A DNA stretch of 64,000 nt from positions 351 to 64,350 of the forward strand of contig JACDEB010000003.1 of the NCBI GenBank assembly GCA_013816595.1. Reading direction: 5' to 3'. This document shows, piece by piece, positions 1 through 64,000 of the stretch. Position 1 is the stretch's first letter. Each line of letters starts with the position of its first letter. The translations under genes and the position numbers were made by a program. The DNA is from Sphingomonas sp. (lineage in GTDB: Bacteria > Pseudomonadota > Alphaproteobacteria > Sphingomonadales > Sphingomonadaceae). The notes beneath the pieces are model-generated. The model saw only the letters and a program-made list of their open reading frames with translations. It ran no database searches and was not told the origin of the DNA.

Positions 1-363
1 GAAATCGGTAATCCAGTAGCCGTGATAACCGGCCGATTCCTGGCCTTTGGGACCCTGCACCGGCTTGTTCGTGAACACCGGCGACAGCCAGATCGCGGTC
101 GCCCCTAGACCCTGGATGTAATCGAGGCGCTGGCTTAGCCCGCGAAGGTCGCCGCCGTGATAGAATCCCTTTTCGGTCGGATCGAAGCCGGTCACCAGCC
201 GGTCACCGCTGAGGCCACCGCGATCGTTCGCACTGTCGCCATTTTCGAACCGGTCGGGAAGGAGAAAGTAAATGACTTCGTCCTGCGGCAGGCGCGTACG
301 ATAATCGGCGGTCGGAGTAGCGGCCGGGGCGGCGGCGAGCAAGGCGAGGGCAGCGGCAATCAT
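1..363 (-). CDS. Alpha-amylase family (GH13) glycoside hydrolase, N-terminal part (runs off window)
   Basis: Not in the ORF track. Manual translation from ATG at 363: MIAAALALLAAAPAA...DEVIYFLLPDRFENGD...FYHGGDLRGL..RLDYIQGLGATAIWLSP...GYHGYWITDF, which are classic GH13 N-terminal motifs plus a signal peptide. ATGA overlap with the upstream gene. Confidence 0.93.
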   Translation of the reverse strand, partial: MIAAALALLAAAPAATPTADYRTRLPQDEVIYFLLPDRFENGDSANDRGGLSGDRLVTGFDPTEKGFYHGGDLRGLSQRLDYIQGLGATAIWLSPVFTNKPVQGPKGQESAGYHGYWITDF

Positions 364-1880
364 GCAATCACCTCTTGGCGTGGCATCGGACCGAACTTGG
401 CAATAAACGCGCCATGGTCGGTCATTTGCGAAACATCCTGGACATGCGCGCGCTCGAGCCCGTCGAGAAATTCGCGTAGCCGCGGTTCGGGTAGCAGATC
501 GGCGATCGGATGATAGCTTTCGGACATGATATTCTGGCCGAGCATGACCTGGATCCAGGCCCGCGGATCGAACAATTCGTCGAAGCTTGAATGGAGCCGC
601 GCCGACGACCGGAAGAGGTCTATCTTGTGCTGCAATTCATCGGGCACGCGCATTTGCCGCAGATGATCCCAGAATGGCTCACCCTCGCGCTGATTGGCGT
701 GATAGTGAAGGATCACGAAATCGCGCACGCGGTCCATCTCCCACGCCGCGCGTTCGTTATAATCGTCGCGCATGGCATCGCTGATCTTGCCTTTCGGGAG
801 GAGCTCGATCAACCGGGTAATACCGGTTTGGATGAGGTGGATGCTGGTCGATTCCAACGGCTCGATGAAGCCAGACGACAGGCCGATGGCGACGACATTG
901 CGGATCCAGCATTTGCGCCGGCGTCCGGTGAGAAAGCGGATCGTGCGCGGTTCGGCCATCGTCTCGCCGTCGAGATTGGCGAGCAAAGTCGCGGTCGCTT
1001 CATCCTCGCTGATCACATCCGATTTGAAGACATAGCCATTGCCGATGCGGTGCTGCAGCGGGATCCGCCATTGCCAGCCGCCCTTGTGCGCGATCGAGCG
1101 GGTGAGCGGGATCAATGGGTCGACGCGAGCGCAGGGCACGGCCACCGCACGGTCGCATTGCAACCATTCCGACCAGTCCTCGAAGCCCGATTCCAGTTCC
1201 TGTTCGATCAGCAGCCCGCGAAAGCCCGAGCAGTCGACGAACAGATCGCCAGCGACCCGAGCGCCATTCGCAAGCACAACTGCGGCAATGCCGCCATTCT
1301 CCGCGTTGCGCTCAACCGAGACGATCTTTCCTTCCTGGCGAACGATTCCCAGTTTTTCGGCGAAACCGCGCAAATATTTGGCGTACAGGCCCGCGTCGAA
1401 ATGGAAGGCGTAGGGCATTGGCGGCAACGGGCTTCCAGGCGGGCGCTCAACATGAGCAAAACGGTTGCCGGCGATGGCGATGGTGTGAAGGATGTAATGG
1501 CCCAGCGGCTTGGCGATCCCGAGCGCCCGGCCGCGAAGCCAATAATGGTGGAACGGGACGACGCCAAGCGCGCTGCCGACGAGTCCGAAGGCATGGACAT
1601 AGGCATCGTCGGGACGGCCCCACCCTTCGAACGCGATGCCCAGCTTGTAGGTACCGCCAGTCGCGGCGAGGAATTCCGCTTCATCGATCCCAAGCGAATG
1701 ATTGAACATCTGGATGCTCGGGATCGTCGCTTCACCGACGCCGATGGTTCCGATGTCGTCCGATTCAACCAAGGTTACCGAAGATCCGGGCAGACAGAAA
1801 CGACCGAGCGCGGCAGCGGCCATCCAGCCCGCCGTGCCGCCTCCGACTACGACGATCCGGCGCTGAGGTTCGTCATTCAT
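360..1880 (-). CDS. Tryptophan halogenase family flavoprotein
   Basis: GGGTAG FAD motif, IGVGEATIP, conserved Lys in GTYKLGI, WQWRIP (WxWxIP), FIEPLEST. Confidence 0.93.
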   Translation of the reverse strand: MNDEPQRRIVVVGGGTAGWMAAAALGRFCLPGSSVTLVESDDIGTIGVGEATIPSIQMFNHSLGIDEAEFLAATGGTYKLGIAFEGWGRPDDAYVHAFGLVGSALGVVPFHHYWLRGRALGIAKPLGHYILHTIAIAGNRFAHVERPPGSPLPPMPYAFHFDAGLYAKYLRGFAEKLGIVRQEGKIVSVERNAENGGIAAVVLANGARVAGDLFVDCSGFRGLLIEQELESGFEDWSEWLQCDRAVAVPCARVDPLIPLTRSIAHKGGWQWRIPLQHRIGNGYVFKSDVISEDEATATLLANLDGETMAEPRTIRFLTGRRRKCWIRNVVAIGLSSGFIEPLESTSIHLIQTGITRLIELLPKGKISDAMRDDYNERAAWEMDRVRDFVILHYHANQREGEPFWDHLRQMRVPDELQHKIDLFRSSARLHSSFDELFDPRAWIQVMLGQNIMSESYHPIADLLPEPRLREFLDGLERAHVQDVSQMTDHGAFIAKFGPMPRQEVIA

Positions 1881-1904
1881 GAATTGATCTCACGTCGATC
1901 CGAG

Positions 1905-1924
1905 GGCGGCGCGCAAACGCCGCC
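1905..1924 (-). terminator. Intergenic GC hairpin downstream of the TBDR (terminator or mRNA stabiliser)
   Basis: GGCGGCG-6 nt loop-CGCCGCC between TBDR stop and halogenase start; no clear U-tract. Confidence 0.4.
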
Positions 1925-1938
1925 GCGGACTTTTCAAA

Positions 1939-4938
1939 TCAGCGCCCTCGTTCGCCCGAAGTCACCGGCGGCGGAGGTGGCGGCGGCGCTGCGCACACGG
2001 CACCGGCGTCGATCACCGAACCATCGGCGCAAGTCTGCATTGGCGGCGGTGGCGGCGGCGGCGGCGGCAAGATCACTGGCGGCGGCGGTGGCGGCGGCGG
2101 CGCCGACTGACCGAATTTGTAGTTCGCGCCGATCATGAAGCGACGGCCGAAGCGCTGATAATCGATCACCCGAAGGTCGCTCTGCGGATCCCTGGTCACG
2201 AACGGCTCGTTGGTCAGGTTGAGGCCCTGGAGGTAGAGCGACAGTCCCCGCAACCGCGAATTGGCCTGGAATTCGTAGCCCACCTGCCCATCGATGATCG
2301 TTTCAGGATCGGCGCGGCGGAACACGCGGTTGGCCGCGAAGCCAGATACTTCGCCGCGGAAGCTCGACCGGTAGCGAACGCTGGCGCGCGCCGAGAAGCC
2401 ATATTTCTCGAAATAAGCGGTGCCGTTGGCGACCCACTTCGAATAGCCCGGAAGGTCGCCCGCCGGAGCGCCCGGATAGATCGGGATCTTCGACTTGGTG
2501 TAGCTGACGCCGCCGGTCAGGCCGAAGCCGTCGAGCGCGCGGACGAATTCGCCCACCGGCAAGGTCGTGGCGAGCTCGATGCCGTACATCTTGCCGCCCT
2601 TGATGTTGTAAGGCTGGTAGATGACACCGTTGGTGATGCCGTCAGGCGGCAAATAATTGGGCGCGGTCGGATCGGTCGTCTGGACGCCGGCCGGAAGCGG
2701 GAAGCCGGTATAGTCAAACGGCGACGGCGAGAGATTCTGTTCGACCACGAAAGTGTCGAAATATTTGTAGAATAGCTGCGCCGAAACATAGCCCTTGATG
2801 CCGAAATACTTTTCGAAGCTCAAATCGGCAGCGTTGGCGCGGAACGGGCGCAGCTGCGGATTGCCGCTGCCGCCGCTGAGCACCGGCCCGGGCGCGCAGC
2901 CCTGACGGCACAGGCCGTAGCTGAGGCCAAGGCGCATCGAATCGAGGCGCGGGCGCATGACTTCACGCGCTAGGCCTACGCGGATCACCCAGTCGGAAGG
3001 CCACCTCGCAGCAAGGTTGAGGCTGGGCATCACGTCCCAATATTTGGCACCGTCGCTGATCGGCGAGATGGTGCCGTTCTGGGCGAAATAGCCATTGGTT
3101 TTCTGGTTGGTGTGAACCGCCTGGACACCGACGTTGCCGGTTAGGGCCGCAGCGCCGAGGTGCGAGTTTATGTCGACCTTGGCGTAAAGCGAGCCGAGCT
3201 TTTCGTGGACGTCATAAGCCTTAGCGCGAACGTCGAGATTGTCGTTGTTCGAGGCCAGTGTGTAGATGCCAGCGGCAAGCAGGTCGCGCGGGTCGTAGGC
3301 CAAGCTTCCGCCAAAGCCGAGATAGCCAAGGTCGGCCGATCCCAAATTATATTGGTCGGGAAGCACCAGCTGGCGCAGCGTCGGGTCCGTGAACTGGACG
3401 AAATATTCGTCCGGAGTGAGCGATTTCGCGTGGTTGGTGTAGTTGCCACCAAAGGTCACGCGCGACAGGAACGAGCTCTCGAGTTCCTTCGAAATCTCGG
3501 GATGGAACTGCCAGATGCGATCCTTGACGATGCGATTGTTGTAATAGCCCGGACGGATCGCGCCGTTGGGGGCAACGCCGCCCCAGCCCCGCGGATCGGT
3601 AATGAAGATCTGATTGGGATCCGAATAATCGATCAGGTGCGTGAAGGTGGTGCCCTTGTCGGTCGTATTGAACCCGAGTGTGTCGGCAGGCCCGGAGAAA
3701 TTATAGCCGGTACCGGCGTAGGTCTCGAACACCAGTTCGTTGCGGTCGGTCTTCGAATAACTGAGATCGAGGAAACCGTGCCAGCCGTTGGGGCCGTCGT
3801 AGCGGTTGTTCCAGCCGAACGAGTAAAGCTTCGAATGGCGCGGCTGGGCGACGTTGCGGACGACGTTGTAAACGTTGGTGAACGTGCCCGAGGTAATTAC
3901 GCCGTCGTTCGCGGTGTAGCCCGGCTGAAGCGTCGCGCCGCCCCACTGCAGCGGAATTTCGATGCCGCGCTTGATCTGATCGTCTTTAAAGTTCGAATAG
4001 AAACCGTCGACGGTCGAGGTGATCGTGTCGATCGGCTTGAATTCGACCGTCCCGGCGAGGCCGAGGCGCTTCAATTCGGTCGATGTCGCATAAGGCTTGG
4101 CGCCGCCCAGGACGACATTGCCGCCCGGACCATCGGCGTAGCCCCAAGCGTTATATTCCTTGATCTCGTAGGGCTCGTCGGTCCAGCTGGCGGCGGCGGA
4201 GACACCCAGCCGGCCATCCATGAACTGATCGACGAACACGCCGTTGAGGCGATAGCCGTATTTCTTGGCATCGGGATTAAGCTTGCCCAGATCGGGATAG
4301 ACCGCGCGCGCGCCGATCGAAATGATGCGCTTGCCATATTCCAGCGGACGGATGGTGCGCAGGTCAACGGTGCCGGCAATGCCCTGGCCGATGATCGACG
4401 CCATCGGCGTTTTGTAGACGTTGACCTGGTTGATAATTTCCGACGGATATTGGTCGAATTCGACGGCGCGGTTGTCGCCGGTCGAGGTCTGTTCGCGGCC
4501 GTTGAGCAAGGTGGTCGAATAATCCGGGCCGAAACCGCGGATAGAGATGACATCGGCGCGCCCGGACAGTCGCTGCGAAGTCAAACCCGGAAGACGCGCG
4601 ATCGCTTCGCCGATCGACGAGTCGGGCAATTTGCCAATGTCTTCGGCGCTGACCGATTCGACGATCTGGTCGGATTTCTTTTTCTTGTTCACCGCATTCT
4701 GGAGCGACGCGCGGAAACCGGTGATCACGATTCCCGTCTTATCGTCGACGGTAGGAGTCGGAGAACCCGAGGCGTCGTCTGGGACCGCGGCTTCGGGTGC
4801 CGATTCCACGACCGGCGCGTCGGCCGGCGGAGGCGGAACGTCCTGGGCCCAGGCCGGACTTGCGGCGACAAGCATTGCGGCAATCGCGAAATGGCTCGAC
4901 GCAGTCCCGAGTCGCGAGCGTATAGAAACGTTGGTCAT
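1939..4938 (-). CDS. TonB-dependent receptor (sugar/maltodextrin type) with Pro-rich C-terminal extension
   Basis: Start at ATG 4938 (MTNVSIRS) after GAGGGG RBS; signal peptide AWA-Q; TonB box IVITGFRASL; plug SAEDIGKLPD..IARLPG; barrel end GRRFMIGANYKF. Confidence 0.93.
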   Translation of the reverse strand: MTNVSIRSRLGTASSHFAIAAMLVAASPAWAQDVPPPPADAPVVESAPEAAVPDDASGSPTPTVDDKTGIVITGFRASLQNAVNKKKKSDQIVESVSAEDIGKLPDSSIGEAIARLPGLTSQRLSGRADVISIRGFGPDYSTTLLNGREQTSTGDNRAVEFDQYPSEIINQVNVYKTPMASIIGQGIAGTVDLRTIRPLEYGKRIISIGARAVYPDLGKLNPDAKKYGYRLNGVFVDQFMDGRLGVSAAASWTDEPYEIKEYNAWGYADGPGGNVVLGGAKPYATSTELKRLGLAGTVEFKPIDTITSTVDGFYSNFKDDQIKRGIEIPLQWGGATLQPGYTANDGVITSGTFTNVYNVVRNVAQPRHSKLYSFGWNNRYDGPNGWHGFLDLSYSKTDRNELVFETYAGTGYNFSGPADTLGFNTTDKGTTFTHLIDYSDPNQIFITDPRGWGGVAPNGAIRPGYYNNRIVKDRIWQFHPEISKELESSFLSRVTFGGNYTNHAKSLTPDEYFVQFTDPTLRQLVLPDQYNLGSADLGYLGFGGSLAYDPRDLLAAGIYTLASNNDNLDVRAKAYDVHEKLGSLYAKVDINSHLGAAALTGNVGVQAVHTNQKTNGYFAQNGTISPISDGAKYWDVMPSLNLAARWPSDWVIRVGLAREVMRPRLDSMRLGLSYGLCRQGCAPGPVLSGGSGNPQLRPFRANAADLSFEKYFGIKGYVSAQLFYKYFDTFVVEQNLSPSPFDYTGFPLPAGVQTTDPTAPNYLPPDGITNGVIYQPYNIKGGKMYGIELATTLPVGEFVRALDGFGLTGGVSYTKSKIPIYPGAPAGDLPGYSKWVANGTAYFEKYGFSARASVRYRSSFRGEVSGFAANRVFRRADPETIIDGQVGYEFQANSRLRGLSLYLQGLNLTNEPFVTRDPQSDLRVIDYQRFGRRFMIGANYKFGQSAPPPPPPPPVILPPPPPPPPPMQTCADGSVIDAGAVCAAPPPPPPPVTSGERGR

Positions 4939-4976
4939 AGTCGACTTCCCCCTCGAACCGGCGGTCACCGGTAGGC

Positions 4977-5076
4977 ATGAATATTCATCGGGGGCGCAAA
5001 ACCCCTCTCCCAATTGCAAGAATATCAGAGGATTGCGGGAGGGATATTGCTTAGTTCCGCTATACATACGTATTCA
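4977..5076. promoter_or_regulatory. Divergent TBDR/LacI promoter with palindromic operator candidates
   Basis: Perfect 12-bp palindrome ATGAATATTCAT (4977-4988) and CG-centred LacI-type ATACGTAT (5066-5073). Confidence 0.55.
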
Positions 5077-5088
5077 GGCGCGTAGAAC

Positions 5089-6114
5089 ATGCGTTTCATG
5101 CAGCGACGACCAACTTCGTTCGACATTGCCGCGCTTGCGGGCGTGTCGCAGCCAACGGTATCGCGCGCGTTGAGCGGCAATTCCTCGGTCAGCGAAGCGA
5201 CCCGCGCAAAGGTCTTCGCCGCCGCTCGGGAGCTGCATTACAAGGTCAATAAAAATGCTTCCGGATTGCGGCTCCAGCAGTCGCGGACCCTGGCTATATT
5301 ATTCTTCGACGAGCAGTCGCCCGACGGCGCGGTCATCAACCCATTTTATCTGTCGCTGCTGGGCCCGATGGTCCGGCGGTGCGCCGAATTTGGCTACGAT
5401 TTGTTGATCTCGTTCCAGCAGCTGTCGTCGGACTGGCACGTCGATTATGAAGACAGCAGCAAGGCCGACGGGATTATCCTGCTCGGTTATGGCGATTATC
5501 TGCAATACCGGCCGCGGCTCGAAAAACTGATCGAACTTGGCACCCATTTCGTTCGCTGGGGTTCGGGCGGCGAGGGCCAAATTGGAACCACGATTTCCTG
5601 CGATAATGAGCAGGGCGGGTTCGATGCGGCCGCCCATTTGCTTGATCGCGGGCGGCGCAAGATCGCCTTCATTGGTTCGGCCGAAGCCGGCTATCCCGAG
5701 GTGCAGGAGCGGTGGCGCGGCTATTGCAGGGCATTGCGCGCGGCCGGTATCGAGCCCGAGGAGCAGCTTCGCGCCGATGCCGCTCCGAGCGAAGCGGAGG
5801 GCCGCGCCGCGCTTGAGATATTGCTTGAGCGCGGTGCCGAGTTCGACGCCATCTTCGCCGCCAGCGACGTCGCTGCAATCGGTGCGATGCATGCGCTCCA
5901 GCAGGTCGGTCGAGGCGTTCCGGAAATCGCCATCGTCGGCTTCGACGATATTCCAGCCGCAAGCCTTTCGAGCCCGCCGCTGACCACTGTGACCCAGGAT
6001 ACGCGGATCATTGCCGATGCTCTGATTGACACGTTGATCGAAGCGATTGAAGTCGGCGAGGCCAACGACCGCTTGCTGCCCGTGCGTCTCACCGTCCGCG
6101 AATCCAGTGGCTGA
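5089..6114 (+). CDS. LacI family transcriptional regulator
   Basis: HTH TSFDIAALAGVSQPTVSRAL, hinge NKNASGL, C-terminal IVGFDD..PPLTTV; start could be 5098. Confidence 0.95.
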   Translation: MRFMQRRPTSFDIAALAGVSQPTVSRALSGNSSVSEATRAKVFAAARELHYKVNKNASGLRLQQSRTLAILFFDEQSPDGAVINPFYLSLLGPMVRRCAEFGYDLLISFQQLSSDWHVDYEDSSKADGIILLGYGDYLQYRPRLEKLIELGTHFVRWGSGGEGQIGTTISCDNEQGGFDAAAHLLDRGRRKIAFIGSAEAGYPEVQERWRGYCRALRAAGIEPEEQLRADAAPSEAEGRAALEILLERGAEFDAIFAASDVAAIGAMHALQQVGRGVPEIAIVGFDDIPAASLSSPPLTTVTQDTRIIADALIDTLIEAIEVGEANDRLLPVRLTVRESSG

Positions 6115-8608
6115 CGCCGAGGCGAAGGGTTCGCTTACTCGTCGCGAGATGATCGGCGTTAGCTCGGCGGCGCTCACTGCTGCTGCTGCGCTGGGTGCGT
6201 CGCGGCCGGTCGCAGCAGCGCCAGCGCCGGGCGGCCGATCGATCGAACGCCTGGCAATTTGGCGTTTCCATCTCGGCCATGCCGCTGAAGTTGAAAAGGA
6301 CTTTGGCTTCGGCCGCAATCAGCGCACCTTTGCCAAGGGTGGCGCGGCGACCGCCGACGCGGCGATGGCCGATTTCGACGATCGCGGCTGGGCTGAAATT
6401 CAGGTGCCGCACGACTGGGCGGTGGCGTTGCCGTTCGCGCCGCCCAAACTGCCCCAGACCAAGGACAGAGAAGATGCCGGCGCGGCCCATGGCTATAAGG
6501 CGATCGGACGCGACTATCCGGCCAATTCGATCGGTTGGTATCGAACCCAAATCGCGGTTACCGCAGCGGACCAGGGCCGCCGCGTGTGGCTCGAATTCGA
6601 TGGGGTGTTCCGCGACGCGCTGATCTTCGTCAACGGCTATATCGTCGCCCGCAACCAGAGCGGCTATGCGCCGTTCCGCGTCGAGATCGACGATTTCCTC
6701 AATTATGACGGCAAGCCCAATGTCATCGCAGTGCGCGCCGACGCCTCGCTCGGCGAAGGCTGGTTCTACGAAGGCGCAGGAATCTACCGCCACGTCGATC
6801 TCGTCCGCGCCGACCCGCTGCACATTCCGCAATGGGGAACGGTCGTGCGCAGCACGGTCGGGCCGGATGGCGCGCAACTGGCTGTCGCTACGGAGGTCTT
6901 CAACAGTGGCAATGGGCCCGTTTCGGGAACGCTGCGCCAAAGCGTTTCCGCCGCCGGACGTGAAATCCTCGCCCTGCCCCCGTTGACGTTCCTGCTGGCG
7001 GCTGGGGAACGCACGACGCTGAGCCAGGAGTCGGTGCTGCGAACCCCGATGCTGTGGTCGATCGAGACCCCGCACCTCTATCGTCTGCAGTCTCAAGTCG
7101 ACGCCGGCGGCCGCACCGTTGACGCCACCGACACGCAGTTCGGGATTCGCACAATCAAGTTCGACGCCGAGCGCGGATTTTTCCTCAACGGCAAACCGAC
7201 CAAGCTGCTCGGCACCTGCAACCACCACGATCACGCCGGGGTCGGCACCGGCATTCCCGACGCGCTCCATCGGTGGCGAGTCGAGCAAACCCAGGCGATG
7301 GGCGCCAATGCCTGGCGCAGCGCGCATAACCCGCCGGCATCTGCCTTGCTCGACGCGTGCGACGCGCTTGGAATGTTGATGATCGTCGAGCAGCGGATCA
7401 ATTCGACCGACGACGATGCAGCGGCGCAGCTCGACCGGATCGTTCGCCGCGATTGCAACCATCCAAGCGTGATTCTCTGGTCGCTCGGCAATGAGGAGCC
7501 GCATCAGTCGAGCGCGCGCGGCGGGCGCATCAATGCCGAGATGCAGGCCCATGTCAGGCGTCTCGACCCGACCCGCCCGACGACCTTCGCGATGGATAAC
7601 AATTGGGACACCGGCGTCGGCCGGGTGGTCGATGTGCTCGGCTTCAATTATCGAATCGACAAGATGGAAGCCTATCACGGGCGCCATCCCGATCAGCCGA
7701 TCTACGGCTCGGAAACCGGCAGCACCGTCGCCACGCGCGGCGAATATGCCAATGACGAAGCGAAGCATTTTCTGCGCGCTTACGACACCGAACATCCGTG
7801 GTGGTCGTCGACCGCCGAGGAATGGTGGACGATCGTCGCCGACCGCCCCTATCTCGCCGGCGGGTTCGTGTGGACCGGGTTCGACTATCGCGGCGAGCCG
7901 ACGCCTTATGCCGCGTTCCCGAGCGTTTTGAGCCAGTTCGGGATTCTCGACACCTGCGGCTTTCCCAAGGATGATTATTATTATTATCGCGCCTGGTGGC
8001 GGCCCGACCGGCCGCTGGTCCATTTGCTACCGCATTGGACCTGGCCGGGCCGGGAAGGACAAGCGATTGAAGTGTGGGCGCACGGCAATGCCGAGGAGAT
8101 TGAGCTCAAGCTCAATGGCCGCCCGCTCGGCCGCAAGTCGATGCCGCGCAACCGTCACCTCGAATGGCGCGTGCCCTATGCCCCGGGGCGGATCGAAGCG
8201 ATTGGCTTTAATAACGGGCGGATTGTCGCGCAGGATGTGCGCGAAACCGCAGGTCCGGCGCGCGCTGTCCAGCTCAGCGCCGACCGCCGCACGGCGCGCG
8301 CTGATGGCAGCGACGTGATCACCCTCAACGCGGCGGTGGTCGATGCGCGCGGGCGCCCGGTGCCCAATGCCGACAATCTGCTGCGCTTCGCCGCCAGCGG
8401 CGGGACGATTATCGGCGTCGGCAATGGCAGCCCGGTCAGCCTCGAACCCGACGTCGCGAGCCAGCGCCGTGCCTTCAACGGCCTCGTCCAGGCGATTTTG
8501 CGCGTCGGAAAGATGCCCGGCCCGATCGCCGCATCGGTCGCTTCCGACGGCCTGAGCGGGTCAATCGTGCGGCTTGCAGCTTTGCCGGTAACGGGAGATC
8601 GACGGTGA
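6107..8608 (+). CDS. GH2 beta-galactosidase with Tat signal
   Basis: TRREMIG twin-Arg signal, GWFYEGAGIYR, NHPSVILWSLGNEE (acid/base), GGFVWTGFDYRGEP; GTG start overlaps the lacI end. Confidence 0.92.
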   Translation: MADAEAKGSLTRREMIGVSSAALTAAAALGASRPVAAAPAPGGRSIERLAIWRFHLGHAAEVEKDFGFGRNQRTFAKGGAATADAAMADFDDRGWAEIQVPHDWAVALPFAPPKLPQTKDREDAGAAHGYKAIGRDYPANSIGWYRTQIAVTAADQGRRVWLEFDGVFRDALIFVNGYIVARNQSGYAPFRVEIDDFLNYDGKPNVIAVRADASLGEGWFYEGAGIYRHVDLVRADPLHIPQWGTVVRSTVGPDGAQLAVATEVFNSGNGPVSGTLRQSVSAAGREILALPPLTFLLAAGERTTLSQESVLRTPMLWSIETPHLYRLQSQVDAGGRTVDATDTQFGIRTIKFDAERGFFLNGKPTKLLGTCNHHDHAGVGTGIPDALHRWRVEQTQAMGANAWRSAHNPPASALLDACDALGMLMIVEQRINSTDDDAAAQLDRIVRRDCNHPSVILWSLGNEEPHQSSARGGRINAEMQAHVRRLDPTRPTTFAMDNNWDTGVGRVVDVLGFNYRIDKMEAYHGRHPDQPIYGSETGSTVATRGEYANDEAKHFLRAYDTEHPWWSSTAEEWWTIVADRPYLAGGFVWTGFDYRGEPTPYAAFPSVLSQFGILDTCGFPKDDYYYYRAWWRPDRPLVHLLPHWTWPGREGQAIEVWAHGNAEEIELKLNGRPLGRKSMPRNRHLEWRVPYAPGRIEAIGFNNGRIVAQDVRETAGPARAVQLSADRRTARADGSDVITLNAAVVDARGRPVPNADNLLRFAASGGTIIGVGNGSPVSLEPDVASQRRAFNGLVQAILRVGKMPGPIAASVASDGLSGSIVRLAALPVTGDRR

Positions 8609-9750
8609 AATTCAAAGCGCTTGCACCACTGTTGGCTGCCGTCGGGACGATGGCCCCGGCGGGCCGGCCGGTGCCGCCGCCGCCCGGCGGGCTCTATCTC
8701 GGTGCCGATCTGTCCTACGTCAACGAGATGGAGGATTGCGGCGCGATCTATCGCAGCGGCGGGCAGCCGGTCGATCCGTTCGCCTTGATGAAGCGCGAGG
8801 GCGGCAACATCGTTCGAGTGCGCCTCTGGAACGACGCCAAGTGGACGAAATACAGCAATTATCCCGATGTGCTGAAAAGCATTCGCCGCGCGCATGCAGC
8901 GGGCATGCAGGTGCTGCTCGACTTTCATTATTCGGATGATTGGGCCGATGGCGGCAAGCAGATCACCCCCGCTGCCTGGATCAAGCTGGGCACTGCGGCA
9001 CAGGCCAAAGCGCTGCGCGATTACACCCGCGACATCCTCCGCCGGCTCGACCGCGACGGCGCGATGCCCGAGATGGTCCAGGTCGGCAATGAGACCAATC
9101 CCGAGCTGCTCGGCGGCAAGGAGACCGTACCGATCAACTGGACGCGCAATGCCAAATTGCTCAACGCCGGCATCAGCGCGATCCGTGAGGCCGGTCGGCG
9201 CGGGTCGATCGCACCGCGCATCATGCTCCACATCGCCCAGCCGGAGCATGTCCTGCCGTGGTTCGACGCGGCGGCCAAGGCTGGGGTCGAAGGCTATGAT
9301 CTGATCGGGATCAGTTATTACGGCAAATGGTCGAAATGGTCGCTGGCCCAGCTCAAGGAGACCATCGCCGCCGCCAAGGCGCGTTACGGCAAGGACGTGA
9401 TCCTGGTTGAAACCGGCTACCCGTTCACGCTCGAAGGCGCGGACACCGCGACCAATTTGCTCGGCACCGACGCGCTTGTCGCCGGCTATCCCGCGACGCC
9501 CGAGGGCCAGCGCAAGTTCATGGTCGACGTCACCCAATTGACCGTCGACGCCGGCGGCATCGGGGTCGTCTATTGGGAGCCTTATTGGGTCTCAACTCGC
9601 TGCGGGACGCGCTGGGGCAAGGGCTCGGACTGGGAGAATTCAACCTGGTTCGATTATCCGAAAACCGAAGCGCTGCCGGTGTTCGAATGGCTCCACCACC
9701 CGTACGACCGCCCGTCGCCCGCGCCGCGCAAAGGCGAGCGCGGGCGCTAG
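8605..9750 (+). CDS. GH53 endo-1,4-beta-galactanase
   Basis: GADLSY, VRVRLW, LLDFHYSDDWAD, VQVGNE, VETGYP, YWEP motifs. Confidence 0.93.
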   Translation: MKFKALAPLLAAVGTMAPAGRPVPPPPGGLYLGADLSYVNEMEDCGAIYRSGGQPVDPFALMKREGGNIVRVRLWNDAKWTKYSNYPDVLKSIRRAHAAGMQVLLDFHYSDDWADGGKQITPAAWIKLGTAAQAKALRDYTRDILRRLDRDGAMPEMVQVGNETNPELLGGKETVPINWTRNAKLLNAGISAIREAGRRGSIAPRIMLHIAQPEHVLPWFDAAAKAGVEGYDLIGISYYGKWSKWSLAQLKETIAAAKARYGKDVILVETGYPFTLEGADTATNLLGTDALVAGYPATPEGQRKFMVDVTQLTVDAGGIGVVYWEPYWVSTRCGTRWGKGSDWENSTWFDYPKTEALPVFEWLHHPYDRPSPAPRKGERGR

Positions 9751-9751
9751 C

Positions 9752-11380
9752 TCACCACCAGGTAGCGTACAGCGCAGTCAGGATCAGGACCACGCCAAGC
9801 GCGCCGATGTTGAACCCCGCGGTCGTCTTATAATTGACGTCGGCGGTGTTGATCGTGTCGGTGCCCGCGCGCTGCTGGGTCGCCAGCGAGACGATGATGC
9901 ACAAAGCCGCCGAGACCAGGAACACCACTCCCATGCGGTTGATGAACGGAGTCATATAATCGTTGAGCCCTTGCGACAGCGACGTCGATGGCAGCGTGTA
10001 TTTCATGATCGTCGAGAGCAATACCGAGGTAACCGCGGCAACGATCGCTCCAGCTTCATTGGCGCGCTTCCAAAACAACCCAAGCAGGAAGATGACCGTG
10101 ATCCCGGGCGTGAAGAAGCCAGTGAACTCCTGGATGAACTGAAACGCTTGCTCGGAGCTCCCGACCAGCGGCCGCGCGGCGAGGATCGCGATCAGGATCG
10201 CCACCGCCGCCGTGATCCGCCCGACCAGAACGAGGTGCTTTTCCTGGGCCGGCTTGCCGCTCGCATCCTCGGCGCGGTCGAGCATATGCTTGCGCTTGGC
10301 ATAGACATCGAGCGTAAAGATGGTGGCGATCGAATTGATCTTGGACGCGGTCGAGGCGATGATCGCCGCGATCAGCGCCGCGAACACCAGCCCGAGCAGC
10401 CCCGGCGGCAACAGCCGCATCATCATCGGATAGGCCTCGTCGGGCTTGGCCAGATCCGGCGCGAGCATCACCGCGGCGATCCCCGGAAGAACGATGATCA
10501 CTGGCATCAACAGCTTGAGGAAGGCCGCGAACAGCACGCCCTTCTGCGCTTCGGGAAGGCTTTTGGCGGCGAGCGCGCGCTGGATGATATATTGGTTGAA
10601 CCCCCAGTAACTGAGGTTGGCGATCCACATTCCGCCGATCAGCACCGACAGCCCGGGCAGATCGATATAATGCGGATTGCCCTTTTCAAGGATCATGTGG
10701 AAATGGTCGGGTGCGGCGGCGGTGAGCTTCGCGAAACCAGCGACGAAACCGCCCGCGCCGCCAATCTGCGACAATGTCAGGAAGGCGACCACCAGTCCGC
10801 CAAGGACCAGCAATGTGACCTGGACGATGTCGGTCAGCGCCACCGCCTTCAATCCGCCGCGCAGCTGATACAGCAGCGCAAATGCGCCGAGCATGACCAG
10901 TGCGACATCCTGATTTACGCCCGCGACCTTGTTGACCGCGATCGACCCGAGCCAGATGATCGAGGTCAGGTTCACGAACACGTAAAGCGCGAGCCAGAAC
11001 ACCGCCATCAGCGTTCGGATGAGCTTGCCGTACCGCCGCTCGAGAAATTGCGGCATGGTGTAAATCTGGTTCTTGAGGAAGATCGGCAAGAAGAATTTGC
11101 CGACGATCAAAAGCGTCGCCGCAGCCATCCATTCATAGGATGCGATGGCGAGCCCGATGGCGTAACCCGAACCCGACATGCCGACGATCTGCTCGGCCGA
11201 AATGTTGGCGGCGATGAGCGATGCGCCGATCGCCCACCACGGCAGATTCTTCGATGCGAGGAAATAATCGGACGTGTCTTTCTGATGCCCGGCTTTCTCA
11301 CGTGAGACATATTGCGCGAGGCTGAAAATACCGATTGCGTAGATGACGACGACGACGACATCGATAGTTGACAGACCCAT
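9752..11380 (-). CDS. Sodium:sugar symporter (SSS family)
   Basis: DYFLA..LPWWAIGASLIAANISAEQ, GGLKAVALTD, YWGFNQYIIQR; multiple TM helices. Confidence 0.95.
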   Translation of the reverse strand: MGLSTIDVVVVVIYAIGIFSLAQYVSREKAGHQKDTSDYFLASKNLPWWAIGASLIAANISAEQIVGMSGSGYAIGLAIASYEWMAAATLLIVGKFFLPIFLKNQIYTMPQFLERRYGKLIRTLMAVFWLALYVFVNLTSIIWLGSIAVNKVAGVNQDVALVMLGAFALLYQLRGGLKAVALTDIVQVTLLVLGGLVVAFLTLSQIGGAGGFVAGFAKLTAAAPDHFHMILEKGNPHYIDLPGLSVLIGGMWIANLSYWGFNQYIIQRALAAKSLPEAQKGVLFAAFLKLLMPVIIVLPGIAAVMLAPDLAKPDEAYPMMMRLLPPGLLGLVFAALIAAIIASTASKINSIATIFTLDVYAKRKHMLDRAEDASGKPAQEKHLVLVGRITAAVAILIAILAARPLVGSSEQAFQFIQEFTGFFTPGITVIFLLGLFWKRANEAGAIVAAVTSVLLSTIMKYTLPSTSLSQGLNDYMTPFINRMGVVFLVSAALCIIVSLATQQRAGTDTINTADVNYKTTAGFNIGALGVVLILTALYATWW

Positions 11381-11466
11381 TTCGAACCCCCCGCTGCCGC
11401 GGGAATCCGCGAACTGACGGCGAACCTATACGAGCCGCGCGCCGAGTCTACAGGCCCCAAGCCGAC

Positions 11467-11492
11467 GAATAGGTATGCGCTGCAGTGCAGCA
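11467..11492. promoter_or_regulatory. Candidate second LacI operator in divergent SSS/MFS promoter
   Basis: GAATAGGTATGC (11467-11478) matches the reverse complement of 5064-5075 (GAATACGTATGT) at 10/12; followed by TGCAGTGCAGCA. Confidence 0.4.
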
Positions 11493-11541
11493 ATGTTGTG
11501 CCGCCCTGCGCCATCTGCCAGCACTGGCGCGGGGAGAGTAT

Positions 11542-13062
11542 ATGGACCAGACATTGAGCGTCGCAAAACCGCGCAAGTCCTTCGCCGGACTGTGGAATAT
11601 CTCGTTCGGCTTTTTCGGAATCCAGATCGGCTTCGCGTTACAGAATGCAAACATGAGCCGGATTTTCCAGTCGCTCGGATCGAGCGTCGACAATCTTCCG
11701 GCCTTATGGATCGCGGCGCCGCTGACGGGGCTGCTGGTGCAACCGATCGTCGGCCATCTGTCCGACCGCACGTGGCTCGGGCGGTTCGGGCGGCGGCGGC
11801 CTTATTTCGTTGCCGGCGCGATACTCGCTGCGTTGTCATTGTTCCTGATGCCGCTGTCATCGCAATTGCTGATGGCTGCGGTGTTGCTGTGGACCTTGGA
11901 CGCCAGCCTCAACATTTCGATGGAGCCGTTCCGGGCGTTCGTCGGCGACATGCTGGGCAAGGATCAGCACACCGCCGGCTATGCCCTGCAAACCGCGTTC
12001 ATCGGCGCCGGAGCAGTCCTCGGCTCGATCTTCCCGTGGCTGCTCGATCGTTTCGGAGTCGCCAACGCCGCGGTTGCAAACGGCATTCCCGACACCGTCC
12101 GCTACAGCTTCTGGTTCGGCGGCGCGGCGTTGCTTGGCGCCGTGCTGTGGACGGTCTTCACGACCAAGGAATATTCGCCCGAGGAAATGGCGCGTTTCGA
12201 CCAAGGCGACGACCATCCCGACAGTGACCAGATATTGCGCGCGCTGGCCGCCCGGAGCTTCGGATCGAGCCTGGCGTGGATTGCCGCGGGCGCGGTCGTG
12301 CTGTTCGCGATCTTTGAATGGAGCCTGGAGAAAGAGGTCTACATCCTGGCCGGGCTGATGATCGCCTATGGACTTGCCAGCATCGCCGCAATCCTGCTCG
12401 CGCGGTCGGGCAAAAGCCACAACATGCTCGCTAATATCGTCGGCGATTTCGCGGGCATGCCGCCGATCATGAAGCGCCTCGCGGTAGCCCAATTCTTCAG
12501 CTGGTCGGCGCTGTTCATCATGTGGATCAACACCACGCCGGTGGTCGCCGGGGCATTCTTCAGCTCACCCGACCCGGCGAGCCCAGGCTTCCAGGCAGCG
12601 GGCAATTGGGTGGGCGTGTTGTTCGCGATCTACAATGGCGTCGCGGCGGTTGCGGCGCTGGCATTATTGCCATGGCTCGCGCGGGCGCTGGGCAAGGCGC
12701 GGACGCACATGCTTTGCTTGCTCGCCGGCGCGGCGGGCTACGCCAGCTTCTTCCTCATCCGCGACCCCTATCTGCTGGTCATCTCGGAAATTGGGATCGG
12801 GATCGCCTGGGCGTCGATCCTCGCCATGCCCTATGCGATCCTCGCCAGCAGCCTGCCGCAGCGCAAGCTTGGCATCTACATGGGACTGTTCAACATCTTC
12901 ATCGTCCTTCCCCAGCTGCTGGTGGCGGCCGTCATGGGCTCGGTCATGCGGGCGTTTTTCCCCGACCAGCCGATATGGACGATGCTTGCGGCGGCGCTGG
13001 TGATGAGCGCAGCGGCGGTTGCGATGCTGTTCGTTCGCGAGCCCGCCACCGCCGCGCCATAA
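11542..13062 (+). CDS. MFS sugar transporter (maltose/sucrose GPH type)
   Basis: WNISFGFFGIQIGFALQ, QPIVGHLSDRTW..GRRRPYF, NISMEPFRA; GGGGAG RBS before ATG 11542. Confidence 0.93.
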   Translation: MDQTLSVAKPRKSFAGLWNISFGFFGIQIGFALQNANMSRIFQSLGSSVDNLPALWIAAPLTGLLVQPIVGHLSDRTWLGRFGRRRPYFVAGAILAALSLFLMPLSSQLLMAAVLLWTLDASLNISMEPFRAFVGDMLGKDQHTAGYALQTAFIGAGAVLGSIFPWLLDRFGVANAAVANGIPDTVRYSFWFGGAALLGAVLWTVFTTKEYSPEEMARFDQGDDHPDSDQILRALAARSFGSSLAWIAAGAVVLFAIFEWSLEKEVYILAGLMIAYGLASIAAILLARSGKSHNMLANIVGDFAGMPPIMKRLAVAQFFSWSALFIMWINTTPVVAGAFFSSPDPASPGFQAAGNWVGVLFAIYNGVAAVAALALLPWLARALGKARTHMLCLLAGAAGYASFFLIRDPYLLVISEIGIGIAWASILAMPYAILASSLPQRKLGIYMGLFNIFIVLPQLLVAAVMGSVMRAFFPDQPIWTMLAAALVMSAAAVAMLFVREPATAAP

Positions 13063-13065
13063 CGC

Positions 13066-14073
13066 GTGCGCCCGATATCTGAATTTCATGGCGTGACTCG
13101 CGCGCAGTTCGAGCGCGAGATCGTGCCCAGCGGCGAGCCAGCGGTGTTGCGCGGGCAGTGCGCTAACTGGCCAGCGGTTGCGGCGGCGCGGGCCAGTGAC
13201 GATGCTATGGCGGCCTATCTTCGCTCGGCGGCCAATGATCAGCCGTTCGAAACCTGGTTCGGTGCCCCGGACATTGCCGGAAAATTCAGCTTCGCCGATG
13301 ATGTCGGCAGCTTTAACCACGACCGCCGCCTGGCGACGATCGATCAGCTGCTCGACTTTCTGCTTCGTCAGCGCGGCCATGACGCTCCTTACGCGATCTT
13401 TGCCGGGGCCATTCCGATTGGCCGCCACTTGCCCGGCATGGCGAATGACATTGCAATGCCGTTGCTCGATCCCAAGCGGGAAAAGCTGGTCTCGCTGTGG
13501 CTCGGCAATCGGACCAAGACCGCGGCGCATTGGGACCTGCCGCAAAACCTTGCGTGCGTCATCGCCGGACGGCGGCGCTTTACCTTGTTCCCGACCGAAC
13601 AAGTCGCCAATCTCTATGTCGGGCCACTCGATTACACGCTTGCTGGACAAGCGAGCAGCCTGGTCGATCTGGAAGCTCCCGACCGCGACCGCTTCCCCCG
13701 CTTCGCGCAGGCCGAAACCGCCGCGCTCACCGCCGAACTGGAGCCGGGCGATTCCCTCTACATTCCGAGCCTGTGGTGGCACGGAGTGTCATCGCTCGAC
13801 GAGCTCAGCGCGATGCTAAACTTCTGGTGGCGCGATGCTCAGCCGCCGCTGATGACCCCGCTCAACGCGCTCTACCATGCGATCATCACGACCAGCGATC
13901 TGCCGCCGCGCGAACTGGCCGCCTGGCGCACCCTGTTCGATCATTATGTGTTTCGGGGTAACGGCGATCCCGCCGCTCATCTGCCCGAGCCGGTGCGCGG
14001 AATTCTCGGCAAGCGGACGCCCGAACTGGTAGCGCGGGTGAAGGCGATGCTGGCCGAGCTGTTGGGCCGCTGA
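13066..14073 (+). CDS. Cupin-like (JmjC / Cupin_8) domain protein
   Basis: LWLGN..TAAHWD (HxD), LEPGDSLYIPSLWWHGV. Confidence 0.9.
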   Translation: MRPISEFHGVTRAQFEREIVPSGEPAVLRGQCANWPAVAAARASDDAMAAYLRSAANDQPFETWFGAPDIAGKFSFADDVGSFNHDRRLATIDQLLDFLLRQRGHDAPYAIFAGAIPIGRHLPGMANDIAMPLLDPKREKLVSLWLGNRTKTAAHWDLPQNLACVIAGRRRFTLFPTEQVANLYVGPLDYTLAGQASSLVDLEAPDRDRFPRFAQAETAALTAELEPGDSLYIPSLWWHGVSSLDELSAMLNFWWRDAQPPLMTPLNALYHAIITTSDLPPRELAAWRTLFDHYVFRGNGDPAAHLPEPVRGILGKRTPELVARVKAMLAELLGR

Positions 14074-14123
14074 GCGTCTAGCTGATGCACTGCACTGCGG
14101 TAGTGATCGCCCGTGAAGCCGGG

Positions 14124-15344
14124 TCAGCTGGCATCGCTGCCCGCTTGGGGCGCGGTCTTGCGAAGTTCGGGCAGGATCGGTGATCGGCGCGTGAACGGGA
14201 TGGACAGCATCGTGCTGGCTACCGCCATCAGCAGCAGTGCGGTGAAGCTATTGCCGCTGATGATTTCGCGATCGAACAGGACGTTGACGAAGATGATCAT
14301 GATCAGCGCCTTGGTCTGAAGTAGCCACCCAACCAGCCACGCTTCGTGGCGTTTCCACTTGAGCGCCTGAGCGGCGAGGCCAACGCCGACCAGCTTGCCG
14401 GCCACCGACGCGACCAGCAACAGCAATGCAGCGCCAAATACCGCACCCGATCCGATCCCCCAACTGGTGCGGATACCGGTGCTTAGAAAGAACACCGGCA
14501 TGAAGGCGAGGAGCACGATCCGCCGGAACGAATCCCGCGCCTTGGTGTCGAACCAGTGGGTGTCGAGCGCAGCCCCAGACAAAAAGGCGCCGACCATATA
14601 ATGAAACCCGCACCAGTCCGCCGCCAAGCCGCAGGCAACCAGCCACATCAGTCCTGCATACCAGCGGTCGCGCTCGGCGAGCTTTGGCATCATCCAGCGG
14701 ATTGCGACCGCGCCGGCCAAGAACGCCGGGACAAAGATCAATTGCCGCTCGATCCGCTCCATGTCGACCAGGATGAGTGCGAGGACGCCCCAGATGACGA
14801 CATCGTCAAGGCTCGCATAACGCAGCACGCGCTGGCCAAAGGCGGTTCGAAGAGCGCCCAGCTTTTCCAGGAACAGGACGAGGATCGGCAGTGCTGTGAC
14901 CGCACAGGCCATGCCGATTCCGGCGACCAGCTGGAGCGGACTCGCCCGCGGCCCGATCCAATCCCCGCTCCAGGCAATCAGTGCGATTGCGGCACCGCAG
15001 CCGAACAGGAACGGAACCAGCAAGGCGCTGCTTGCGGTGACGATGGTTTCGCGCCGGTTCCTCCACGCGTCGCCGAGGTCGATTTCGATCCCTGCGCTCC
15101 ACACGAACAGCATCACCGCCCAGGCCGCGACGCCGTTGAGCATCGACAGCACCGGCGGTGCAAACAGGCTTGCATATGCCGATGGCGCCGCGACCCCCAG
15201 GATGCCCGGACCAAGCAGGATCCCGCCGACGATTTGAACCACGACTAGAGGCGCGAAATCGTCGGTCCGGCCGATGCGCCAGATTAGATAGGGCAAGCTG
15301 AAAATGATCAGCAACGCGATGAGAAACAGTTCGTTATTGCTCAT
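14124..15344 (-). CDS. Cation:proton antiporter (CPA2/Kef type)
   Basis: GILLGPGILG, AVTALPIL, ASLDD, PVFFLSTG; about 12 TM helices. Confidence 0.88.
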   Translation of the reverse strand: MSNNELFLIALLIIFSLPYLIWRIGRTDDFAPLVVVQIVGGILLGPGILGVAAPSAYASLFAPPVLSMLNGVAAWAVMLFVWSAGIEIDLGDAWRNRRETIVTASSALLVPFLFGCGAAIALIAWSGDWIGPRASPLQLVAGIGMACAVTALPILVLFLEKLGALRTAFGQRVLRYASLDDVVIWGVLALILVDMERIERQLIFVPAFLAGAVAIRWMMPKLAERDRWYAGLMWLVACGLAADWCGFHYMVGAFLSGAALDTHWFDTKARDSFRRIVLLAFMPVFFLSTGIRTSWGIGSGAVFGAALLLLVASVAGKLVGVGLAAQALKWKRHEAWLVGWLLQTKALIMIIFVNVLFDREIISGNSFTALLLMAVASTMLSIPFTRRSPILPELRKTAPQAGSDAS

Positions 15345-15514
15345 TCACGCCCCCGGCAGAATAGAAAACCGCGGCGGGCCTCAATCGAGAGATTCCGCCG
15401 CCGGCGCCGATTTGTGTCGGCTGGGCATGGTGTTGGCAAGTGGACCCACAAAGGCCGCCCCGACCCGGCCGCCGGATTACCGACGTCAGCCAGCGTTTCG
15501 ATCCGACAGCTGCG

Positions 15515-17284
15515 CTAGTGCGAACCGCCCTTGCGGCAGGCGCCGCCGTCGGGCCAACCGGTCCATCCGGGACCTTTGACGAAGCGGCCCGGCGTTGCCC
15601 CTGTCGGCTTGCCATCCTTCAACACCTGGACACCATTGACGAACACGTCATGGACTCCGGTGGCATATTGCATCGGCTTCTCGAAGGTCGCGTGGTCGGC
15701 GATGGTCGCGGGGTCGAACAGAACGACGTCAGCCGCCATTCCGGGCGCGAGATGCCCGCGATCCTTGAGTCCGAGGTTGCTTGCCGGGAGTGCCGTCAAT
15801 CGGCGGATCGCGTCGGCCAGCGGCGCGGTCTTTTCGTCGCGGACATATTTGCCGAGGAAGCGCGCGAAATTGCCGTAAGCGCGGGGGTGCGTGCTTGATT
15901 TGAGGAACACGCCTTCGGGCGCGGAGGCCTCGGCGTCGGAGCCGAAGCTGACCCACGGAATCGCGGTCTGCCGGCGGACATTATCCTCGTTCATCAGGAA
16001 ATAGATCGCGCCCGACCGACCCTCGTCGGCGAGTACCAGATCGATCACCGCTTGCTCGGGCGAGACCCCGCGCAATTTGGCGATTTGGCCGATGGTCTTG
16101 CCGATCAGCGGCTTGAGCGACGGCTCGGCGACGCTGACCAGCAGGATCCCTTCGGGACCGGCGTGGTAAAAGAGATTTTCCCAATTGCTCCCCGGCCGAC
16201 CCATTTCGCGCTTGATCCGAGCCACGGTCGCCGGATTCTTGAGGCGTTTCAGCATCGCTGCAACGCCGCCGTCCTGGACCCACGGCGGCATCGACGCAGC
16301 AACCCCGGTCCCGCCGGCGGTGTAAGTGTACATGTCGGCCGAAATCCGCAGGCCCGCCGCGCGCGCCGCCTCGACATGCGCGATGACCTCATCGAGTTTG
16401 CCCCAATTGGCACGCCCGGCCTGTTTGAGGTGGTAGATTTCGGCCGGCGCGCCTGATCGGCGTGAGATGTCGATGAGTTCGTCGACGCTTTCGACCAAAC
16501 GGTCGCCTTCGGAGCGCATGTGGCTGATGTACATGCCCCCGCATTTGCCCGCTTCGGTCACCAACGCCACCAGTTCGGCGGTCTCGGCGAAGCTCGCGGG
16601 TGGGTAGATCAGGGACGACCCGACGCCCATTGCGCCTTCCTCCATCGCCTGACGGACCAGGGCTCGCATGCGGTCGAGTTGGGCAGGATCGGGATCGACG
16701 TCGCCTTCGCCCAATTCGTGCTGGCGGACGGTGGTCGCGCCGACGAACGAGGCGATGTTGAGCGACGTTCCCTTATGCTCGAGGAAATTGAGATAGTCGC
16801 CGAGCGTGGTCCATTCGATCGGGAATTTGACGTCGCCCTGCCGCTTGACCGCGAGCACCTTCATCTTGTCGGTCAGCGGGCCCATCGACCAACCTTCGCC
16901 CATTACCTCGAGCGTGATCCCCTGGCGCAACTCGCTCTGCCCGCGCGGGTCGACCATCAGCGATTCATTTGACCAGCTGAGCATGTTGATGAACCCTGGA
17001 GCGACCGCCAGGCCGGACGCATCGACAATGCGCGCCGCGGTCGCGGGCTGCGACGGCCCGGCATAGACGATTCGGTCGCCGCGGATTCCGACATCACCGA
17101 CATAGGCTACGCCGCCGCTACCGTCGTAAATCGTCCCGCCGCGGATCAGCACGTCATAGGCCGGAGAGGCGGCGACCACAGGGACGGGCGCTGCGGCAAC
17201 TGTTGGAGCGGGCGCTGGCACCGAAGTGCAGGCGACGATGGCCAAGGTCGAAGCAGCCGCGAGCAATAGGAAGTTACGCATCAT
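15515..17284 (-). CDS. N-acyl-D-amino-acid deacylase (amidohydrolase), probable lipoprotein
   Basis: DVLIRGGTIYDGSG, VAPGFI, SHMRSE, HPRAYGNF, GMAADVVLFD; lipobox-like IVAC. Confidence 0.9.
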   Translation of the reverse strand: MMRNFLLLAAASTLAIVACTSVPAPAPTVAAAPVPVVAASPAYDVLIRGGTIYDGSGGVAYVGDVGIRGDRIVYAGPSQPATAARIVDASGLAVAPGFINMLSWSNESLMVDPRGQSELRQGITLEVMGEGWSMGPLTDKMKVLAVKRQGDVKFPIEWTTLGDYLNFLEHKGTSLNIASFVGATTVRQHELGEGDVDPDPAQLDRMRALVRQAMEEGAMGVGSSLIYPPASFAETAELVALVTEAGKCGGMYISHMRSEGDRLVESVDELIDISRRSGAPAEIYHLKQAGRANWGKLDEVIAHVEAARAAGLRISADMYTYTAGGTGVAASMPPWVQDGGVAAMLKRLKNPATVARIKREMGRPGSNWENLFYHAGPEGILLVSVAEPSLKPLIGKTIGQIAKLRGVSPEQAVIDLVLADEGRSGAIYFLMNEDNVRRQTAIPWVSFGSDAEASAPEGVFLKSSTHPRAYGNFARFLGKYVRDEKTAPLADAIRRLTALPASNLGLKDRGHLAPGMAADVVLFDPATIADHATFEKPMQYATGVHDVFVNGVQVLKDGKPTGATPGRFVKGPGWTGWPDGGACRKGGSH

Positions 17285-17390
17285 CACTCCTTGTCGGTAG
17301 TCGCCGCGACCGGCGTGAAATCGAGGTCCTGGTAATCGAAACTGAAGTCAGCGGTCGGCGATACCGGCTTCAGCTTGATCCGTTCAACCT

Positions 17391-17575
17391 CGAAAGCTGC
17401 GCAGCCATCGCGGGTGGACGCTCAAGCAAATGAGCGAGAAAAGCCGTATCCCGCTGTCGACGCTGTCCAAAGTCGAGCATGACCGGCTGACGTTGACCTA
17501 TGACAAGCTCTACCAGGTCAGCCAGCGGCTCGGCATTCCAATCTCGGAATTGTTCGCGGAGTCTGGCGGAGGCGT
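17391..17575 (+). pseudogene. Truncated XRE-family HTH regulator
   Basis: Frame reads RKLRSHRGWTLKQMSEKSRIPLSTLSKVEHDRLTLTYDKLYQVSQRLGIPISELFAE. In-frame TGA at 17376, no start codon before helix 1, and no recognisable C-terminal domain. Confidence 0.7.
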
Positions 17576-17806
17576 AACCGCGGCGAACGAGCTTCGCTTG
17601 ATAGCCATTCATCTGTTGCATTCCGATTTTGCGACAGGAAAAGGCGTTCTCAACTTTATTCGAGACCAGATTAACAAAAGTGAATTTTGTTGTTGCACGA
17701 CTCTGGGACGATGCGAACCGGACGCGAAACTTATCGCGGTTTTACAGCGACATAATTAACAGTTCCAATTCGTCATCGACTCGTCGTTCCCTCAAGGAGA
17801 TCAGAT

Positions 17807-19363
17807 ATGCGCCGCTCGTCATCTATTCAGGTCGCTGTCGCGACAGCGTTAATTCTCGGGTCGAGTGCGCCGGCTTGGAGCTCGAGCCACCGCGAGGCTC
17901 CGAACATCACTGAAATGCCCAAGGTCGACAATACCGACGTCTATGCTTTTCGCAGCTACGAGCCAAACCGGGCGGGTTTTGTCACTTTGATCTCGAACTT
18001 CCAACCCGACGAAGGGCCCGGCAACGGTCCCAATTATTACACGATGGATCCCGATGCGCTGTACGAGATAATGATCGACAGCAACGGCGATGCGATGGAA
18101 GACACGACCTTCCAGTTCAAGTTCAAAAACACGCTTCGCAACGGCACTGGCCTGACCATCAACGCGGGTGGCAAGGTGCTGCCGGTCGCGCTTCGCCATC
18201 TTGGCCAAGTGACTGTTCCGAACGATCCTGATCTCGGCGAGAACGAGACTTATACGGTTACCCAGGTCAAGGGCGATCGCCGCGCCGGCACGATTTCGTC
18301 GGTTACAAAGACTGGCGGCGGCACGCTCTACAAGCCGTTCGACAATGCCGGCAACAAGTCCATTCCAAGCTATCCGACCTACTCAGACCAGTTCATCTAC
18401 AACGTGACTATTCCCGGCTGCGCCGCCGGCGGACGGGTATTCGTCGGTCAGCGCGAAGAAAATTTCGCGGTCAACCTTGGGCCGATTTTCGACCTCGTCG
18501 ACTTCGTACCAATCGAAGGCGACAGTAATTTGGTCTATGGCAATGGCTCGCCGTTCGCGGGTGGGATCACGCAGAGTGACTACAACCAGGAACTGATCAA
18601 CAAGCGCAACGTGACTAGCATTGCGATCGAGGTTCCGATTTCCTGTGTTACCGGCAACGGCAATGGGGTCATTGGCGTGTGGAGTTCCGCGAGTCTGCCG
18701 CAATCGCGCCTGCTCAAGACCAATCCGAGCTACACCGCCCCGGACACGCAAAGCGGCGCTTATGTGCAGGTTTCACGCCTCGGCATGCCGCTGGTCAACG
18801 AACTTGTGATCGGGCTTCCCAAAAAGGATTTGTTCAACGCGGTCGAGCCAACCGCCGATATTGCTCTGGCGGATTATGTGACTAATCCGACATTCCCGGA
18901 AATCCTCCAGGTATTGTTCGGAAGCGCGGCGATTGCGCCGAACAACTTCCCGCGCAACGACTTGGTCGCGCTGTTCCTCACCGGCATCGCGACGCTCAAT
19001 CAGCAGGCCGTCGTCACGCCGTCTGAAATGCAGCGGCTGAACACGAAGGTAACGCCGACCCCGTTGGCCTCGCAAAAGACGCTCGGCGTAGTGGCCGACG
19101 ATCTCGCCGGCTATCCTAACGGTCGGCGTCCCGGCGACGATACGGTAGACATTACCCTGCGCGTTGCGATGGGCCGTCTGTGCCATCCGATTCCGATCAA
19201 CGGGACGCCGACTCAGCTTGGGCTGTGCCGTCCGGCCGACGCCCCGTCCGGTCTCGTCGCCTACACCGACGGCGCTCCGCTTAACGCGAGCTATACAATG
19301 AACCGCTTCCCCTACCTCAATCCCGCGCTGCGCGGCGGCCCGCGGCCGCAAACCACGCCGTGA
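17807..19363 (+). CDS. DUF4331 family secreted protein
   Basis: Signal peptide then SSHREAP, DNTDVYAF, QVSRLGMPLVNE, GYPNGRRPGDD, FPYL; AAGGAG RBS. Confidence 0.88.
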   Translation: MRRSSSIQVAVATALILGSSAPAWSSSHREAPNITEMPKVDNTDVYAFRSYEPNRAGFVTLISNFQPDEGPGNGPNYYTMDPDALYEIMIDSNGDAMEDTTFQFKFKNTLRNGTGLTINAGGKVLPVALRHLGQVTVPNDPDLGENETYTVTQVKGDRRAGTISSVTKTGGGTLYKPFDNAGNKSIPSYPTYSDQFIYNVTIPGCAAGGRVFVGQREENFAVNLGPIFDLVDFVPIEGDSNLVYGNGSPFAGGITQSDYNQELINKRNVTSIAIEVPISCVTGNGNGVIGVWSSASLPQSRLLKTNPSYTAPDTQSGAYVQVSRLGMPLVNELVIGLPKKDLFNAVEPTADIALADYVTNPTFPEILQVLFGSAAIAPNNFPRNDLVALFLTGIATLNQQAVVTPSEMQRLNTKVTPTPLASQKTLGVVADDLAGYPNGRRPGDDTVDITLRVAMGRLCHPIPINGTPTQLGLCRPADAPSGLVAYTDGAPLNASYTMNRFPYLNPALRGGPRPQTTP

Positions 19364-19629
19364 ATCTAGCGACAGTAAAGGTCAGGCCGGGGTTAATCCT
19401 CGGCCTGACCTTGCTGGCCTTGGCAGGCGTCGCTGGCTGCAGTCGCAGTGACGAAAATGACCGCTACGGTCCGCTTGCGAATACGTTGAAACCACAGGCC
19501 GCTGATGGCGATTTCGGCGAGCGCTTCAGACAAGCTGCAAATGCTGATCCCAACGCCGAACCCTTGATAGTGAATGATGGGGATATGCCACCGGTGGACC
19601 CGACCAAGGATCCGGTTCAGGTGAATTGA
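19360..19629 (+). CDS. Small putative lipoprotein
   Basis: Hydrophobic signal with lipobox VAGC; GTGA overlap with the DUF4331 stop. Confidence 0.7.
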   Translation: MNLATVKVRPGLILGLTLLALAGVAGCSRSDENDRYGPLANTLKPQAADGDFGERFRQAANADPNAEPLIVNDGDMPPVDPTKDPVQVN

Positions 19630-19728
19630 GCGCAAAGCGCCTAGTCAATCAGCGGGATTGCGCTCAACTCGGAGAAGAAATTGCATTCGCGGAAATTCTC
19701 GGATCAAGGAAGTACTCTGACGCCGCGA

Positions 19729-20553
19729 TTACCGGGAACGGCGCGCCGGGTCATAACCGAAAGTCAGGCTGGAAAAAGTTGTTTCGAAATCGGCCTTTGC
19801 ATCGTTCGAAATAGGCTCGCTCCAAATAACGTTGATCAGCCAGGAACCAACCGCCGGAACCGTAAATGTCGCGCGCCCGGCACGGTCGGTAATTTCGCTT
19901 TCAAGCGGGCGAGCATCGAATTCCAGGCTCGTCAGCCGCACCGATGCGTTCGGCAGGCGCTTGCCCTTGTAGAGGACATAAACCGGCAACCGCCGGGCTC
20001 GATCGAGCATGTACGGATTCTTTTCGGGCACGATCTCCAGCTTCATTCCGATCGGCCGTGTAGCAAGGACGGTACTGGCCGGGGTCTGGGTGCCGACCTG
20101 GATCAAAGCCTTGGCGCGGCGAGTGTAGCGCTCACGTCCCGGCAGCGCGGTCGATTTATTCCGCGCGCGCACGGCTATTGGAAGGGTCAGTCCCTCGGCC
20201 TTGAGATAATCGTTGAAGCGCACAGCAGGAAGGTCCGAAAAGGCGGTGGAGGTCTGCATTGCAAGCACATGGAGGCCGGATCGGCCAAGCTTGCCGACGA
20301 AGTCCGCGCTTGCATCGCTGCGAACTTGGGCCCGCTGATCGGTGCGGCCGCCGACGGAGATGTCGACGAGCAGCGGAATGCGGCGGATATCATTGCCCCA
20401 GCGCTGGCGATATTGCCCGTGGCCAACCTGGAACGTCGCCGTCAGCGGCTGACCCTCGCCAACCTGAAAGCTCAAGGGCTGGATCCAGAAGTCGTGCGCC
20501 AAGGCCGGAGTGGCAGCGAAAACCAGAAGGCCGGTCAGGAAGAACTTCTTCAA
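19729..20553 (-). CDS. DUF4198 family periplasmic protein (putative Ni/Co binding)
   Basis: TTG start after AGGAG; signal ..PALA-HDFWIQP, LEIVPEKNPY, TDRAG, SSLTF. Confidence 0.85.
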   Translation of the reverse strand: MKKFFLTGLLVFAATPALAHDFWIQPLSFQVGEGQPLTATFQVGHGQYRQRWGNDIRRIPLLVDISVGGRTDQRAQVRSDASADFVGKLGRSGLHVLAMQTSTAFSDLPAVRFNDYLKAEGLTLPIAVRARNKSTALPGRERYTRRAKALIQVGTQTPASTVLATRPIGMKLEIVPEKNPYMLDRARRLPVYVLYKGKRLPNASVRLTSLEFDARPLESEITDRAGRATFTVPAVGSWLINVIWSEPISNDAKADFETTFSSLTFGYDPARRSR

Positions 20554-20674
20554 TGTTTTGCTCCTGCAATTCGCGATGACAGAATTGGCGCTTAATATGC
20601 CAAGGACCAAGATACGCAGCCTTAACGTCCCGGATGCGCATTCGGCCAATCCGTCGGCTTTGCTTGGCTTGCGG

Positions 20675-21256
20675 ATGGTTGCGGTGGCGTTGATCCTGCT
20701 GGCAGCAATGCCGAGCGCCGCCGCGGCCCATTCCGGAACCGGTCTCGCCGGGGGGTTCCTCTCCGGCGTCGAACATCCCTTGACCGGACCGGACCACATG
20801 TTGGCGATGATCGCGGTCGGGTTGTGGGGCGCGTTCCTTGGCCGACCTCTAATGATTGCGCTGCCCGTCATATTTCCCAACATGATGGCCATTGGCGCGG
20901 GCATTGGCATGGCTGGCGTTCCCCTTCCGCCGGTCGAGCTTGGGATCGCGCTGTCTGTCCTGACGCTTGGGTTGATGATCCTGTTCGCGGTTAGAGCTCC
21001 GGTCCTCGTCGCCTGCGCCGTGGTTGCAATGTTCGGCCTGTTTCACGGCTATTCGCACGGCTTGGAGTTGCCGTCCGCCGCGGATCCAATCGGCTATGCG
21101 ACTGGTTTCGTGTTGTGCACGGGGTTGCTTCACGTCTCCGGAATCGCGCTGGGGTCGCTGCGCACGCTTCGCTACGGCAATGCCGGCTTGCGCGTTGGTG
21201 GCGGAGTAATTGCGGCCTGCGGTCTTTTCTTCCTGGTGCGGGTGCAAGGCTTGTGA
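20675..21256 (+). CDS. HupE/UreJ family membrane protein
   Basis: AAAH, GFLSGVEHPLTGPDHMLAMIAVGLW, FHGYSHGLE; start uncertain (20597 possible). Confidence 0.92.
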   Translation: MVAVALILLAAMPSAAAAHSGTGLAGGFLSGVEHPLTGPDHMLAMIAVGLWGAFLGRPLMIALPVIFPNMMAIGAGIGMAGVPLPPVELGIALSVLTLGLMILFAVRAPVLVACAVVAMFGLFHGYSHGLELPSAADPIGYATGFVLCTGLLHVSGIALGSLRTLRYGNAGLRVGGGVIAACGLFFLVRVQGL

Positions 21257-21735
21257 ACGCCGGCATCCTGCCAATTGGCCTGCTGTTCGTTGCGTTCGGG
21301 CTCACATTGTCGTTCGCATCGCTTCGCGACGCGCTACTCGGCGCCATTTGTCTCGCGGTGACGGCTCTGCTGGTGGCGTCGCTGAATCTGTCGACGAGCG
21401 CACTTGAACCGGTGTTCGTCGGCTTGTGGGTCAGTTGCATTGCAACGGTCGCGCTGATGCATGTGTCGCGCCATCTCAAGACTGGACTGGCAGTCGCCGC
21501 GGGCCTCAACGCGGGGGCGTGGACTGGAGCCTTGGCCGCGATTACCCCGCTTCGTCCGATGCTGCTTTATGCGTTGCCGATCCTGCTTCTTGTCGTTCCC
21601 GGCCAATGGCTAGTCGGACGAGGGTATGGAATCGCATTGAAGGTCGTCGGTAGCTGGGTCGTCGCTGTCGCTATTTTGGCGATTTTCGTATCGCTGATGC
21701 CCACGCCGGGCTACAAGCCGGATCATATGCAATGA
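21253..21735 (+). CDS. Hypothetical polytopic membrane protein
   Basis: About 5 hydrophobic segments; 4-nt overlaps with both neighbours (GTGA, ATGA). Confidence 0.75.
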   Translation: MNAGILPIGLLFVAFGLTLSFASLRDALLGAICLAVTALLVASLNLSTSALEPVFVGLWVSCIATVALMHVSRHLKTGLAVAAGLNAGAWTGALAAITPLRPMLLYALPILLLVVPGQWLVGRGYGIALKVVGSWVVAVAILAIFVSLMPTPGYKPDHMQ

Positions 21736-22349
21736 CCAATAAAACACATCTTTTCATGGGTTTGGTTTTGCTCGCCGCAGCTTCGCCGGCAGTGAGCCAA
21801 GTGATCGAGATCGATTCGGATGGGAATTCCCAAACCTTCGACGGGCCGACGGTATTCAGCAGCGACCAAGTGGCGCCCATTGGCCGCCCCAGCGCGGTGC
21901 CGACCGAAAAATTCGATATCGACCGGACGATCGCCGAAGCCAGTCGAGTCCACGGCATCGACCGTGCCTTGCTGCAAGCGGTGGCGCAGCAGGAATCGGG
22001 CTTCAGAATGGCTGCGATCAGCCCGAAGGGCGCACAGGGCGTGATGCAATTAATGCCCGCCACAGCGGCGCAGCTCGGCGTTAGGATCGACAATGCGAGC
22101 GATAATATCCACGGCGGCGCGATCTATCTTCGTCAGCAAATCGACCGCTTCGGCAGCGTGCCTTTGGCGCTCGCCGCCTATAATGCCGGACCAGGAGCGG
22201 TGATCCGTTACAGCGGAATCCCGCCCTTTCGCGAAACGCGCGATTATGTGTCGCGGATCATGGCGCGCTGGAAACCCACGGTCATGATCCGACCGGCCCC
22301 GCCGCGAACTTTGGTCGTAATCAACCCCAATGTCATCGAGGTTCCCTAA
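21732..22349 (+). CDS. virB1: Lytic transglycosylase (VirB1-like)
   Basis: QESG, SPKGAQGVMQLMP, LAAYNAG, ETRDYV; directly upstream of virB2. Confidence 0.88.
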   Translation: MTNKTHLFMGLVLLAAASPAVSQVIEIDSDGNSQTFDGPTVFSSDQVAPIGRPSAVPTEKFDIDRTIAEASRVHGIDRALLQAVAQQESGFRMAAISPKGAQGVMQLMPATAAQLGVRIDNASDNIHGGAIYLRQQIDRFGSVPLALAAYNAGPGAVIRYSGIPPFRETRDYVSRIMARWKPTVMIRPAPPRTLVVINPNVIEVP

Positions 22350-22350
22350 A

Positions 22351-22650
22351 ATGATCAAACGCACCTTCGCGATTTTGTCAGTGGCGCTGGCTGCCCCGGC
22401 CTGGGCGCAATCCGCAGCGCCCGATCCGGCCGGTTCAGGGCCGATTATCGGTGCGGTCAACTGGCTCCAGGGGACGCTGCTCGGCAATGTCGCGACCGCA
22501 GTTGCGGTGATTGCGGTCGCCGCCATCGGTTTCATGATGCTGACCGGGCGAATGAACTGGAAATATGGTGCGACCGTCGTGGTCGGACTGTTCATCCTGT
22601 TCGGAGCGGCGTCGATCGTCGGCGGCATTCGATCCGTGGCGGGCGGCTGA
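22351..22650 (+). CDS. virB2: VirB2/TrbC pilin
   Basis: Signal AWAQ, two hydrophobic helices, VAVIAVAAIGFMMLTGR, ILFGAASIV. Confidence 0.9.
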   Translation: MIKRTFAILSVALAAPAWAQSAAPDPAGSGPIIGAVNWLQGTLLGNVATAVAVIAVAAIGFMMLTGRMNWKYGATVVVGLFILFGAASIVGGIRSVAGG

Positions 22651-22652
22651 TC

Positions 22653-22928
22653 ATGGCCGGCGACCGACTGTTCAGGGCATTGACCCGGCCGCAAATGGTG
22701 GCCGGCGTGACCTACCCTTTTTTCGTCCTTAACGGGATCATCGCCGCCGAGCTGTTTCTGATCACAAAGAGTTTTTACGCGCTTCTGCCGTCGCTGTTTA
22801 TCCACGCACTCGGCTATGCCGCCCATCTTCGCGATCCCAACGTGATGCAAGTGTGGACGACCAAGTTGCGCCGCGTTCCGCGCGTTCCCAACCGCAAGCT
22901 ATGGGGGGCTAATGTCTATTCGCCGTAA
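22653..22928 (+). CDS. virB3: VirB3 family protein
   Basis: LFRALTRPQMVAGV, WGANVYSP. Confidence 0.9.
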   Translation: MAGDRLFRALTRPQMVAGVTYPFFVLNGIIAAELFLITKSFYALLPSLFIHALGYAAHLRDPNVMQVWTTKLRRVPRVPNRKLWGANVYSP

Positions 22929-25278
22929 TCAGGTCGCCCAACGCGAGAAGCATGTCGGCGATCATTTGCCCTATCTCGCGCAGGTGGACGAACATACGAT
23001 CGTCACTCGCGATCGGCTGGCGATGCAGGTGATCCGGCTCGAGGGCTTGCCGTTCGAGACCATCGACGAGGTCCAGCTCGAAATACGAAAGATCGCCCGC
23101 GACGCCATGCTCCAGGCCGTCGGCTCGGCCCGATTTGCGCTGGTTCATCACGTCATTCGACGAATTGTCGATCCGGCGCTCGAAGGAGATTTCGATGATC
23201 CGTTCAGCGCCGCCCTCGACAAGGCGTGGTCGGAGCGCCTGGCGACACGCAAGCTTTACGTCAACGACCTCTATTTGACGATCATCGTTCGACCGCTCGC
23301 GGGCCGCGCCGGCGCTGCGGAACGCATGCTCGACCTAGTCGGATCGCGGCGCGCCCGAAGTGGTGAGGATCGGGCCGATTTGCGGCAGCTCAACCAAGCG
23401 CGCGAGGCCGTGCTCGCGTCCCTGGAACCCTATAATCCGACACTTTTGGGCACCTATGAGATTCCTAGCGGACTGGCGTCCGAACCGGCGGAGTTCCTGG
23501 CGACGCTGATCAACGGAACCTCATCGCCGGTGCTTCTGCCGCAGGGCGAGCTGGCCCACGCAATCGCTCGGCGGCGGGTTAGTTTCGGCGCGGATGCGAT
23601 CGAATTCGGGCCGCTCGACGGCGATCCATCGCAAGTGGCGGCGATCCTGTCGGTCAAGGATTACCCCTCGGAAACCCGCGCTGGAATGCTCGACGATCTG
23701 TATCGCTTGCCGTTCGAAATGGTCGTCACGCAGAGCTTTGCGGTGGTTGACCGGGGACCGGCGCTCGAACGGATGGATCTCGCCCTTCGGCGCATGCGTT
23801 CCGCCGACGATGCCGCCGTCTCCCTTCGCTCGGAACTGGCGCTGGCCAAGGACGATGTCGCCGCCGGCCGCTCGTTGTTCGGCGAACATCATTTGACCGT
23901 CCTGCTCAAGGCGGCGACTTTGGCCGAACTCGACATCACGGTGGGCGAAGTCCAGGCGACATTATCGGAGGCGGGCTTCGTCGCCGTCCGCGAGGAGCTT
24001 GGCCTGGAAGCGGCGTTTTGGGCCCAGTTCCCGGGAAATTTCAATTATATCGCCAGGCGTGCGCTCGTTTCCTCGGCCAATTTCGCAGGCTTCGCCAGCG
24101 CGCATAATTTCCCGGTCGGCCAGGCTAGCGGCAATCACTGGGGAGATGCCGTTACCTTGTTCGAAACGACGTCCGCCGGGCCCTATTTCTTCAACTTCCA
24201 TCGCGGCGATCTGGGCAATTTCACGATCATCGGCCCGTCCGGATCGGGCAAGACCGTCGTCCTCGGCTTCCTCTTGGCCCAAGCCCGCCGCTTCGCCCCG
24301 CGAACAATCTTTTTCGACAAGGATCGTGGAGCGGAGATTTTTCTTCGAGCGATCGGCGGAATTTACGACACCCTCAGGCCCGGCAACCCCACTCGGCTCA
24401 ATCCGCTGGCGCTTCCCGATACGCCTGGCAATCGCCGCTTCCTCACCGACTGGGTGGCGAAAATGGTGACTGGCGAGGGCGACCCGCCGACGGTCGAGGA
24501 AGCGAGCTGGATCTCCGACGCGATCGATGCGAATTATGCCAGCCCGCCGGCCAATCGCCGGCTGCGCCACCTTGCGGAGCTATTCCGCGGCCGTGGCCGG
24601 GCGTCGGGCAACGATCTCTACGCCCGGCTTGCGCCATGGCATTCAGAAGGCGCGCACGCCTGGCTGTTCGACAACGCAGTCGATGGTCTTGAGCTCGATG
24701 CCGACACCATCGGTTTCGACATGACCGCGATCCTCGATCAGCCGGCGCTGCGATCTCCAACGATGCTGTATCTGTTCCATCGGGTCGAAGAACGGCTGGA
24801 TGGCAAGCCGACCATCATCGTCGTCGATGAAGGGTGGAAGGCCCTTGATGATGAAGTTTTCGTCGCCCGCATCCGCGATTGGGAGAAAACCATCCGGAAG
24901 CGCGGCGGAATCGTCGGTTTCGCGACCCAATCGGCGAGCGACGCTCTGGAAAGCAAGATCGCCTCCGCAATCATCGAACAGGCGGGAACGCAGATCTTCA
25001 TGGCCAATGCTTCGGCGCAGGCGACCGATTATATTGAAGGCTTCGGACTGACCCAGCATGAATTCGAGCTCGTCAGATCGATCCCGGAAACCGCTCGCGC
25101 GTTCCTGGTCAAGCATGGCGCCGAAAGCGTCGTAGTTCGGCTAAACCTGGCGTCGGAACCCGATTTGCTCACCGTCCTGTCGGGGCGGGAGCGCACGGTT
25201 CGACTGCTCGACGGCATCCGCGACAAGGTCGGCGACGCGCCAGATGCGTGGCTGCCGCGGCTGTTGGAGGTCGCATGA
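22912..25278 (+). CDS. virB4: VirB4 ATPase
   Basis: FWAQFPGN, Walker A GPSGSGKT, FDKDRG, Walker B VVDEGW, FATQS. Confidence 0.96.
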   Translation: MSIRRNQVAQREKHVGDHLPYLAQVDEHTIVTRDRLAMQVIRLEGLPFETIDEVQLEIRKIARDAMLQAVGSARFALVHHVIRRIVDPALEGDFDDPFSAALDKAWSERLATRKLYVNDLYLTIIVRPLAGRAGAAERMLDLVGSRRARSGEDRADLRQLNQAREAVLASLEPYNPTLLGTYEIPSGLASEPAEFLATLINGTSSPVLLPQGELAHAIARRRVSFGADAIEFGPLDGDPSQVAAILSVKDYPSETRAGMLDDLYRLPFEMVVTQSFAVVDRGPALERMDLALRRMRSADDAAVSLRSELALAKDDVAAGRSLFGEHHLTVLLKAATLAELDITVGEVQATLSEAGFVAVREELGLEAAFWAQFPGNFNYIARRALVSSANFAGFASAHNFPVGQASGNHWGDAVTLFETTSAGPYFFNFHRGDLGNFTIIGPSGSGKTVVLGFLLAQARRFAPRTIFFDKDRGAEIFLRAIGGIYDTLRPGNPTRLNPLALPDTPGNRRFLTDWVAKMVTGEGDPPTVEEASWISDAIDANYASPPANRRLRHLAELFRGRGRASGNDLYARLAPWHSEGAHAWLFDNAVDGLELDADTIGFDMTAILDQPALRSPTMLYLFHRVEERLDGKPTIIVVDEGWKALDDEVFVARIRDWEKTIRKRGGIVGFATQSASDALESKIASAIIEQAGTQIFMANASAQATDYIEGFGLTQHEFELVRSIPETARAFLVKHGAESVVVRLNLASEPDLLTVLSGRERTVRLLDGIRDKVGDAPDAWLPRLLEVA

Positions 25279-26456
25279 TGCAGTCATTCTGCAATCCTTC
25301 CGCTGCAGATCGCTTCGCGGCCCGCTTGCTGGCCGACACCGACTGCCAAGCCAATGGCCTGGTCGAGCGCGGTTATGCCGCGCTTGCTCAGCCGGGCGGC
25401 ACAGGCTCGATCGCGCTGACCGGGTTGATGGTCATCGCGGTCGCATTCTTTGGCTACCGGCTGCTCCTCGGTCGCGGCTTGGCGCTCCGCGATGCGGTTG
25501 TTCTGACCGTCAAGCTCGGCATCGTCCTGATGCTCGCCTCGTCGTGGGAAAGCTGGCAGGCGCTGGCCTATAACGGTCTTGCCCGCGCACCCACCCAGAT
25601 CGCGGGCGACGTACTGACCGGGATCGGTGCCGCGGATCCGATCGAAAGCCTTCAGCGAATGCTCGACGGACTCGCGCAGGCGGCGGTCGGTTACCGGATG
25701 CGGGCGGGAATCGCGTCGCCATTGGTCGGCGGCCCGCCGGCGGCCGCGGCCGTACTCAACCTTTCGTCGGTGTTCCTGACCCTGTCGATTGTTGGCATAT
25801 TGGTTGCGGCAAGAGTCGTGCTTGCGGTCCTTCTGGCGATTGCCCCCGCAATGGCCGGACTGATGCTCTTCACCGGCACGCGCGGGATGGTCCAAGGATG
25901 GCTTGGGGCAATTGCCGCGGCGGCAATCGCACCGCTGTTCGTGCTGGTTCTGGCCGCGGTCGAATTCGCCATCATGGATCCAATGCTCGGGCGGCTTCTG
26001 ACCGAACAGGCGGCCGGGCGATATGAGGACGGAGCGGTCATGCCGCTCGGGCTCGTCACGGTGGTTTTCATGATCGCAACCGCGTTCGCACTTCGTTCTG
26101 GCGCCCAAATCGCACGCGGCATTCGCTTGCCGAGTATGGTCGGCAATGGTGCTGTGGCCCAGGAGCCAGCCGCGGGCGTCGGCCAAGACCGCTTCCGGGT
26201 TGAAAACACTGCCGTATCGGCGTCGACTCAATCGGTAACACGGGCGCTCGAAAGCATGGCCCGGCGCGAGACTCCGCCGAGCGGTTCAGCGCAGGTTTCA
26301 AGTCGCGGCTTAACGAGGAGCCGTGACGGCAGGGCCGCACCTGGAACAGCCAATATTGGCAGCGCGTCGCTCGCTAGCATTCCGGGGCGGGCCTCAGCGC
26401 GACGGGCACAGCCGATTCCTCGGCATTCGCGGTCGGTCAGGCGGAGGGACGCATGA
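25275..26456 (+). CDS. virB6: VirB6/TrbL family protein
   Basis: Polytopic inner-membrane protein between virB4 and virB8; LLAIAP..LF..TRG..QGW. Confidence 0.85.
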   Translation: MMQSFCNPSAADRFAARLLADTDCQANGLVERGYAALAQPGGTGSIALTGLMVIAVAFFGYRLLLGRGLALRDAVVLTVKLGIVLMLASSWESWQALAYNGLARAPTQIAGDVLTGIGAADPIESLQRMLDGLAQAAVGYRMRAGIASPLVGGPPAAAAVLNLSSVFLTLSIVGILVAARVVLAVLLAIAPAMAGLMLFTGTRGMVQGWLGAIAAAAIAPLFVLVLAAVEFAIMDPMLGRLLTEQAAGRYEDGAVMPLGLVTVVFMIATAFALRSGAQIARGIRLPSMVGNGAVAQEPAAGVGQDRFRVENTAVSASTQSVTRALESMARRETPPSGSAQVSSRGLTRSRDGRAAPGTANIGSASLASIPGRASARRAQPIPRHSRSVRRRDA

Positions 26457-27151
26457 ACGATCCAGGCGAATTCAATCCGATCCAGGACAAGGATCATTAC
26501 TTCGCCTCGGCGCGAAGCTGGGCCGAAGGTCAGTCGGCGGTGATTTCGCGGGAAGCGCGAATCGCTTGGCGAGTTGCTGCCGGCGCTTCGGCGATCGCGC
26601 TGATTCTGGCGATCGCATTGCTCCTCCTGGTGCCGCTGAAGAGCGTCCAGCCTTATGTTCTTACGGTCGATCGGCAGACCGGCGCGGTCGAGCCTGCACT
26701 GACCGTCCAGCAAGGTCGGTTGAGCCAGAACGAAGCCGTCATCCAGGCCGAGCTAGCCGGCTATGTCATCGCGCGCGAAACGTTCGATGCGACCGATCTC
26801 GCCCGCCAATATCACCGCGTCCAGTTGCTGTCCGCTCCACCGGTGGCGCGCGCCTATGTCGCCCAACTGGCGGCCAATAATCCGGAAAGCCCGCTTCGGA
26901 CGCTCAACCAGGGCGACACCGTGTCGATCCAAATTCGCAGTGTTTCGCTGATCGGCGATGGCAGCGGCCTGGTTCGTTTCACCGCCACTCGGACCGCGTC
27001 CGGGGCGCCGAGCGGGTCGGTAGAAAATTATGTTGCAGCGATCGCGTTCGGGTTCAGCGGACGCCCGCTGCGAGCGGCTGATCGTTACGACAATCCACTC
27101 GGCTTCCAGGTCACGCGCTATCGCCGCGATGCCGAGGGAGTTGGCGGATGA
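26453..27151 (+). CDS. virB8: VirB8 family protein
   Basis: Single TM, PLKSVQPYVLTVDRQTG, YVIARE, NPLGFQVTRYR. Confidence 0.93.
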   Translation: MNDPGEFNPIQDKDHYFASARSWAEGQSAVISREARIAWRVAAGASAIALILAIALLLLVPLKSVQPYVLTVDRQTGAVEPALTVQQGRLSQNEAVIQAELAGYVIARETFDATDLARQYHRVQLLSAPPVARAYVAQLAANNPESPLRTLNQGDTVSIQIRSVSLIGDGSGLVRFTATRTASGAPSGSVENYVAAIAFGFSGRPLRAADRYDNPLGFQVTRYRRDAEGVGG

Positions 27152-27831
27152 GACCCCTCCTCCCGATCCTGCTGATATTATTGTCCGCTGCTACCTCACC
27201 GCAGCCCGGACCGGTTGATCCGCACATCCAGTCAGTCCTCTTCGACTCCGATCAGGTCGTCGAGTTGCGCGGCGCGCTGGGGTGGCAGATCATGCTCGAA
27301 TTCGGTTCGGACGAGCGGATCGAGAATGTTTCGATCGGCGACGCGCTCGCCTGGCAGGTGACCCCGAACAAGAAAGCCAGGAACCTGTTCCTGAAGCCGC
27401 TTCTCAAGACTGCATCGACCAATATGACGGTGGTCACCGATCGCCGGCAATATTCTTTCCAGCTCGAAACCGGGCCGCGTTCGGCATTTACGCCGTGGGT
27501 TGTGCGGTTCGATTATCCCCATGAAATCGTCGCAGCGGTCGAGGAGCCCTTGCCACCGCCGCCACCGCCGCTCAATTTCGCTTATTCGTCGAAAGGATCT
27601 GCCGCGCTTCGCCCCGCCCGGGTCTGGGACGACGGGTTGATGACCTATTTCGAATTTTCCGAGAACGTCCCGATACCCGCGATTTTCGCCGGGCAAGGAC
27701 GCAACGAGACGCTGGTCAACTCAAGCGTTCGCGGACATGTCGTCGTGGTCCAGCAAACCGGCGGCAGCTTCACCATCCGGTCGGGCGAGCAGTTCGCCAT
27801 GGTCACGCCGGGCCTGGGCAAGACGCGATGA
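27148..27831 (+). CDS. virB9: VirB9/TrbG family protein
   Basis: ERIENVSIGD, LFLKP, TNMTVVTDRRQY, VWDDGLMTYF. Confidence 0.93.
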   Translation: MRPLLPILLILLSAATSPQPGPVDPHIQSVLFDSDQVVELRGALGWQIMLEFGSDERIENVSIGDALAWQVTPNKKARNLFLKPLLKTASTNMTVVTDRRQYSFQLETGPRSAFTPWVVRFDYPHEIVAAVEEPLPPPPPPLNFAYSSKGSAALRPARVWDDGLMTYFEFSENVPIPAIFAGQGRNETLVNSSVRGHVVVVQQTGGSFTIRSGEQFAMVTPGLGKTR

Positions 27832-29033
27832 ACGAAACGATCATCGTCAAACGTCCAGTCGTTGCCCGCGAAGCTCGCCAGATCCCGCTTACTGCGGCGG
27901 CGATCGTGTTCGGCTTGCTGGGAATCGGTGTCTTTTCGTTTCTGTCCGAGGCCCGCGCCGCGCAGGAGGAGCGCTCGACCCAGCTGCCGCCCTTGCCGCC
28001 CAATCCGGCACCGCCAGCGCCCGGCGAAGCGCCGGTCGGCGCTGCGGCAATTGCCACTCAACCCACACCCGACGGACCGGGATTCTTCGATCCCAACCGG
28101 GCGGCGCCGGTCACATTGCAGGCTAGCGGCTATCCTACGGTCCCGGTTCGCGACTTCAGCGGCGCTCTCGGCAATTCGCCGCCGCGTCCGCCGGCAGCCG
28201 ACAGCATGCGCGCTCGGCTCAATGCCCCAGCGCTGGTCGTCGACCTTGCGCAGAATAACCCACAACGGGTGGCTCCGTCGTTCCAGCAGAGCAGCGGCGT
28301 TAGCGAAGGCGGCGGAACCGTTAGCCAGACGACGACGACGGTGGCACTGCCTCCGTCGGGCGGGATCGCTGCAGTGGGCGCCGCCCCCCGCGATCAGAGC
28401 CTGTCGGACACCGAGCAATTCTCCCAGCGGGTCGGCAATTCCGAGATCGAAGTGGCTCACGCAAGCAGGATGGCGCGACTGGACCGGCTTGTCCCGCAAG
28501 GCGCCGTGGTCGGGGCGACGATGGAAACCGCGCTCAATTCCGACCTTCCCGGATATGCCCGAGCGATTGTTCAGCGCAACGTCTACAGCTTCGACGGGTC
28601 GGCGGTGATGATTCCGGCTGGAAGCCGGGTTATCGGCCAGTATAAATCAGGGGTCGCTCAGGGTGCCTCGCGCGTGTTCATCCTGTGGACGCGGTTGATC
28701 CGTCCGGATGGGGTGACGATTGACCTTGCCTCGCCGGCAACCGACGAACTCGGCCGCGGCGGCCTGTCCGGAAAGGTAAATCGTCATTTTCTCGAACGGT
28801 TCGGCGGAGCCATTCTGACGTCGGTCCTGAGCGGCGGCATCACCGCTGCTTCGGCTGCGCTTTCGGGCGGATCCACGGTCTTAGTCGGCTCGGCCAGCCA
28901 GGCATCCTCGCTCGCCGGGCAGGCGTCGCAATCCAACGATATTCCGCCGACAATCACCACGCGGCAGGGCGCCGGCGTGAGAATTTTTGTTGCCCGCGAC
29001 CTTGATTTCTCCGCCGTCGGCCCGGCCCAATGA
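27828..29033 (+). CDS. virB10: VirB10/TrbI family protein
   Basis: TM plus Pro-rich linker, ETALNSDLPG, IPAGSRVIG, WTRLIRPDG, VNRHFLERFG, FVARDLDFS. Confidence 0.95.
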   Translation: MNETIIVKRPVVAREARQIPLTAAAIVFGLLGIGVFSFLSEARAAQEERSTQLPPLPPNPAPPAPGEAPVGAAAIATQPTPDGPGFFDPNRAAPVTLQASGYPTVPVRDFSGALGNSPPRPPAADSMRARLNAPALVVDLAQNNPQRVAPSFQQSSGVSEGGGTVSQTTTTVALPPSGGIAAVGAAPRDQSLSDTEQFSQRVGNSEIEVAHASRMARLDRLVPQGAVVGATMETALNSDLPGYARAIVQRNVYSFDGSAVMIPAGSRVIGQYKSGVAQGASRVFILWTRLIRPDGVTIDLASPATDELGRGGLSGKVNRHFLERFGGAILTSVLSGGITAASAALSGGSTVLVGSASQASSLAGQASQSNDIPPTITTRQGAGVRIFVARDLDFSAVGPAQ

Positions 29034-30025
29034 ACTCCACCGCGCAACGGGTCTATCTCGATGCCTTCCTGGCTCCACTGGCCGACTTTCTGTCGCGGCA
29101 GGATGTCACCGATATCTATATCAATCGTCCCGGCGAAGTGTGGCTGGAGACGGCGTCGGGGACCGAGCGGCATGATGTTCCGTCGCTCGACGACGGTGCG
29201 TTATGGCGGCTTGCGCGCCAGATTGCGGCGGCATCGGACCAGGGCATAAATCGCGAGCATCCGCTCCTTGCGGCGGTCCTACCCGACGGTGCTCGAGCCC
29301 AGTTTTGCGCGCCGCCGGCGACGCGCGGCGACATGGTCGTGGCGATACGCAAGCACAGCATGCCAGACCTCCGGCTCGCCGATTATTTAAAGTCCGGTGC
29401 GTTCGACCGGTTAAGTCAAATGGCAACAGCGCGTGAAGCCGGTGAAGCGGCCTTGGCGGCGCAATTGGATAGCGGCGACACGGTTGGTTTCCTGGCTAAT
29501 GCTGTGCGGCAGCGCAAGACCATCGTCATTTCGGGCGGCACCGGCACAGGAAAAACCACGTTCCTCAACGCGCTCCTCAAGGAAGCGCCCGACGACGAGC
29601 GGTTTGTCGTCATCGAGGATACCCCCGAGATCCAGCTTCATCACGAAAATGCGGTGGGCCTGGTCGCAGTTCGCGGTCGCTTGGGTGAAGCGGCGGTTTC
29701 GCCGGCCGATCTGCTCGAAGCCGCGCTTCGGTTACGCCCCGACCGGATCATCATGGGCGAGATTCGCGGCGCCGAAGCGATCAGCTGGCTGAGGGCGGTT
29801 GGCACTGGTCATCCAGGATCGATTACCACCGTCCACGCCAATTCACCCGACGGCGCGATCGAGCAACTGGCGATCATGTCACTCACGGCCGGAACCGAAC
29901 TCGGCCGAGCCGAACTGGTCGATTACGTCCGAGCGACAGTGGACATCTTTGTCCAGCTTGGTCGGGACGGCGCCGACCGAATCGTGACCGACATCCGCTA
30001 TGATCGTCGAAACCTGCCCAGCTGA
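29030..30025 (+). CDS. virB11: VirB11 ATPase
   Basis: INRPGEVW, Walker A GGTGTGKTT, IEDTPE, LRLRPDRIIMGEIRG, GHPGSITTVHA. Confidence 0.96.
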   Translation: MNSTAQRVYLDAFLAPLADFLSRQDVTDIYINRPGEVWLETASGTERHDVPSLDDGALWRLARQIAAASDQGINREHPLLAAVLPDGARAQFCAPPATRGDMVVAIRKHSMPDLRLADYLKSGAFDRLSQMATAREAGEAALAAQLDSGDTVGFLANAVRQRKTIVISGGTGTGKTTFLNALLKEAPDDERFVVIEDTPEIQLHHENAVGLVAVRGRLGEAAVSPADLLEAALRLRPDRIIMGEIRGAEAISWLRAVGTGHPGSITTVHANSPDGAIEQLAIMSLTAGTELGRAELVDYVRATVDIFVQLGRDGADRIVTDIRYDRRNLPS

Positions 30026-30042
30026 AGCCGGCACCGGCCAGG

Positions 30043-30708
30043 TCAACCCAGCCAATCCGGCAGGTCCCAAAAGTTCGTCGGCTCAGGCTCCAGCAGCGCA
30101 TTCCACGACCACTCGCCCGAGCCGAAGACTAGGAAGAGCGTTCGGTCGCCGTTGGGTATCGGCACCAGGCGGGGTCCTAAAATTGGCGAGGAGAGGCACT
30201 CCGGCGGGGCCATTTGCAGCGTTTCGGTAACATTCGTTCGGACCGCCTTAAGCGGACCTTCCGGTTCCGCTGTGGCAGCGCTCCAGTCGACATTCCAGAT
30301 TACGATGGCGTCGGCGATGGACCGGGTTTCGAGCGGCGCATGGACGATTGCGTCCACCGCTTTTGGGTCACTCACAACTGCCAACGCGACAGAATCCAGA
30401 ACCGAACAATAGTCCGTCGATAGTCCTAAGAGCGCTTGTTCCTCAGCCGAGAAGGGTTCGAATGCAGGTAAGGGATCGGTCAGGGAATTGGCGGACTTGA
30501 TCGTGGGTAACTTGATCGACCGGACATGGCTTGTCTGGGGGGCAATTGAAACCGAGCTCATTCCCGCATCTTTTTGCACTTTGGGCCGGTGTGTGTGGAA
30601 TGAAATCAGTGCCAGTAATGCGGCGAGGTTTAGCGCCGCTCCCAAACCAAGGGAAGCAAACCGCTGTTTGCGAGAAAGCGAGGTGACACTGTCAGATGTA
30701 CGACTCAC
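30043..30708 (-). CDS. Hypothetical protein with N-terminal membrane anchor
   Basis: 221-aa ORF with one TM (LGLGAALNLAALLALISF); downstream of the Crp gene, converging on virB11. Confidence 0.65.
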   Translation of the reverse strand: MSRTSDSVTSLSRKQRFASLGLGAALNLAALLALISFHTHRPKVQKDAGMSSVSIAPQTSHVRSIKLPTIKSANSLTDPLPAFEPFSAEEQALLGLSTDYCSVLDSVALAVVSDPKAVDAIVHAPLETRSIADAIVIWNVDWSAATAEPEGPLKAVRTNVTETLQMAPPECLSSPILGPRLVPIPNGDRTLFLVFGSGEWSWNALLEPEPTNFWDLPDWLG

Positions 30709-30780
30709 AGTTCAGCCCGCCACTTTGAAACGAATAGTGTCGCACGGACTTGGGCTCATGCAAACCGCCTCGCCTCCGCT

Positions 30781-31653
30781 TCAACTCACAAGATCGAGAG
30801 AATTCAAATACTGTCCCTCGAAATTCGCGGTGGCGCACAGCCGTCGCATGTCGAGAATGTTTAGCCGTCGGCGATCAAGCAGGATCACTCCGTCGCGGCG
30901 AAGGCGCTGGAGGGTGCGGTTGATGTGGACGGTGGTTAAGCCGATTGTATCGGCGAGCATCACCTGGTTGACTGGAAAATCGAACCAGCCGTCCTCGCTG
31001 ATCTTTCCGACCTTTTTCAATCTAGCTGCCATTTCGCATAGGAAATGACTGAGCTTTTGTTCGGCCTTCGACTGGCCGGTATTGAGCAGCCATTCGCGCA
31101 TGATGACCGTGTCCAGATGGGCCGAGAGTTGCAGCCCGCGCGTCACGCTCACGCTGGTCGCCACCGAATCGACGAATTTGCGCAGCGGGAATTTGGCAAT
31201 TCGAGAAGGGACTAGAACCGAGACATTATGGTCGGCCCGATCCAATATCGTGAAACTGAGGTCGCAGATATCGCCGGGGACCAAGTAACCGAGGATCTGG
31301 CGATGCCCACCGGGCAGCAATTTGAAGCGATAGGCGAGGCCACTCAAGACGATGAAAATGCAGCCTGGGTTCGATCCTTCCTGGATCAGGTTGTGGTTGG
31401 CCTCGTAGCTCCTCGAATTTCGGCAAAAGCCCTCCAGCATTTCCACTTCGTTGACGTCGAGTTTCACGAACGTCTTCAGTTTCGCGGCGAGCGGTCCCCA
31501 GATGCCCGCGTCAGGTCGATAGTCGACGTTCGCATTAGCGGCATTGGTCCGATCGCCGGCCAACCGAATATCATCGCTCTCAGCGAACGACGCGCCGATC
31601 CGCGGCGCTGACGAAGCGACAAGCAACGACGTCGAACTTAGGTAGCGCAGCAT
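30781..31653 (-). CDS. Crp/Fnr family transcriptional regulator
   Basis: LIQEG, SGLAYRFK..GHRQI..PGD, HTH NQVMLADTIGLTTVHINRTLQRLR; start uncertain. Confidence 0.9.
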   Translation of the reverse strand: MLRYLSSTSLLVASSAPRIGASFAESDDIRLAGDRTNAANANVDYRPDAGIWGPLAAKLKTFVKLDVNEVEMLEGFCRNSRSYEANHNLIQEGSNPGCIFIVLSGLAYRFKLLPGGHRQILGYLVPGDICDLSFTILDRADHNVSVLVPSRIAKFPLRKFVDSVATSVSVTRGLQLSAHLDTVIMREWLLNTGQSKAEQKLSHFLCEMAARLKKVGKISEDGWFDFPVNQVMLADTIGLTTVHINRTLQRLRRDGVILLDRRRLNILDMRRLCATANFEGQYLNSLDLVS

Positions 31654-31907
31654 ACCCTTCGCCTCGCAATTCCAGGAAAACAAATGGAATTAAAGGGCTA
31701 GATACGATGCTGAATGCATCTCGGATGCAGCTTCAGCGTTTCAATTCGCCGCGGTCTATGGGCCGGCTTCGAGCTTTTCATCGAGAACGACTGTGTCGGG
31801 GCAATGAAGGAGAGTGGGCTCAGCTTAAATCGCCATCCCTTTTGGATGCCAATCCGGAGCGGCCGGTCTACTACGCTTATCTCTCTTCTTATCTCGTCGT
31901 GACTGAC

Positions 31908-31942
31908 TGGCGGTGGAAGCAGTCATCAGCGAACCGCTCTCT
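31908..31942 (-). other. Degenerate tRNA-3'-end-like sequence (possible att scar / element boundary)
   Basis: Minus strand reads GAGAGCGGTTCGCTGATGACTGCTTCCACCGCCA (GGTTCG ... CCGCCA); no 5' tRNA half. Confidence 0.45.
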
Positions 31943-32307
31943 GCAGATGTTCCCTGGTTGCAGCGAAATCAGCAAGGAAATTGATCCGGGTTAGGCCTAC
32001 ACTGATAGTCTACTCTCCTTGCATCCGGCCTTGGGGTGGCAGATTTAAGGCAATATCTCGCGGTGATGCAGCAAGGAAATAAAGAAGGGGAGCAGGGAAT
32101 TTTTAACGATCAACTTTCGCTTCTCTAATATTCCAATCCCTCTGGGTTTCGCCCGGACACATTTGTCCCCTTAGCGCTCCACTCGGCCATAGGGGCCTTT
32201 GAACATCCACCCCGAAAGGCGCCTCTCAGGTAGATGCGGATCGCGGCACTTCTACGTTCCGATAACTCGCCGGAGGTTCTCCGAATCGTCGACGTAGATT
32301 GCCCCGC

Positions 32308-33606
32308 CTATAACTTCATCTCTCCCGCTTCTCTGGCTTGTTCCGCGTCTTCGACTTCCTTTGAGAACATGCGCCAGCTGCCGCGGACCTGCGGGATGTG
32401 GCGCTCTAGAATTAGGCTGTCGATCTCGCCGTCGGGCGGCATTCGAAACTCTGGTCGCACGCTGCATGGCCGATCAGCGGCCTCCCTGATGCGCTTGCTT
32501 GATCCGACAATCTTCTCATGCTGCGCCGGTGTCAGTGCGGGCATCGGCTTCCTCGGCTTACGCCAGTCTGGCCGGAATGTGTCCCACAGCGTCGCGCATA
32601 TTCCGTCGCTGTCCGTGGGCGGCCGGCTTGCGAGGAGGAACAGGCCCTTGCCCTTCTCGTCGTCCGGCAGCGCCAGAAAGTGCGCGTTTAGCGAGGCGAG
32701 ATCCTGCTTGAGGTCAGGTCCCCATAAGAAGCGCTGTTTCGGGCCGAGGAATTGTTCCGCCGTCGTGCGGTGCAGGCGGTCCCCCGACACGAACAGATCG
32801 GTGAACGGCAGATAGTAGAGGTACGCGATGTCGATCCGGTTGCTGGCGCGCTGGTCGGAGATAATGCCGTTCGACAGCGCGAGGTAGAAGTAAAGGTCGA
32901 TCTCGAGGCAATGCGCGGCGAAGGGTGCATGCTCGCGCAAGGGCTTTGATCCAGCTCGGCGCCACGCAGACACAACGTCCGGTAGGGACCGGGGCGGCAT
33001 TCCCAGCACACTATGCGCGATGTGAAGAGACTTATAGCTTTGGCCAGGGCTGTCGACGATCGCCTTGGCGAGGTCGCGCGCCGCGACGTGGTTGCGCGGC
33101 CTGCCCTCTTTCCGGAGCATCGCCTTGAACGCCTGCGCAATTCCAGGGAGGTCAAAATTACCGAGTGCGGCCCGCCAAGCATGGGCAGCGATGCGCTCGA
33201 CCTCGAGGAAACGGCCTTGCTGCCACCGCTCGAACGCCTCGGCCTCGGGCGACTTCTTGTAGACGATCCCGACTTTACCCTCCACGCGCACGGGAATGCC
33301 CCCGGCGACCACCGGTCGGCCGTCCATGCCGACTGTTCCTCCGAAGAGCTCGTCCAAAACAAGGCGGTTGTGGAACGTGTTCATGTAGCTGTGGGCGACC
33401 GGCGTTCGCTCGGCTAGGCCGCCGACGATCTGCGCGGGCGTGCGTCCCCCCTCCGGCTCCTTGGCGAGGTCGGCCATCGTCTCCGCTAAGAACAGCGGTG
33501 AGACGACGCATGAGAACATTTGGTCGAGCATGGCGGCCTCATCGACGCTTAGACTCTGCAAGAACGATTTATCGAAGAGGAGCAGCGGTCCCATTGGGGT
33601 TGGCAT
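32308..33606 (-). CDS. Hypothetical protein, PIN-like fold suspected
   Basis: 432-aa ORF; N-terminal LLFDKSFL, helix ETMADL, late DIAYLYYLP..FVSGDRLH; acidic residues spaced as in PIN nucleases. Confidence 0.7.
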   Translation of the reverse strand: MPTPMGPLLLFDKSFLQSLSVDEAAMLDQMFSCVVSPLFLAETMADLAKEPEGGRTPAQIVGGLAERTPVAHSYMNTFHNRLVLDELFGGTVGMDGRPVVAGGIPVRVEGKVGIVYKKSPEAEAFERWQQGRFLEVERIAAHAWRAALGNFDLPGIAQAFKAMLRKEGRPRNHVAARDLAKAIVDSPGQSYKSLHIAHSVLGMPPRSLPDVVSAWRRAGSKPLREHAPFAAHCLEIDLYFYLALSNGIISDQRASNRIDIAYLYYLPFTDLFVSGDRLHRTTAEQFLGPKQRFLWGPDLKQDLASLNAHFLALPDDEKGKGLFLLASRPPTDSDGICATLWDTFRPDWRKPRKPMPALTPAQHEKIVGSSKRIREAADRPCSVRPEFRMPPDGEIDSLILERHIPQVRGSWRMFSKEVEDAEQAREAGEMKL

Positions 33607-33733
33607 ACCATCGCTGATTCTAAGTGACTATCTGGGGCTGCGCAGAGCGTCTTCTGGCTGCTCTGGCGGGCAGCCGTGCCGCTGGTGCAGCTTCAACCTA
33701 AAGGGCCGCTCGGCCCGCAGACGCATTCCGTCG

Positions 33734-33930
33734 ATTATCGGCTTGAGCAAGCCTTCGGGTTGGATGCTTCGGCAACGTCCGCTTTTACGGGTCGATCATC
33801 CGAAACCCGCCAGTCGGGTATCGGCTATAAACCGCTGGCCACGGTTTCGGGCCAAGCCCCCAAACGGATTTGCCGCCCTGTGGGGATTTAAGCCCAACGC
33901 CGTCAGGAGTTCTGCGATTAAGCCGATAAT
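33734..33930 (+). ncRNA. Candidate structured non-coding element upstream of the ParB-MTase operon
   Basis: 11-bp terminal inverted repeat ATTATCGGCTT/AAGCCGATAAT enclosing hairpins, two with C-TTCG-G loops. Confidence 0.35.
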
Positions 33931-33971
33931 TTGGTAATACTAGGGACAGTTTCGTCCCTGGGAGGACGATC

Positions 33972-35351
33972 ATGTCACATCTAGATGAAAGTGAGCGGCT
34001 CGGCGCAATGGCTGTCGAGTACGTCGCTCACAAAGCCCTTGTACCGGATTCACGCAACACCCGCAAGCATCCCAAGGCGCAGCTGGTCAAGCTTGAAGCG
34101 TCGATCCGTGAGTTCGGCTTCAACGCACCAATCCTAATCGACGAGGACAATAAGGTCATCGCAGGCCACGCTCGGCTCGTCGTCGCTCAAGCGCTGGGAA
34201 TGGGGTCAATTCCCTGCGTCCGCGTCACCCATTTATCGGCCGTGCAAAGACGCGCACTTTCGATCGCTGATAACCGAATAGCCGAGCAGGCCGAGTGGGA
34301 TCCTGAGGCGCTGAAGGCCGAGTTCGCGGCCCTCTGCACAATGGAATTCCCGTTAGAACTCACTGGGTTTGCTACAGCAGAAATCGACATCATCCTCGAC
34401 GCGCCGCTGGTCACCATGTCGCCGACGTCTGATCCGGCCGACGTATTCGCCCCACCCGATCGCAGTGCACCCGCTGCGAGCCTGCCGGGCGATTGCTGGC
34501 TGCTCGGCAATCATCGGCTCTACTGCGGCAATGCCTTGGAGTTACAATCCTACGAGGAAGTCTTGGGCGGACACCGCGCGGCAATGGTGATCACCGACCC
34601 TCCCTTCAATGTTTCGATTCAGGGTCATGTATCAGGCCTGGGCAAGGCGGCTCATCGCGAGTTTGCAATGGCGTCGGGCGAAATGTCCCCAGACGAATTC
34701 ACCAATTTCCTGCGCCAAGCAATGGACCTGATGGTCCGTTTCAGCACCGACGGGTCGATCCATTTCATATTCATGGACTGGCGGCACATTCGGGAGATCA
34801 CGACGGCCGGCGCGGCGGCCTACTCTGAATTCAAGGCGCTGTGCGTCTGGAACAAGACGAATGGCGGCATGGGCTCTTTGTATCGGTCGAAGCACGAGCT
34901 GGTGTTCGTATACAAGAACGGCACCGCGCCACACTGCAACAATGTCCAACTCGGCAAGTATGGAAGATATCGCACCAACGTTTGGGACTATGCCGGCGCA
35001 AACGCGTTTGGCCGTGATCGTGATACGGATCTTGCATCCCACCCGACCACGAAGAGTGTGGCGCTAATTGCCGACGCCATCCGCGATTGTTCGAAGCGCG
35101 GCGACGTTATCCTCGACCCGTTTGCCGGATCGGGGACAATTCTGCTCGCGGCTGAGCGAACCGGGCGCAAGGCGGCAGCGATCGAACTCGATCCCCATTA
35201 CGTCGATACCGCCATCAAGCGCTGGCAGGAGGCCGTAGGCGCGCAGGCGACCTTGTCGAACACCGGGCAGACGTTTGCGGAAGTTACGGTGGACCGTGGA
35301 AGAAATGCCATCCCACCCTCTGCCTTGCATGGGGAGGCGGACGATGACTGA
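33972..35351 (+). CDS. ParB-N domain fused to N6/N4 DNA methyltransferase (beta order)
   Basis: ParB/Srx: SIREFGFNAPILID..IAGHARL..ADNR; MTase motif IV TDPPF precedes motif I LDPFAGSGT; GGAGG RBS. Confidence 0.93.
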   Translation: MSHLDESERLGAMAVEYVAHKALVPDSRNTRKHPKAQLVKLEASIREFGFNAPILIDEDNKVIAGHARLVVAQALGMGSIPCVRVTHLSAVQRRALSIADNRIAEQAEWDPEALKAEFAALCTMEFPLELTGFATAEIDIILDAPLVTMSPTSDPADVFAPPDRSAPAASLPGDCWLLGNHRLYCGNALELQSYEEVLGGHRAAMVITDPPFNVSIQGHVSGLGKAAHREFAMASGEMSPDEFTNFLRQAMDLMVRFSTDGSIHFIFMDWRHIREITTAGAAAYSEFKALCVWNKTNGGMGSLYRSKHELVFVYKNGTAPHCNNVQLGKYGRYRTNVWDYAGANAFGRDRDTDLASHPTTKSVALIADAIRDCSKRGDVILDPFAGSGTILLAAERTGRKAAAIELDPHYVDTAIKRWQEAVGAQATLSNTGQTFAEVTVDRGRNAIPPSALHGEADDD

Positions 35352-35721
35352 GGGCACAGGCTACAAGCGGCCGCCGGTCGCGTCCCGGTGGAAGAAGGGC
35401 CAATCCGGCAATCCCAGCGGCCGCAAGCGCGGTAAGCTGAATCTGCGTACCGATCTCATCGCCGAGCTCGAGGAGGTCATCCAGATCAACGAGGGCGGCT
35501 CGGCCCGTCGAATAACGAAGCAGCGAGCATTGCTGAAGTCGCTCGCGGCTCGGGGCATCCAGGGCGACGCACGCGCGGCAAATCTGATCCTCAGTCTGAT
35601 CTCCCGGCTCCTAGAGCCAGATGAGCAATCGGCGATCCCCGAGGAAATGGGCCCGGAAGATAAGGCCATCCTCGACGCCTATTTGACCAAACATCTCAAG
35701 AATAAGGATTCATCGAAATGA
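35344..35721 (+). CDS. DUF5681 domain protein (small-terminase position)
   Basis: GYKRPP..RWKKGQSGNPSGR signature; overlaps both the MTase and terL genes. Confidence 0.85.
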   Translation: MTEGTGYKRPPVASRWKKGQSGNPSGRKRGKLNLRTDLIAELEEVIQINEGGSARRITKQRALLKSLAARGIQGDARAANLILSLISRLLEPDEQSAIPEEMGPEDKAILDAYLTKHLKNKDSSK

Positions 35722-37190
35722 ACCAGCCTTTTCAGCCGCTTGATGCGGCACTGCGCTCCCACCTTCCCTCGTTCACCCGCAAAGTTTTTCGGGAGCTCAG
35801 CCCGGGGACGCAATTCGATGACAATTGGCACATCGATGCGCTGCTTCACCAGCTCGAGCTGACGAGGACCGGCGACACCAGGCGACTTATCATCAATGTG
35901 CCGCCGCGGTCCTTGAAGTCGATTTGCGCTTCGGTCGCATTGCCTGCGTTCATCCTCGGGCACAATCCGGCTGCCCGCATAATCTGCGTTTCATACGCGC
36001 AGCCGCTCGCCGCGAAACTGTCCCGCGACTTTCGGAAAGTGCTCGGCAGCGCATGGTATCGACGCATATTCCCGGGAACGATCGTGTCCAAGGACACCGA
36101 GGACGAGATCGAAACGACCAAAGGGGGAGGCCGCCTCGCGACATCCATCGGCGGTGTCGTGACTGGCCTGGGGGGCGATTTCCTCATCATCGATGATCCG
36201 ATGAAACCGGAGGAGGCATGGTCTGAAACGACCCGGGACCGTGTGAACCGCTATTATCGCGAAACCCTCACCGCGCGCCTGGACAGCAAGCTGAACGGCG
36301 TAATCATTATCGTGATGCAACGGCTGCATGACGAAGATCTCGCCGGACACGAACTTCGCGAGCATCCCGACCGCTGGACCCATCTCAACCTGCCAGCGAT
36401 CAACGACACGGACAGATTGATCCAGCTGGGCGCCGGCCGGACACATCAGTGGAGAGCTGGCGAACTCCTCCACCCGCTGCGCGAACCTCAGTCGGTGCTG
36501 GATGACCTCCGCGCCGATTTGGGAAGTCTGGCGTTTGAATCGCAGTGGCTGCAAGCGCCAACCCCGGACGGTGGTCACATGGTGAAGAAGGAGCATATTC
36601 ACCTGTATCAGCGAGGGCTGAATCTCGCTGCCGGCCAGATTGTTCAATCGTGGGACACCGCGCTCAAAGGCGACCCGTCAAGCAACTATTCGGTATGCAC
36701 TACCTGGTTTCGGCGCGGACCCGATCATTTCCTCCTGGATGTATACCGAAAGCAGGTCACGTTCCCCGAGCTGCTGAACGCCGCCAAGGACCTTTACCAG
36801 ACCCATCGGCCCGAGGCAGTTCTGATCGAGGACGTTGGCTCGGGGATGTCTCTGATCCAGCAGCTCCGGGCGGAGACAAGTGTCCCCGCAATCGGCATAA
36901 AACCGAAGTTGGACAAAGAGACGAGGTTATCGACAGTCCTGCCCATGTTCGAAGCAAAGCAAGTCTGGCTGCCCGAGGAAGCGAGTTGGCTGCCTACGCT
37001 TCTCCAGGAGCTGCATGGCTTCCCGCTGGCAAAGCATAACGACCAAGTCGACAGCATAACTCAATATCTAAGCTGGGCCCGGGATCGATCCTACGGGACA
37101 TTCTCCTGTGACTGGGGTCACCGCCCCGCCCGCCTGGACGAGGCACAGCACGAGCCTCTTTGGCATCCGAAATACACTCCGTTCCGATAA
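35718..37190 (+). CDS. Phage terminase large subunit
   Basis: LIINVPPRSLKS (Walker A), LIIDDP (Walker B), VMQRLH, nuclease QSWDTA, IED, HNDQVDS. Confidence 0.93.
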   Translation: MNQPFQPLDAALRSHLPSFTRKVFRELSPGTQFDDNWHIDALLHQLELTRTGDTRRLIINVPPRSLKSICASVALPAFILGHNPAARIICVSYAQPLAAKLSRDFRKVLGSAWYRRIFPGTIVSKDTEDEIETTKGGGRLATSIGGVVTGLGGDFLIIDDPMKPEEAWSETTRDRVNRYYRETLTARLDSKLNGVIIIVMQRLHDEDLAGHELREHPDRWTHLNLPAINDTDRLIQLGAGRTHQWRAGELLHPLREPQSVLDDLRADLGSLAFESQWLQAPTPDGGHMVKKEHIHLYQRGLNLAAGQIVQSWDTALKGDPSSNYSVCTTWFRRGPDHFLLDVYRKQVTFPELLNAAKDLYQTHRPEAVLIEDVGSGMSLIQQLRAETSVPAIGIKPKLDKETRLSTVLPMFEAKQVWLPEEASWLPTLLQELHGFPLAKHNDQVDSITQYLSWARDRSYGTFSCDWGHRPARLDEAQHEPLWHPKYTPFR

Positions 37191-37205
37191 GTGATCGCAA
37201 TTGCG

Positions 37206-37241
37206 CCCGGAGCGAGACGGAAGCCCGTCTGTCGCTCCGGG
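37206..37241. terminator. Hairpin between convergent terL and XRE genes
   Basis: CCCGGAGCGA-GACGG-AAGC-CCGTC-TG-TCGCTCCGGG. Confidence 0.65.
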
Positions 37242-37242
37242 T

Positions 37243-37446
37243 TCAGGCAAGCAATTCTGACGCTGGCACCTCTAACGGTTTCGCCAGCTTCTCGAGCACG
37301 AGTATCGAGGGATTTCTCGCTCCGCGCTCAAGGTCCGAGATATAGGTCCGGTGCACGCCGGCCTCGAACGCGAAGCGTTCCTGAGACCAGCCGCGCTTCG
37401 CTCGCAGTCGTTTGAGGTTCAGACCGAGCCGCTGTCGAATATCCAC
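37243..37446 (-). CDS. XRE family regulator resembling R-M controller (C) proteins
   Basis: LKRLRAKRGWSQERFAFEAGVHRTYISDLERGARNPSI; GTG start at 37446. Confidence 0.9.
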   Translation of the reverse strand: MDIRQRLGLNLKRLRAKRGWSQERFAFEAGVHRTYISDLERGARNPSILVLEKLAKPLEVPASELLA

Positions 37447-37464
37447 CGCGGCATGAAGCTCGAT

Positions 37465-37549
37465 TGTAGACGATCCATCTACAGACAATCAGTGACAATT
37501 GCGTTGACTTCTGTGCCCGGATGACCGCCAATGATGTCACTGATTGTCT
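37465..37549. promoter_or_regulatory. Operator-like inverted repeats in the divergent XRE promoter
   Basis: Perfect 15-bp IR AGACAATCAGTGACA (37483-37497) / TGTCACTGATTGTCT (37535-37549); also TGTAGA-N7-TCTACA (37465-37483). Confidence 0.65.
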
Positions 37550-37564
37550 ACATGGGGACGTCGA

Positions 37565-37873
37565 ATGAGATTTCCGGTGCTTGCGCTTATGGCGGTGCTT
37601 GGCCCGCTGCCTGCCGGCTGCGTTTCAATGGGCCCCAACTATGACCCAGCAGTAGTCGAGAGCTTGCGGCCTGGAATGGATCGAAGCGAGGTAATTGCGC
37701 TTCTTGGCCGGCCGACCTCACGAGCAGTGCTCGCAGATGGAAGCCAGCAGCTGATGTGGGTCCACTCGAAGGGCTCAATGTTCGGCGCGACCGCGCGATC
37801 GGTTATTCTCATTTTCGGCCCGGACGGCAAATATCTGCGGCTGCTCAGCGAAGCAGAAACCAACCTTCGCTGA
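37565..37873 (+). CDS. SmpA/OmlA (BamE-like) domain lipoprotein
   Basis: Lipobox-like PAGC, LRPGMDRSEVIALLGRP. Confidence 0.78.
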   Translation: MRFPVLALMAVLGPLPAGCVSMGPNYDPAVVESLRPGMDRSEVIALLGRPTSRAVLADGSQQLMWVHSKGSMFGATARSVILIFGPDGKYLRLLSEAETNLR

Positions 37874-37931
37874 CCGCGGATCGCGCAAGTAGCTCCACGA
37901 AAATTTTTCTCCCATTGAACCGGAGTGCGTG

Positions 37932-38330
37932 ATGTCGTTTGTCTGGATCGTCGCCCTCATCGTGATCGTCGTGGTGACGGCCGCCGTTGGCCAGGGAACG
38001 AACCAGCTCGCATTGCTCTCGACATGGATCTTCTTCCCAGCGGCCATCACTCTGTATTTTGCGCCCGGGATTGTGGCCGCTACCCGCAACCATCCCAATC
38101 GGATGCCAATTGTTCTGCTTGATTTATTCCTCGGCTGGACGGTCGTTGGCTGGATCGGCGCGCTGGTGTGGGCCTATTCTTCTACCCCTCCCTCCGTCGC
38201 ACGAGTACCGCCTCCAGGGTTGCCGGAAAGTGAAACGAAAAAGTGCCCATACTGCGCTGAGGATGTTCGCGCCTCAGCTATCAAATGTCGCCACTGTGGC
38301 TCGGAACTCGAACCGATCACTGGCGCCTGA
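37932..38330 (+). CDS. Superinfection immunity (T4 Imm-like) membrane protein with C-terminal zinc ribbon
   Basis: LYFAPGIVA..RNHPN..I.LLDLFLGWTVVGWIGALVWA plus CPYC..CRHC. Confidence 0.85.
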   Translation: MSFVWIVALIVIVVVTAAVGQGTNQLALLSTWIFFPAAITLYFAPGIVAATRNHPNRMPIVLLDLFLGWTVVGWIGALVWAYSSTPPSVARVPPPGLPESETKKCPYCAEDVRASAIKCRHCGSELEPITGA

Positions 38331-38490
38331 TATCAAAAGCGGAGGATGGGCCGGTCGTCATCTCCTCGCACGCTGCCCCAACATTAATTAGCCTGTACGG
38401 TGACTGCGCCGCATTCGGCAGAGCCCATCCTTGTCTTCAAAGCCCGCCGATCCATCACGCGTAAGCGGCCGTTCGATCAGCCTTTACGTG

Positions 38491-38520
38491 AATGTCCGCT
38501 TTCGACCCAAAGCGGACATT
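38491..38520. repeat. REP-like palindrome
   Basis: AATGTCCGCTTT-CGACCC-AAAGCGGACATT, perfect 12-bp stem. Confidence 0.7.
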
Positions 38521-39066
38521 ACGTGCTTATCCGTCCAGCGCACTGATGGCACTGTCCGAATACTTACACTCTCACCCTTTTCGGCCTGGCCCGACGGTCC
38601 ATTCAGTAGCAAGGCTCGCCTTGGTCGTCCGTCGACGAAACGGGGCTCGTTAACGACATTTTCGAACGCGATTCTCGATGTTATTCCTGCGGCCCGTGCC
38701 GCCTGTTCGAGAACGGCTTCGGCATAGGCCCAGCTCATTGGCTTAAGGCGCATTGTCCGATGGCTGGCGATGTAGATTATGACCGCTTTGCTCTCAGCAG
38801 TCATCGCCGACCACCCATCGGACCGTCGGTAGCTGATTGATCGCCCGCTTCAATCGGCGCAAAAACAACTTTCGCTCCTGTTACTGCAATGGTGACGTCA
38901 AAAATGTGATGCGTTGTCTTAAGGATCGGCCACTCGCCAACCTTCATTAGGAGTGAGGTTCGCGCGGCTAATTCAAGCCACCAACAAAGAGCTGACGTGC
39001 CAGACGCGCTCAATGGCAGGGCCCGCTGACGGCGAGCTGACGGATGATTTGGGACGGTGGTCGGGT

Positions 39067-40434
39067 CTAGGCCGTTAGAGGCAGCCGTATCTCGACGACG
39101 GTGTGATCACCGGGGACAAATCGCACGTCTCCGCCGTGCGACCTGGCCACGTGGCGAACAATGGAAAGCCCGAGGCCCGCACCGCCCCCTGTTGATGATC
39201 CTTTTTGAAAGCGCTCAAAGAGGCTCTCGTTAGCTTCCTTCGGCAAATCGCGGCCTTCGTCCGCAACAGTGATGGACGCCGTTCCGCCACGGAATGATTT
39301 GGCTTTGACCGTCACTGTGCCCAGACCGTGGATTAATGCATTTTCGATCAGATTCCGGAACATGTCGCGCAAGTCGTCCGCGCTACCGCGGGATGCCAGC
39401 GGCTCGTCGGCAACTACTTCGATTGCTCGGACTTTCGATTCCGCCAAGGGCACCACCCCGGCTGCTGCCTCACGTACCAGCCGGGCCAGGTTAACTTCGT
39501 CATCTGCAGGAACCCGGACCGCCTCCTTTCGCGCGAGGTCGAGAAGCTGCGAGACGAGGCGGCTCATCCTCGCGATATCGGTGTCAATGCTATCCCAGGC
39601 GATTTTTCGCTTTCCGAGGCGCGCTCGCTGCAATCGTAAGCTCAGGACCGTCAGCGGCGTCCTCAATTCATGTGCGGCGTTAGCGGTTATCCGCCGTTCG
39701 ATTTCATAGGATCCTGCCACTCGATCCATTGCATCGTTGAAAGCCTTGACTAGCGGCCGGATTTCTACAGGCAGCCGTTCCGCTGCAATCCGCTGATCGA
39801 GATTCAGCGGACCGATTTTTGCGGCTTCTGCCGAAGCTGCTTTGAGCGGGTCAAGGGTGCGCCGGGTGATCAGGACAATTAGAAACATGGCCAGAAGCGC
39901 AAACGGCACAAATATGAAGAGCGGCTCGATGCTTTCTTCAAGCAGACTTTCGACGAGCGCCTCGTCATCCGGACCTTGTCGCGCGACCACAACAAAGCCG
40001 CCTGTGCGTAACCGAACTGACATTGTCGGCTGTGCCTCGGGGCCAAGAAATTGAAGCTCGCCCCATGATGCCGTGCCCGATGGAATATCCGTCAAAGGCA
40101 ATGGAGATCGACCGACGAGGTTGGGCGAGACGGCGACGATCCTGTGGTGTTTACTGTAGACGGAGTAATAATAGCCGCTGTCAGTACGGTCATAAACCTT
40201 CTGCCAGTCGGGTGAGACGCGAACCTGCGGCGCACCATTTGGGCCGAGCCGTATACTTGCCACGAGCTCGCGCGCTTGCTCTTGAAGAGCGCGCGCTTTG
40301 ACGACCTCATACGAACCACGAGTATCCAAGTAAAAATAGGAGATGGTCGCTGTCGCCCCCACCACGAGAGTCAATGTCAGAGCCGCCGCAATTCTGGCGC
40401 TGAGGCTGTTAGACCAGAGGGAGCGAATGCGCAT
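39067..40434 (-). CDS. Sensor histidine kinase (HAMP-HisKA-HATPase)
   Basis: Two TMs, H-box NAAHELRTPL, NLIENA, GAGLGLSIV. Confidence 0.95.
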   Translation of the reverse strand: MRIRSLWSNSLSARIAAALTLTLVVGATATISYFYLDTRGSYEVVKARALQEQARELVASIRLGPNGAPQVRVSPDWQKVYDRTDSGYYYSVYSKHHRIVAVSPNLVGRSPLPLTDIPSGTASWGELQFLGPEAQPTMSVRLRTGGFVVVARQGPDDEALVESLLEESIEPLFIFVPFALLAMFLIVLITRRTLDPLKAASAEAAKIGPLNLDQRIAAERLPVEIRPLVKAFNDAMDRVAGSYEIERRITANAAHELRTPLTVLSLRLQRARLGKRKIAWDSIDTDIARMSRLVSQLLDLARKEAVRVPADDEVNLARLVREAAAGVVPLAESKVRAIEVVADEPLASRGSADDLRDMFRNLIENALIHGLGTVTVKAKSFRGGTASITVADEGRDLPKEANESLFERFQKGSSTGGGAGLGLSIVRHVARSHGGDVRFVPGDHTVVEIRLPLTA

Positions 40435-40443
40435 TGCTCACCA

Positions 40444-41118
40444 TTAGCTGGATATCAGGCGATAGCCGATTCCCCTTATGGTTTCGATCGCAACCAACCC
40501 TCCAGCTGCTTGCAGTCTCCGACGCAACCGGGATACTAGCGCCTCTAGCGCATTTGGAGTGACCGGCTCACGGAACGCGTAGAGTCTCTCTTCCAGCGCT
40601 TCTCTTACGACCGTGCGCTCGCACGCCCGCAGCAATTCTTCGAGAAGTGCCCCCTCACGACGCGATAAGGTCAGCTCGCGCCCGGAAACATCAGCCGTGC
40701 GTGAAATCACATCAAAGGACAGATCCCCACAGGTCATTCGGTTTTCCCGCCGCCGACCTGGTCGCCTAAGCACTGCTCTGAGTCGCGCCTCCAATTCAAG
40801 CAGATCGAATGGTTTGAGGATGAAATCGTCTGCTCCCGCATTGAGCAAGGACAACCGATCGTTCAAAGCATCTCGCGCTGTGAAAATCACGATGGGGAGC
40901 TCGCTCCGTGTGAGCATTCGCGCTTCGGTCAGTAGGTGCTCGCCGGAACCGTCCGGCAAGTTTAAATCGAGCAATAGCAGATCGTACTGGCTCAATCGCA
41001 GCGCGGCGAGCGCCTCATCGGCGCGGCCCACCGCATCGAGGGTATACCCGGCGGTTTCGAGGTGCTCGGCCACCAAGTCCCTGAGCGGAACGTCATCTTC
41101 GACAATTAAGAGCTTCAT
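40444..41118 (-). CDS. OmpR-family response regulator
   Basis: MKLLIVEDD, LLDLNLPDGSG, GADDFILKPF, IETIRGIGY; ATG at 41118. Confidence 0.95.
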   Translation of the reverse strand: MKLLIVEDDVPLRDLVAEHLETAGYTLDAVGRADEALAALRLSQYDLLLLDLNLPDGSGEHLLTEARMLTRSELPIVIFTARDALNDRLSLLNAGADDFILKPFDLLELEARLRAVLRRPGRRRENRMTCGDLSFDVISRTADVSGRELTLSRREGALLEELLRACERTVVREALEERLYAFREPVTPNALEALVSRLRRRLQAAGGLVAIETIRGIGYRLISS

Positions 41119-41146
41119 CGCGCCCCACCGACATAGGCTCCATTTG

Positions 41147-41192
41147 CTGACGCAAGTCTGACAATTTCCACGAATCGTCAGAATTTCGTCAG
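41147..41192. promoter_or_regulatory. Back-to-back OmpR-type tandem boxes
   Basis: CTGAC-N6-CTGAC (41147-41162) and GTCAG-N6-GTCAG (41177-41192) between the divergent regulator and TolC genes. Confidence 0.7.
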
Positions 41193-41257
41193 AGTGTCTG
41201 AATATCGACATTGCTATGGCATATTGCGGTAGACTGCGTCTTCGAGAGGATTTTGTT

Positions 41258-42595
41258 GTGACCAGCCGTCTCATCGCGCGCGTTTGTGGGCCTGCAATGA
41301 TGTGCTTTTGGGCACCCGGTGCTTGGGCGCAGCTCAGCACGCCTGCGACTCCTGTTGTTGGCTTGCGTACCCGGGCGGAAGACGCTCAGTCTCCCCAACA
41401 ACCTCCACGTCTTTTGAATCTGCCGCTTCTGACGCCGCGAGAGGACCAGTTGCCGGTGTCCTTGACGCTGGAACAAGCGCTGGGTGAAGCGGAAGCGCGC
41501 TCACCCGCAGTCATTGCCGCTCAGGCGCGGGTCGAGGCGGCAAAGGCACGCGTACGGCAGGCAGGAGTCCGGTCCAATCCCGAACTTAGCATCCAGGTCG
41601 AAAACTTCGGCGGCACCGGGCAAATCTCTGGAATTCGAAGTGCGGAAACGACCGTCGCCATCAATCAATCGCTGGATTTTGGCGGTCGCCGCCAGACGCG
41701 AAAGACCGCGGCCAGAGCGGATCTGGCAGCCGAGGAGTTGCGCCTGGCGATAGCGCGCGCAGACCTCGCCCAAGCCGTGCGCGAACAGTTTGCCAAGGCC
41801 GTAACCGCTGCTGAAAAGTTTCGGATTTCAACGGAGAACGATGCTCTGGCGCGGGAGATTGCGCGCATCACATCGATCCTTGTGAAGGAAGGGCGCGAGG
41901 CGCCGTTGCGCGCGATCCGCGCTCGGTCCGCAGCCGCGCAAGCGGCAGCTGAACTTGAGGCCGCACGCGCTGAGGAGCAAGCGTCGCGCAACACCTTCGC
42001 CTCTCTGTTCGGCGCGACAGTTCCGCCGAAAGATCTTCAAGGGGGATTACTTGACCTCAGGCCCCACGCAGTAAATCCCGAACAAAGCCTCGATGTCCGG
42101 CTCGCGGACGCCCAACGATTGCGCGCAGAAGCGGAGGTCGCTCAGGAGAGCTCCGTTGCTCGGCTGAACCCGGCGGTTGGCCTGGGCGTTCGGCACATGC
42201 AGGACACGGGGAACGTAGGGCTGGTGGCGGGAGTCTCAATGGCCTTGCCCCTGTTCGACAGGAACAGAGGAAATATTGCCGCAGCGAAGGCGGACTTGCG
42301 CGCCGCCGAAGCCAATTTCGCCAGCGTCGCCGCATCGGCTAGGGTCAGAGCGCGAAACGCAATCACCAACGTAGAGGCGGCTGGGGCGCGCGTGGCGGCG
42401 CTCGAGAAGTCTGCAGTTCCGGAAGCCGCTGAAGCACTCCGGCTGGCCCAACTGTCCTATGCCGAGGGCCGAGCTACTCTGCTCGAGCTGTTCGATGCAC
42501 AGAATGCCTATCGTGATGTACAGTCTGCGCTCGTCGAAGCGCGTCTCGCGCAGGCGCTGGCCACAGCCGAGCTCGGGCGGGCAAGCGCACAATGA
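41258..42595 (+). CDS. czcC: TolC / CzcC-family outer membrane factor
   Basis: NPEL..VENFGG, LPLFDRNRG, YAEG..LLELFDAQ; GTG start after GAGAGG. Confidence 0.88.
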   Translation: MTSRLIARVCGPAMMCFWAPGAWAQLSTPATPVVGLRTRAEDAQSPQQPPRLLNLPLLTPREDQLPVSLTLEQALGEAEARSPAVIAAQARVEAAKARVRQAGVRSNPELSIQVENFGGTGQISGIRSAETTVAINQSLDFGGRRQTRKTAARADLAAEELRLAIARADLAQAVREQFAKAVTAAEKFRISTENDALAREIARITSILVKEGREAPLRAIRARSAAAQAAAELEAARAEEQASRNTFASLFGATVPPKDLQGGLLDLRPHAVNPEQSLDVRLADAQRLRAEAEVAQESSVARLNPAVGLGVRHMQDTGNVGLVAGVSMALPLFDRNRGNIAAAKADLRAAEANFASVAASARVRARNAITNVEAAGARVAALEKSAVPEAAEALRLAQLSYAEGRATLLELFDAQNAYRDVQSALVEARLAQALATAELGRASAQ

Positions 42596-43779
42596 ACCGC
42601 CAGTATCTCGAAGTGGTAATGGTTAAGCATGAACGCCGGACGCTGGCGACGATCATCGCACTTCTCGCAGTATTGGCGTTGCTCGTCGGCCTGGCGATCG
42701 GGCGATCCTCGGCGCCGACTCAACCATCCAAAGCTGCCGCCGAGGCGGAGCCACGGCCATCCGTTCCTGGGTTTGTTGCGATGACGCCCGCGGCCCTCGC
42801 CGCCACCGAAATCCGGCTGGAGACAGTGAGCGAAGGTTCACTGGGGGCTGAGATCGTATCGCAGGCAACCGTTACGGCGCCCCCCGACGGTTCGGCCCTG
42901 CTTGCAGCGCGAGCTGACGGCGCGGTCGCCCGCATTGCAAAGGGGCTGGGTGATCCCGTTCGTGTCGGTGAGACCGTCGCCCTGCTCGAAAGCCGTGAAG
43001 CGGCTGCGTTCGTAGCGGAACGCAATGCCGCTGCCGCCCGCGCTCTGGCCGCACGCGCGGTCGCCGCTCGCGAGCGCCGGTTGTATATTGAGCGGATCAC
43101 CGCGCGCCAGGATCTCGAAGCCGCGGATTCGGCCCGCGCGCAGGCGGAGGCCGAGCTCCAAAGGGCTAATGCGGCCGTCGCTACGGCGGGTGTGACCGGC
43201 AACGGACGTTATATTGCCGTGCGAAGTCCGATCGGTGGCCGCATCACGAAGTCCACCGTCCAGCTCGGCGCCTACGTCACCGCGGGTGCCGAGCTATTCC
43301 AGGTATCTGATCCGCGCCGTATCCAAGTCGAGGCCGCGGTCCCCGCCCTTGACGCGCAGCGGATCGTCCCGGGCGACCCGGCCGTCATCGAGCTGCCAGG
43401 CGGTGGTCAGCTCGGTGCGCTCGTGCGGTCAATCACACCTTCGCTAAACCTCGAAAGCCGTGCGGCCACGATCGTCTTGCAACCCTCCGGCACACCAGTC
43501 GGTTTGACGCAGGGTCTGTCGTTACGTGTCCGCATTACACCCCGAGGCAGCGTAACCACCGGGATCGTGCTCCCGGAAGAAGCTGTGCAGCAGGTCGCGG
43601 GGCGCGATGTCGTCTTTATCAAAGTCCGCAGAGGATTTCAGGCGATTCCGGTGACGGTGGGCAGCCGGAGTGCCGGGCGCGTGCAGATCGTTGAAGGCCT
43701 TCGTTCCGGATTGATTGTAGCCACATCAGGCGCGTTCGCGCTGAAATCGCAGCTTGGGTCCGGCGAGGTGGAGGGTTGA
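42592..43779 (+). CDS. czcB: RND membrane fusion protein (CzcB-like)
   Basis: TM anchor, lipoyl-like LGDPVRVGE / VRSPIGGRI..GAYV, coiled coil. Confidence 0.88.
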   Translation: MNRQYLEVVMVKHERRTLATIIALLAVLALLVGLAIGRSSAPTQPSKAAAEAEPRPSVPGFVAMTPAALAATEIRLETVSEGSLGAEIVSQATVTAPPDGSALLAARADGAVARIAKGLGDPVRVGETVALLESREAAAFVAERNAAAARALAARAVAARERRLYIERITARQDLEAADSARAQAEAELQRANAAVATAGVTGNGRYIAVRSPIGGRITKSTVQLGAYVTAGAELFQVSDPRRIQVEAAVPALDAQRIVPGDPAVIELPGGGQLGALVRSITPSLNLESRAATIVLQPSGTPVGLTQGLSLRVRITPRGSVTTGIVLPEEAVQQVAGRDVVFIKVRRGFQAIPVTVGSRSAGRVQIVEGLRSGLIVATSGAFALKSQLGSGEVEG

Positions 43780-43849
43780 AGCCTTCTCGAACGCTTGCAA
43801 TGCGAAACAGGAATGGGATCCTGAAAATTGTTCGTGAGGACGACGCCGG

Positions 43850-46800
43850 ATGATCGACCGCTTGCTCGATATGGCGGTGCGGTTACGGTGGGCCGTCCTG
43901 GCAATTACCTTGCTGCTCGCCGCCTACGGTGCCTATCAGCTTGTCCGTGTGCCGATCGACGCGGTGCCCGACATTACTAACAAGCAAGTGCAGGTGAACA
44001 CGAGTGCGCCCGCCTTTGGCCCGCTCGATATTGAGCGGCTGATTACATTCCCGACCGAGACTGCCCTCGCTGGCATCCCAGGCCTCACGCAGACGCGATC
44101 GATTTCCCGCAACGGATTCAGCCAGGTCACCGCCATCTTCCGCGATGACGTGGACCTTTATTTCGCACGGCAGCAGGTCGCGGAACGGTTGAACCAAGGG
44201 CGCGAAACCCTGCCCGCCGGAGTCGAGCCACAAATGGGTCCAGTGTCGACCGGACTTGGCGAAGTGCTGATGTGGTCGGTGGATTACGCGCCGGCCGGCA
44301 CCAAGCAGAATCCCCGGATCGCGGGCCGTCCGGGCTTTCAACCCGACGGATCCTTCCTGACGCCAGAGGGAGAGCGACTCAGCGACGACATCGCCAAATT
44401 GGCTTACCTGCGCACGATCGAGGACTGGGTGATTCGTCCCCAACTCCGCACGGTCGAGGGCGTCGCCGGCGTCGATTCGATTGGCGGCTACCAAAAGCAG
44501 TTCGTGGTCGAGCCGGACCCCGCCCGGCTGGCAGCCTATAACATCTCCTTTGCTGATCTAGCGACTGCGCTGGAGAACGCCAATGTTTCGGTCGGTGGCA
44601 ATTTCGTCGAACGCGCCGGCGAGGCGTTTCTGGTCAAGGCTGATTCACGAATCCGCCGGATTGATGAGATCGCGCGGGCAGCTGTCACACTGCGCGGCGG
44701 CAACCCGGTTACCGTGGCCGACATCGCAAGCGTGCGGGTTGGCGGGGAGTTGCGGACGGGCGGGGCCTCCATCGGTGGGCATGAGACCGTCATCGGTACG
44801 GTGCTGATGCTTGCCGGCGGCAACAGCCGGATTGTCGCCAAGGATGCAGCCGAACGATTGCGCGGTGCGTCGCGATCGCTGCCGCCAGGCGTCAAGGTGA
44901 CGATCGTCTATGATCGCTCAACGCTGGTGGATGCGACCATCAGCACGGTCCAGAAGAACCTCGCAGAAGGCGCCTTGCTCGTGACCGCCATGTTGTTTTG
45001 GCTCCTCGGGAATATCCGCGCCGCAATAATCGCTGCGCTCGTCATCCCTCTGTCTTTCCTGATGATGGCGACCGGCATGAACCAGTTCGGGATATCGGGC
45101 AATCTCATGAGTCTCGGCGCGCTTGACTTCGGGCTGATCGTCGACGGCTCGATCATCATCATCGAGAACTGCCTCGGCCGGCTTTCACTGCGCCAGCACG
45201 CCGTTGGGCGCACCCTGAAGCTTCCCGAACGATTGCACGAAGTATTAGAAGCGTCGCGGGAAATGGTTAGGCCCACGATCTTCGGCCAGGCCATCATCCT
45301 GCTCGTCTTCGTTCCTCTACTCACGTTCACGGGCGTAGAAGGCAAGATGTTCACGCCGATGGCAACTACGCTGATGCTCGCGCTGATCGGCGCATTCGCC
45401 CTTTCGCTCACTTTCGTTCCCGCGATGGTTGCAATTCTTATCCAGGGCAGGGTCGCGGAAAAGGAAGTCAGGGCGATCGAATGGACAAAGAAACACTATG
45501 AACCCCTCCTGGGCAAGGTGATCGCGAAACCATGGCCATTAATTGGGGCGGGGATCGGGACGTTCGTTGTTGCCCTCCTCATCTTTCTGACACTTGGACG
45601 CGAATTCATTCCAACCCTCAACGAGGGCGACATTGGCGGCCAGATCGTTTCCGTCCCTTCGACCAGCCTGCCCGAAAAAATGCGGATGGAAATGCAGGCA
45701 GAGCGGCTCATTTCGCAAATGCCGGAAGTCGCGTTCGCCTATTCGAAGACCGGCACGACCGAAGTCGGGAGCGACCCGCAGGGCCTCAATAACTCCGACA
45801 TTTTCATCATCATGAAGCCTCGTTCCCAGTGGCCGGACGGATCGGTCACTAAGGATCAGATTATCCGCAAAGTTGAAGATCGGGTCGAGGTGCTGATCGG
45901 AAACGCCTATGATTTCTCGCAGCCGATCCAGAACCGGTTCGAGGAGCTCCTCGCGGGCGTACGCGGTGCAGTTGCCGTCAAAGTGTTCGGCAGCGATCTT
46001 GGGCAATTAAACCGCATTGCGCAGCAAATTTCGGGCGTGATAACGGCGGTTCCCGGAAGCGCAGACGTCCGGGTCGAACAGATCGCAGGCTCCCCTACGC
46101 TCGACGTTCAGCTAGATCGAAACGCGATCGCCACATACGGCCTTTCCGTCGCGGACGTGAGCGATACGATCGGCGCGGCGCTGGGAGGCCGCGAGGCCGG
46201 TCTCGTGTTTGAAGGCGAACGCCGCTTCCCAATTGCCGTGCGAATGCCGAGTGCGACGCGCAACGATCTGGACTCGATTGGCGCTTTGCCGGTGATGCTT
46301 CCGGAATTTGGCGCGGGCCCCCGACTGTCGGTGCCGCTGCGCCAGTTGGCCCATTTCCAGATTTCCACTGGGCTGAACCAGGTCAGCCGGGAAAATGGTC
46401 AGCGAAGGGTGGTCGTCCAGGCCAATGTCCGGGGCCGGGACCTCGGATCGTTTGTGACTGAGTCGCAGGCGAACGTTGAGCGACGGGTCAAGCTGCCGCC
46501 CGGTGTCACGATCACGTGGGGCGGCCAATATGAAAACCTTCAGGCCGCGTCCGCGCGCCTGTCGATTGTCATCCCGATCGTCTTGGCGCTGATCTTCGGA
46601 ATATTGTTTCTGGCACTCCGGGGTGTGACGCCGGCTCTCGCGGTCTATTCCGCGGTTCCCCTTGGGCTTGCCGGAGGGATTTTCGGGCTGGCGATTGCAC
46701 GGCTCCCATTCTCCATCTCAGCAGCAGTCGGCCTGATCGTCCTGTCCGGCGTCACTGTCCTCAATGGACTCGTCGTCATGACCAGCATCGAACAACGAAT

Positions 46801-47107
46801 ATCGGCGGGAGTGGCAGTTGACCAAGCAATACAGGAGGGAATGATGGACCGTGTGCGGGCCGTGCTCATCACGGGTATCGTACCCGCCGTCGGGTTCATC
46901 CCGATGGCCATTGCGACCGGGCGTGGAGCAGAAGTTCAAAAGCCCCTTGCAGTAGTGGTGATCGCCGGGCTCGTCGTCTCAACCTTGCTGACGCTGTTTG
47001 TCTTGCCCGCCCTAAGTCAGTTGCTGATTCGTGCGCAGGCGAAGCGCCATATGCCGGGCGATTACGACCTCGAAATGGCCGCCGACATCGCCTCATCCGC
47101 GCCGTGA
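43850..47107 (+). CDS. czcA: CusA/CzcA heavy-metal efflux RND transporter
   Basis: IDAVPDITNKQVQ, GPVSTGLGE, NLMSLGALDFGLIVDG..IIEN, GAEVQKPLA. Confidence 0.93.
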   Translation: MIDRLLDMAVRLRWAVLAITLLLAAYGAYQLVRVPIDAVPDITNKQVQVNTSAPAFGPLDIERLITFPTETALAGIPGLTQTRSISRNGFSQVTAIFRDDVDLYFARQQVAERLNQGRETLPAGVEPQMGPVSTGLGEVLMWSVDYAPAGTKQNPRIAGRPGFQPDGSFLTPEGERLSDDIAKLAYLRTIEDWVIRPQLRTVEGVAGVDSIGGYQKQFVVEPDPARLAAYNISFADLATALENANVSVGGNFVERAGEAFLVKADSRIRRIDEIARAAVTLRGGNPVTVADIASVRVGGELRTGGASIGGHETVIGTVLMLAGGNSRIVAKDAAERLRGASRSLPPGVKVTIVYDRSTLVDATISTVQKNLAEGALLVTAMLFWLLGNIRAAIIAALVIPLSFLMMATGMNQFGISGNLMSLGALDFGLIVDGSIIIIENCLGRLSLRQHAVGRTLKLPERLHEVLEASREMVRPTIFGQAIILLVFVPLLTFTGVEGKMFTPMATTLMLALIGAFALSLTFVPAMVAILIQGRVAEKEVRAIEWTKKHYEPLLGKVIAKPWPLIGAGIGTFVVALLIFLTLGREFIPTLNEGDIGGQIVSVPSTSLPEKMRMEMQAERLISQMPEVAFAYSKTGTTEVGSDPQGLNNSDIFIIMKPRSQWPDGSVTKDQIIRKVEDRVEVLIGNAYDFSQPIQNRFEELLAGVRGAVAVKVFGSDLGQLNRIAQQISGVITAVPGSADVRVEQIAGSPTLDVQLDRNAIATYGLSVADVSDTIGAALGGREAGLVFEGERRFPIAVRMPSATRNDLDSIGALPVMLPEFGAGPRLSVPLRQLAHFQISTGLNQVSRENGQRRVVVQANVRGRDLGSFVTESQANVERRVKLPPGVTITWGGQYENLQAASARLSIVIPIVLALIFGILFLALRGVTPALAVYSAVPLGLAGGIFGLAIARLPFSISAAVGLIVLSGVTVLNGLVVMTSIEQRISAGVAVDQAIQEGMMDRVRAVLITGIVPAVGFIPMAIATGRGAEVQKPLAVVVIAGLVVSTLLTLFVLPALSQLLIRAQAKRHMPGDYDLEMAADIASSAP

Positions 47108-47184
47108 CACCTTGGTCGGCGCATGGCGGCCAGCGGGATTCGTCGGCGTGGCAGCCGAAGTAGAACCTCGCCAACTCTCTAACT

Positions 47185-48189
47185 CTAGACCTTCGCCATT
47201 GGTTGGAAGGTCGGCAAGGGATCGAAATGGCGTGTCAGCGAACTACCGAGCTGTGCCACCAGCCTCAGCAAATAGTAGGTCAGAGCTACCAACAAAGCGA
47301 AGGGCCGCTCCCAAACGGGCATTTCGACAGCCTCCGCGCGAAACAGAATTCGGTACCAAGCCCGGGTAAGACTCTTCGCCAAATCGACGAACGCGTATGC
47401 GAACCTTCCGAGTGAATGACTGGTTCGGGTGTGAAAAGCTAGAAAATCAGCATCCAAACCGGCGGTCCAGGCGCGCCATACTAGAAACTTCACACCCGGG
47501 TGCGGAGCATGGATGGCCATCGCCTTTGACGTCCTGACGAACCGGTGGCCCTCGGAACGGATCGCGCGCAACCATATCACACATTGTTTTTTGTATGCTT
47601 GCAGATCGGGAAAGGGATGAGCACGGAAGAACTCCGTTCGTACCGCGAAATTATTGACGTGAATGGCCTTTCGCCGCTCCGTCGCCTCACCCTCCCCAAC
47701 GAGATCGAAGATCCAGCTCAGCGCCATGGCGCGGGACAGGAAATCGTCATGACCGAGCATAGTGAAGCCGCCGACGGCCATGACTTCGGGATCATCGAAC
47801 GGCGCTATGATTGCTTCAAGCCACCCCGGCTGGGGCACGGCATCGCTGTCAATCATAACCGACAATTCGGTGCCGGCACGCGCGACACCGTAATTTTTCA
47901 GCTGGTAATAAGTCAATCCGTCGGTGGCGGTGAGGATCAAGTCCGCGAGTTCGGGCAGCCGCGGCGCGGCTTCCTCGATGGTTACCTCGATCGCCTTCGG
48001 CGACACGCTGTGGCGATCATAGAGGTACATGACACGCGGACGCCGCGGCAGGCGCGGCCCGACTTCGGCCAGCTCTCGGGCAAGGCCATCCATCGCCATG
48101 CGGGTCCATTGGTCCGGCACGTCGATCGCATTTTCCCATTCGACAATAATCGTCACGTCCGGGAGGGCCGCGGAAGCTCCCACTATCAT
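47185..48189 (-). CDS. Glycosyltransferase family 2-like protein
   Basis: KNYGVARA..MIDSDAVP.PGWL (DxD), GT-A layout. Confidence 0.78.
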   Translation of the reverse strand: MIVGASAALPDVTIIVEWENAIDVPDQWTRMAMDGLARELAEVGPRLPRRPRVMYLYDRHSVSPKAIEVTIEEAAPRLPELADLILTATDGLTYYQLKNYGVARAGTELSVMIDSDAVPQPGWLEAIIAPFDDPEVMAVGGFTMLGHDDFLSRAMALSWIFDLVGEGEATERRKAIHVNNFAVRTEFFRAHPFPDLQAYKKQCVIWLRAIRSEGHRFVRTSKAMAIHAPHPGVKFLVWRAWTAGLDADFLAFHTRTSHSLGRFAYAFVDLAKSLTRAWYRILFRAEAVEMPVWERPFALLVALTYYLLRLVAQLGSSLTRHFDPLPTFQPMAKV

Positions 48190-48379
48190 TCAAGATCCTT
48201 CGCCGGTTCAATGTGAAACAGGGTCGTTCAGTTTCGCCAGTGCGCGCCCCCAACGCCTAGTCCTGCTAAACCCGTTAACCCGAGTTCGCGGCCAACATCA
48301 GGCCGCAGCGCCAAAAGACATTGAGAATACTTAATGTGAGAAGGTTGCCGAAACTGTCCAGCTGGTTCAGGGAAGCTGC

Positions 48380-48914
48380 GTGCGGATCGGTTTCCTCTCA
48401 CTCACGACCAGATTCACCAGATCGCACACCTGCGTCCCATCGCACAAGAGCTGGGGCGCATCTCTGACGCGTAAATTATCCTGGCTCTGACGAACGACCG
48501 AATTCAGGTTGAAGTGCTGCGCCTCGGCTGCGGCGGGAGGGCGGCGCCTTTAGGATTAAGACAGTGACTTCCTGGATGCTCGGCGGCATTGGCCAAACCC
48601 TTCATGCAACCGACCTTTTCGTGCTCTTGGCAGACTTCGAGACGCTTCCCGCGGCAGTCTTGAGGCGATGTTCGCGGACTTTACCGATTCCTTCCCCAGC
48701 GCGACCTCGGTGGTCGGCCAATGACGGATGCGCCATCGTCGCCCCCAACCCGGTACTGATCGCGGCGGCGATCGATCGAGCACCGGCGCGACCCAGGCCG
48801 CTCCTACTTCGCAATGTGGCCGAACGCTATTCGATCGCGAATGGAATCGCGAGCCACGAGGCCGCACTGCGCGATCTGATTGGCCATCGGCCTGCGCAGC
48901 GGACTGGCTGGTGA
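48380..48914 (+). pseudogene. Decayed, internally deleted TagF-like + GT4 glycosyltransferase remnant
   Basis: GTG 48380: MRIGFL/(frameshift)HDQIHQIAHLRPIAQEL..* resembles the N-terminus of 53080-55326; 3' part TDLFVLLADFETLPAAVL...AERYSIANGIASH resembles its GT4 C-terminus (ERYRIEAGVASH). Confidence 0.65.
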
Positions 48915-50263
48915 GCGCAGTGGCGACGGCGATTCGAAACTGGGTTAAGGACCGGCATTTCCGCTTGTTGCTGAAAAACAGCGGCTATTTGGCGGGTTCA
49001 CAAGTGGTTGCGGCGCTGGCCGGCATCGTCACCGTCGCATTTGCCGGACGCAGCCTTGGGATTGTCATGTTCGGTATGCTCGTGCTGATTAACAGCTACG
49101 CGCAGGCAGTCAGCGGTTTCAGCAAGTTCCAATCGTGGCAACTGGTTGTCCGCTACGGAGCACCCGCGATTGCACGAGGCGACCTTGCGACCTTCAAAAG
49201 GGCAACCGGATTCGCCTTGGGTCTGGATATCGTCAGCGGCGTGGCCGGGATGATTATCGGCATCGCACTTCTCCCCTTGGTTGCCCAGGGTGTGGGCATT
49301 TCGGATAGCTACATAGGCGGCGCGATTCTCTATTGCACGTTATTGCCGATGATGGCGGCGGCAACGCCCACTGGAGTCCTCCGAACACTTCAGCGCTTCG
49401 ACCTCGTCAGCTGGCAAGGCACGTCGACGCCCATAGCCAGAGCGATTTTGGTGGCAATCGCTTGGGCGACACATGCAAGTTTCCAGGTGTTTCTGCTGAT
49501 TTGGTACGTGACGGCGTTGGCCGGCGACTGCTTCTTATGGTTCCTCGCATGGCGTGAGCTGCAACGACGCGGGCTCCTGTCGGGTCTCCGCCCGGCACTG
49601 AGACCAAGCAATTTGGACGGCGGGTGGCGCTTTGCGATCAACGTCAACCTCAACACCACGCTGCTGACGGTCTCGGGACCGGTCGCGCGTTTGATTGTCG
49701 GATCGTTGCTAGGTCCCGCGGGCGCGGCACTTTATCGTGCCGCCTCGTCATTGGCAGATGCCGTTCGCAAGCCAGCCGATCTGCTTTTGAAAGCCTATTA
49801 CCCGCAAATTACGACAATGAATTTTAGGTCCAAGACGCCGTGGAAGCTGATGGTTCGGACGGCTTCGCTGACCGGAGCGGCGGCATTGATCGCGGGACTT
49901 TTGCTCGTCCTCTTTGGTCAGGATATCATCACCGCCGTGTTCGGTGAAACGTTTGCTCCAGCCTACTCGCCATTGCTGGTGTTGCTCCTCGTGCCGATCA
50001 TCGGGATGATCAGTTTTCCGATCACGCCGATGCTTTATGCACTCGATCGTTCGGAGGCCCCGCTGCGGGCACGGGTGGTCGGAACCGTGCTGTATCTCCT
50101 CCTCATATTCCCATTGTCAGCACGCTTTGGATTGATCGGCGCCGCCGCCGCCGCGGCCGCGGGATACGCAATATCGGTAGGGATCACCGCCATGTCACTC
50201 GCGAGCGAACACCGACGCTTGCGTGCGGCGAAACAAATCAAGAAAGCGGCCGGGTGCCCGTAA
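48911..50263 (+). CDS. Polysaccharide flippase (Wzx/MOP family)
   Basis: LLKNSGYL, RSLG..FG, many TMs, LLGPAGAALYR, FGLIGAA; GTG start. Confidence 0.87.
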   Translation: MSAVATAIRNWVKDRHFRLLLKNSGYLAGSQVVAALAGIVTVAFAGRSLGIVMFGMLVLINSYAQAVSGFSKFQSWQLVVRYGAPAIARGDLATFKRATGFALGLDIVSGVAGMIIGIALLPLVAQGVGISDSYIGGAILYCTLLPMMAAATPTGVLRTLQRFDLVSWQGTSTPIARAILVAIAWATHASFQVFLLIWYVTALAGDCFLWFLAWRELQRRGLLSGLRPALRPSNLDGGWRFAINVNLNTTLLTVSGPVARLIVGSLLGPAGAALYRAASSLADAVRKPADLLLKAYYPQITTMNFRSKTPWKLMVRTASLTGAAALIAGLLLVLFGQDIITAVFGETFAPAYSPLLVLLLVPIIGMISFPITPMLYALDRSEAPLRARVVGTVLYLLLIFPLSARFGLIGAAAAAAAGYAISVGITAMSLASEHRRLRAAKQIKKAAGCP

Positions 50264-51195
50264 TCCGACACACTCGGGCAGATGTGCCGACTGTGTCCGT
50301 GATCATGCCGCTTTATAATCGGGCCGCCACGGTAAAAGCCGCGATTGACAGCGTGCTGCGGCAAACTTTCCCTGACTTTGAACTGGTCGTTGTCGACGAT
50401 GCTTCAACTGACGGGGGAACAGAAATAGCGGGAAATTTTGCCGACGAGCGTATCCGCCTCGTCCGCCTTCCACAAAACCGGGGCGGCAATGCGGCGCGCA
50501 ACGCCGGCATTCGGCTCGCCCGTGGGCGCATCTTGAGCTTCCTCGACAGCGACGATGAATTCATGCCCCACAAGCTCGAAGTAATTGTCGGGATTTTGAA
50601 ATCGGGGGAATTCGAAGGTGTGATCGACAGCTACCGCAAGCTTTATCCGACCCGAAGTAACAGGACCAAGGACTGCATAAACCCAAAATTGGAGGCCGAG
50701 GATGCCATCCTCAAGGCACTGTTCAATCGCCGGATCTGGAAGTCCACCCCTGGCATCAGCGTAACCGCCCAGGCGGCGTTACGCGCGGGATTGTTCGACG
50801 AAGGGCTTCGCCGACGGCAGGATTTTGATTTCCTCGTGCGGCTGGCGCGCTCGGCTAAAGTCATCAGCGTTCCAACAATCACTTGGCTGAAACACCGTAC
50901 CGATGACAGCATTACGGCCAATCTCTCAGGTTTTATGGCCTCCCTCATGGAGTTCTGGGATCGTCATCCAGAATATTACGACAACCCGGATTTCCGTCCC
51001 GGTTTCGCTGCCGACATCACACTGCATTTAAGTAAGCTCTTTATTACCGGACGCCTTCGGCAATTGGTGATGGACGCCGCGACGGTTGCGCGGCGTATTG
51101 GCTACCCAAGTCTTTGCACCAGCATTGTCGTTGGAACGCGCGAACTCCTTCGACTCAAGCGGCATCGGACCGGGATCGGCGGCGAGCATGGATGA
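50254..51195 (+). CDS. Glycosyltransferase family 2
   Basis: VSVIMPLYN, VVDDASTD, ARNAGI, FLDSDD; start may be 50284. Confidence 0.93.
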   Translation: MPVIRHTRADVPTVSVIMPLYNRAATVKAAIDSVLRQTFPDFELVVVDDASTDGGTEIAGNFADERIRLVRLPQNRGGNAARNAGIRLARGRILSFLDSDDEFMPHKLEVIVGILKSGEFEGVIDSYRKLYPTRSNRTKDCINPKLEAEDAILKALFNRRIWKSTPGISVTAQAALRAGLFDEGLRRRQDFDFLVRLARSAKVISVPTITWLKHRTDDSITANLSGFMASLMEFWDRHPEYYDNPDFRPGFAADITLHLSKLFITGRLRQLVMDAATVARRIGYPSLCTSIVVGTRELLRLKRHRTGIGGEHG

Positions 51196-51418
51196 CTTCG
51201 GCGTCACAGTGCGGAATTAGAAGTTCTAACACAGCGTAACGAGCCCAAATGGCGTCGTTACCCATCAGCTTGTTCGTTCTGTTCGCGCATCTTGACTGAA
51301 CGAAATATTCGCATGCGTTAACAAAACTGGCCTCGTCCAAGGCAGTCAGGGGATGTTTGCGGCGCATGGCCGCGGGTGGATTGCCGGGGCTTTTGCCGTA
51401 TCGGCGAAAGCATACTGG

Positions 51419-52642
51419 TCAAATAGCCCGTCCGGTTCGCAAACGAAGTAGCCTTGCGGCATGGATTGAAGAGCTTGCGATCGCGAGCGCGATATAAACC
51501 CACCCAAGAATAGTCAGCGCCACGATCTCGCGAGGAGGATCCTGCTGGAACGCGAATGCCAAGCCGAGTTGCAACGTGAATAGGCCAATCAGCAACGTCG
51601 CTCCGACGACGCTCAGTCGCAATCCTAGAAGCAGGGATATGGCGAACAGTGATTGAGCCGCGGTCAGGAAGAATTCCTCATGCTGCCGTGCGCTCAATGG
51701 CAACGCGATGATCGAGCCGGCTCCGATGCTCATCGCCACCGGCAACGCGCCGACAAGCAGGGTCCACTGGTTAATCTTGTCGCTAATGAGGGCGATCAAT
51801 CCGGAACTCGCGCGAGCGGCGAAAACGAAGAGGACCGCAAGGACGAGTTCGGGGGCTTCGCCCGTGAGAGGCGCGACCCATTGAATTAGAAGAAACTCGT
51901 CGATTCCGAGTATTCTGCCCGATGCGATCATCGATTCCGCGAACGGTTCAGCGCCTATCAGGATCACTGCGCCCGCGAGCGCTGTCAGGCCCGCGGTCCA
52001 CGCCCATTGACCTTGGGGTGACAAACTTTCGAGAGCCGCGGCGGGACCCGGCTCCTCGTCATCATCGTCTTCCTCTTCGATCAACTTTGGCTTGCGGTTA
52101 AGCGCCAAGCGCCAGAGATAGGCGCCAAAGATGGCGAGCAACAGGCCGAAATCGATCAGGTCGATCCGGCCCTTGAAGAGGATGACAAAGGCATAGGCGC
52201 TGGCTAGCGCCAGAAAGAACAATTCGATTCTATTTGAGGGCAACAATTCGACGGCGGTCTTGCGTGTCTTGTACCAGTGCAGAAACACCACAAGTGGCCA
52301 TGCGAAGCCGATCAGCAGTCGATTGGCGCCGGTCATGTTGGCAGCAGCGTAGTGGATGTAGTCGCTGCCCGGCGCTTGGCCGGCGCGGAACGCATAATAA
52401 ATGTCGACCGCAAATTCAGGAAGGACCGTAACGAGCGCCAGGCCGGCGAGCAGCAGGCCTTGCGAGACCCGGCCCTCCGCCGCTTCGGCGCCCCAGGAGA
52501 GAATGAAGCCCGCTGCAAGGAGCGCGCCGCCGAAAATAGCAGCTTCAATCAGGGCGCCTGGATGGCGACCGGTCAATCTGAGCCAAAGTCCAGGTATTGT
52601 CGCGACGAGAGCGATCGCAAGATAAACTAGGAAGCGCTTCAT
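51419..52642 (-). CDS. Sodium:calcium (CaCA) antiporter family protein
   Basis: Alpha-repeats TVLPEFAV..ANMTGAN and GEAPEL..ISDKINQW; acidic loop EEEDDDDEE. Confidence 0.85.
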   Translation of the reverse strand: MKRFLVYLAIALVATIPGLWLRLTGRHPGALIEAAIFGGALLAAGFILSWGAEAAEGRVSQGLLLAGLALVTVLPEFAVDIYYAFRAGQAPGSDYIHYAAANMTGANRLLIGFAWPLVVFLHWYKTRKTAVELLPSNRIELFFLALASAYAFVILFKGRIDLIDFGLLLAIFGAYLWRLALNRKPKLIEEEDDDDEEPGPAAALESLSPQGQWAWTAGLTALAGAVILIGAEPFAESMIASGRILGIDEFLLIQWVAPLTGEAPELVLAVLFVFAARASSGLIALISDKINQWTLLVGALPVAMSIGAGSIIALPLSARQHEEFFLTAAQSLFAISLLLGLRLSVVGATLLIGLFTLQLGLAFAFQQDPPREIVALTILGWVYIALAIASSSIHAARLLRLRTGRAI

Positions 52643-53079
52643 ATCGTGATTGGAACTAGACTTCATGGTCGAATTTTGCACATCCATACTGATCGTCTCC
52701 TGAGGGGGGGGCTAGTGACTGGAAGGTTCCGAACGCCCGCTGTCCGAACCACGTGTCGCGTTACGAAGTTCCGATCTATCCCCCCTCTGGCCGGGGTGTT
52801 TGGACCACTTCTCCAAAGACTGGTCGCGAAGACACCTTTCCGCGAAAGGGAAGAGACCTCAGTTGGCTTCTCGGGCGCCGCCGATGTGTTGCGGTCGTCA
52901 GCCTTGCCTACCTGGCGATCACCGCGTAAACGCTCGGGCCTGAACATTTTGGCGTATTCCCTTGGGGCTCACGTTTGACCAAATGAACGCTGGCCAGCCG
53001 GCGGTTCAACAGCTGAAATTGTTCGACCAATGACACACGCAGATTTCCTGCGTGATCGGCCTAAGCCCAAGTGCTGCAA

Positions 53080-55326
53080 TCAAGTGAGCTCAATTCCCAG
53101 TACCTTCGCGTGTGACGCGACCCCGGCCTCGATACGATATCGTTCGACCCACTGCCAAGATCCAAGTATTTTAGATCGATATTTAAGCTCGGCGGCAATC
53201 GCTTGAGCGAGTTCTTCTGCGTCGCCGGGAGAAACAAGTTTTCCATAACGTCCTTGCGCAAGGACCGCGCCGACGGCCGCTGTAGAATGTGTCGCAATTA
53301 CCGGGCATCCGCAGGCGAGGGCTTCGAGCAGGACCGCGCCCTGACCCTCCCAGGCTGACGCGAGGACTAGCACGTGAGCCCGTTTCAGGAATGCAATCGG
53401 GTCAGGCACAAATCCTTGAAACTTAACGCGGTCGCCGATTCCGAGAGCTTGCGCCTGGCGCTGCAAGGACTTGAGAAGCGGGCCATCGCCCAGCACGTTT
53501 AACGTCCATGCGAGATGAGCGATCCGTGCAAGCGCGTCGAGCAACAGCGGATAGTTCTTTTGCGGAACAAGTCTTCCGATTGCGAGTAAATCTCCTGGTT
53601 CGAATTCCGATATCTGTTTACCCGCGGCAAGCATTGCATCAGTGATGTATGGATTGTCCACGACATGCAGTTTGCTGGCCGAAACTCTGCTGGTCCGGCG
53701 GAATTCCTCTCGAGTGGAATCGGCGATCAAAAGGACAGCATCCGATCTTTGGAATGCCCATTTGTACCAGGCCCTTCGCACGGCATTGGCTATTCGTCCG
53801 ATATGCTTACGTTCGACCGGGTTGGTCATTTTGAGCACAAGTTTGCAGGCGGGCACGCCCGCCATCATGTGCGCGATGGTCGTCACTACATGCATGTGAT
53901 TGCCAGCGGAGACGACCTGGGTTGGACGCTCAATACGCAGTATCTCAACCAGTTCGAGCAATCCGAACAGCATCGCCGGCCCTCGCGCCGCTCCGGCGTT
54001 GACCTCGATAAGTTTTACTTGCGGGTCGACCACGGACGTATGTATTCCGCCACCGCGCATGACGACGAGTGAAACATCAACACCTCGCTTGGCCAGGCCA
54101 TTTGCGACAAGCATTGTTGCACGGGCGGTCCCGCCCGAACCGAGGTCCGACAGCAGAAACATGATGCGCTGTTTTTGAGCGCCTGAATGACCGGCCGCCC
54201 CCGTTTTGGTGCGAGGCAGGAAGGTCAGAATCGCGTCGGCTGCGCGGGCTGCAGCCCCGGGTGATCGATCGACGATCTCGCTAATCCGCTGACTTTGGCG
54301 CTCCTCATATCTGGGATGTCGAGCGACCGCCTGGCGAATCGCTTCAATGGCCTCGGCCGGAGTGTCGACGACATCTCCCAAATCCCAGTTCGGAAAATCG
54401 GGGTTGCCGCGCCATTCAAGTTGGTGCGCATTGAGGAAGACGCACGGCTTCGGCTTACTCAGAAACTCATAAATCTGGCTGCTGACATCGCCAACGTAAA
54501 TGTCGGCTGCGGAGGTGTAGGTCATATCGATGGAGCTGGGCGATCCGAGATCGATGACCAACCGGCCGGGGACGGCGAGGTGTTCCCACCGCCGGCGCTC
54601 GACCGCCGGTCTGCGGCTGAACAGTTTTGCATGGGGGGCGACGATCAGATTGAATTCACTGGTTCGGGTGGCCTGATCGATCAGAGGGCGAGCAAACCTC
54701 TCCCAAGATCGCAATGCTCGTTTCGAATGCGGGTTGAAAAGCACGACCGGGCGGTCGTTTTCAAAGATCCGCGGCGCGTCCTTTGACAGGCGCTTTGCAG
54801 CTTCGAATTTAGAATAGCCGATAACCGCGTAATGCCCGGGCCGGATGCGCCCGTCTGCCAATAGCCGCTTTTCGTCCTTGCGACCGGCCACGAGGACAAA
54901 ATCAAAAGCGAGGTATTTGTCAGAATAAGACTGCGCCCGACCGCCAATCCCGTGATTTACGTAGATCATGAACGGTCGTGGTCTGAGCAAGCTGGCAACG
55001 AAGCGCGCATGATCCGTCGGCGTAACGATCGCACTATAACCGGACAGGAGCGCGACGTTCGGCCGATGACGCATAACCGCGACCTTGAGACTACCAAACA
55101 AGCGAAGGCTCTGCAGCAAGCGAAGATGCAAAGGCACTTTAAGCAGTCGCGTGGGCACCGAGGCGTCGCGATTGCAGCGCTCCAATCGCGCGACTTCCGC
55201 GAGAGATGCCGGAAGGGTGGCAATGATCTCGACCTGGACGCCAGGCCGTTCGGCCAATTCCCAGGCAATGTCGGCGACATGGTGCGCCTGATAGGGCTCG
55301 GCACCGATGAGGATTCCGAGCTTCAT
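53080..55326 (-). CDS. Fusion: TagF/CDP-glycerol glycerophosphotransferase-like domain + GT4 glycosyltransferase
   Basis: N-half NHG, LFNPH, VAPH, YVGDVSSQIYEFL..KP; C-half GSGGTAR, IGRLVPQKNY, EGQGAVLLEALACGCPVI. Confidence 0.85.
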   Translation of the reverse strand: MKLGILIGAEPYQAHHVADIAWELAERPGVQVEIIATLPASLAEVARLERCNRDASVPTRLLKVPLHLRLLQSLRLFGSLKVAVMRHRPNVALLSGYSAIVTPTDHARFVASLLRPRPFMIYVNHGIGGRAQSYSDKYLAFDFVLVAGRKDEKRLLADGRIRPGHYAVIGYSKFEAAKRLSKDAPRIFENDRPVVLFNPHSKRALRSWERFARPLIDQATRTSEFNLIVAPHAKLFSRRPAVERRRWEHLAVPGRLVIDLGSPSSIDMTYTSAADIYVGDVSSQIYEFLSKPKPCVFLNAHQLEWRGNPDFPNWDLGDVVDTPAEAIEAIRQAVARHPRYEERQSQRISEIVDRSPGAAARAADAILTFLPRTKTGAAGHSGAQKQRIMFLLSDLGSGGTARATMLVANGLAKRGVDVSLVVMRGGGIHTSVVDPQVKLIEVNAGAARGPAMLFGLLELVEILRIERPTQVVSAGNHMHVVTTIAHMMAGVPACKLVLKMTNPVERKHIGRIANAVRRAWYKWAFQRSDAVLLIADSTREEFRRTSRVSASKLHVVDNPYITDAMLAAGKQISEFEPGDLLAIGRLVPQKNYPLLLDALARIAHLAWTLNVLGDGPLLKSLQRQAQALGIGDRVKFQGFVPDPIAFLKRAHVLVLASAWEGQGAVLLEALACGCPVIATHSTAAVGAVLAQGRYGKLVSPGDAEELAQAIAAELKYRSKILGSWQWVERYRIEAGVASHAKVLGIELT

Positions 55327-55407
55327 TGTCGTGGACTTGTCTCGACCGGCCCCCGGAGACCTCTATTGCTTAGGTCGAACAAGAAGCAAAAGCGTATGTG
55401 CAAATCT

Positions 55408-56634
55408 TCAAAATGCTTGGCGCCCCCTCGGCTCGTGGACGGTTGCAGGATCTTGGATGATCCCAGCCCACCGCTGATCGAGGCTGTCCAGCAGCTGTGG
55501 ATCTGAAGAGAATGCCAGCAATTCATGATTCAACCATCGTGAGGTCTTCGTGAGATTGTAGCTACCGAAAGCCGCCCATGAGCCCGAGGGACTTTCTGCC
55601 AGCATGAATTTTGCATGCATCGGCAATTGCTCCGGATGCGAAAATCGGAAGACGTTAACGCCACTGGAAATCAGTTGGCGGATGATTCGTCCGGGCGTGC
55701 GGCGCCTAGTGCCCCCGGTCAGCAATTGAACATGGACTCCGCGACCGACCAGCCTCGCGAGCGTTCGAGCGACATCGGAATCGCGCACGTGCGACGCCGC
55801 GATGCGCAGCACGGAGCCGCTCTTGAGTGCGTCCAGACGGTCGATCAAGGGGTTCCGCCCAACGAGGGGGAAGAAAAGCATTTCCATGCCGCCGGCGTGG
55901 ACGCAGGCATCTCTGGCACGCGCGGGCCGGAACACTGGATTGCCGTGCATGATCACAACGCGCTCATTTAACTCCGCTACAATTTCTGGATCGGTGATGT
56001 TGACCAGAAGGTTGTGCCCGCGATCCTGGTCGCCGATGTCGCTGATGATTTTCGTATTTTCCGGCTCATTCCCCGAAGGATTGAATGATCCGATGTAGGC
56101 GGTGGGCTGCGGATCCGAGAAGCAGTAGATTTTCGTGTGCAGGTGCAGAGGGAGGATGTGCTGCACAATGCGGAGACCCTTCCCCAACCCCTTGACGGGA
56201 TCAGCCAGGCGTCGGATCACTTCTGAATTGACCCGACGATTACGCGGACGCCCTTCCAGGCAAAGCCGGACGTTCACTCCGCGAAGACGTGCACGGATCA
56301 AGGCATCCGCAAGCCTTTCGTCGCGAAAATAATAGGTCATCCAATTGATCGAGCCGCCCGGACCCACGGCATCAATTCGCTCTTCCAGTAAATCGCGCAA
56401 TCTCCGCGCTGGGCCGTCGGGGCCGCCATACACGACTCTCGCAGAAACGGAGGGGATAGATGTTCGGCTCGATAGCTGAGCGGGCGCATGGTCGATCTGA
56501 TCCGGGACTGGGACGAGGCGGGGTTCGTGGCACGCAGGAGCGTCCACCTGCTGCAGCGGAAGTTCAGCAATTCGAAGTGAGGGAATGGTACGTACTGTCC
56601 GAAGCTGCAATCCATGGTCGCGGATATCGGGCAA
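55408..56634 (-). CDS. Phospholipase D-like (two HxK motif) protein
   Basis: HTKIYCFSD..YIGSFN and HAKFMLAE..FGSYN; start uncertain. Confidence 0.82.
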   Translation of the reverse strand: MPDIRDHGLQLRTVRTIPSLRIAELPLQQVDAPACHEPRLVPVPDQIDHAPAQLSSRTSIPSVSARVVYGGPDGPARRLRDLLEERIDAVGPGGSINWMTYYFRDERLADALIRARLRGVNVRLCLEGRPRNRRVNSEVIRRLADPVKGLGKGLRIVQHILPLHLHTKIYCFSDPQPTAYIGSFNPSGNEPENTKIISDIGDQDRGHNLLVNITDPEIVAELNERVVIMHGNPVFRPARARDACVHAGGMEMLFFPLVGRNPLIDRLDALKSGSVLRIAASHVRDSDVARTLARLVGRGVHVQLLTGGTRRRTPGRIIRQLISSGVNVFRFSHPEQLPMHAKFMLAESPSGSWAAFGSYNLTKTSRWLNHELLAFSSDPQLLDSLDQRWAGIIQDPATVHEPRGRQAF

Positions 56635-56838
56635 GGCTGTGCTCCATCTCAGTCTGGCGCGATCTCCGGGACAGACTCAGATAGACGTAGGGCTGGAGCC
56701 TGACGTATCCCTGACTTACAGGATCGATAGTCGGGCGAGCTCGTAGGAAAACGTACAATCTCGACGGTCTGCTCGAATGTGGACTGGCAATTTCGCCTGC
56801 TCGCGTGCAAGTGGACGCGTCACGATTGACGAAGGGAA

Positions 56839-57003
56839 GTGTATACGCGCGTTGCTTTTGCGGCTTCGCTGAGCGTTCTTGCAGCCATTGGCACTGCCCG
56901 TGCCGACGTGCCGAATGTCGTGCCGGTGGTCATGACCAACTTCGAGTTCAAACCGTCCGTCGTTCAGTTGCAGGCGTTTCATGGCGCCCATTTGACGATA
57001 TGA
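56839..57003 (+). pseudogene. Truncated cupredoxin
   Basis: Not in the ORF track. GAAGGGAA RBS, GTG; MYTRVAFAASLSVLAAIGTARA-DVPNVVPVVMTNFEFKPSVVQLQA then stop; parallels the N-terminus of 60266-60655 and lacks the Cu ligands. Confidence 0.65.
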
Positions 57004-57778
57004 GAAACAGCTTAACGCGCGAATTGCCGAGCGGTCCCTCCGCCGATTTCGCGCTTGACCTAACGCTGCAAATACGCCTTATCGCCTGGGGCATATTGCG
57101 ATCGAACAAGGTAAATTAGCTGACAATTCTCACGGCCTCAAAGCGAATCGGAGTTCGCCTTTGCATCATGTTGGCGGGGATCTTGTGTGCATTGTCGCCA
57201 TCGATTGCTCAGAGCAACCGCTATAGCGATGCAATCGACGATGGTTCGGGCGGACGCCCGCCATTGGTCGTGAGCCAATTGGCGGAAATGCCTATCAGCC
57301 GTCACTCGGAGCCTCGTCGACCGTTCCTCATCACTGCCGGAAAATTTGGTCGCGGCGGCTACAGCGTGGCTGAAATTCCCAATTCATCAGAAGAGCCGCT
57401 ACGATCCGCCCAAGTGAAAATTACGGCATTCTTCAAAGATCACGATGGGCCCGGCCTCGCTCCGTCAGTTCCCGATCGACCGCCTAACAGCTAATTGTAC
57501 CCGCCTTGGCGGGGACTACTGTCTCGGGCCAAAGGTCGAACATGCATAGTTGTTATCCGAGCCAGCCTTCGCGCGACGACCGCATTGCTCGTCATGCTCG
57601 CATCGGACGCGCCAGTACTTGGCAATCAGATCAGCAACTCGGGAACCATTCACCGCATCAGTGAAAGCTCGCCGGCAGTTATCCAACCCGTGGGATTGAA
57701 CCGCTTTGGCGGCCCCAAGCGAAGCGGAGTCACCAAAAGCTGCTGCTGAACCTTCAGACCCAAAGGGGTCATCCGCCC

Positions 57779-64000: not shown

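Follow-up and report, generated by a model that had tools for sequence, protein, structure and literature searches.

The stretch of DNA analysed here (64,000 nucleotides; the window) comes from a soil Sphingomicrobium, whose own genome is an 83%-complete MAG. An accessory island of about 14 kb, from 17.8 to 31.7 kb, holds two coupled modules, a six-gene cassette (DUF4331, lipoprotein, DUF4198, HupE, mem160 and unk221) and a type IV secretion system (T4SS) (Table 1). All readings are based on computational evidence. Roughly 60 window ORFs were scanned for gene families, and Pfam matches confirm all the named genes. By family match, the virB set reads as a complete P-type VirB1–4,6,8–11 machine. 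An initial annotation had pointed out the DUF4331–T4SS island, which is confirmed with corrections; the interpretation given there is partly supported overall.

Table 1. Genes of the island, with positions in the window
Feature	Position	Strand	Evidence
DUF4331 protein	17807–19363	+	518 aa, Sec signal peptide; Pfam PF14224, 450 bits
Lipoprotein	19360–19629	+	89 aa, lipobox LAGVAG-C; start overlaps DUF4331 stop (GTGA)
DUF4198 periplasmic metal-binding protein (by family)	19729–20553	-	TTG start; Pfam PF10670, 103 bits
HupE/UreJ-type metal permease	20675–21256	+	Pfam PF04955 (HupE_UreJ), 176 bits
mem160	21253–21735	+	160 aa, polytopic membrane protein
virB1 (SLT lytic transglycosylase)	21732–22349	+	Pfam SLT, 85 bits; ATG overlaps mem160 stop (ATGA)
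virB2 pilin	22330–22650	+	Pfam TrbC/VirB2, 66.5 bits
virB3	22653–22928	+	Pfam VirB3, 83.6 bits
virB4 ATPase	22912–25278	+	TIGR00929, 732 bits, over its cut-off; Pfam CagE_TrbE_VirB
virB6 (TrbL/VirB6)	25275–26456	+	Pfam TrbL, 81.5 bits; ATGA overlap with virB4
virB8	26453–27151	+	Pfam VirB8, 166 bits
virB9	27148–27831	+	Pfam CagX, 168 bits
virB10	27828–29033	+	Pfam TrbI, 188 bits
virB11 ATPase	29030–30025	+	Pfam T2SSE, 118 bits
unk221	30043–30708	-	221 aa, N-terminal membrane anchor and periplasmic domain
Crp/FNR-family regulator	30781–31683	-	Pfam cNMP_binding and HTH_Crp_2

The proposed single chain of hupE, a membrane protein (mem160) and virB1-2-3-4-6-8-9-10-11 holds when the junctions are read directly. 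GTGA overlaps join hupE to mem160, as they do DUF4331 to the lipoprotein gene, and ATGA overlaps occur at mem160/virB1, virB4/virB6, virB6/virB8, virB8/virB9, virB9/virB10 and virB10/virB11. The virB1/virB2 and virB3/virB4 pairs overlap by 17–20 nt, and a 2-nt gap separates virB2 from virB3. This GTGA/ATGA chain predicts co-transcription of hupE, mem160 and virB1–11. The hupE ORF as listed, starting at 20510, is over-extended, and translation probably begins at the ATG at 20675. DUF4331, its lipoprotein partner and DUF4198 are indeed encoded upstream, but DUF4198 is not co-directional with the rest. It lies on the minus strand, converging on the DUF4331–lipoprotein pair and diverging from hupE across a 121-bp spacer, and is therefore outside the hupE transcript. 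The plus-strand ORF over this stretch has no Pfam match. Nor does the unit end with virB11 at 30025, as first drawn; the conserved unit extends further, taking in unk221 and the Crp/FNR regulator.

DUF4331, which a literature search found mentioned in no paper, has a predicted mature N-terminus of SSHREAP, within a motif (A-S-S-H-R-E-A-P) conserved across the whole family. Its AF2 model (pLDDT 88) has no fold match in the PDB. The lipoprotein has a conserved C-terminal peptide and no Pfam family, and is encoded immediately 3′ of DUF4331 in 30 of the 34 loci checked, the T4SS-free loci L082 and L083 included. It was considered as a VirB7 and rejected, since it accompanies DUF4331 in T4SS-free loci too. 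Beside hupE, mem160 is kept in about 30 loci, again including T4SS-free ones, and carries an invariant C-terminal PGYxPDHM motif; it has no Pfam match and no homology to HupE at profile level. By this gene neighbourhood, mem160 classes as a member of the cassette and not as a T4SS part. Homologues of unk221 (no Pfam or NCBIfam match, hypothetical clusters only in the Atlas) are found beside DUF4331 in about 20 loci, some T4SS-free, where the usual place is directly upstream of DUF4331.

All three Sec-exported cassette proteins carry an N-terminal His. In DUF4198 the signal peptide is followed by HDFW and in HupE by HSGTGLAGGF; His20, H35, H42, H125, H129 and H154 of HupE are invariant (alignment A4). 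DUF4198 proteins (IsDUF4198, Zcp), HupE and the ‘anglerase’–HupE/UreJ-2 pair belong to described metal capture systems, whose periplasmic proteins, left with an N-terminal His once the signal is cleaved, feed a HupE-type permease (PMC12537917, PMC12663993). For DUF4198 proteins, binding of Ni (Kd 18 nM) or Zn is described (PMC12537917, PMC12663993), and PMC12537917 cites Brito 2010 for HupE as a Ni permease. The island DUF4198 and HupE retain these N-terminal His features; unlike the island, descriptions of those systems include no DUF4331, mem160, unk221 or secretion system (PMC12537917, PMC12663993).

The reported lack of VirD4, relaxase and integrase is borne out, with zero matches to these families in the roughly 60 ORFs. 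VirB5 and VirB7 were likewise not recognised in the window, on the basis of missing Pfam matches and no spare ORFs inside the operon. A genome-wide search for coupling proteins (T4CPs), a check named in advance, used the profiles PF02534, PF10412 and PF12696. There was no true match in the 83%-complete MAG (G000) or in two near-complete relatives with this VirB4 as their sole VirB4, the isolate G002 and the 99%-complete G157. In the complete genome G261, the profiles run, PF10412 and PF12696, were negative. These searches support the earlier suggestion that the T4SS is non-conjugative. Without a coupling protein, a VirB machine would lack the usual route for cytoplasmic substrates.

Such a T4SS could instead be left over from a conjugative element whose coupling protein and relaxase were lost, with the metal cassette as its cargo. 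The sporadic distribution of DUF4331 (7 of 300 genomes sampled from the order and none of the 15 congeneric ones) would fit a remnant, as would island flanks that vary between close relatives and the phage-like genes just downstream in the window. Yet all nine virB genes are intact and tightly translationally coupled in about 40 genomes at 60–91% identity, and no T4CP was found in near-complete genomes. The window also has no integrase, tRNA or repeat-bounded ends, and the phage-like genes are not kept with the island in relatives. We regard a remnant as very improbable. The flanks of loci L025 and L031 are housekeeping genes.

Among known machines, a close parallel is Ptl of Bordetella pertussis, a VirB-type T4SS without VirD4 and VirB5, in which VirB1 is absent and VirB7 is PtlI. 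Its substrate, an AB5 toxin whose Sec signal peptides bring it to the periplasm before secretion, is encoded just upstream of the secretion genes. The island likewise has no recognisable VirD4 or VirB5, and a Sec-signal candidate substrate is encoded upstream. However, it has VirB1 and no recognisable VirB7, its candidate substrate is a single 518-aa protein of no known fold, its host is a free-living soil bacterium and its operon also encodes a metal permease. The sequence kinship seen with Ptl is that of general VirB families only. The nearest solved structures are R388 TrwE (7o3j, E 7e-34) and pKM101 TraF (3jqo) for VirB10 and R388 TrwG (7o41) for VirB8. These conjugative P-type systems, Trw and Tra, share the core gene set and order, but depend on a coupling protein (TrwB) and relaxase and have VirB5 and VirB7, none of which was found for the island. 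Brucella VirB is also alphaproteobacterial, chromosomal and VirD4-less, with Sec signals on part of its effectors; unlike the island it retains VirB5, VirB7 and VirB12, serves intracellular parasitism and has no link to a metal cassette.

Lack of conserved linkage in other genomes had been named as a refuting outcome; the linkage in fact holds across two orders and shuffled gene orders. T4SS and cassette are paired in about 35 other genomes, and the cassette occurs in 32 of 41 rows of VirB4 clades A and B (about 32 of 37 without truncated contigs), counts in which related genomes are non-independent samples. Cassette-bearing rows span Sphingomonadales and Caulobacterales, with about 62% VirB4 identity from one clade to the other, and the linked loci show at least five gene orders. 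None of the 40 rows of the sister VirB4 clade C has the cassette. In about 20 clade-A loci mem160 and virB1 abut or are separated by a few tens of bases at most. In L054 and L071 hupE–mem160–DUF4198 follows virB11 on the same strand, and in L045, L061, L068 and L075 DUF4198 is directly 5′ of virB1.

The closest DUF4331 relatives outside the T4SS-linked clade, at 45–55% identity, adjoin complete, dedicated type II secretion system (T2SS) clusters. In L099/L100, GspE, M, G, I, C and D are followed by a TPR protein, HupE_UreJ_2, PilD and DUF4331; L103/L104, L096 and L084/L085 are further T2SS-adjacent loci, and in G069 and G077 the GspG beside DUF4331 is an extra copy. In the DUF4331 tree the T4SS-linked clade (support 0.997) is sister to the T2SS-linked P0005 (0.998). 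These modules resemble the island in DUF4331 family, in a HupE-type permease and/or DUF4198 nearby and in a dedicated outer-membrane-crossing machine for folded periplasmic proteins alongside. They differ in the machine and in their partners, which are a TPR-like protein, HupE_UreJ_2 and an ECF sigma factor with ChrR-type anti-sigma, in contrast to DUF4198, HupE_UreJ, mem160, unk221 and Crp on the island. Related cassettes standing beside a T2SS elsewhere argue that the T4SS probably exports DUF4331, and the adjacency and tree sisterhood lend new support to such export of the Sec-delivered protein.

Our preferred reading, held tentatively as a little short of an even chance, is that module 1 would be a metal-capture and import cassette and that a Ptl-like two-step T4SS would export Sec-delivered DUF4331, a metal scavenger feeding DUF4198 and HupE. 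What the sequences show is the gene content, the fused operon, the missing T4CP, the kept linkage and the parallel with the T2SS; T4SS-driven export, the kind of metal and each hand-over step are inferred. Sec would export DUF4331, and its signal peptide would be cut two residues before the invariant His, leaving an X-X-His N-terminus, a predicted ATCUN-like Cu/Ni site. The VirB machine would then carry periplasmic DUF4331 over the outer membrane, much as Ptl handles pertussis toxin; for the sister DUF4331 proteins, dedicated T2SS clusters appear to fill this role. Captured metal (Ni/Co/Zn/Cu class) would pass to periplasmic DUF4198 and through HupE into the cell, possibly with mem160. The concept is shared with the Zn, Mn and Cu scavengers secreted by T6SSs of Yersinia, Burkholderia and Pseudomonas, where a metal-binding protein sent out by a secretion system improves metal uptake; those use another machine, act in one step from the cytoplasm and rely on TonB-dependent receptors for re-uptake. 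The partner lipoprotein, if an outer-membrane tether, could keep DUF4331 cell-bound, which would speak against export.

Transport could also run inwards, with the outer-membrane core, energised via the TonB-like VirB10, acting as a gate for a metal or metal–protein complex in place of a TonB-dependent receptor, which is missing from the cassette; the relative L103 has such a receptor beside its DUF4198. The ComB DNA-uptake system is a precedent for T4SS-mediated uptake, and ComB10 is a detectable VirB10 relative. However, metal import has no known T4SS precedent, the parallel association with the export-only T2SS points outwards, and cassette-only genomes do without a T4SS. We consider an inward route quite improbable.

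The main rival to export, which we rate as a real but lesser possibility, is that the modules, though inherited and regulated together, work by separate mechanisms. The cassette would be an ordinary periplasm-to-cytoplasm metal importer, and the VirD4-less T4SS would build an adhesion or biofilm pilus or deliver an unrecognised periplasmic substrate. They would share an operon because the same condition, such as a shortage of metal or oxygen sensed by Crp/FNR, calls for both. Each module is indeed found alone: two complete genomes of one genus (G281 and G297; L082 and L083) have the cassette but no VirB4, and in L025, L031/L032, L034 and L049, from 4–5 lineages, an intact T4SS stands without DUF4331. 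Pairing with HupE-type permeases is a family-wide trait of DUF4331 and favours a metal role; in an unbiased phylum sample, such a permease adjoins DUF4331 in 9 of 11 genomes, as it does in L097 and L098, and no T2SS or T4SS lies within 9 kb of DUF4331 (0 of 11 loci). The cassette-only genomes and this sample together indicate that DUF4331 needs no adjacent exporter. A T2SS is encoded elsewhere in each of the cassette-only genomes and five of eight T4SS-linked genomes lack GspG, a trend only, and not significant because the T2SS background rate in the order is 50%. VirB2 is unusually conserved (90–96% identity where VirB4 is at 70–84%), which would fit a pilus with its own conserved partner. 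Separate modules leave two things unexplained, however: the presence of the unrelated T2SS next to DUF4331 in three or more independent contexts, and the sister relationship of the T4SS-linked DUF4331 clade to a T2SS-linked clade. The linkage also outlasts at least five rearrangements across two orders, exceeding what co-regulation usually demands.

The Crp/FNR gene, which accompanies the island in a Sphingomicrobium-like subclade with homologues at the island edge in L002, L004–L006, L015, L026, L028 and L030, would likewise suit co-regulated but separate modules. In the control genome of Caulobacter vibrioides, VirB4 is present and VirD4 and DUF4331 are absent; this case and the persistence of the T4SS without DUF4331 indicate that the machine has some value beyond DUF4331. 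One of the DUF4331-free T4SS loci has a decayed DUF4331 nearby.

The stretch comes from a 67-kb contig (C26) of a 1.91-Mb metagenome-assembled genome (MAG) with 110 contigs, 83% completeness and 63% GC. Its nearest relatives are Sphingomicrobium MAGs, with VirB4 91% identical at locus L028. A soil metagenome is the sole sequencing run containing nearly the whole stretch. Pfam and NCBIfam searches bore out the genes named in the initial annotation: DUF4331, its lipoprotein, DUF4198, HupE/UreJ, a 160-aa membrane protein (mem160) and the virB set. That annotation also described the genes from hupE to virB11 as one chain. Reading the junctions directly, we found GTGA/ATGA overlaps at DUF4331/lipoprotein, hupE/mem160, mem160/virB1, B4/B6, B6/B8, B8/B9, B9/B10 and B10/B11. 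Therefore, translational coupling joins all genes from hupE to virB11 into one chain, as claimed; DUF4198 lies on the minus strand, divergent from hupE. The gene limits needed revision at both ends: the start of hupE has probably to be moved, and the unit runs beyond virB11 to include a 221-aa protein (unk221) and a Crp/FNR regulator.

Features of the island and its surroundings
Feature	Coordinates	Strand	Remarks
XRE-type HTH ORF	17430-17759		HTH_19, E 1e-4; short, immediately 5' of DUF4331; may be a truncated regulator
DUF4331	17807-19363		Pfam PF14224
89-aa lipoprotein	19360-19629		overlaps DUF4331 gene end
DUF4198	19729-20553	minus	PF10670
hupE			probable start ATG 20675
mem160			160-aa membrane protein between hupE and virB1
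virB2	22330-22650		mature VirB2 pilin
unk221	30043-30708	minus	221-aa anchored protein, 3' of virB11
Crp/FNR regulator	30781-31683	minus	
432-aa ORF	32308-33606	minus	high GC3; between Crp/FNR gene and phage-like genes; no Pfam/NCBIfam match
Phage-like remnant	33972-38330		just past the island
ParB-N/N6-N4 DNA methylase	33972-35351		phage-like remnant
DUF5681	35275-35721		phage-like remnant
Terminase large subunit	35718-37190		phage-like remnant
Superinfection-immunity/zinc-ribbon protein	37929-38330		phage-like remnant
Cupredoxin-like gene	60266-60655		
RHS-repeat protein gene	61171-62817		close to window end

Upstream of the island lie ordinary chromosomal genes (amidohydrolase, Na/H exchanger, MFS, SSF, GH2, GH53 and TonB-dependent receptor). 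Downstream, a small phage-like remnant, which in relatives is not conserved alongside the island, is followed by a two-component system and an RND pump. No insertion site can be defined because same-genus genomes have just the amidohydrolase in common, not its neighbours. An Rfam search of the window returned no riboswitch and no other Rfam family. Neither k-mers nor TGGC-N-GCCA palindromes revealed a conserved common operator upstream of DUF4331 and hupE.

The machine itself is of a known kind, a P-type (VirB-like, MPF-T) type IV secretion system (T4SS). VirB4 scores 732 bits against TIGR00929 (cut-off 643) and 139 bits against PF03135. VirB2, B3, B6, B8, B9, B10 and B11 all exceed their Pfam gathering cut-offs and are contiguous and overlapping within one operon. 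The nearest solved structures to parts of the machine come from R388 Trw and pKM101 Tra. VirB5 (PF07996) had no match among the island ORFs; this family is poorly conserved, and a genome-wide PF07996 search gave zero matches even in control genomes. VirB7, likewise poorly conserved, was not found, and the operon has no spare ORF. The 89-aa lipoprotein, the sole lipoprotein present, was rejected as a VirB7 candidate since it also occurs in T4SS-free loci; it is instead a partner of DUF4331. Assigning unk221 as VirB5 or as TonB-like was unsupported, with no family match and Atlas hits to hypothetical clusters only (TonB row TM 0.25). No protein of the operon is better conserved than the mature VirB2 pilin. 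At loci such as L016, L018, L023 and L029, where VirB4 identity is 70-84%, VirB2 identity is 90-96%, which is unusual for a pilin.

The window was reported to lack VirD4, relaxase and integrase, and a Pfam scan of its ~60 ORFs agrees; there is no tRNA within the window either. The absence of a coupling protein (T4CP) extends genome-wide, as profiles PF02534, PF10412 and PF12696 had no true match in the 83% complete MAG. The same three profiles had no true match in the Sandarakinorhabdus glacialis isolate G002, which has one VirB4, or in the 99% complete genome G157. PF10412 and PF12696 were negative in the complete, single-contig genome G261. The sole PF10412 signals were P-loop-level matches, one being VirB11 itself. 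Relatives possessing T4CPs also have additional VirB4 genes or other elements, and the control Caulobacter vibrioides has VirB4 with no PF02534 match. At L025 and L031, housekeeping genes surround this operon. On these searches, the T4SS of the island is not a conjugation machine. That it is a dead conjugative remnant is highly improbable.

The ComB-type DNA-uptake T4SS of Helicobacter lacks VirD4, VirB11 and VirB1, and works with ComEC. The island shares the first absence, but VirB11 and VirB1 are both present here, and the sole kinship is general (ComB10 2bhv vs VirB10, E 7e-16). We therefore rejected a ComB-type assignment. An inward-working channel is a very unlikely account of this T4SS. 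Ptl of Bordetella pertussis is the one well-studied T4SS that exports folded, Sec-delivered periplasmic proteins. It lacks VirD4, as the island does, and VirB5, and its substrate genes lie immediately upstream, as does the gene of the candidate substrate DUF4331 here. The island has two features of such a two-step system, lacking a T4CP and carrying a candidate substrate with a Sec signal beside the machine. As proposed earlier, DUF4331 has a signal peptide, and the gene lies 2.4 kb 5' of virB1.

Is the link between T4SS and cassette conserved? We surveyed 80 VirB4 loci with 10-kb flanks, mapped all island proteins onto them and built a VirB4 tree. Clade A comprises 30 rows from Sphingomonadales, with the cassette in 25; truncated contigs account for four of the five rows without it, and at L025 the cassette is genuinely absent. 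Of the 11 rows in clade B, which are mostly from Caulobacterales (Caulobacter and Phenylobacterium), seven have the cassette. Clade C, with 40 rows, lacks virB1 and the cassette throughout. With truncated contigs set aside, the cassette is present at ~32 of 37 A and B loci, whose carrier genomes are related to one another, and the predicted linkage is thus conserved in other genomes. At least five kinds of gene order occur among these loci, the window type being one. In the others, mem160-hupE-DUF4198 is inverted 5' of DUF4331 (L020-L022), hupE-mem160 is divergent with DUF4198 running into virB1 (L045, L061, L068, L075 and L087), virB11 is followed by hupE-mem160-DUF4198 (L054 and L071), or the arrangement is split (L012 and L070). 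In all order types, at least one cassette gene adjoins virB1 or virB11 in the same direction. The island is uncommon. DUF4331 occurs in 7 of the 300 genomes sampled from the order and in none of 15 from the same genus, and the flanks of the island vary even among close relatives.

Each module also exists alone. Four or five clade A and B loci have an intact virB operon but no nearby cassette: L025, L032, L034 and L049, whose genomes have no PF14224 match, and L031, where DUF4331 survives just as decayed fragments. Conversely, two complete genomes of one genus (G281 and G297) carry unk221-DUF4331-lipoprotein-DUF4198-hupE-mem160 with VirB4 absent genome-wide. The lipoprotein directly follows DUF4331 in 30 of 34 loci, these two genomes included. 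The conserved membrane protein mem160 is a cassette member with an invariant C-terminal PGYxPDHM motif. Its identification as a HupE paralogue was unsupported, as the Atlas lead (0.86) came with an hhalign probability of 0.4%.

The cassette has the marks of a metal-handling unit. HupE matches PF04955 at 176 bits and has a signal peptide followed by the mature N-terminus HSGTGLAGGF. Six histidines (H20, H35, H42, H125, H129 and H154) do not vary across 22 aligned sequences. HupE thus has the features of the HupE/UreJ Ni/Co permease family, and transport is predicted. DUF4198 (PF10670, 103 bits) contains an ALA-HDFW motif, here and in ~30 homologues, that makes His the first mature residue. DUF4198 proteins are periplasmic, begin with an N-terminal His and bind Ni (Kd 18 nM) or Zn (PMC12537917, PMC12663993). 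HupE is a Ni permease (Brito 2010, as cited in PMC12537917), and in HupE/UreJ-2 permeases an 'anglerase' domain with an N-terminal His is fused to the protein (PMC12537917).

DUF4331 itself matches PF14224 along its full length (450 bits; profile positions 1-419 of 421), in a family of 4,602 cluster representatives (E<=1e-3, 50% clustering). An AF2 model built on 28 close sequences was of low quality (pLDDT 50) and was superseded by one from a 55-sequence alignment (pLDDT 88, pTM 0.88), in which a beta-sandwich is joined by a helical region. No convincing homologue emerged from Foldseek against PDB (best E 7e-3) or from the VIA wide search (best Z 6.5, generic beta-sandwiches), and the modelled fold may be new. 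The complex prediction for DUF4331 with the lipoprotein reached a median score of 0.23 and carries no weight for or against their contact. Family-wide, the signal peptide is followed by A-S-S-H-R-E-A-P. Cleavage right before His is unlikely because variants A-L-D-H and A-R-D-H exist. Judging from these sequences, the mature protein therefore most probably begins X-X-His and would have an ATCUN-like end, ATCUN being the X-X-His pattern associated with Cu(II)/Ni(II).

Among 400 Pseudomonadota genomes sampled without bias, 11 had DUF4331. A TPR-like protein and a HupE_UreJ_2 permease stood beside it in nine and an ECF sigma factor in ten, and two metagenomic contigs had the same neighbour pattern. 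The DUF4331-HupE partnership is thus general and points to metal capture. DUF4331 genes very often have an ECF sigma factor and an anti-sigma factor of the ChrR type (Cupin_7) as neighbours (L091, L098, L085, L103 and L106-L116), a hint that the family has a stress- or metal-responsive regulon of its own.

The nearest DUF4331 relatives outside the T4SS clade adjoin complete, dedicated type II secretion system (T2SS) clusters. At the P0005 locus, GspE, M, G, I, C and D are followed by TPR, HupE_UreJ_2, PilD and DUF4331. At the P0010 locus, the T2SS and DUF4331 are divergent and a TonB receptor and DUF4198 are close by, and the P0004 locus has GspJ and GspK by DUF4331. In two genomes of another sphingomonad family, the DUF4331-adjacent GspG is an additional copy beside the housekeeping one. 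In the DUF4331 tree, T4SS-linked proteins group in a single clade (support 0.997) that also contains the cassette-only proteins, nested among them; its sister is T2SS-linked P0005 (0.998), and placement of P0004 is weak (0.105). T2SSs take folded proteins that Sec has delivered to the periplasm and move them across the outer membrane. The strongest argument for export is that two unrelated outer-membrane-crossing machines are attached to one substrate family. The cassette-only genomes G281 and G297 have a T2SS elsewhere, and GspG is absent from five of eight T4SS-linked genomes. This complementarity is a trend only, since the T2SS background rate is 50%.

On this genomic evidence, the T4SS may well export DUF4331, a reading to which we give slightly less than even credence because the modules are separable, most DUF4331 modules have no exporter nearby and the carriers are related. 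The first two points also favour a rival in which cassette and T4SS are co-regulated but separate, which we consider possible though doubtful given the T2SS parallel. Extending the export reading, and more tentatively, a VirD4-less VirB clade of free-living Sphingomonadales and Caulobacterales could have taken over export of Sec-delivered DUF4331 from a dedicated T2SS, and DUF4331, with its ATCUN-like N-terminus, would act as a protein metallophore. In that case, it would be the first T4SS to have trace-metal acquisition as its role, and one secretion machine would have displaced another on a shared substrate.

To our knowledge, nearly all studied T4SSs serve conjugation or attack on hosts or bacteria, and those without a coupling protein are known solely from a few pathogens. 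Here, such a T4SS is widespread in environmental Alphaproteobacteria, operon-fused to a metal permease and has a concrete candidate substrate. No account of this system turned up in literature searches covering DUF4331, HupE together with a T4SS, virB4 of Caulobacter, and metal acquisition by T4SSs, and the DUF4331 family has no publication and no solved fold. The coupling-protein-less T4SS clade in free-living bacteria and the operon fusion with a metal permease are undescribed in that literature, as are DUF4331 as a candidate T4SS substrate and the apparent T2SS/T4SS swap. DUF4331 gains its first functional context, as a partner of HupE-type permeases and ECF sigma factors and, in certain lineages, of a dedicated T2SS or T4SS. 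The role of orphan chromosomal VirB systems is now directly testable in culturable strains.

Several further loci are of note. About 10 kb from the intact, cassette-less virB operon of L031, L117 (G307:C9:76000-92000) contains DUF4331 in decayed fragments, what is left of a TPR protein and a HupE_UreJ_2 gene, together a vestige of the other DUF4331 module type (DUF4331-TPR-HupE2). L032 (CALRKY020000006.1) is labelled a Synechococcus sp. MAG; its virB operon is sphingomonad-type with a layout near-identical to L031, and the label is probably a binning error. The 40 loci of clade C (L033, L035-L044 and others) represent a sister T4SS with VirB4 ~62-65% identical, in which virB11 is often followed by a second VirB2-like gene. 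One of these loci, L088 (NZ_CP098765.1 1-23501), is carried by a plasmid of Sphingomonas aerolata that is typed 'non-mobilizable'; an RHS protein lies close by, and no VirD4 is annotated within the 23 kb shown. Clade C may be another orphan T4SS type.
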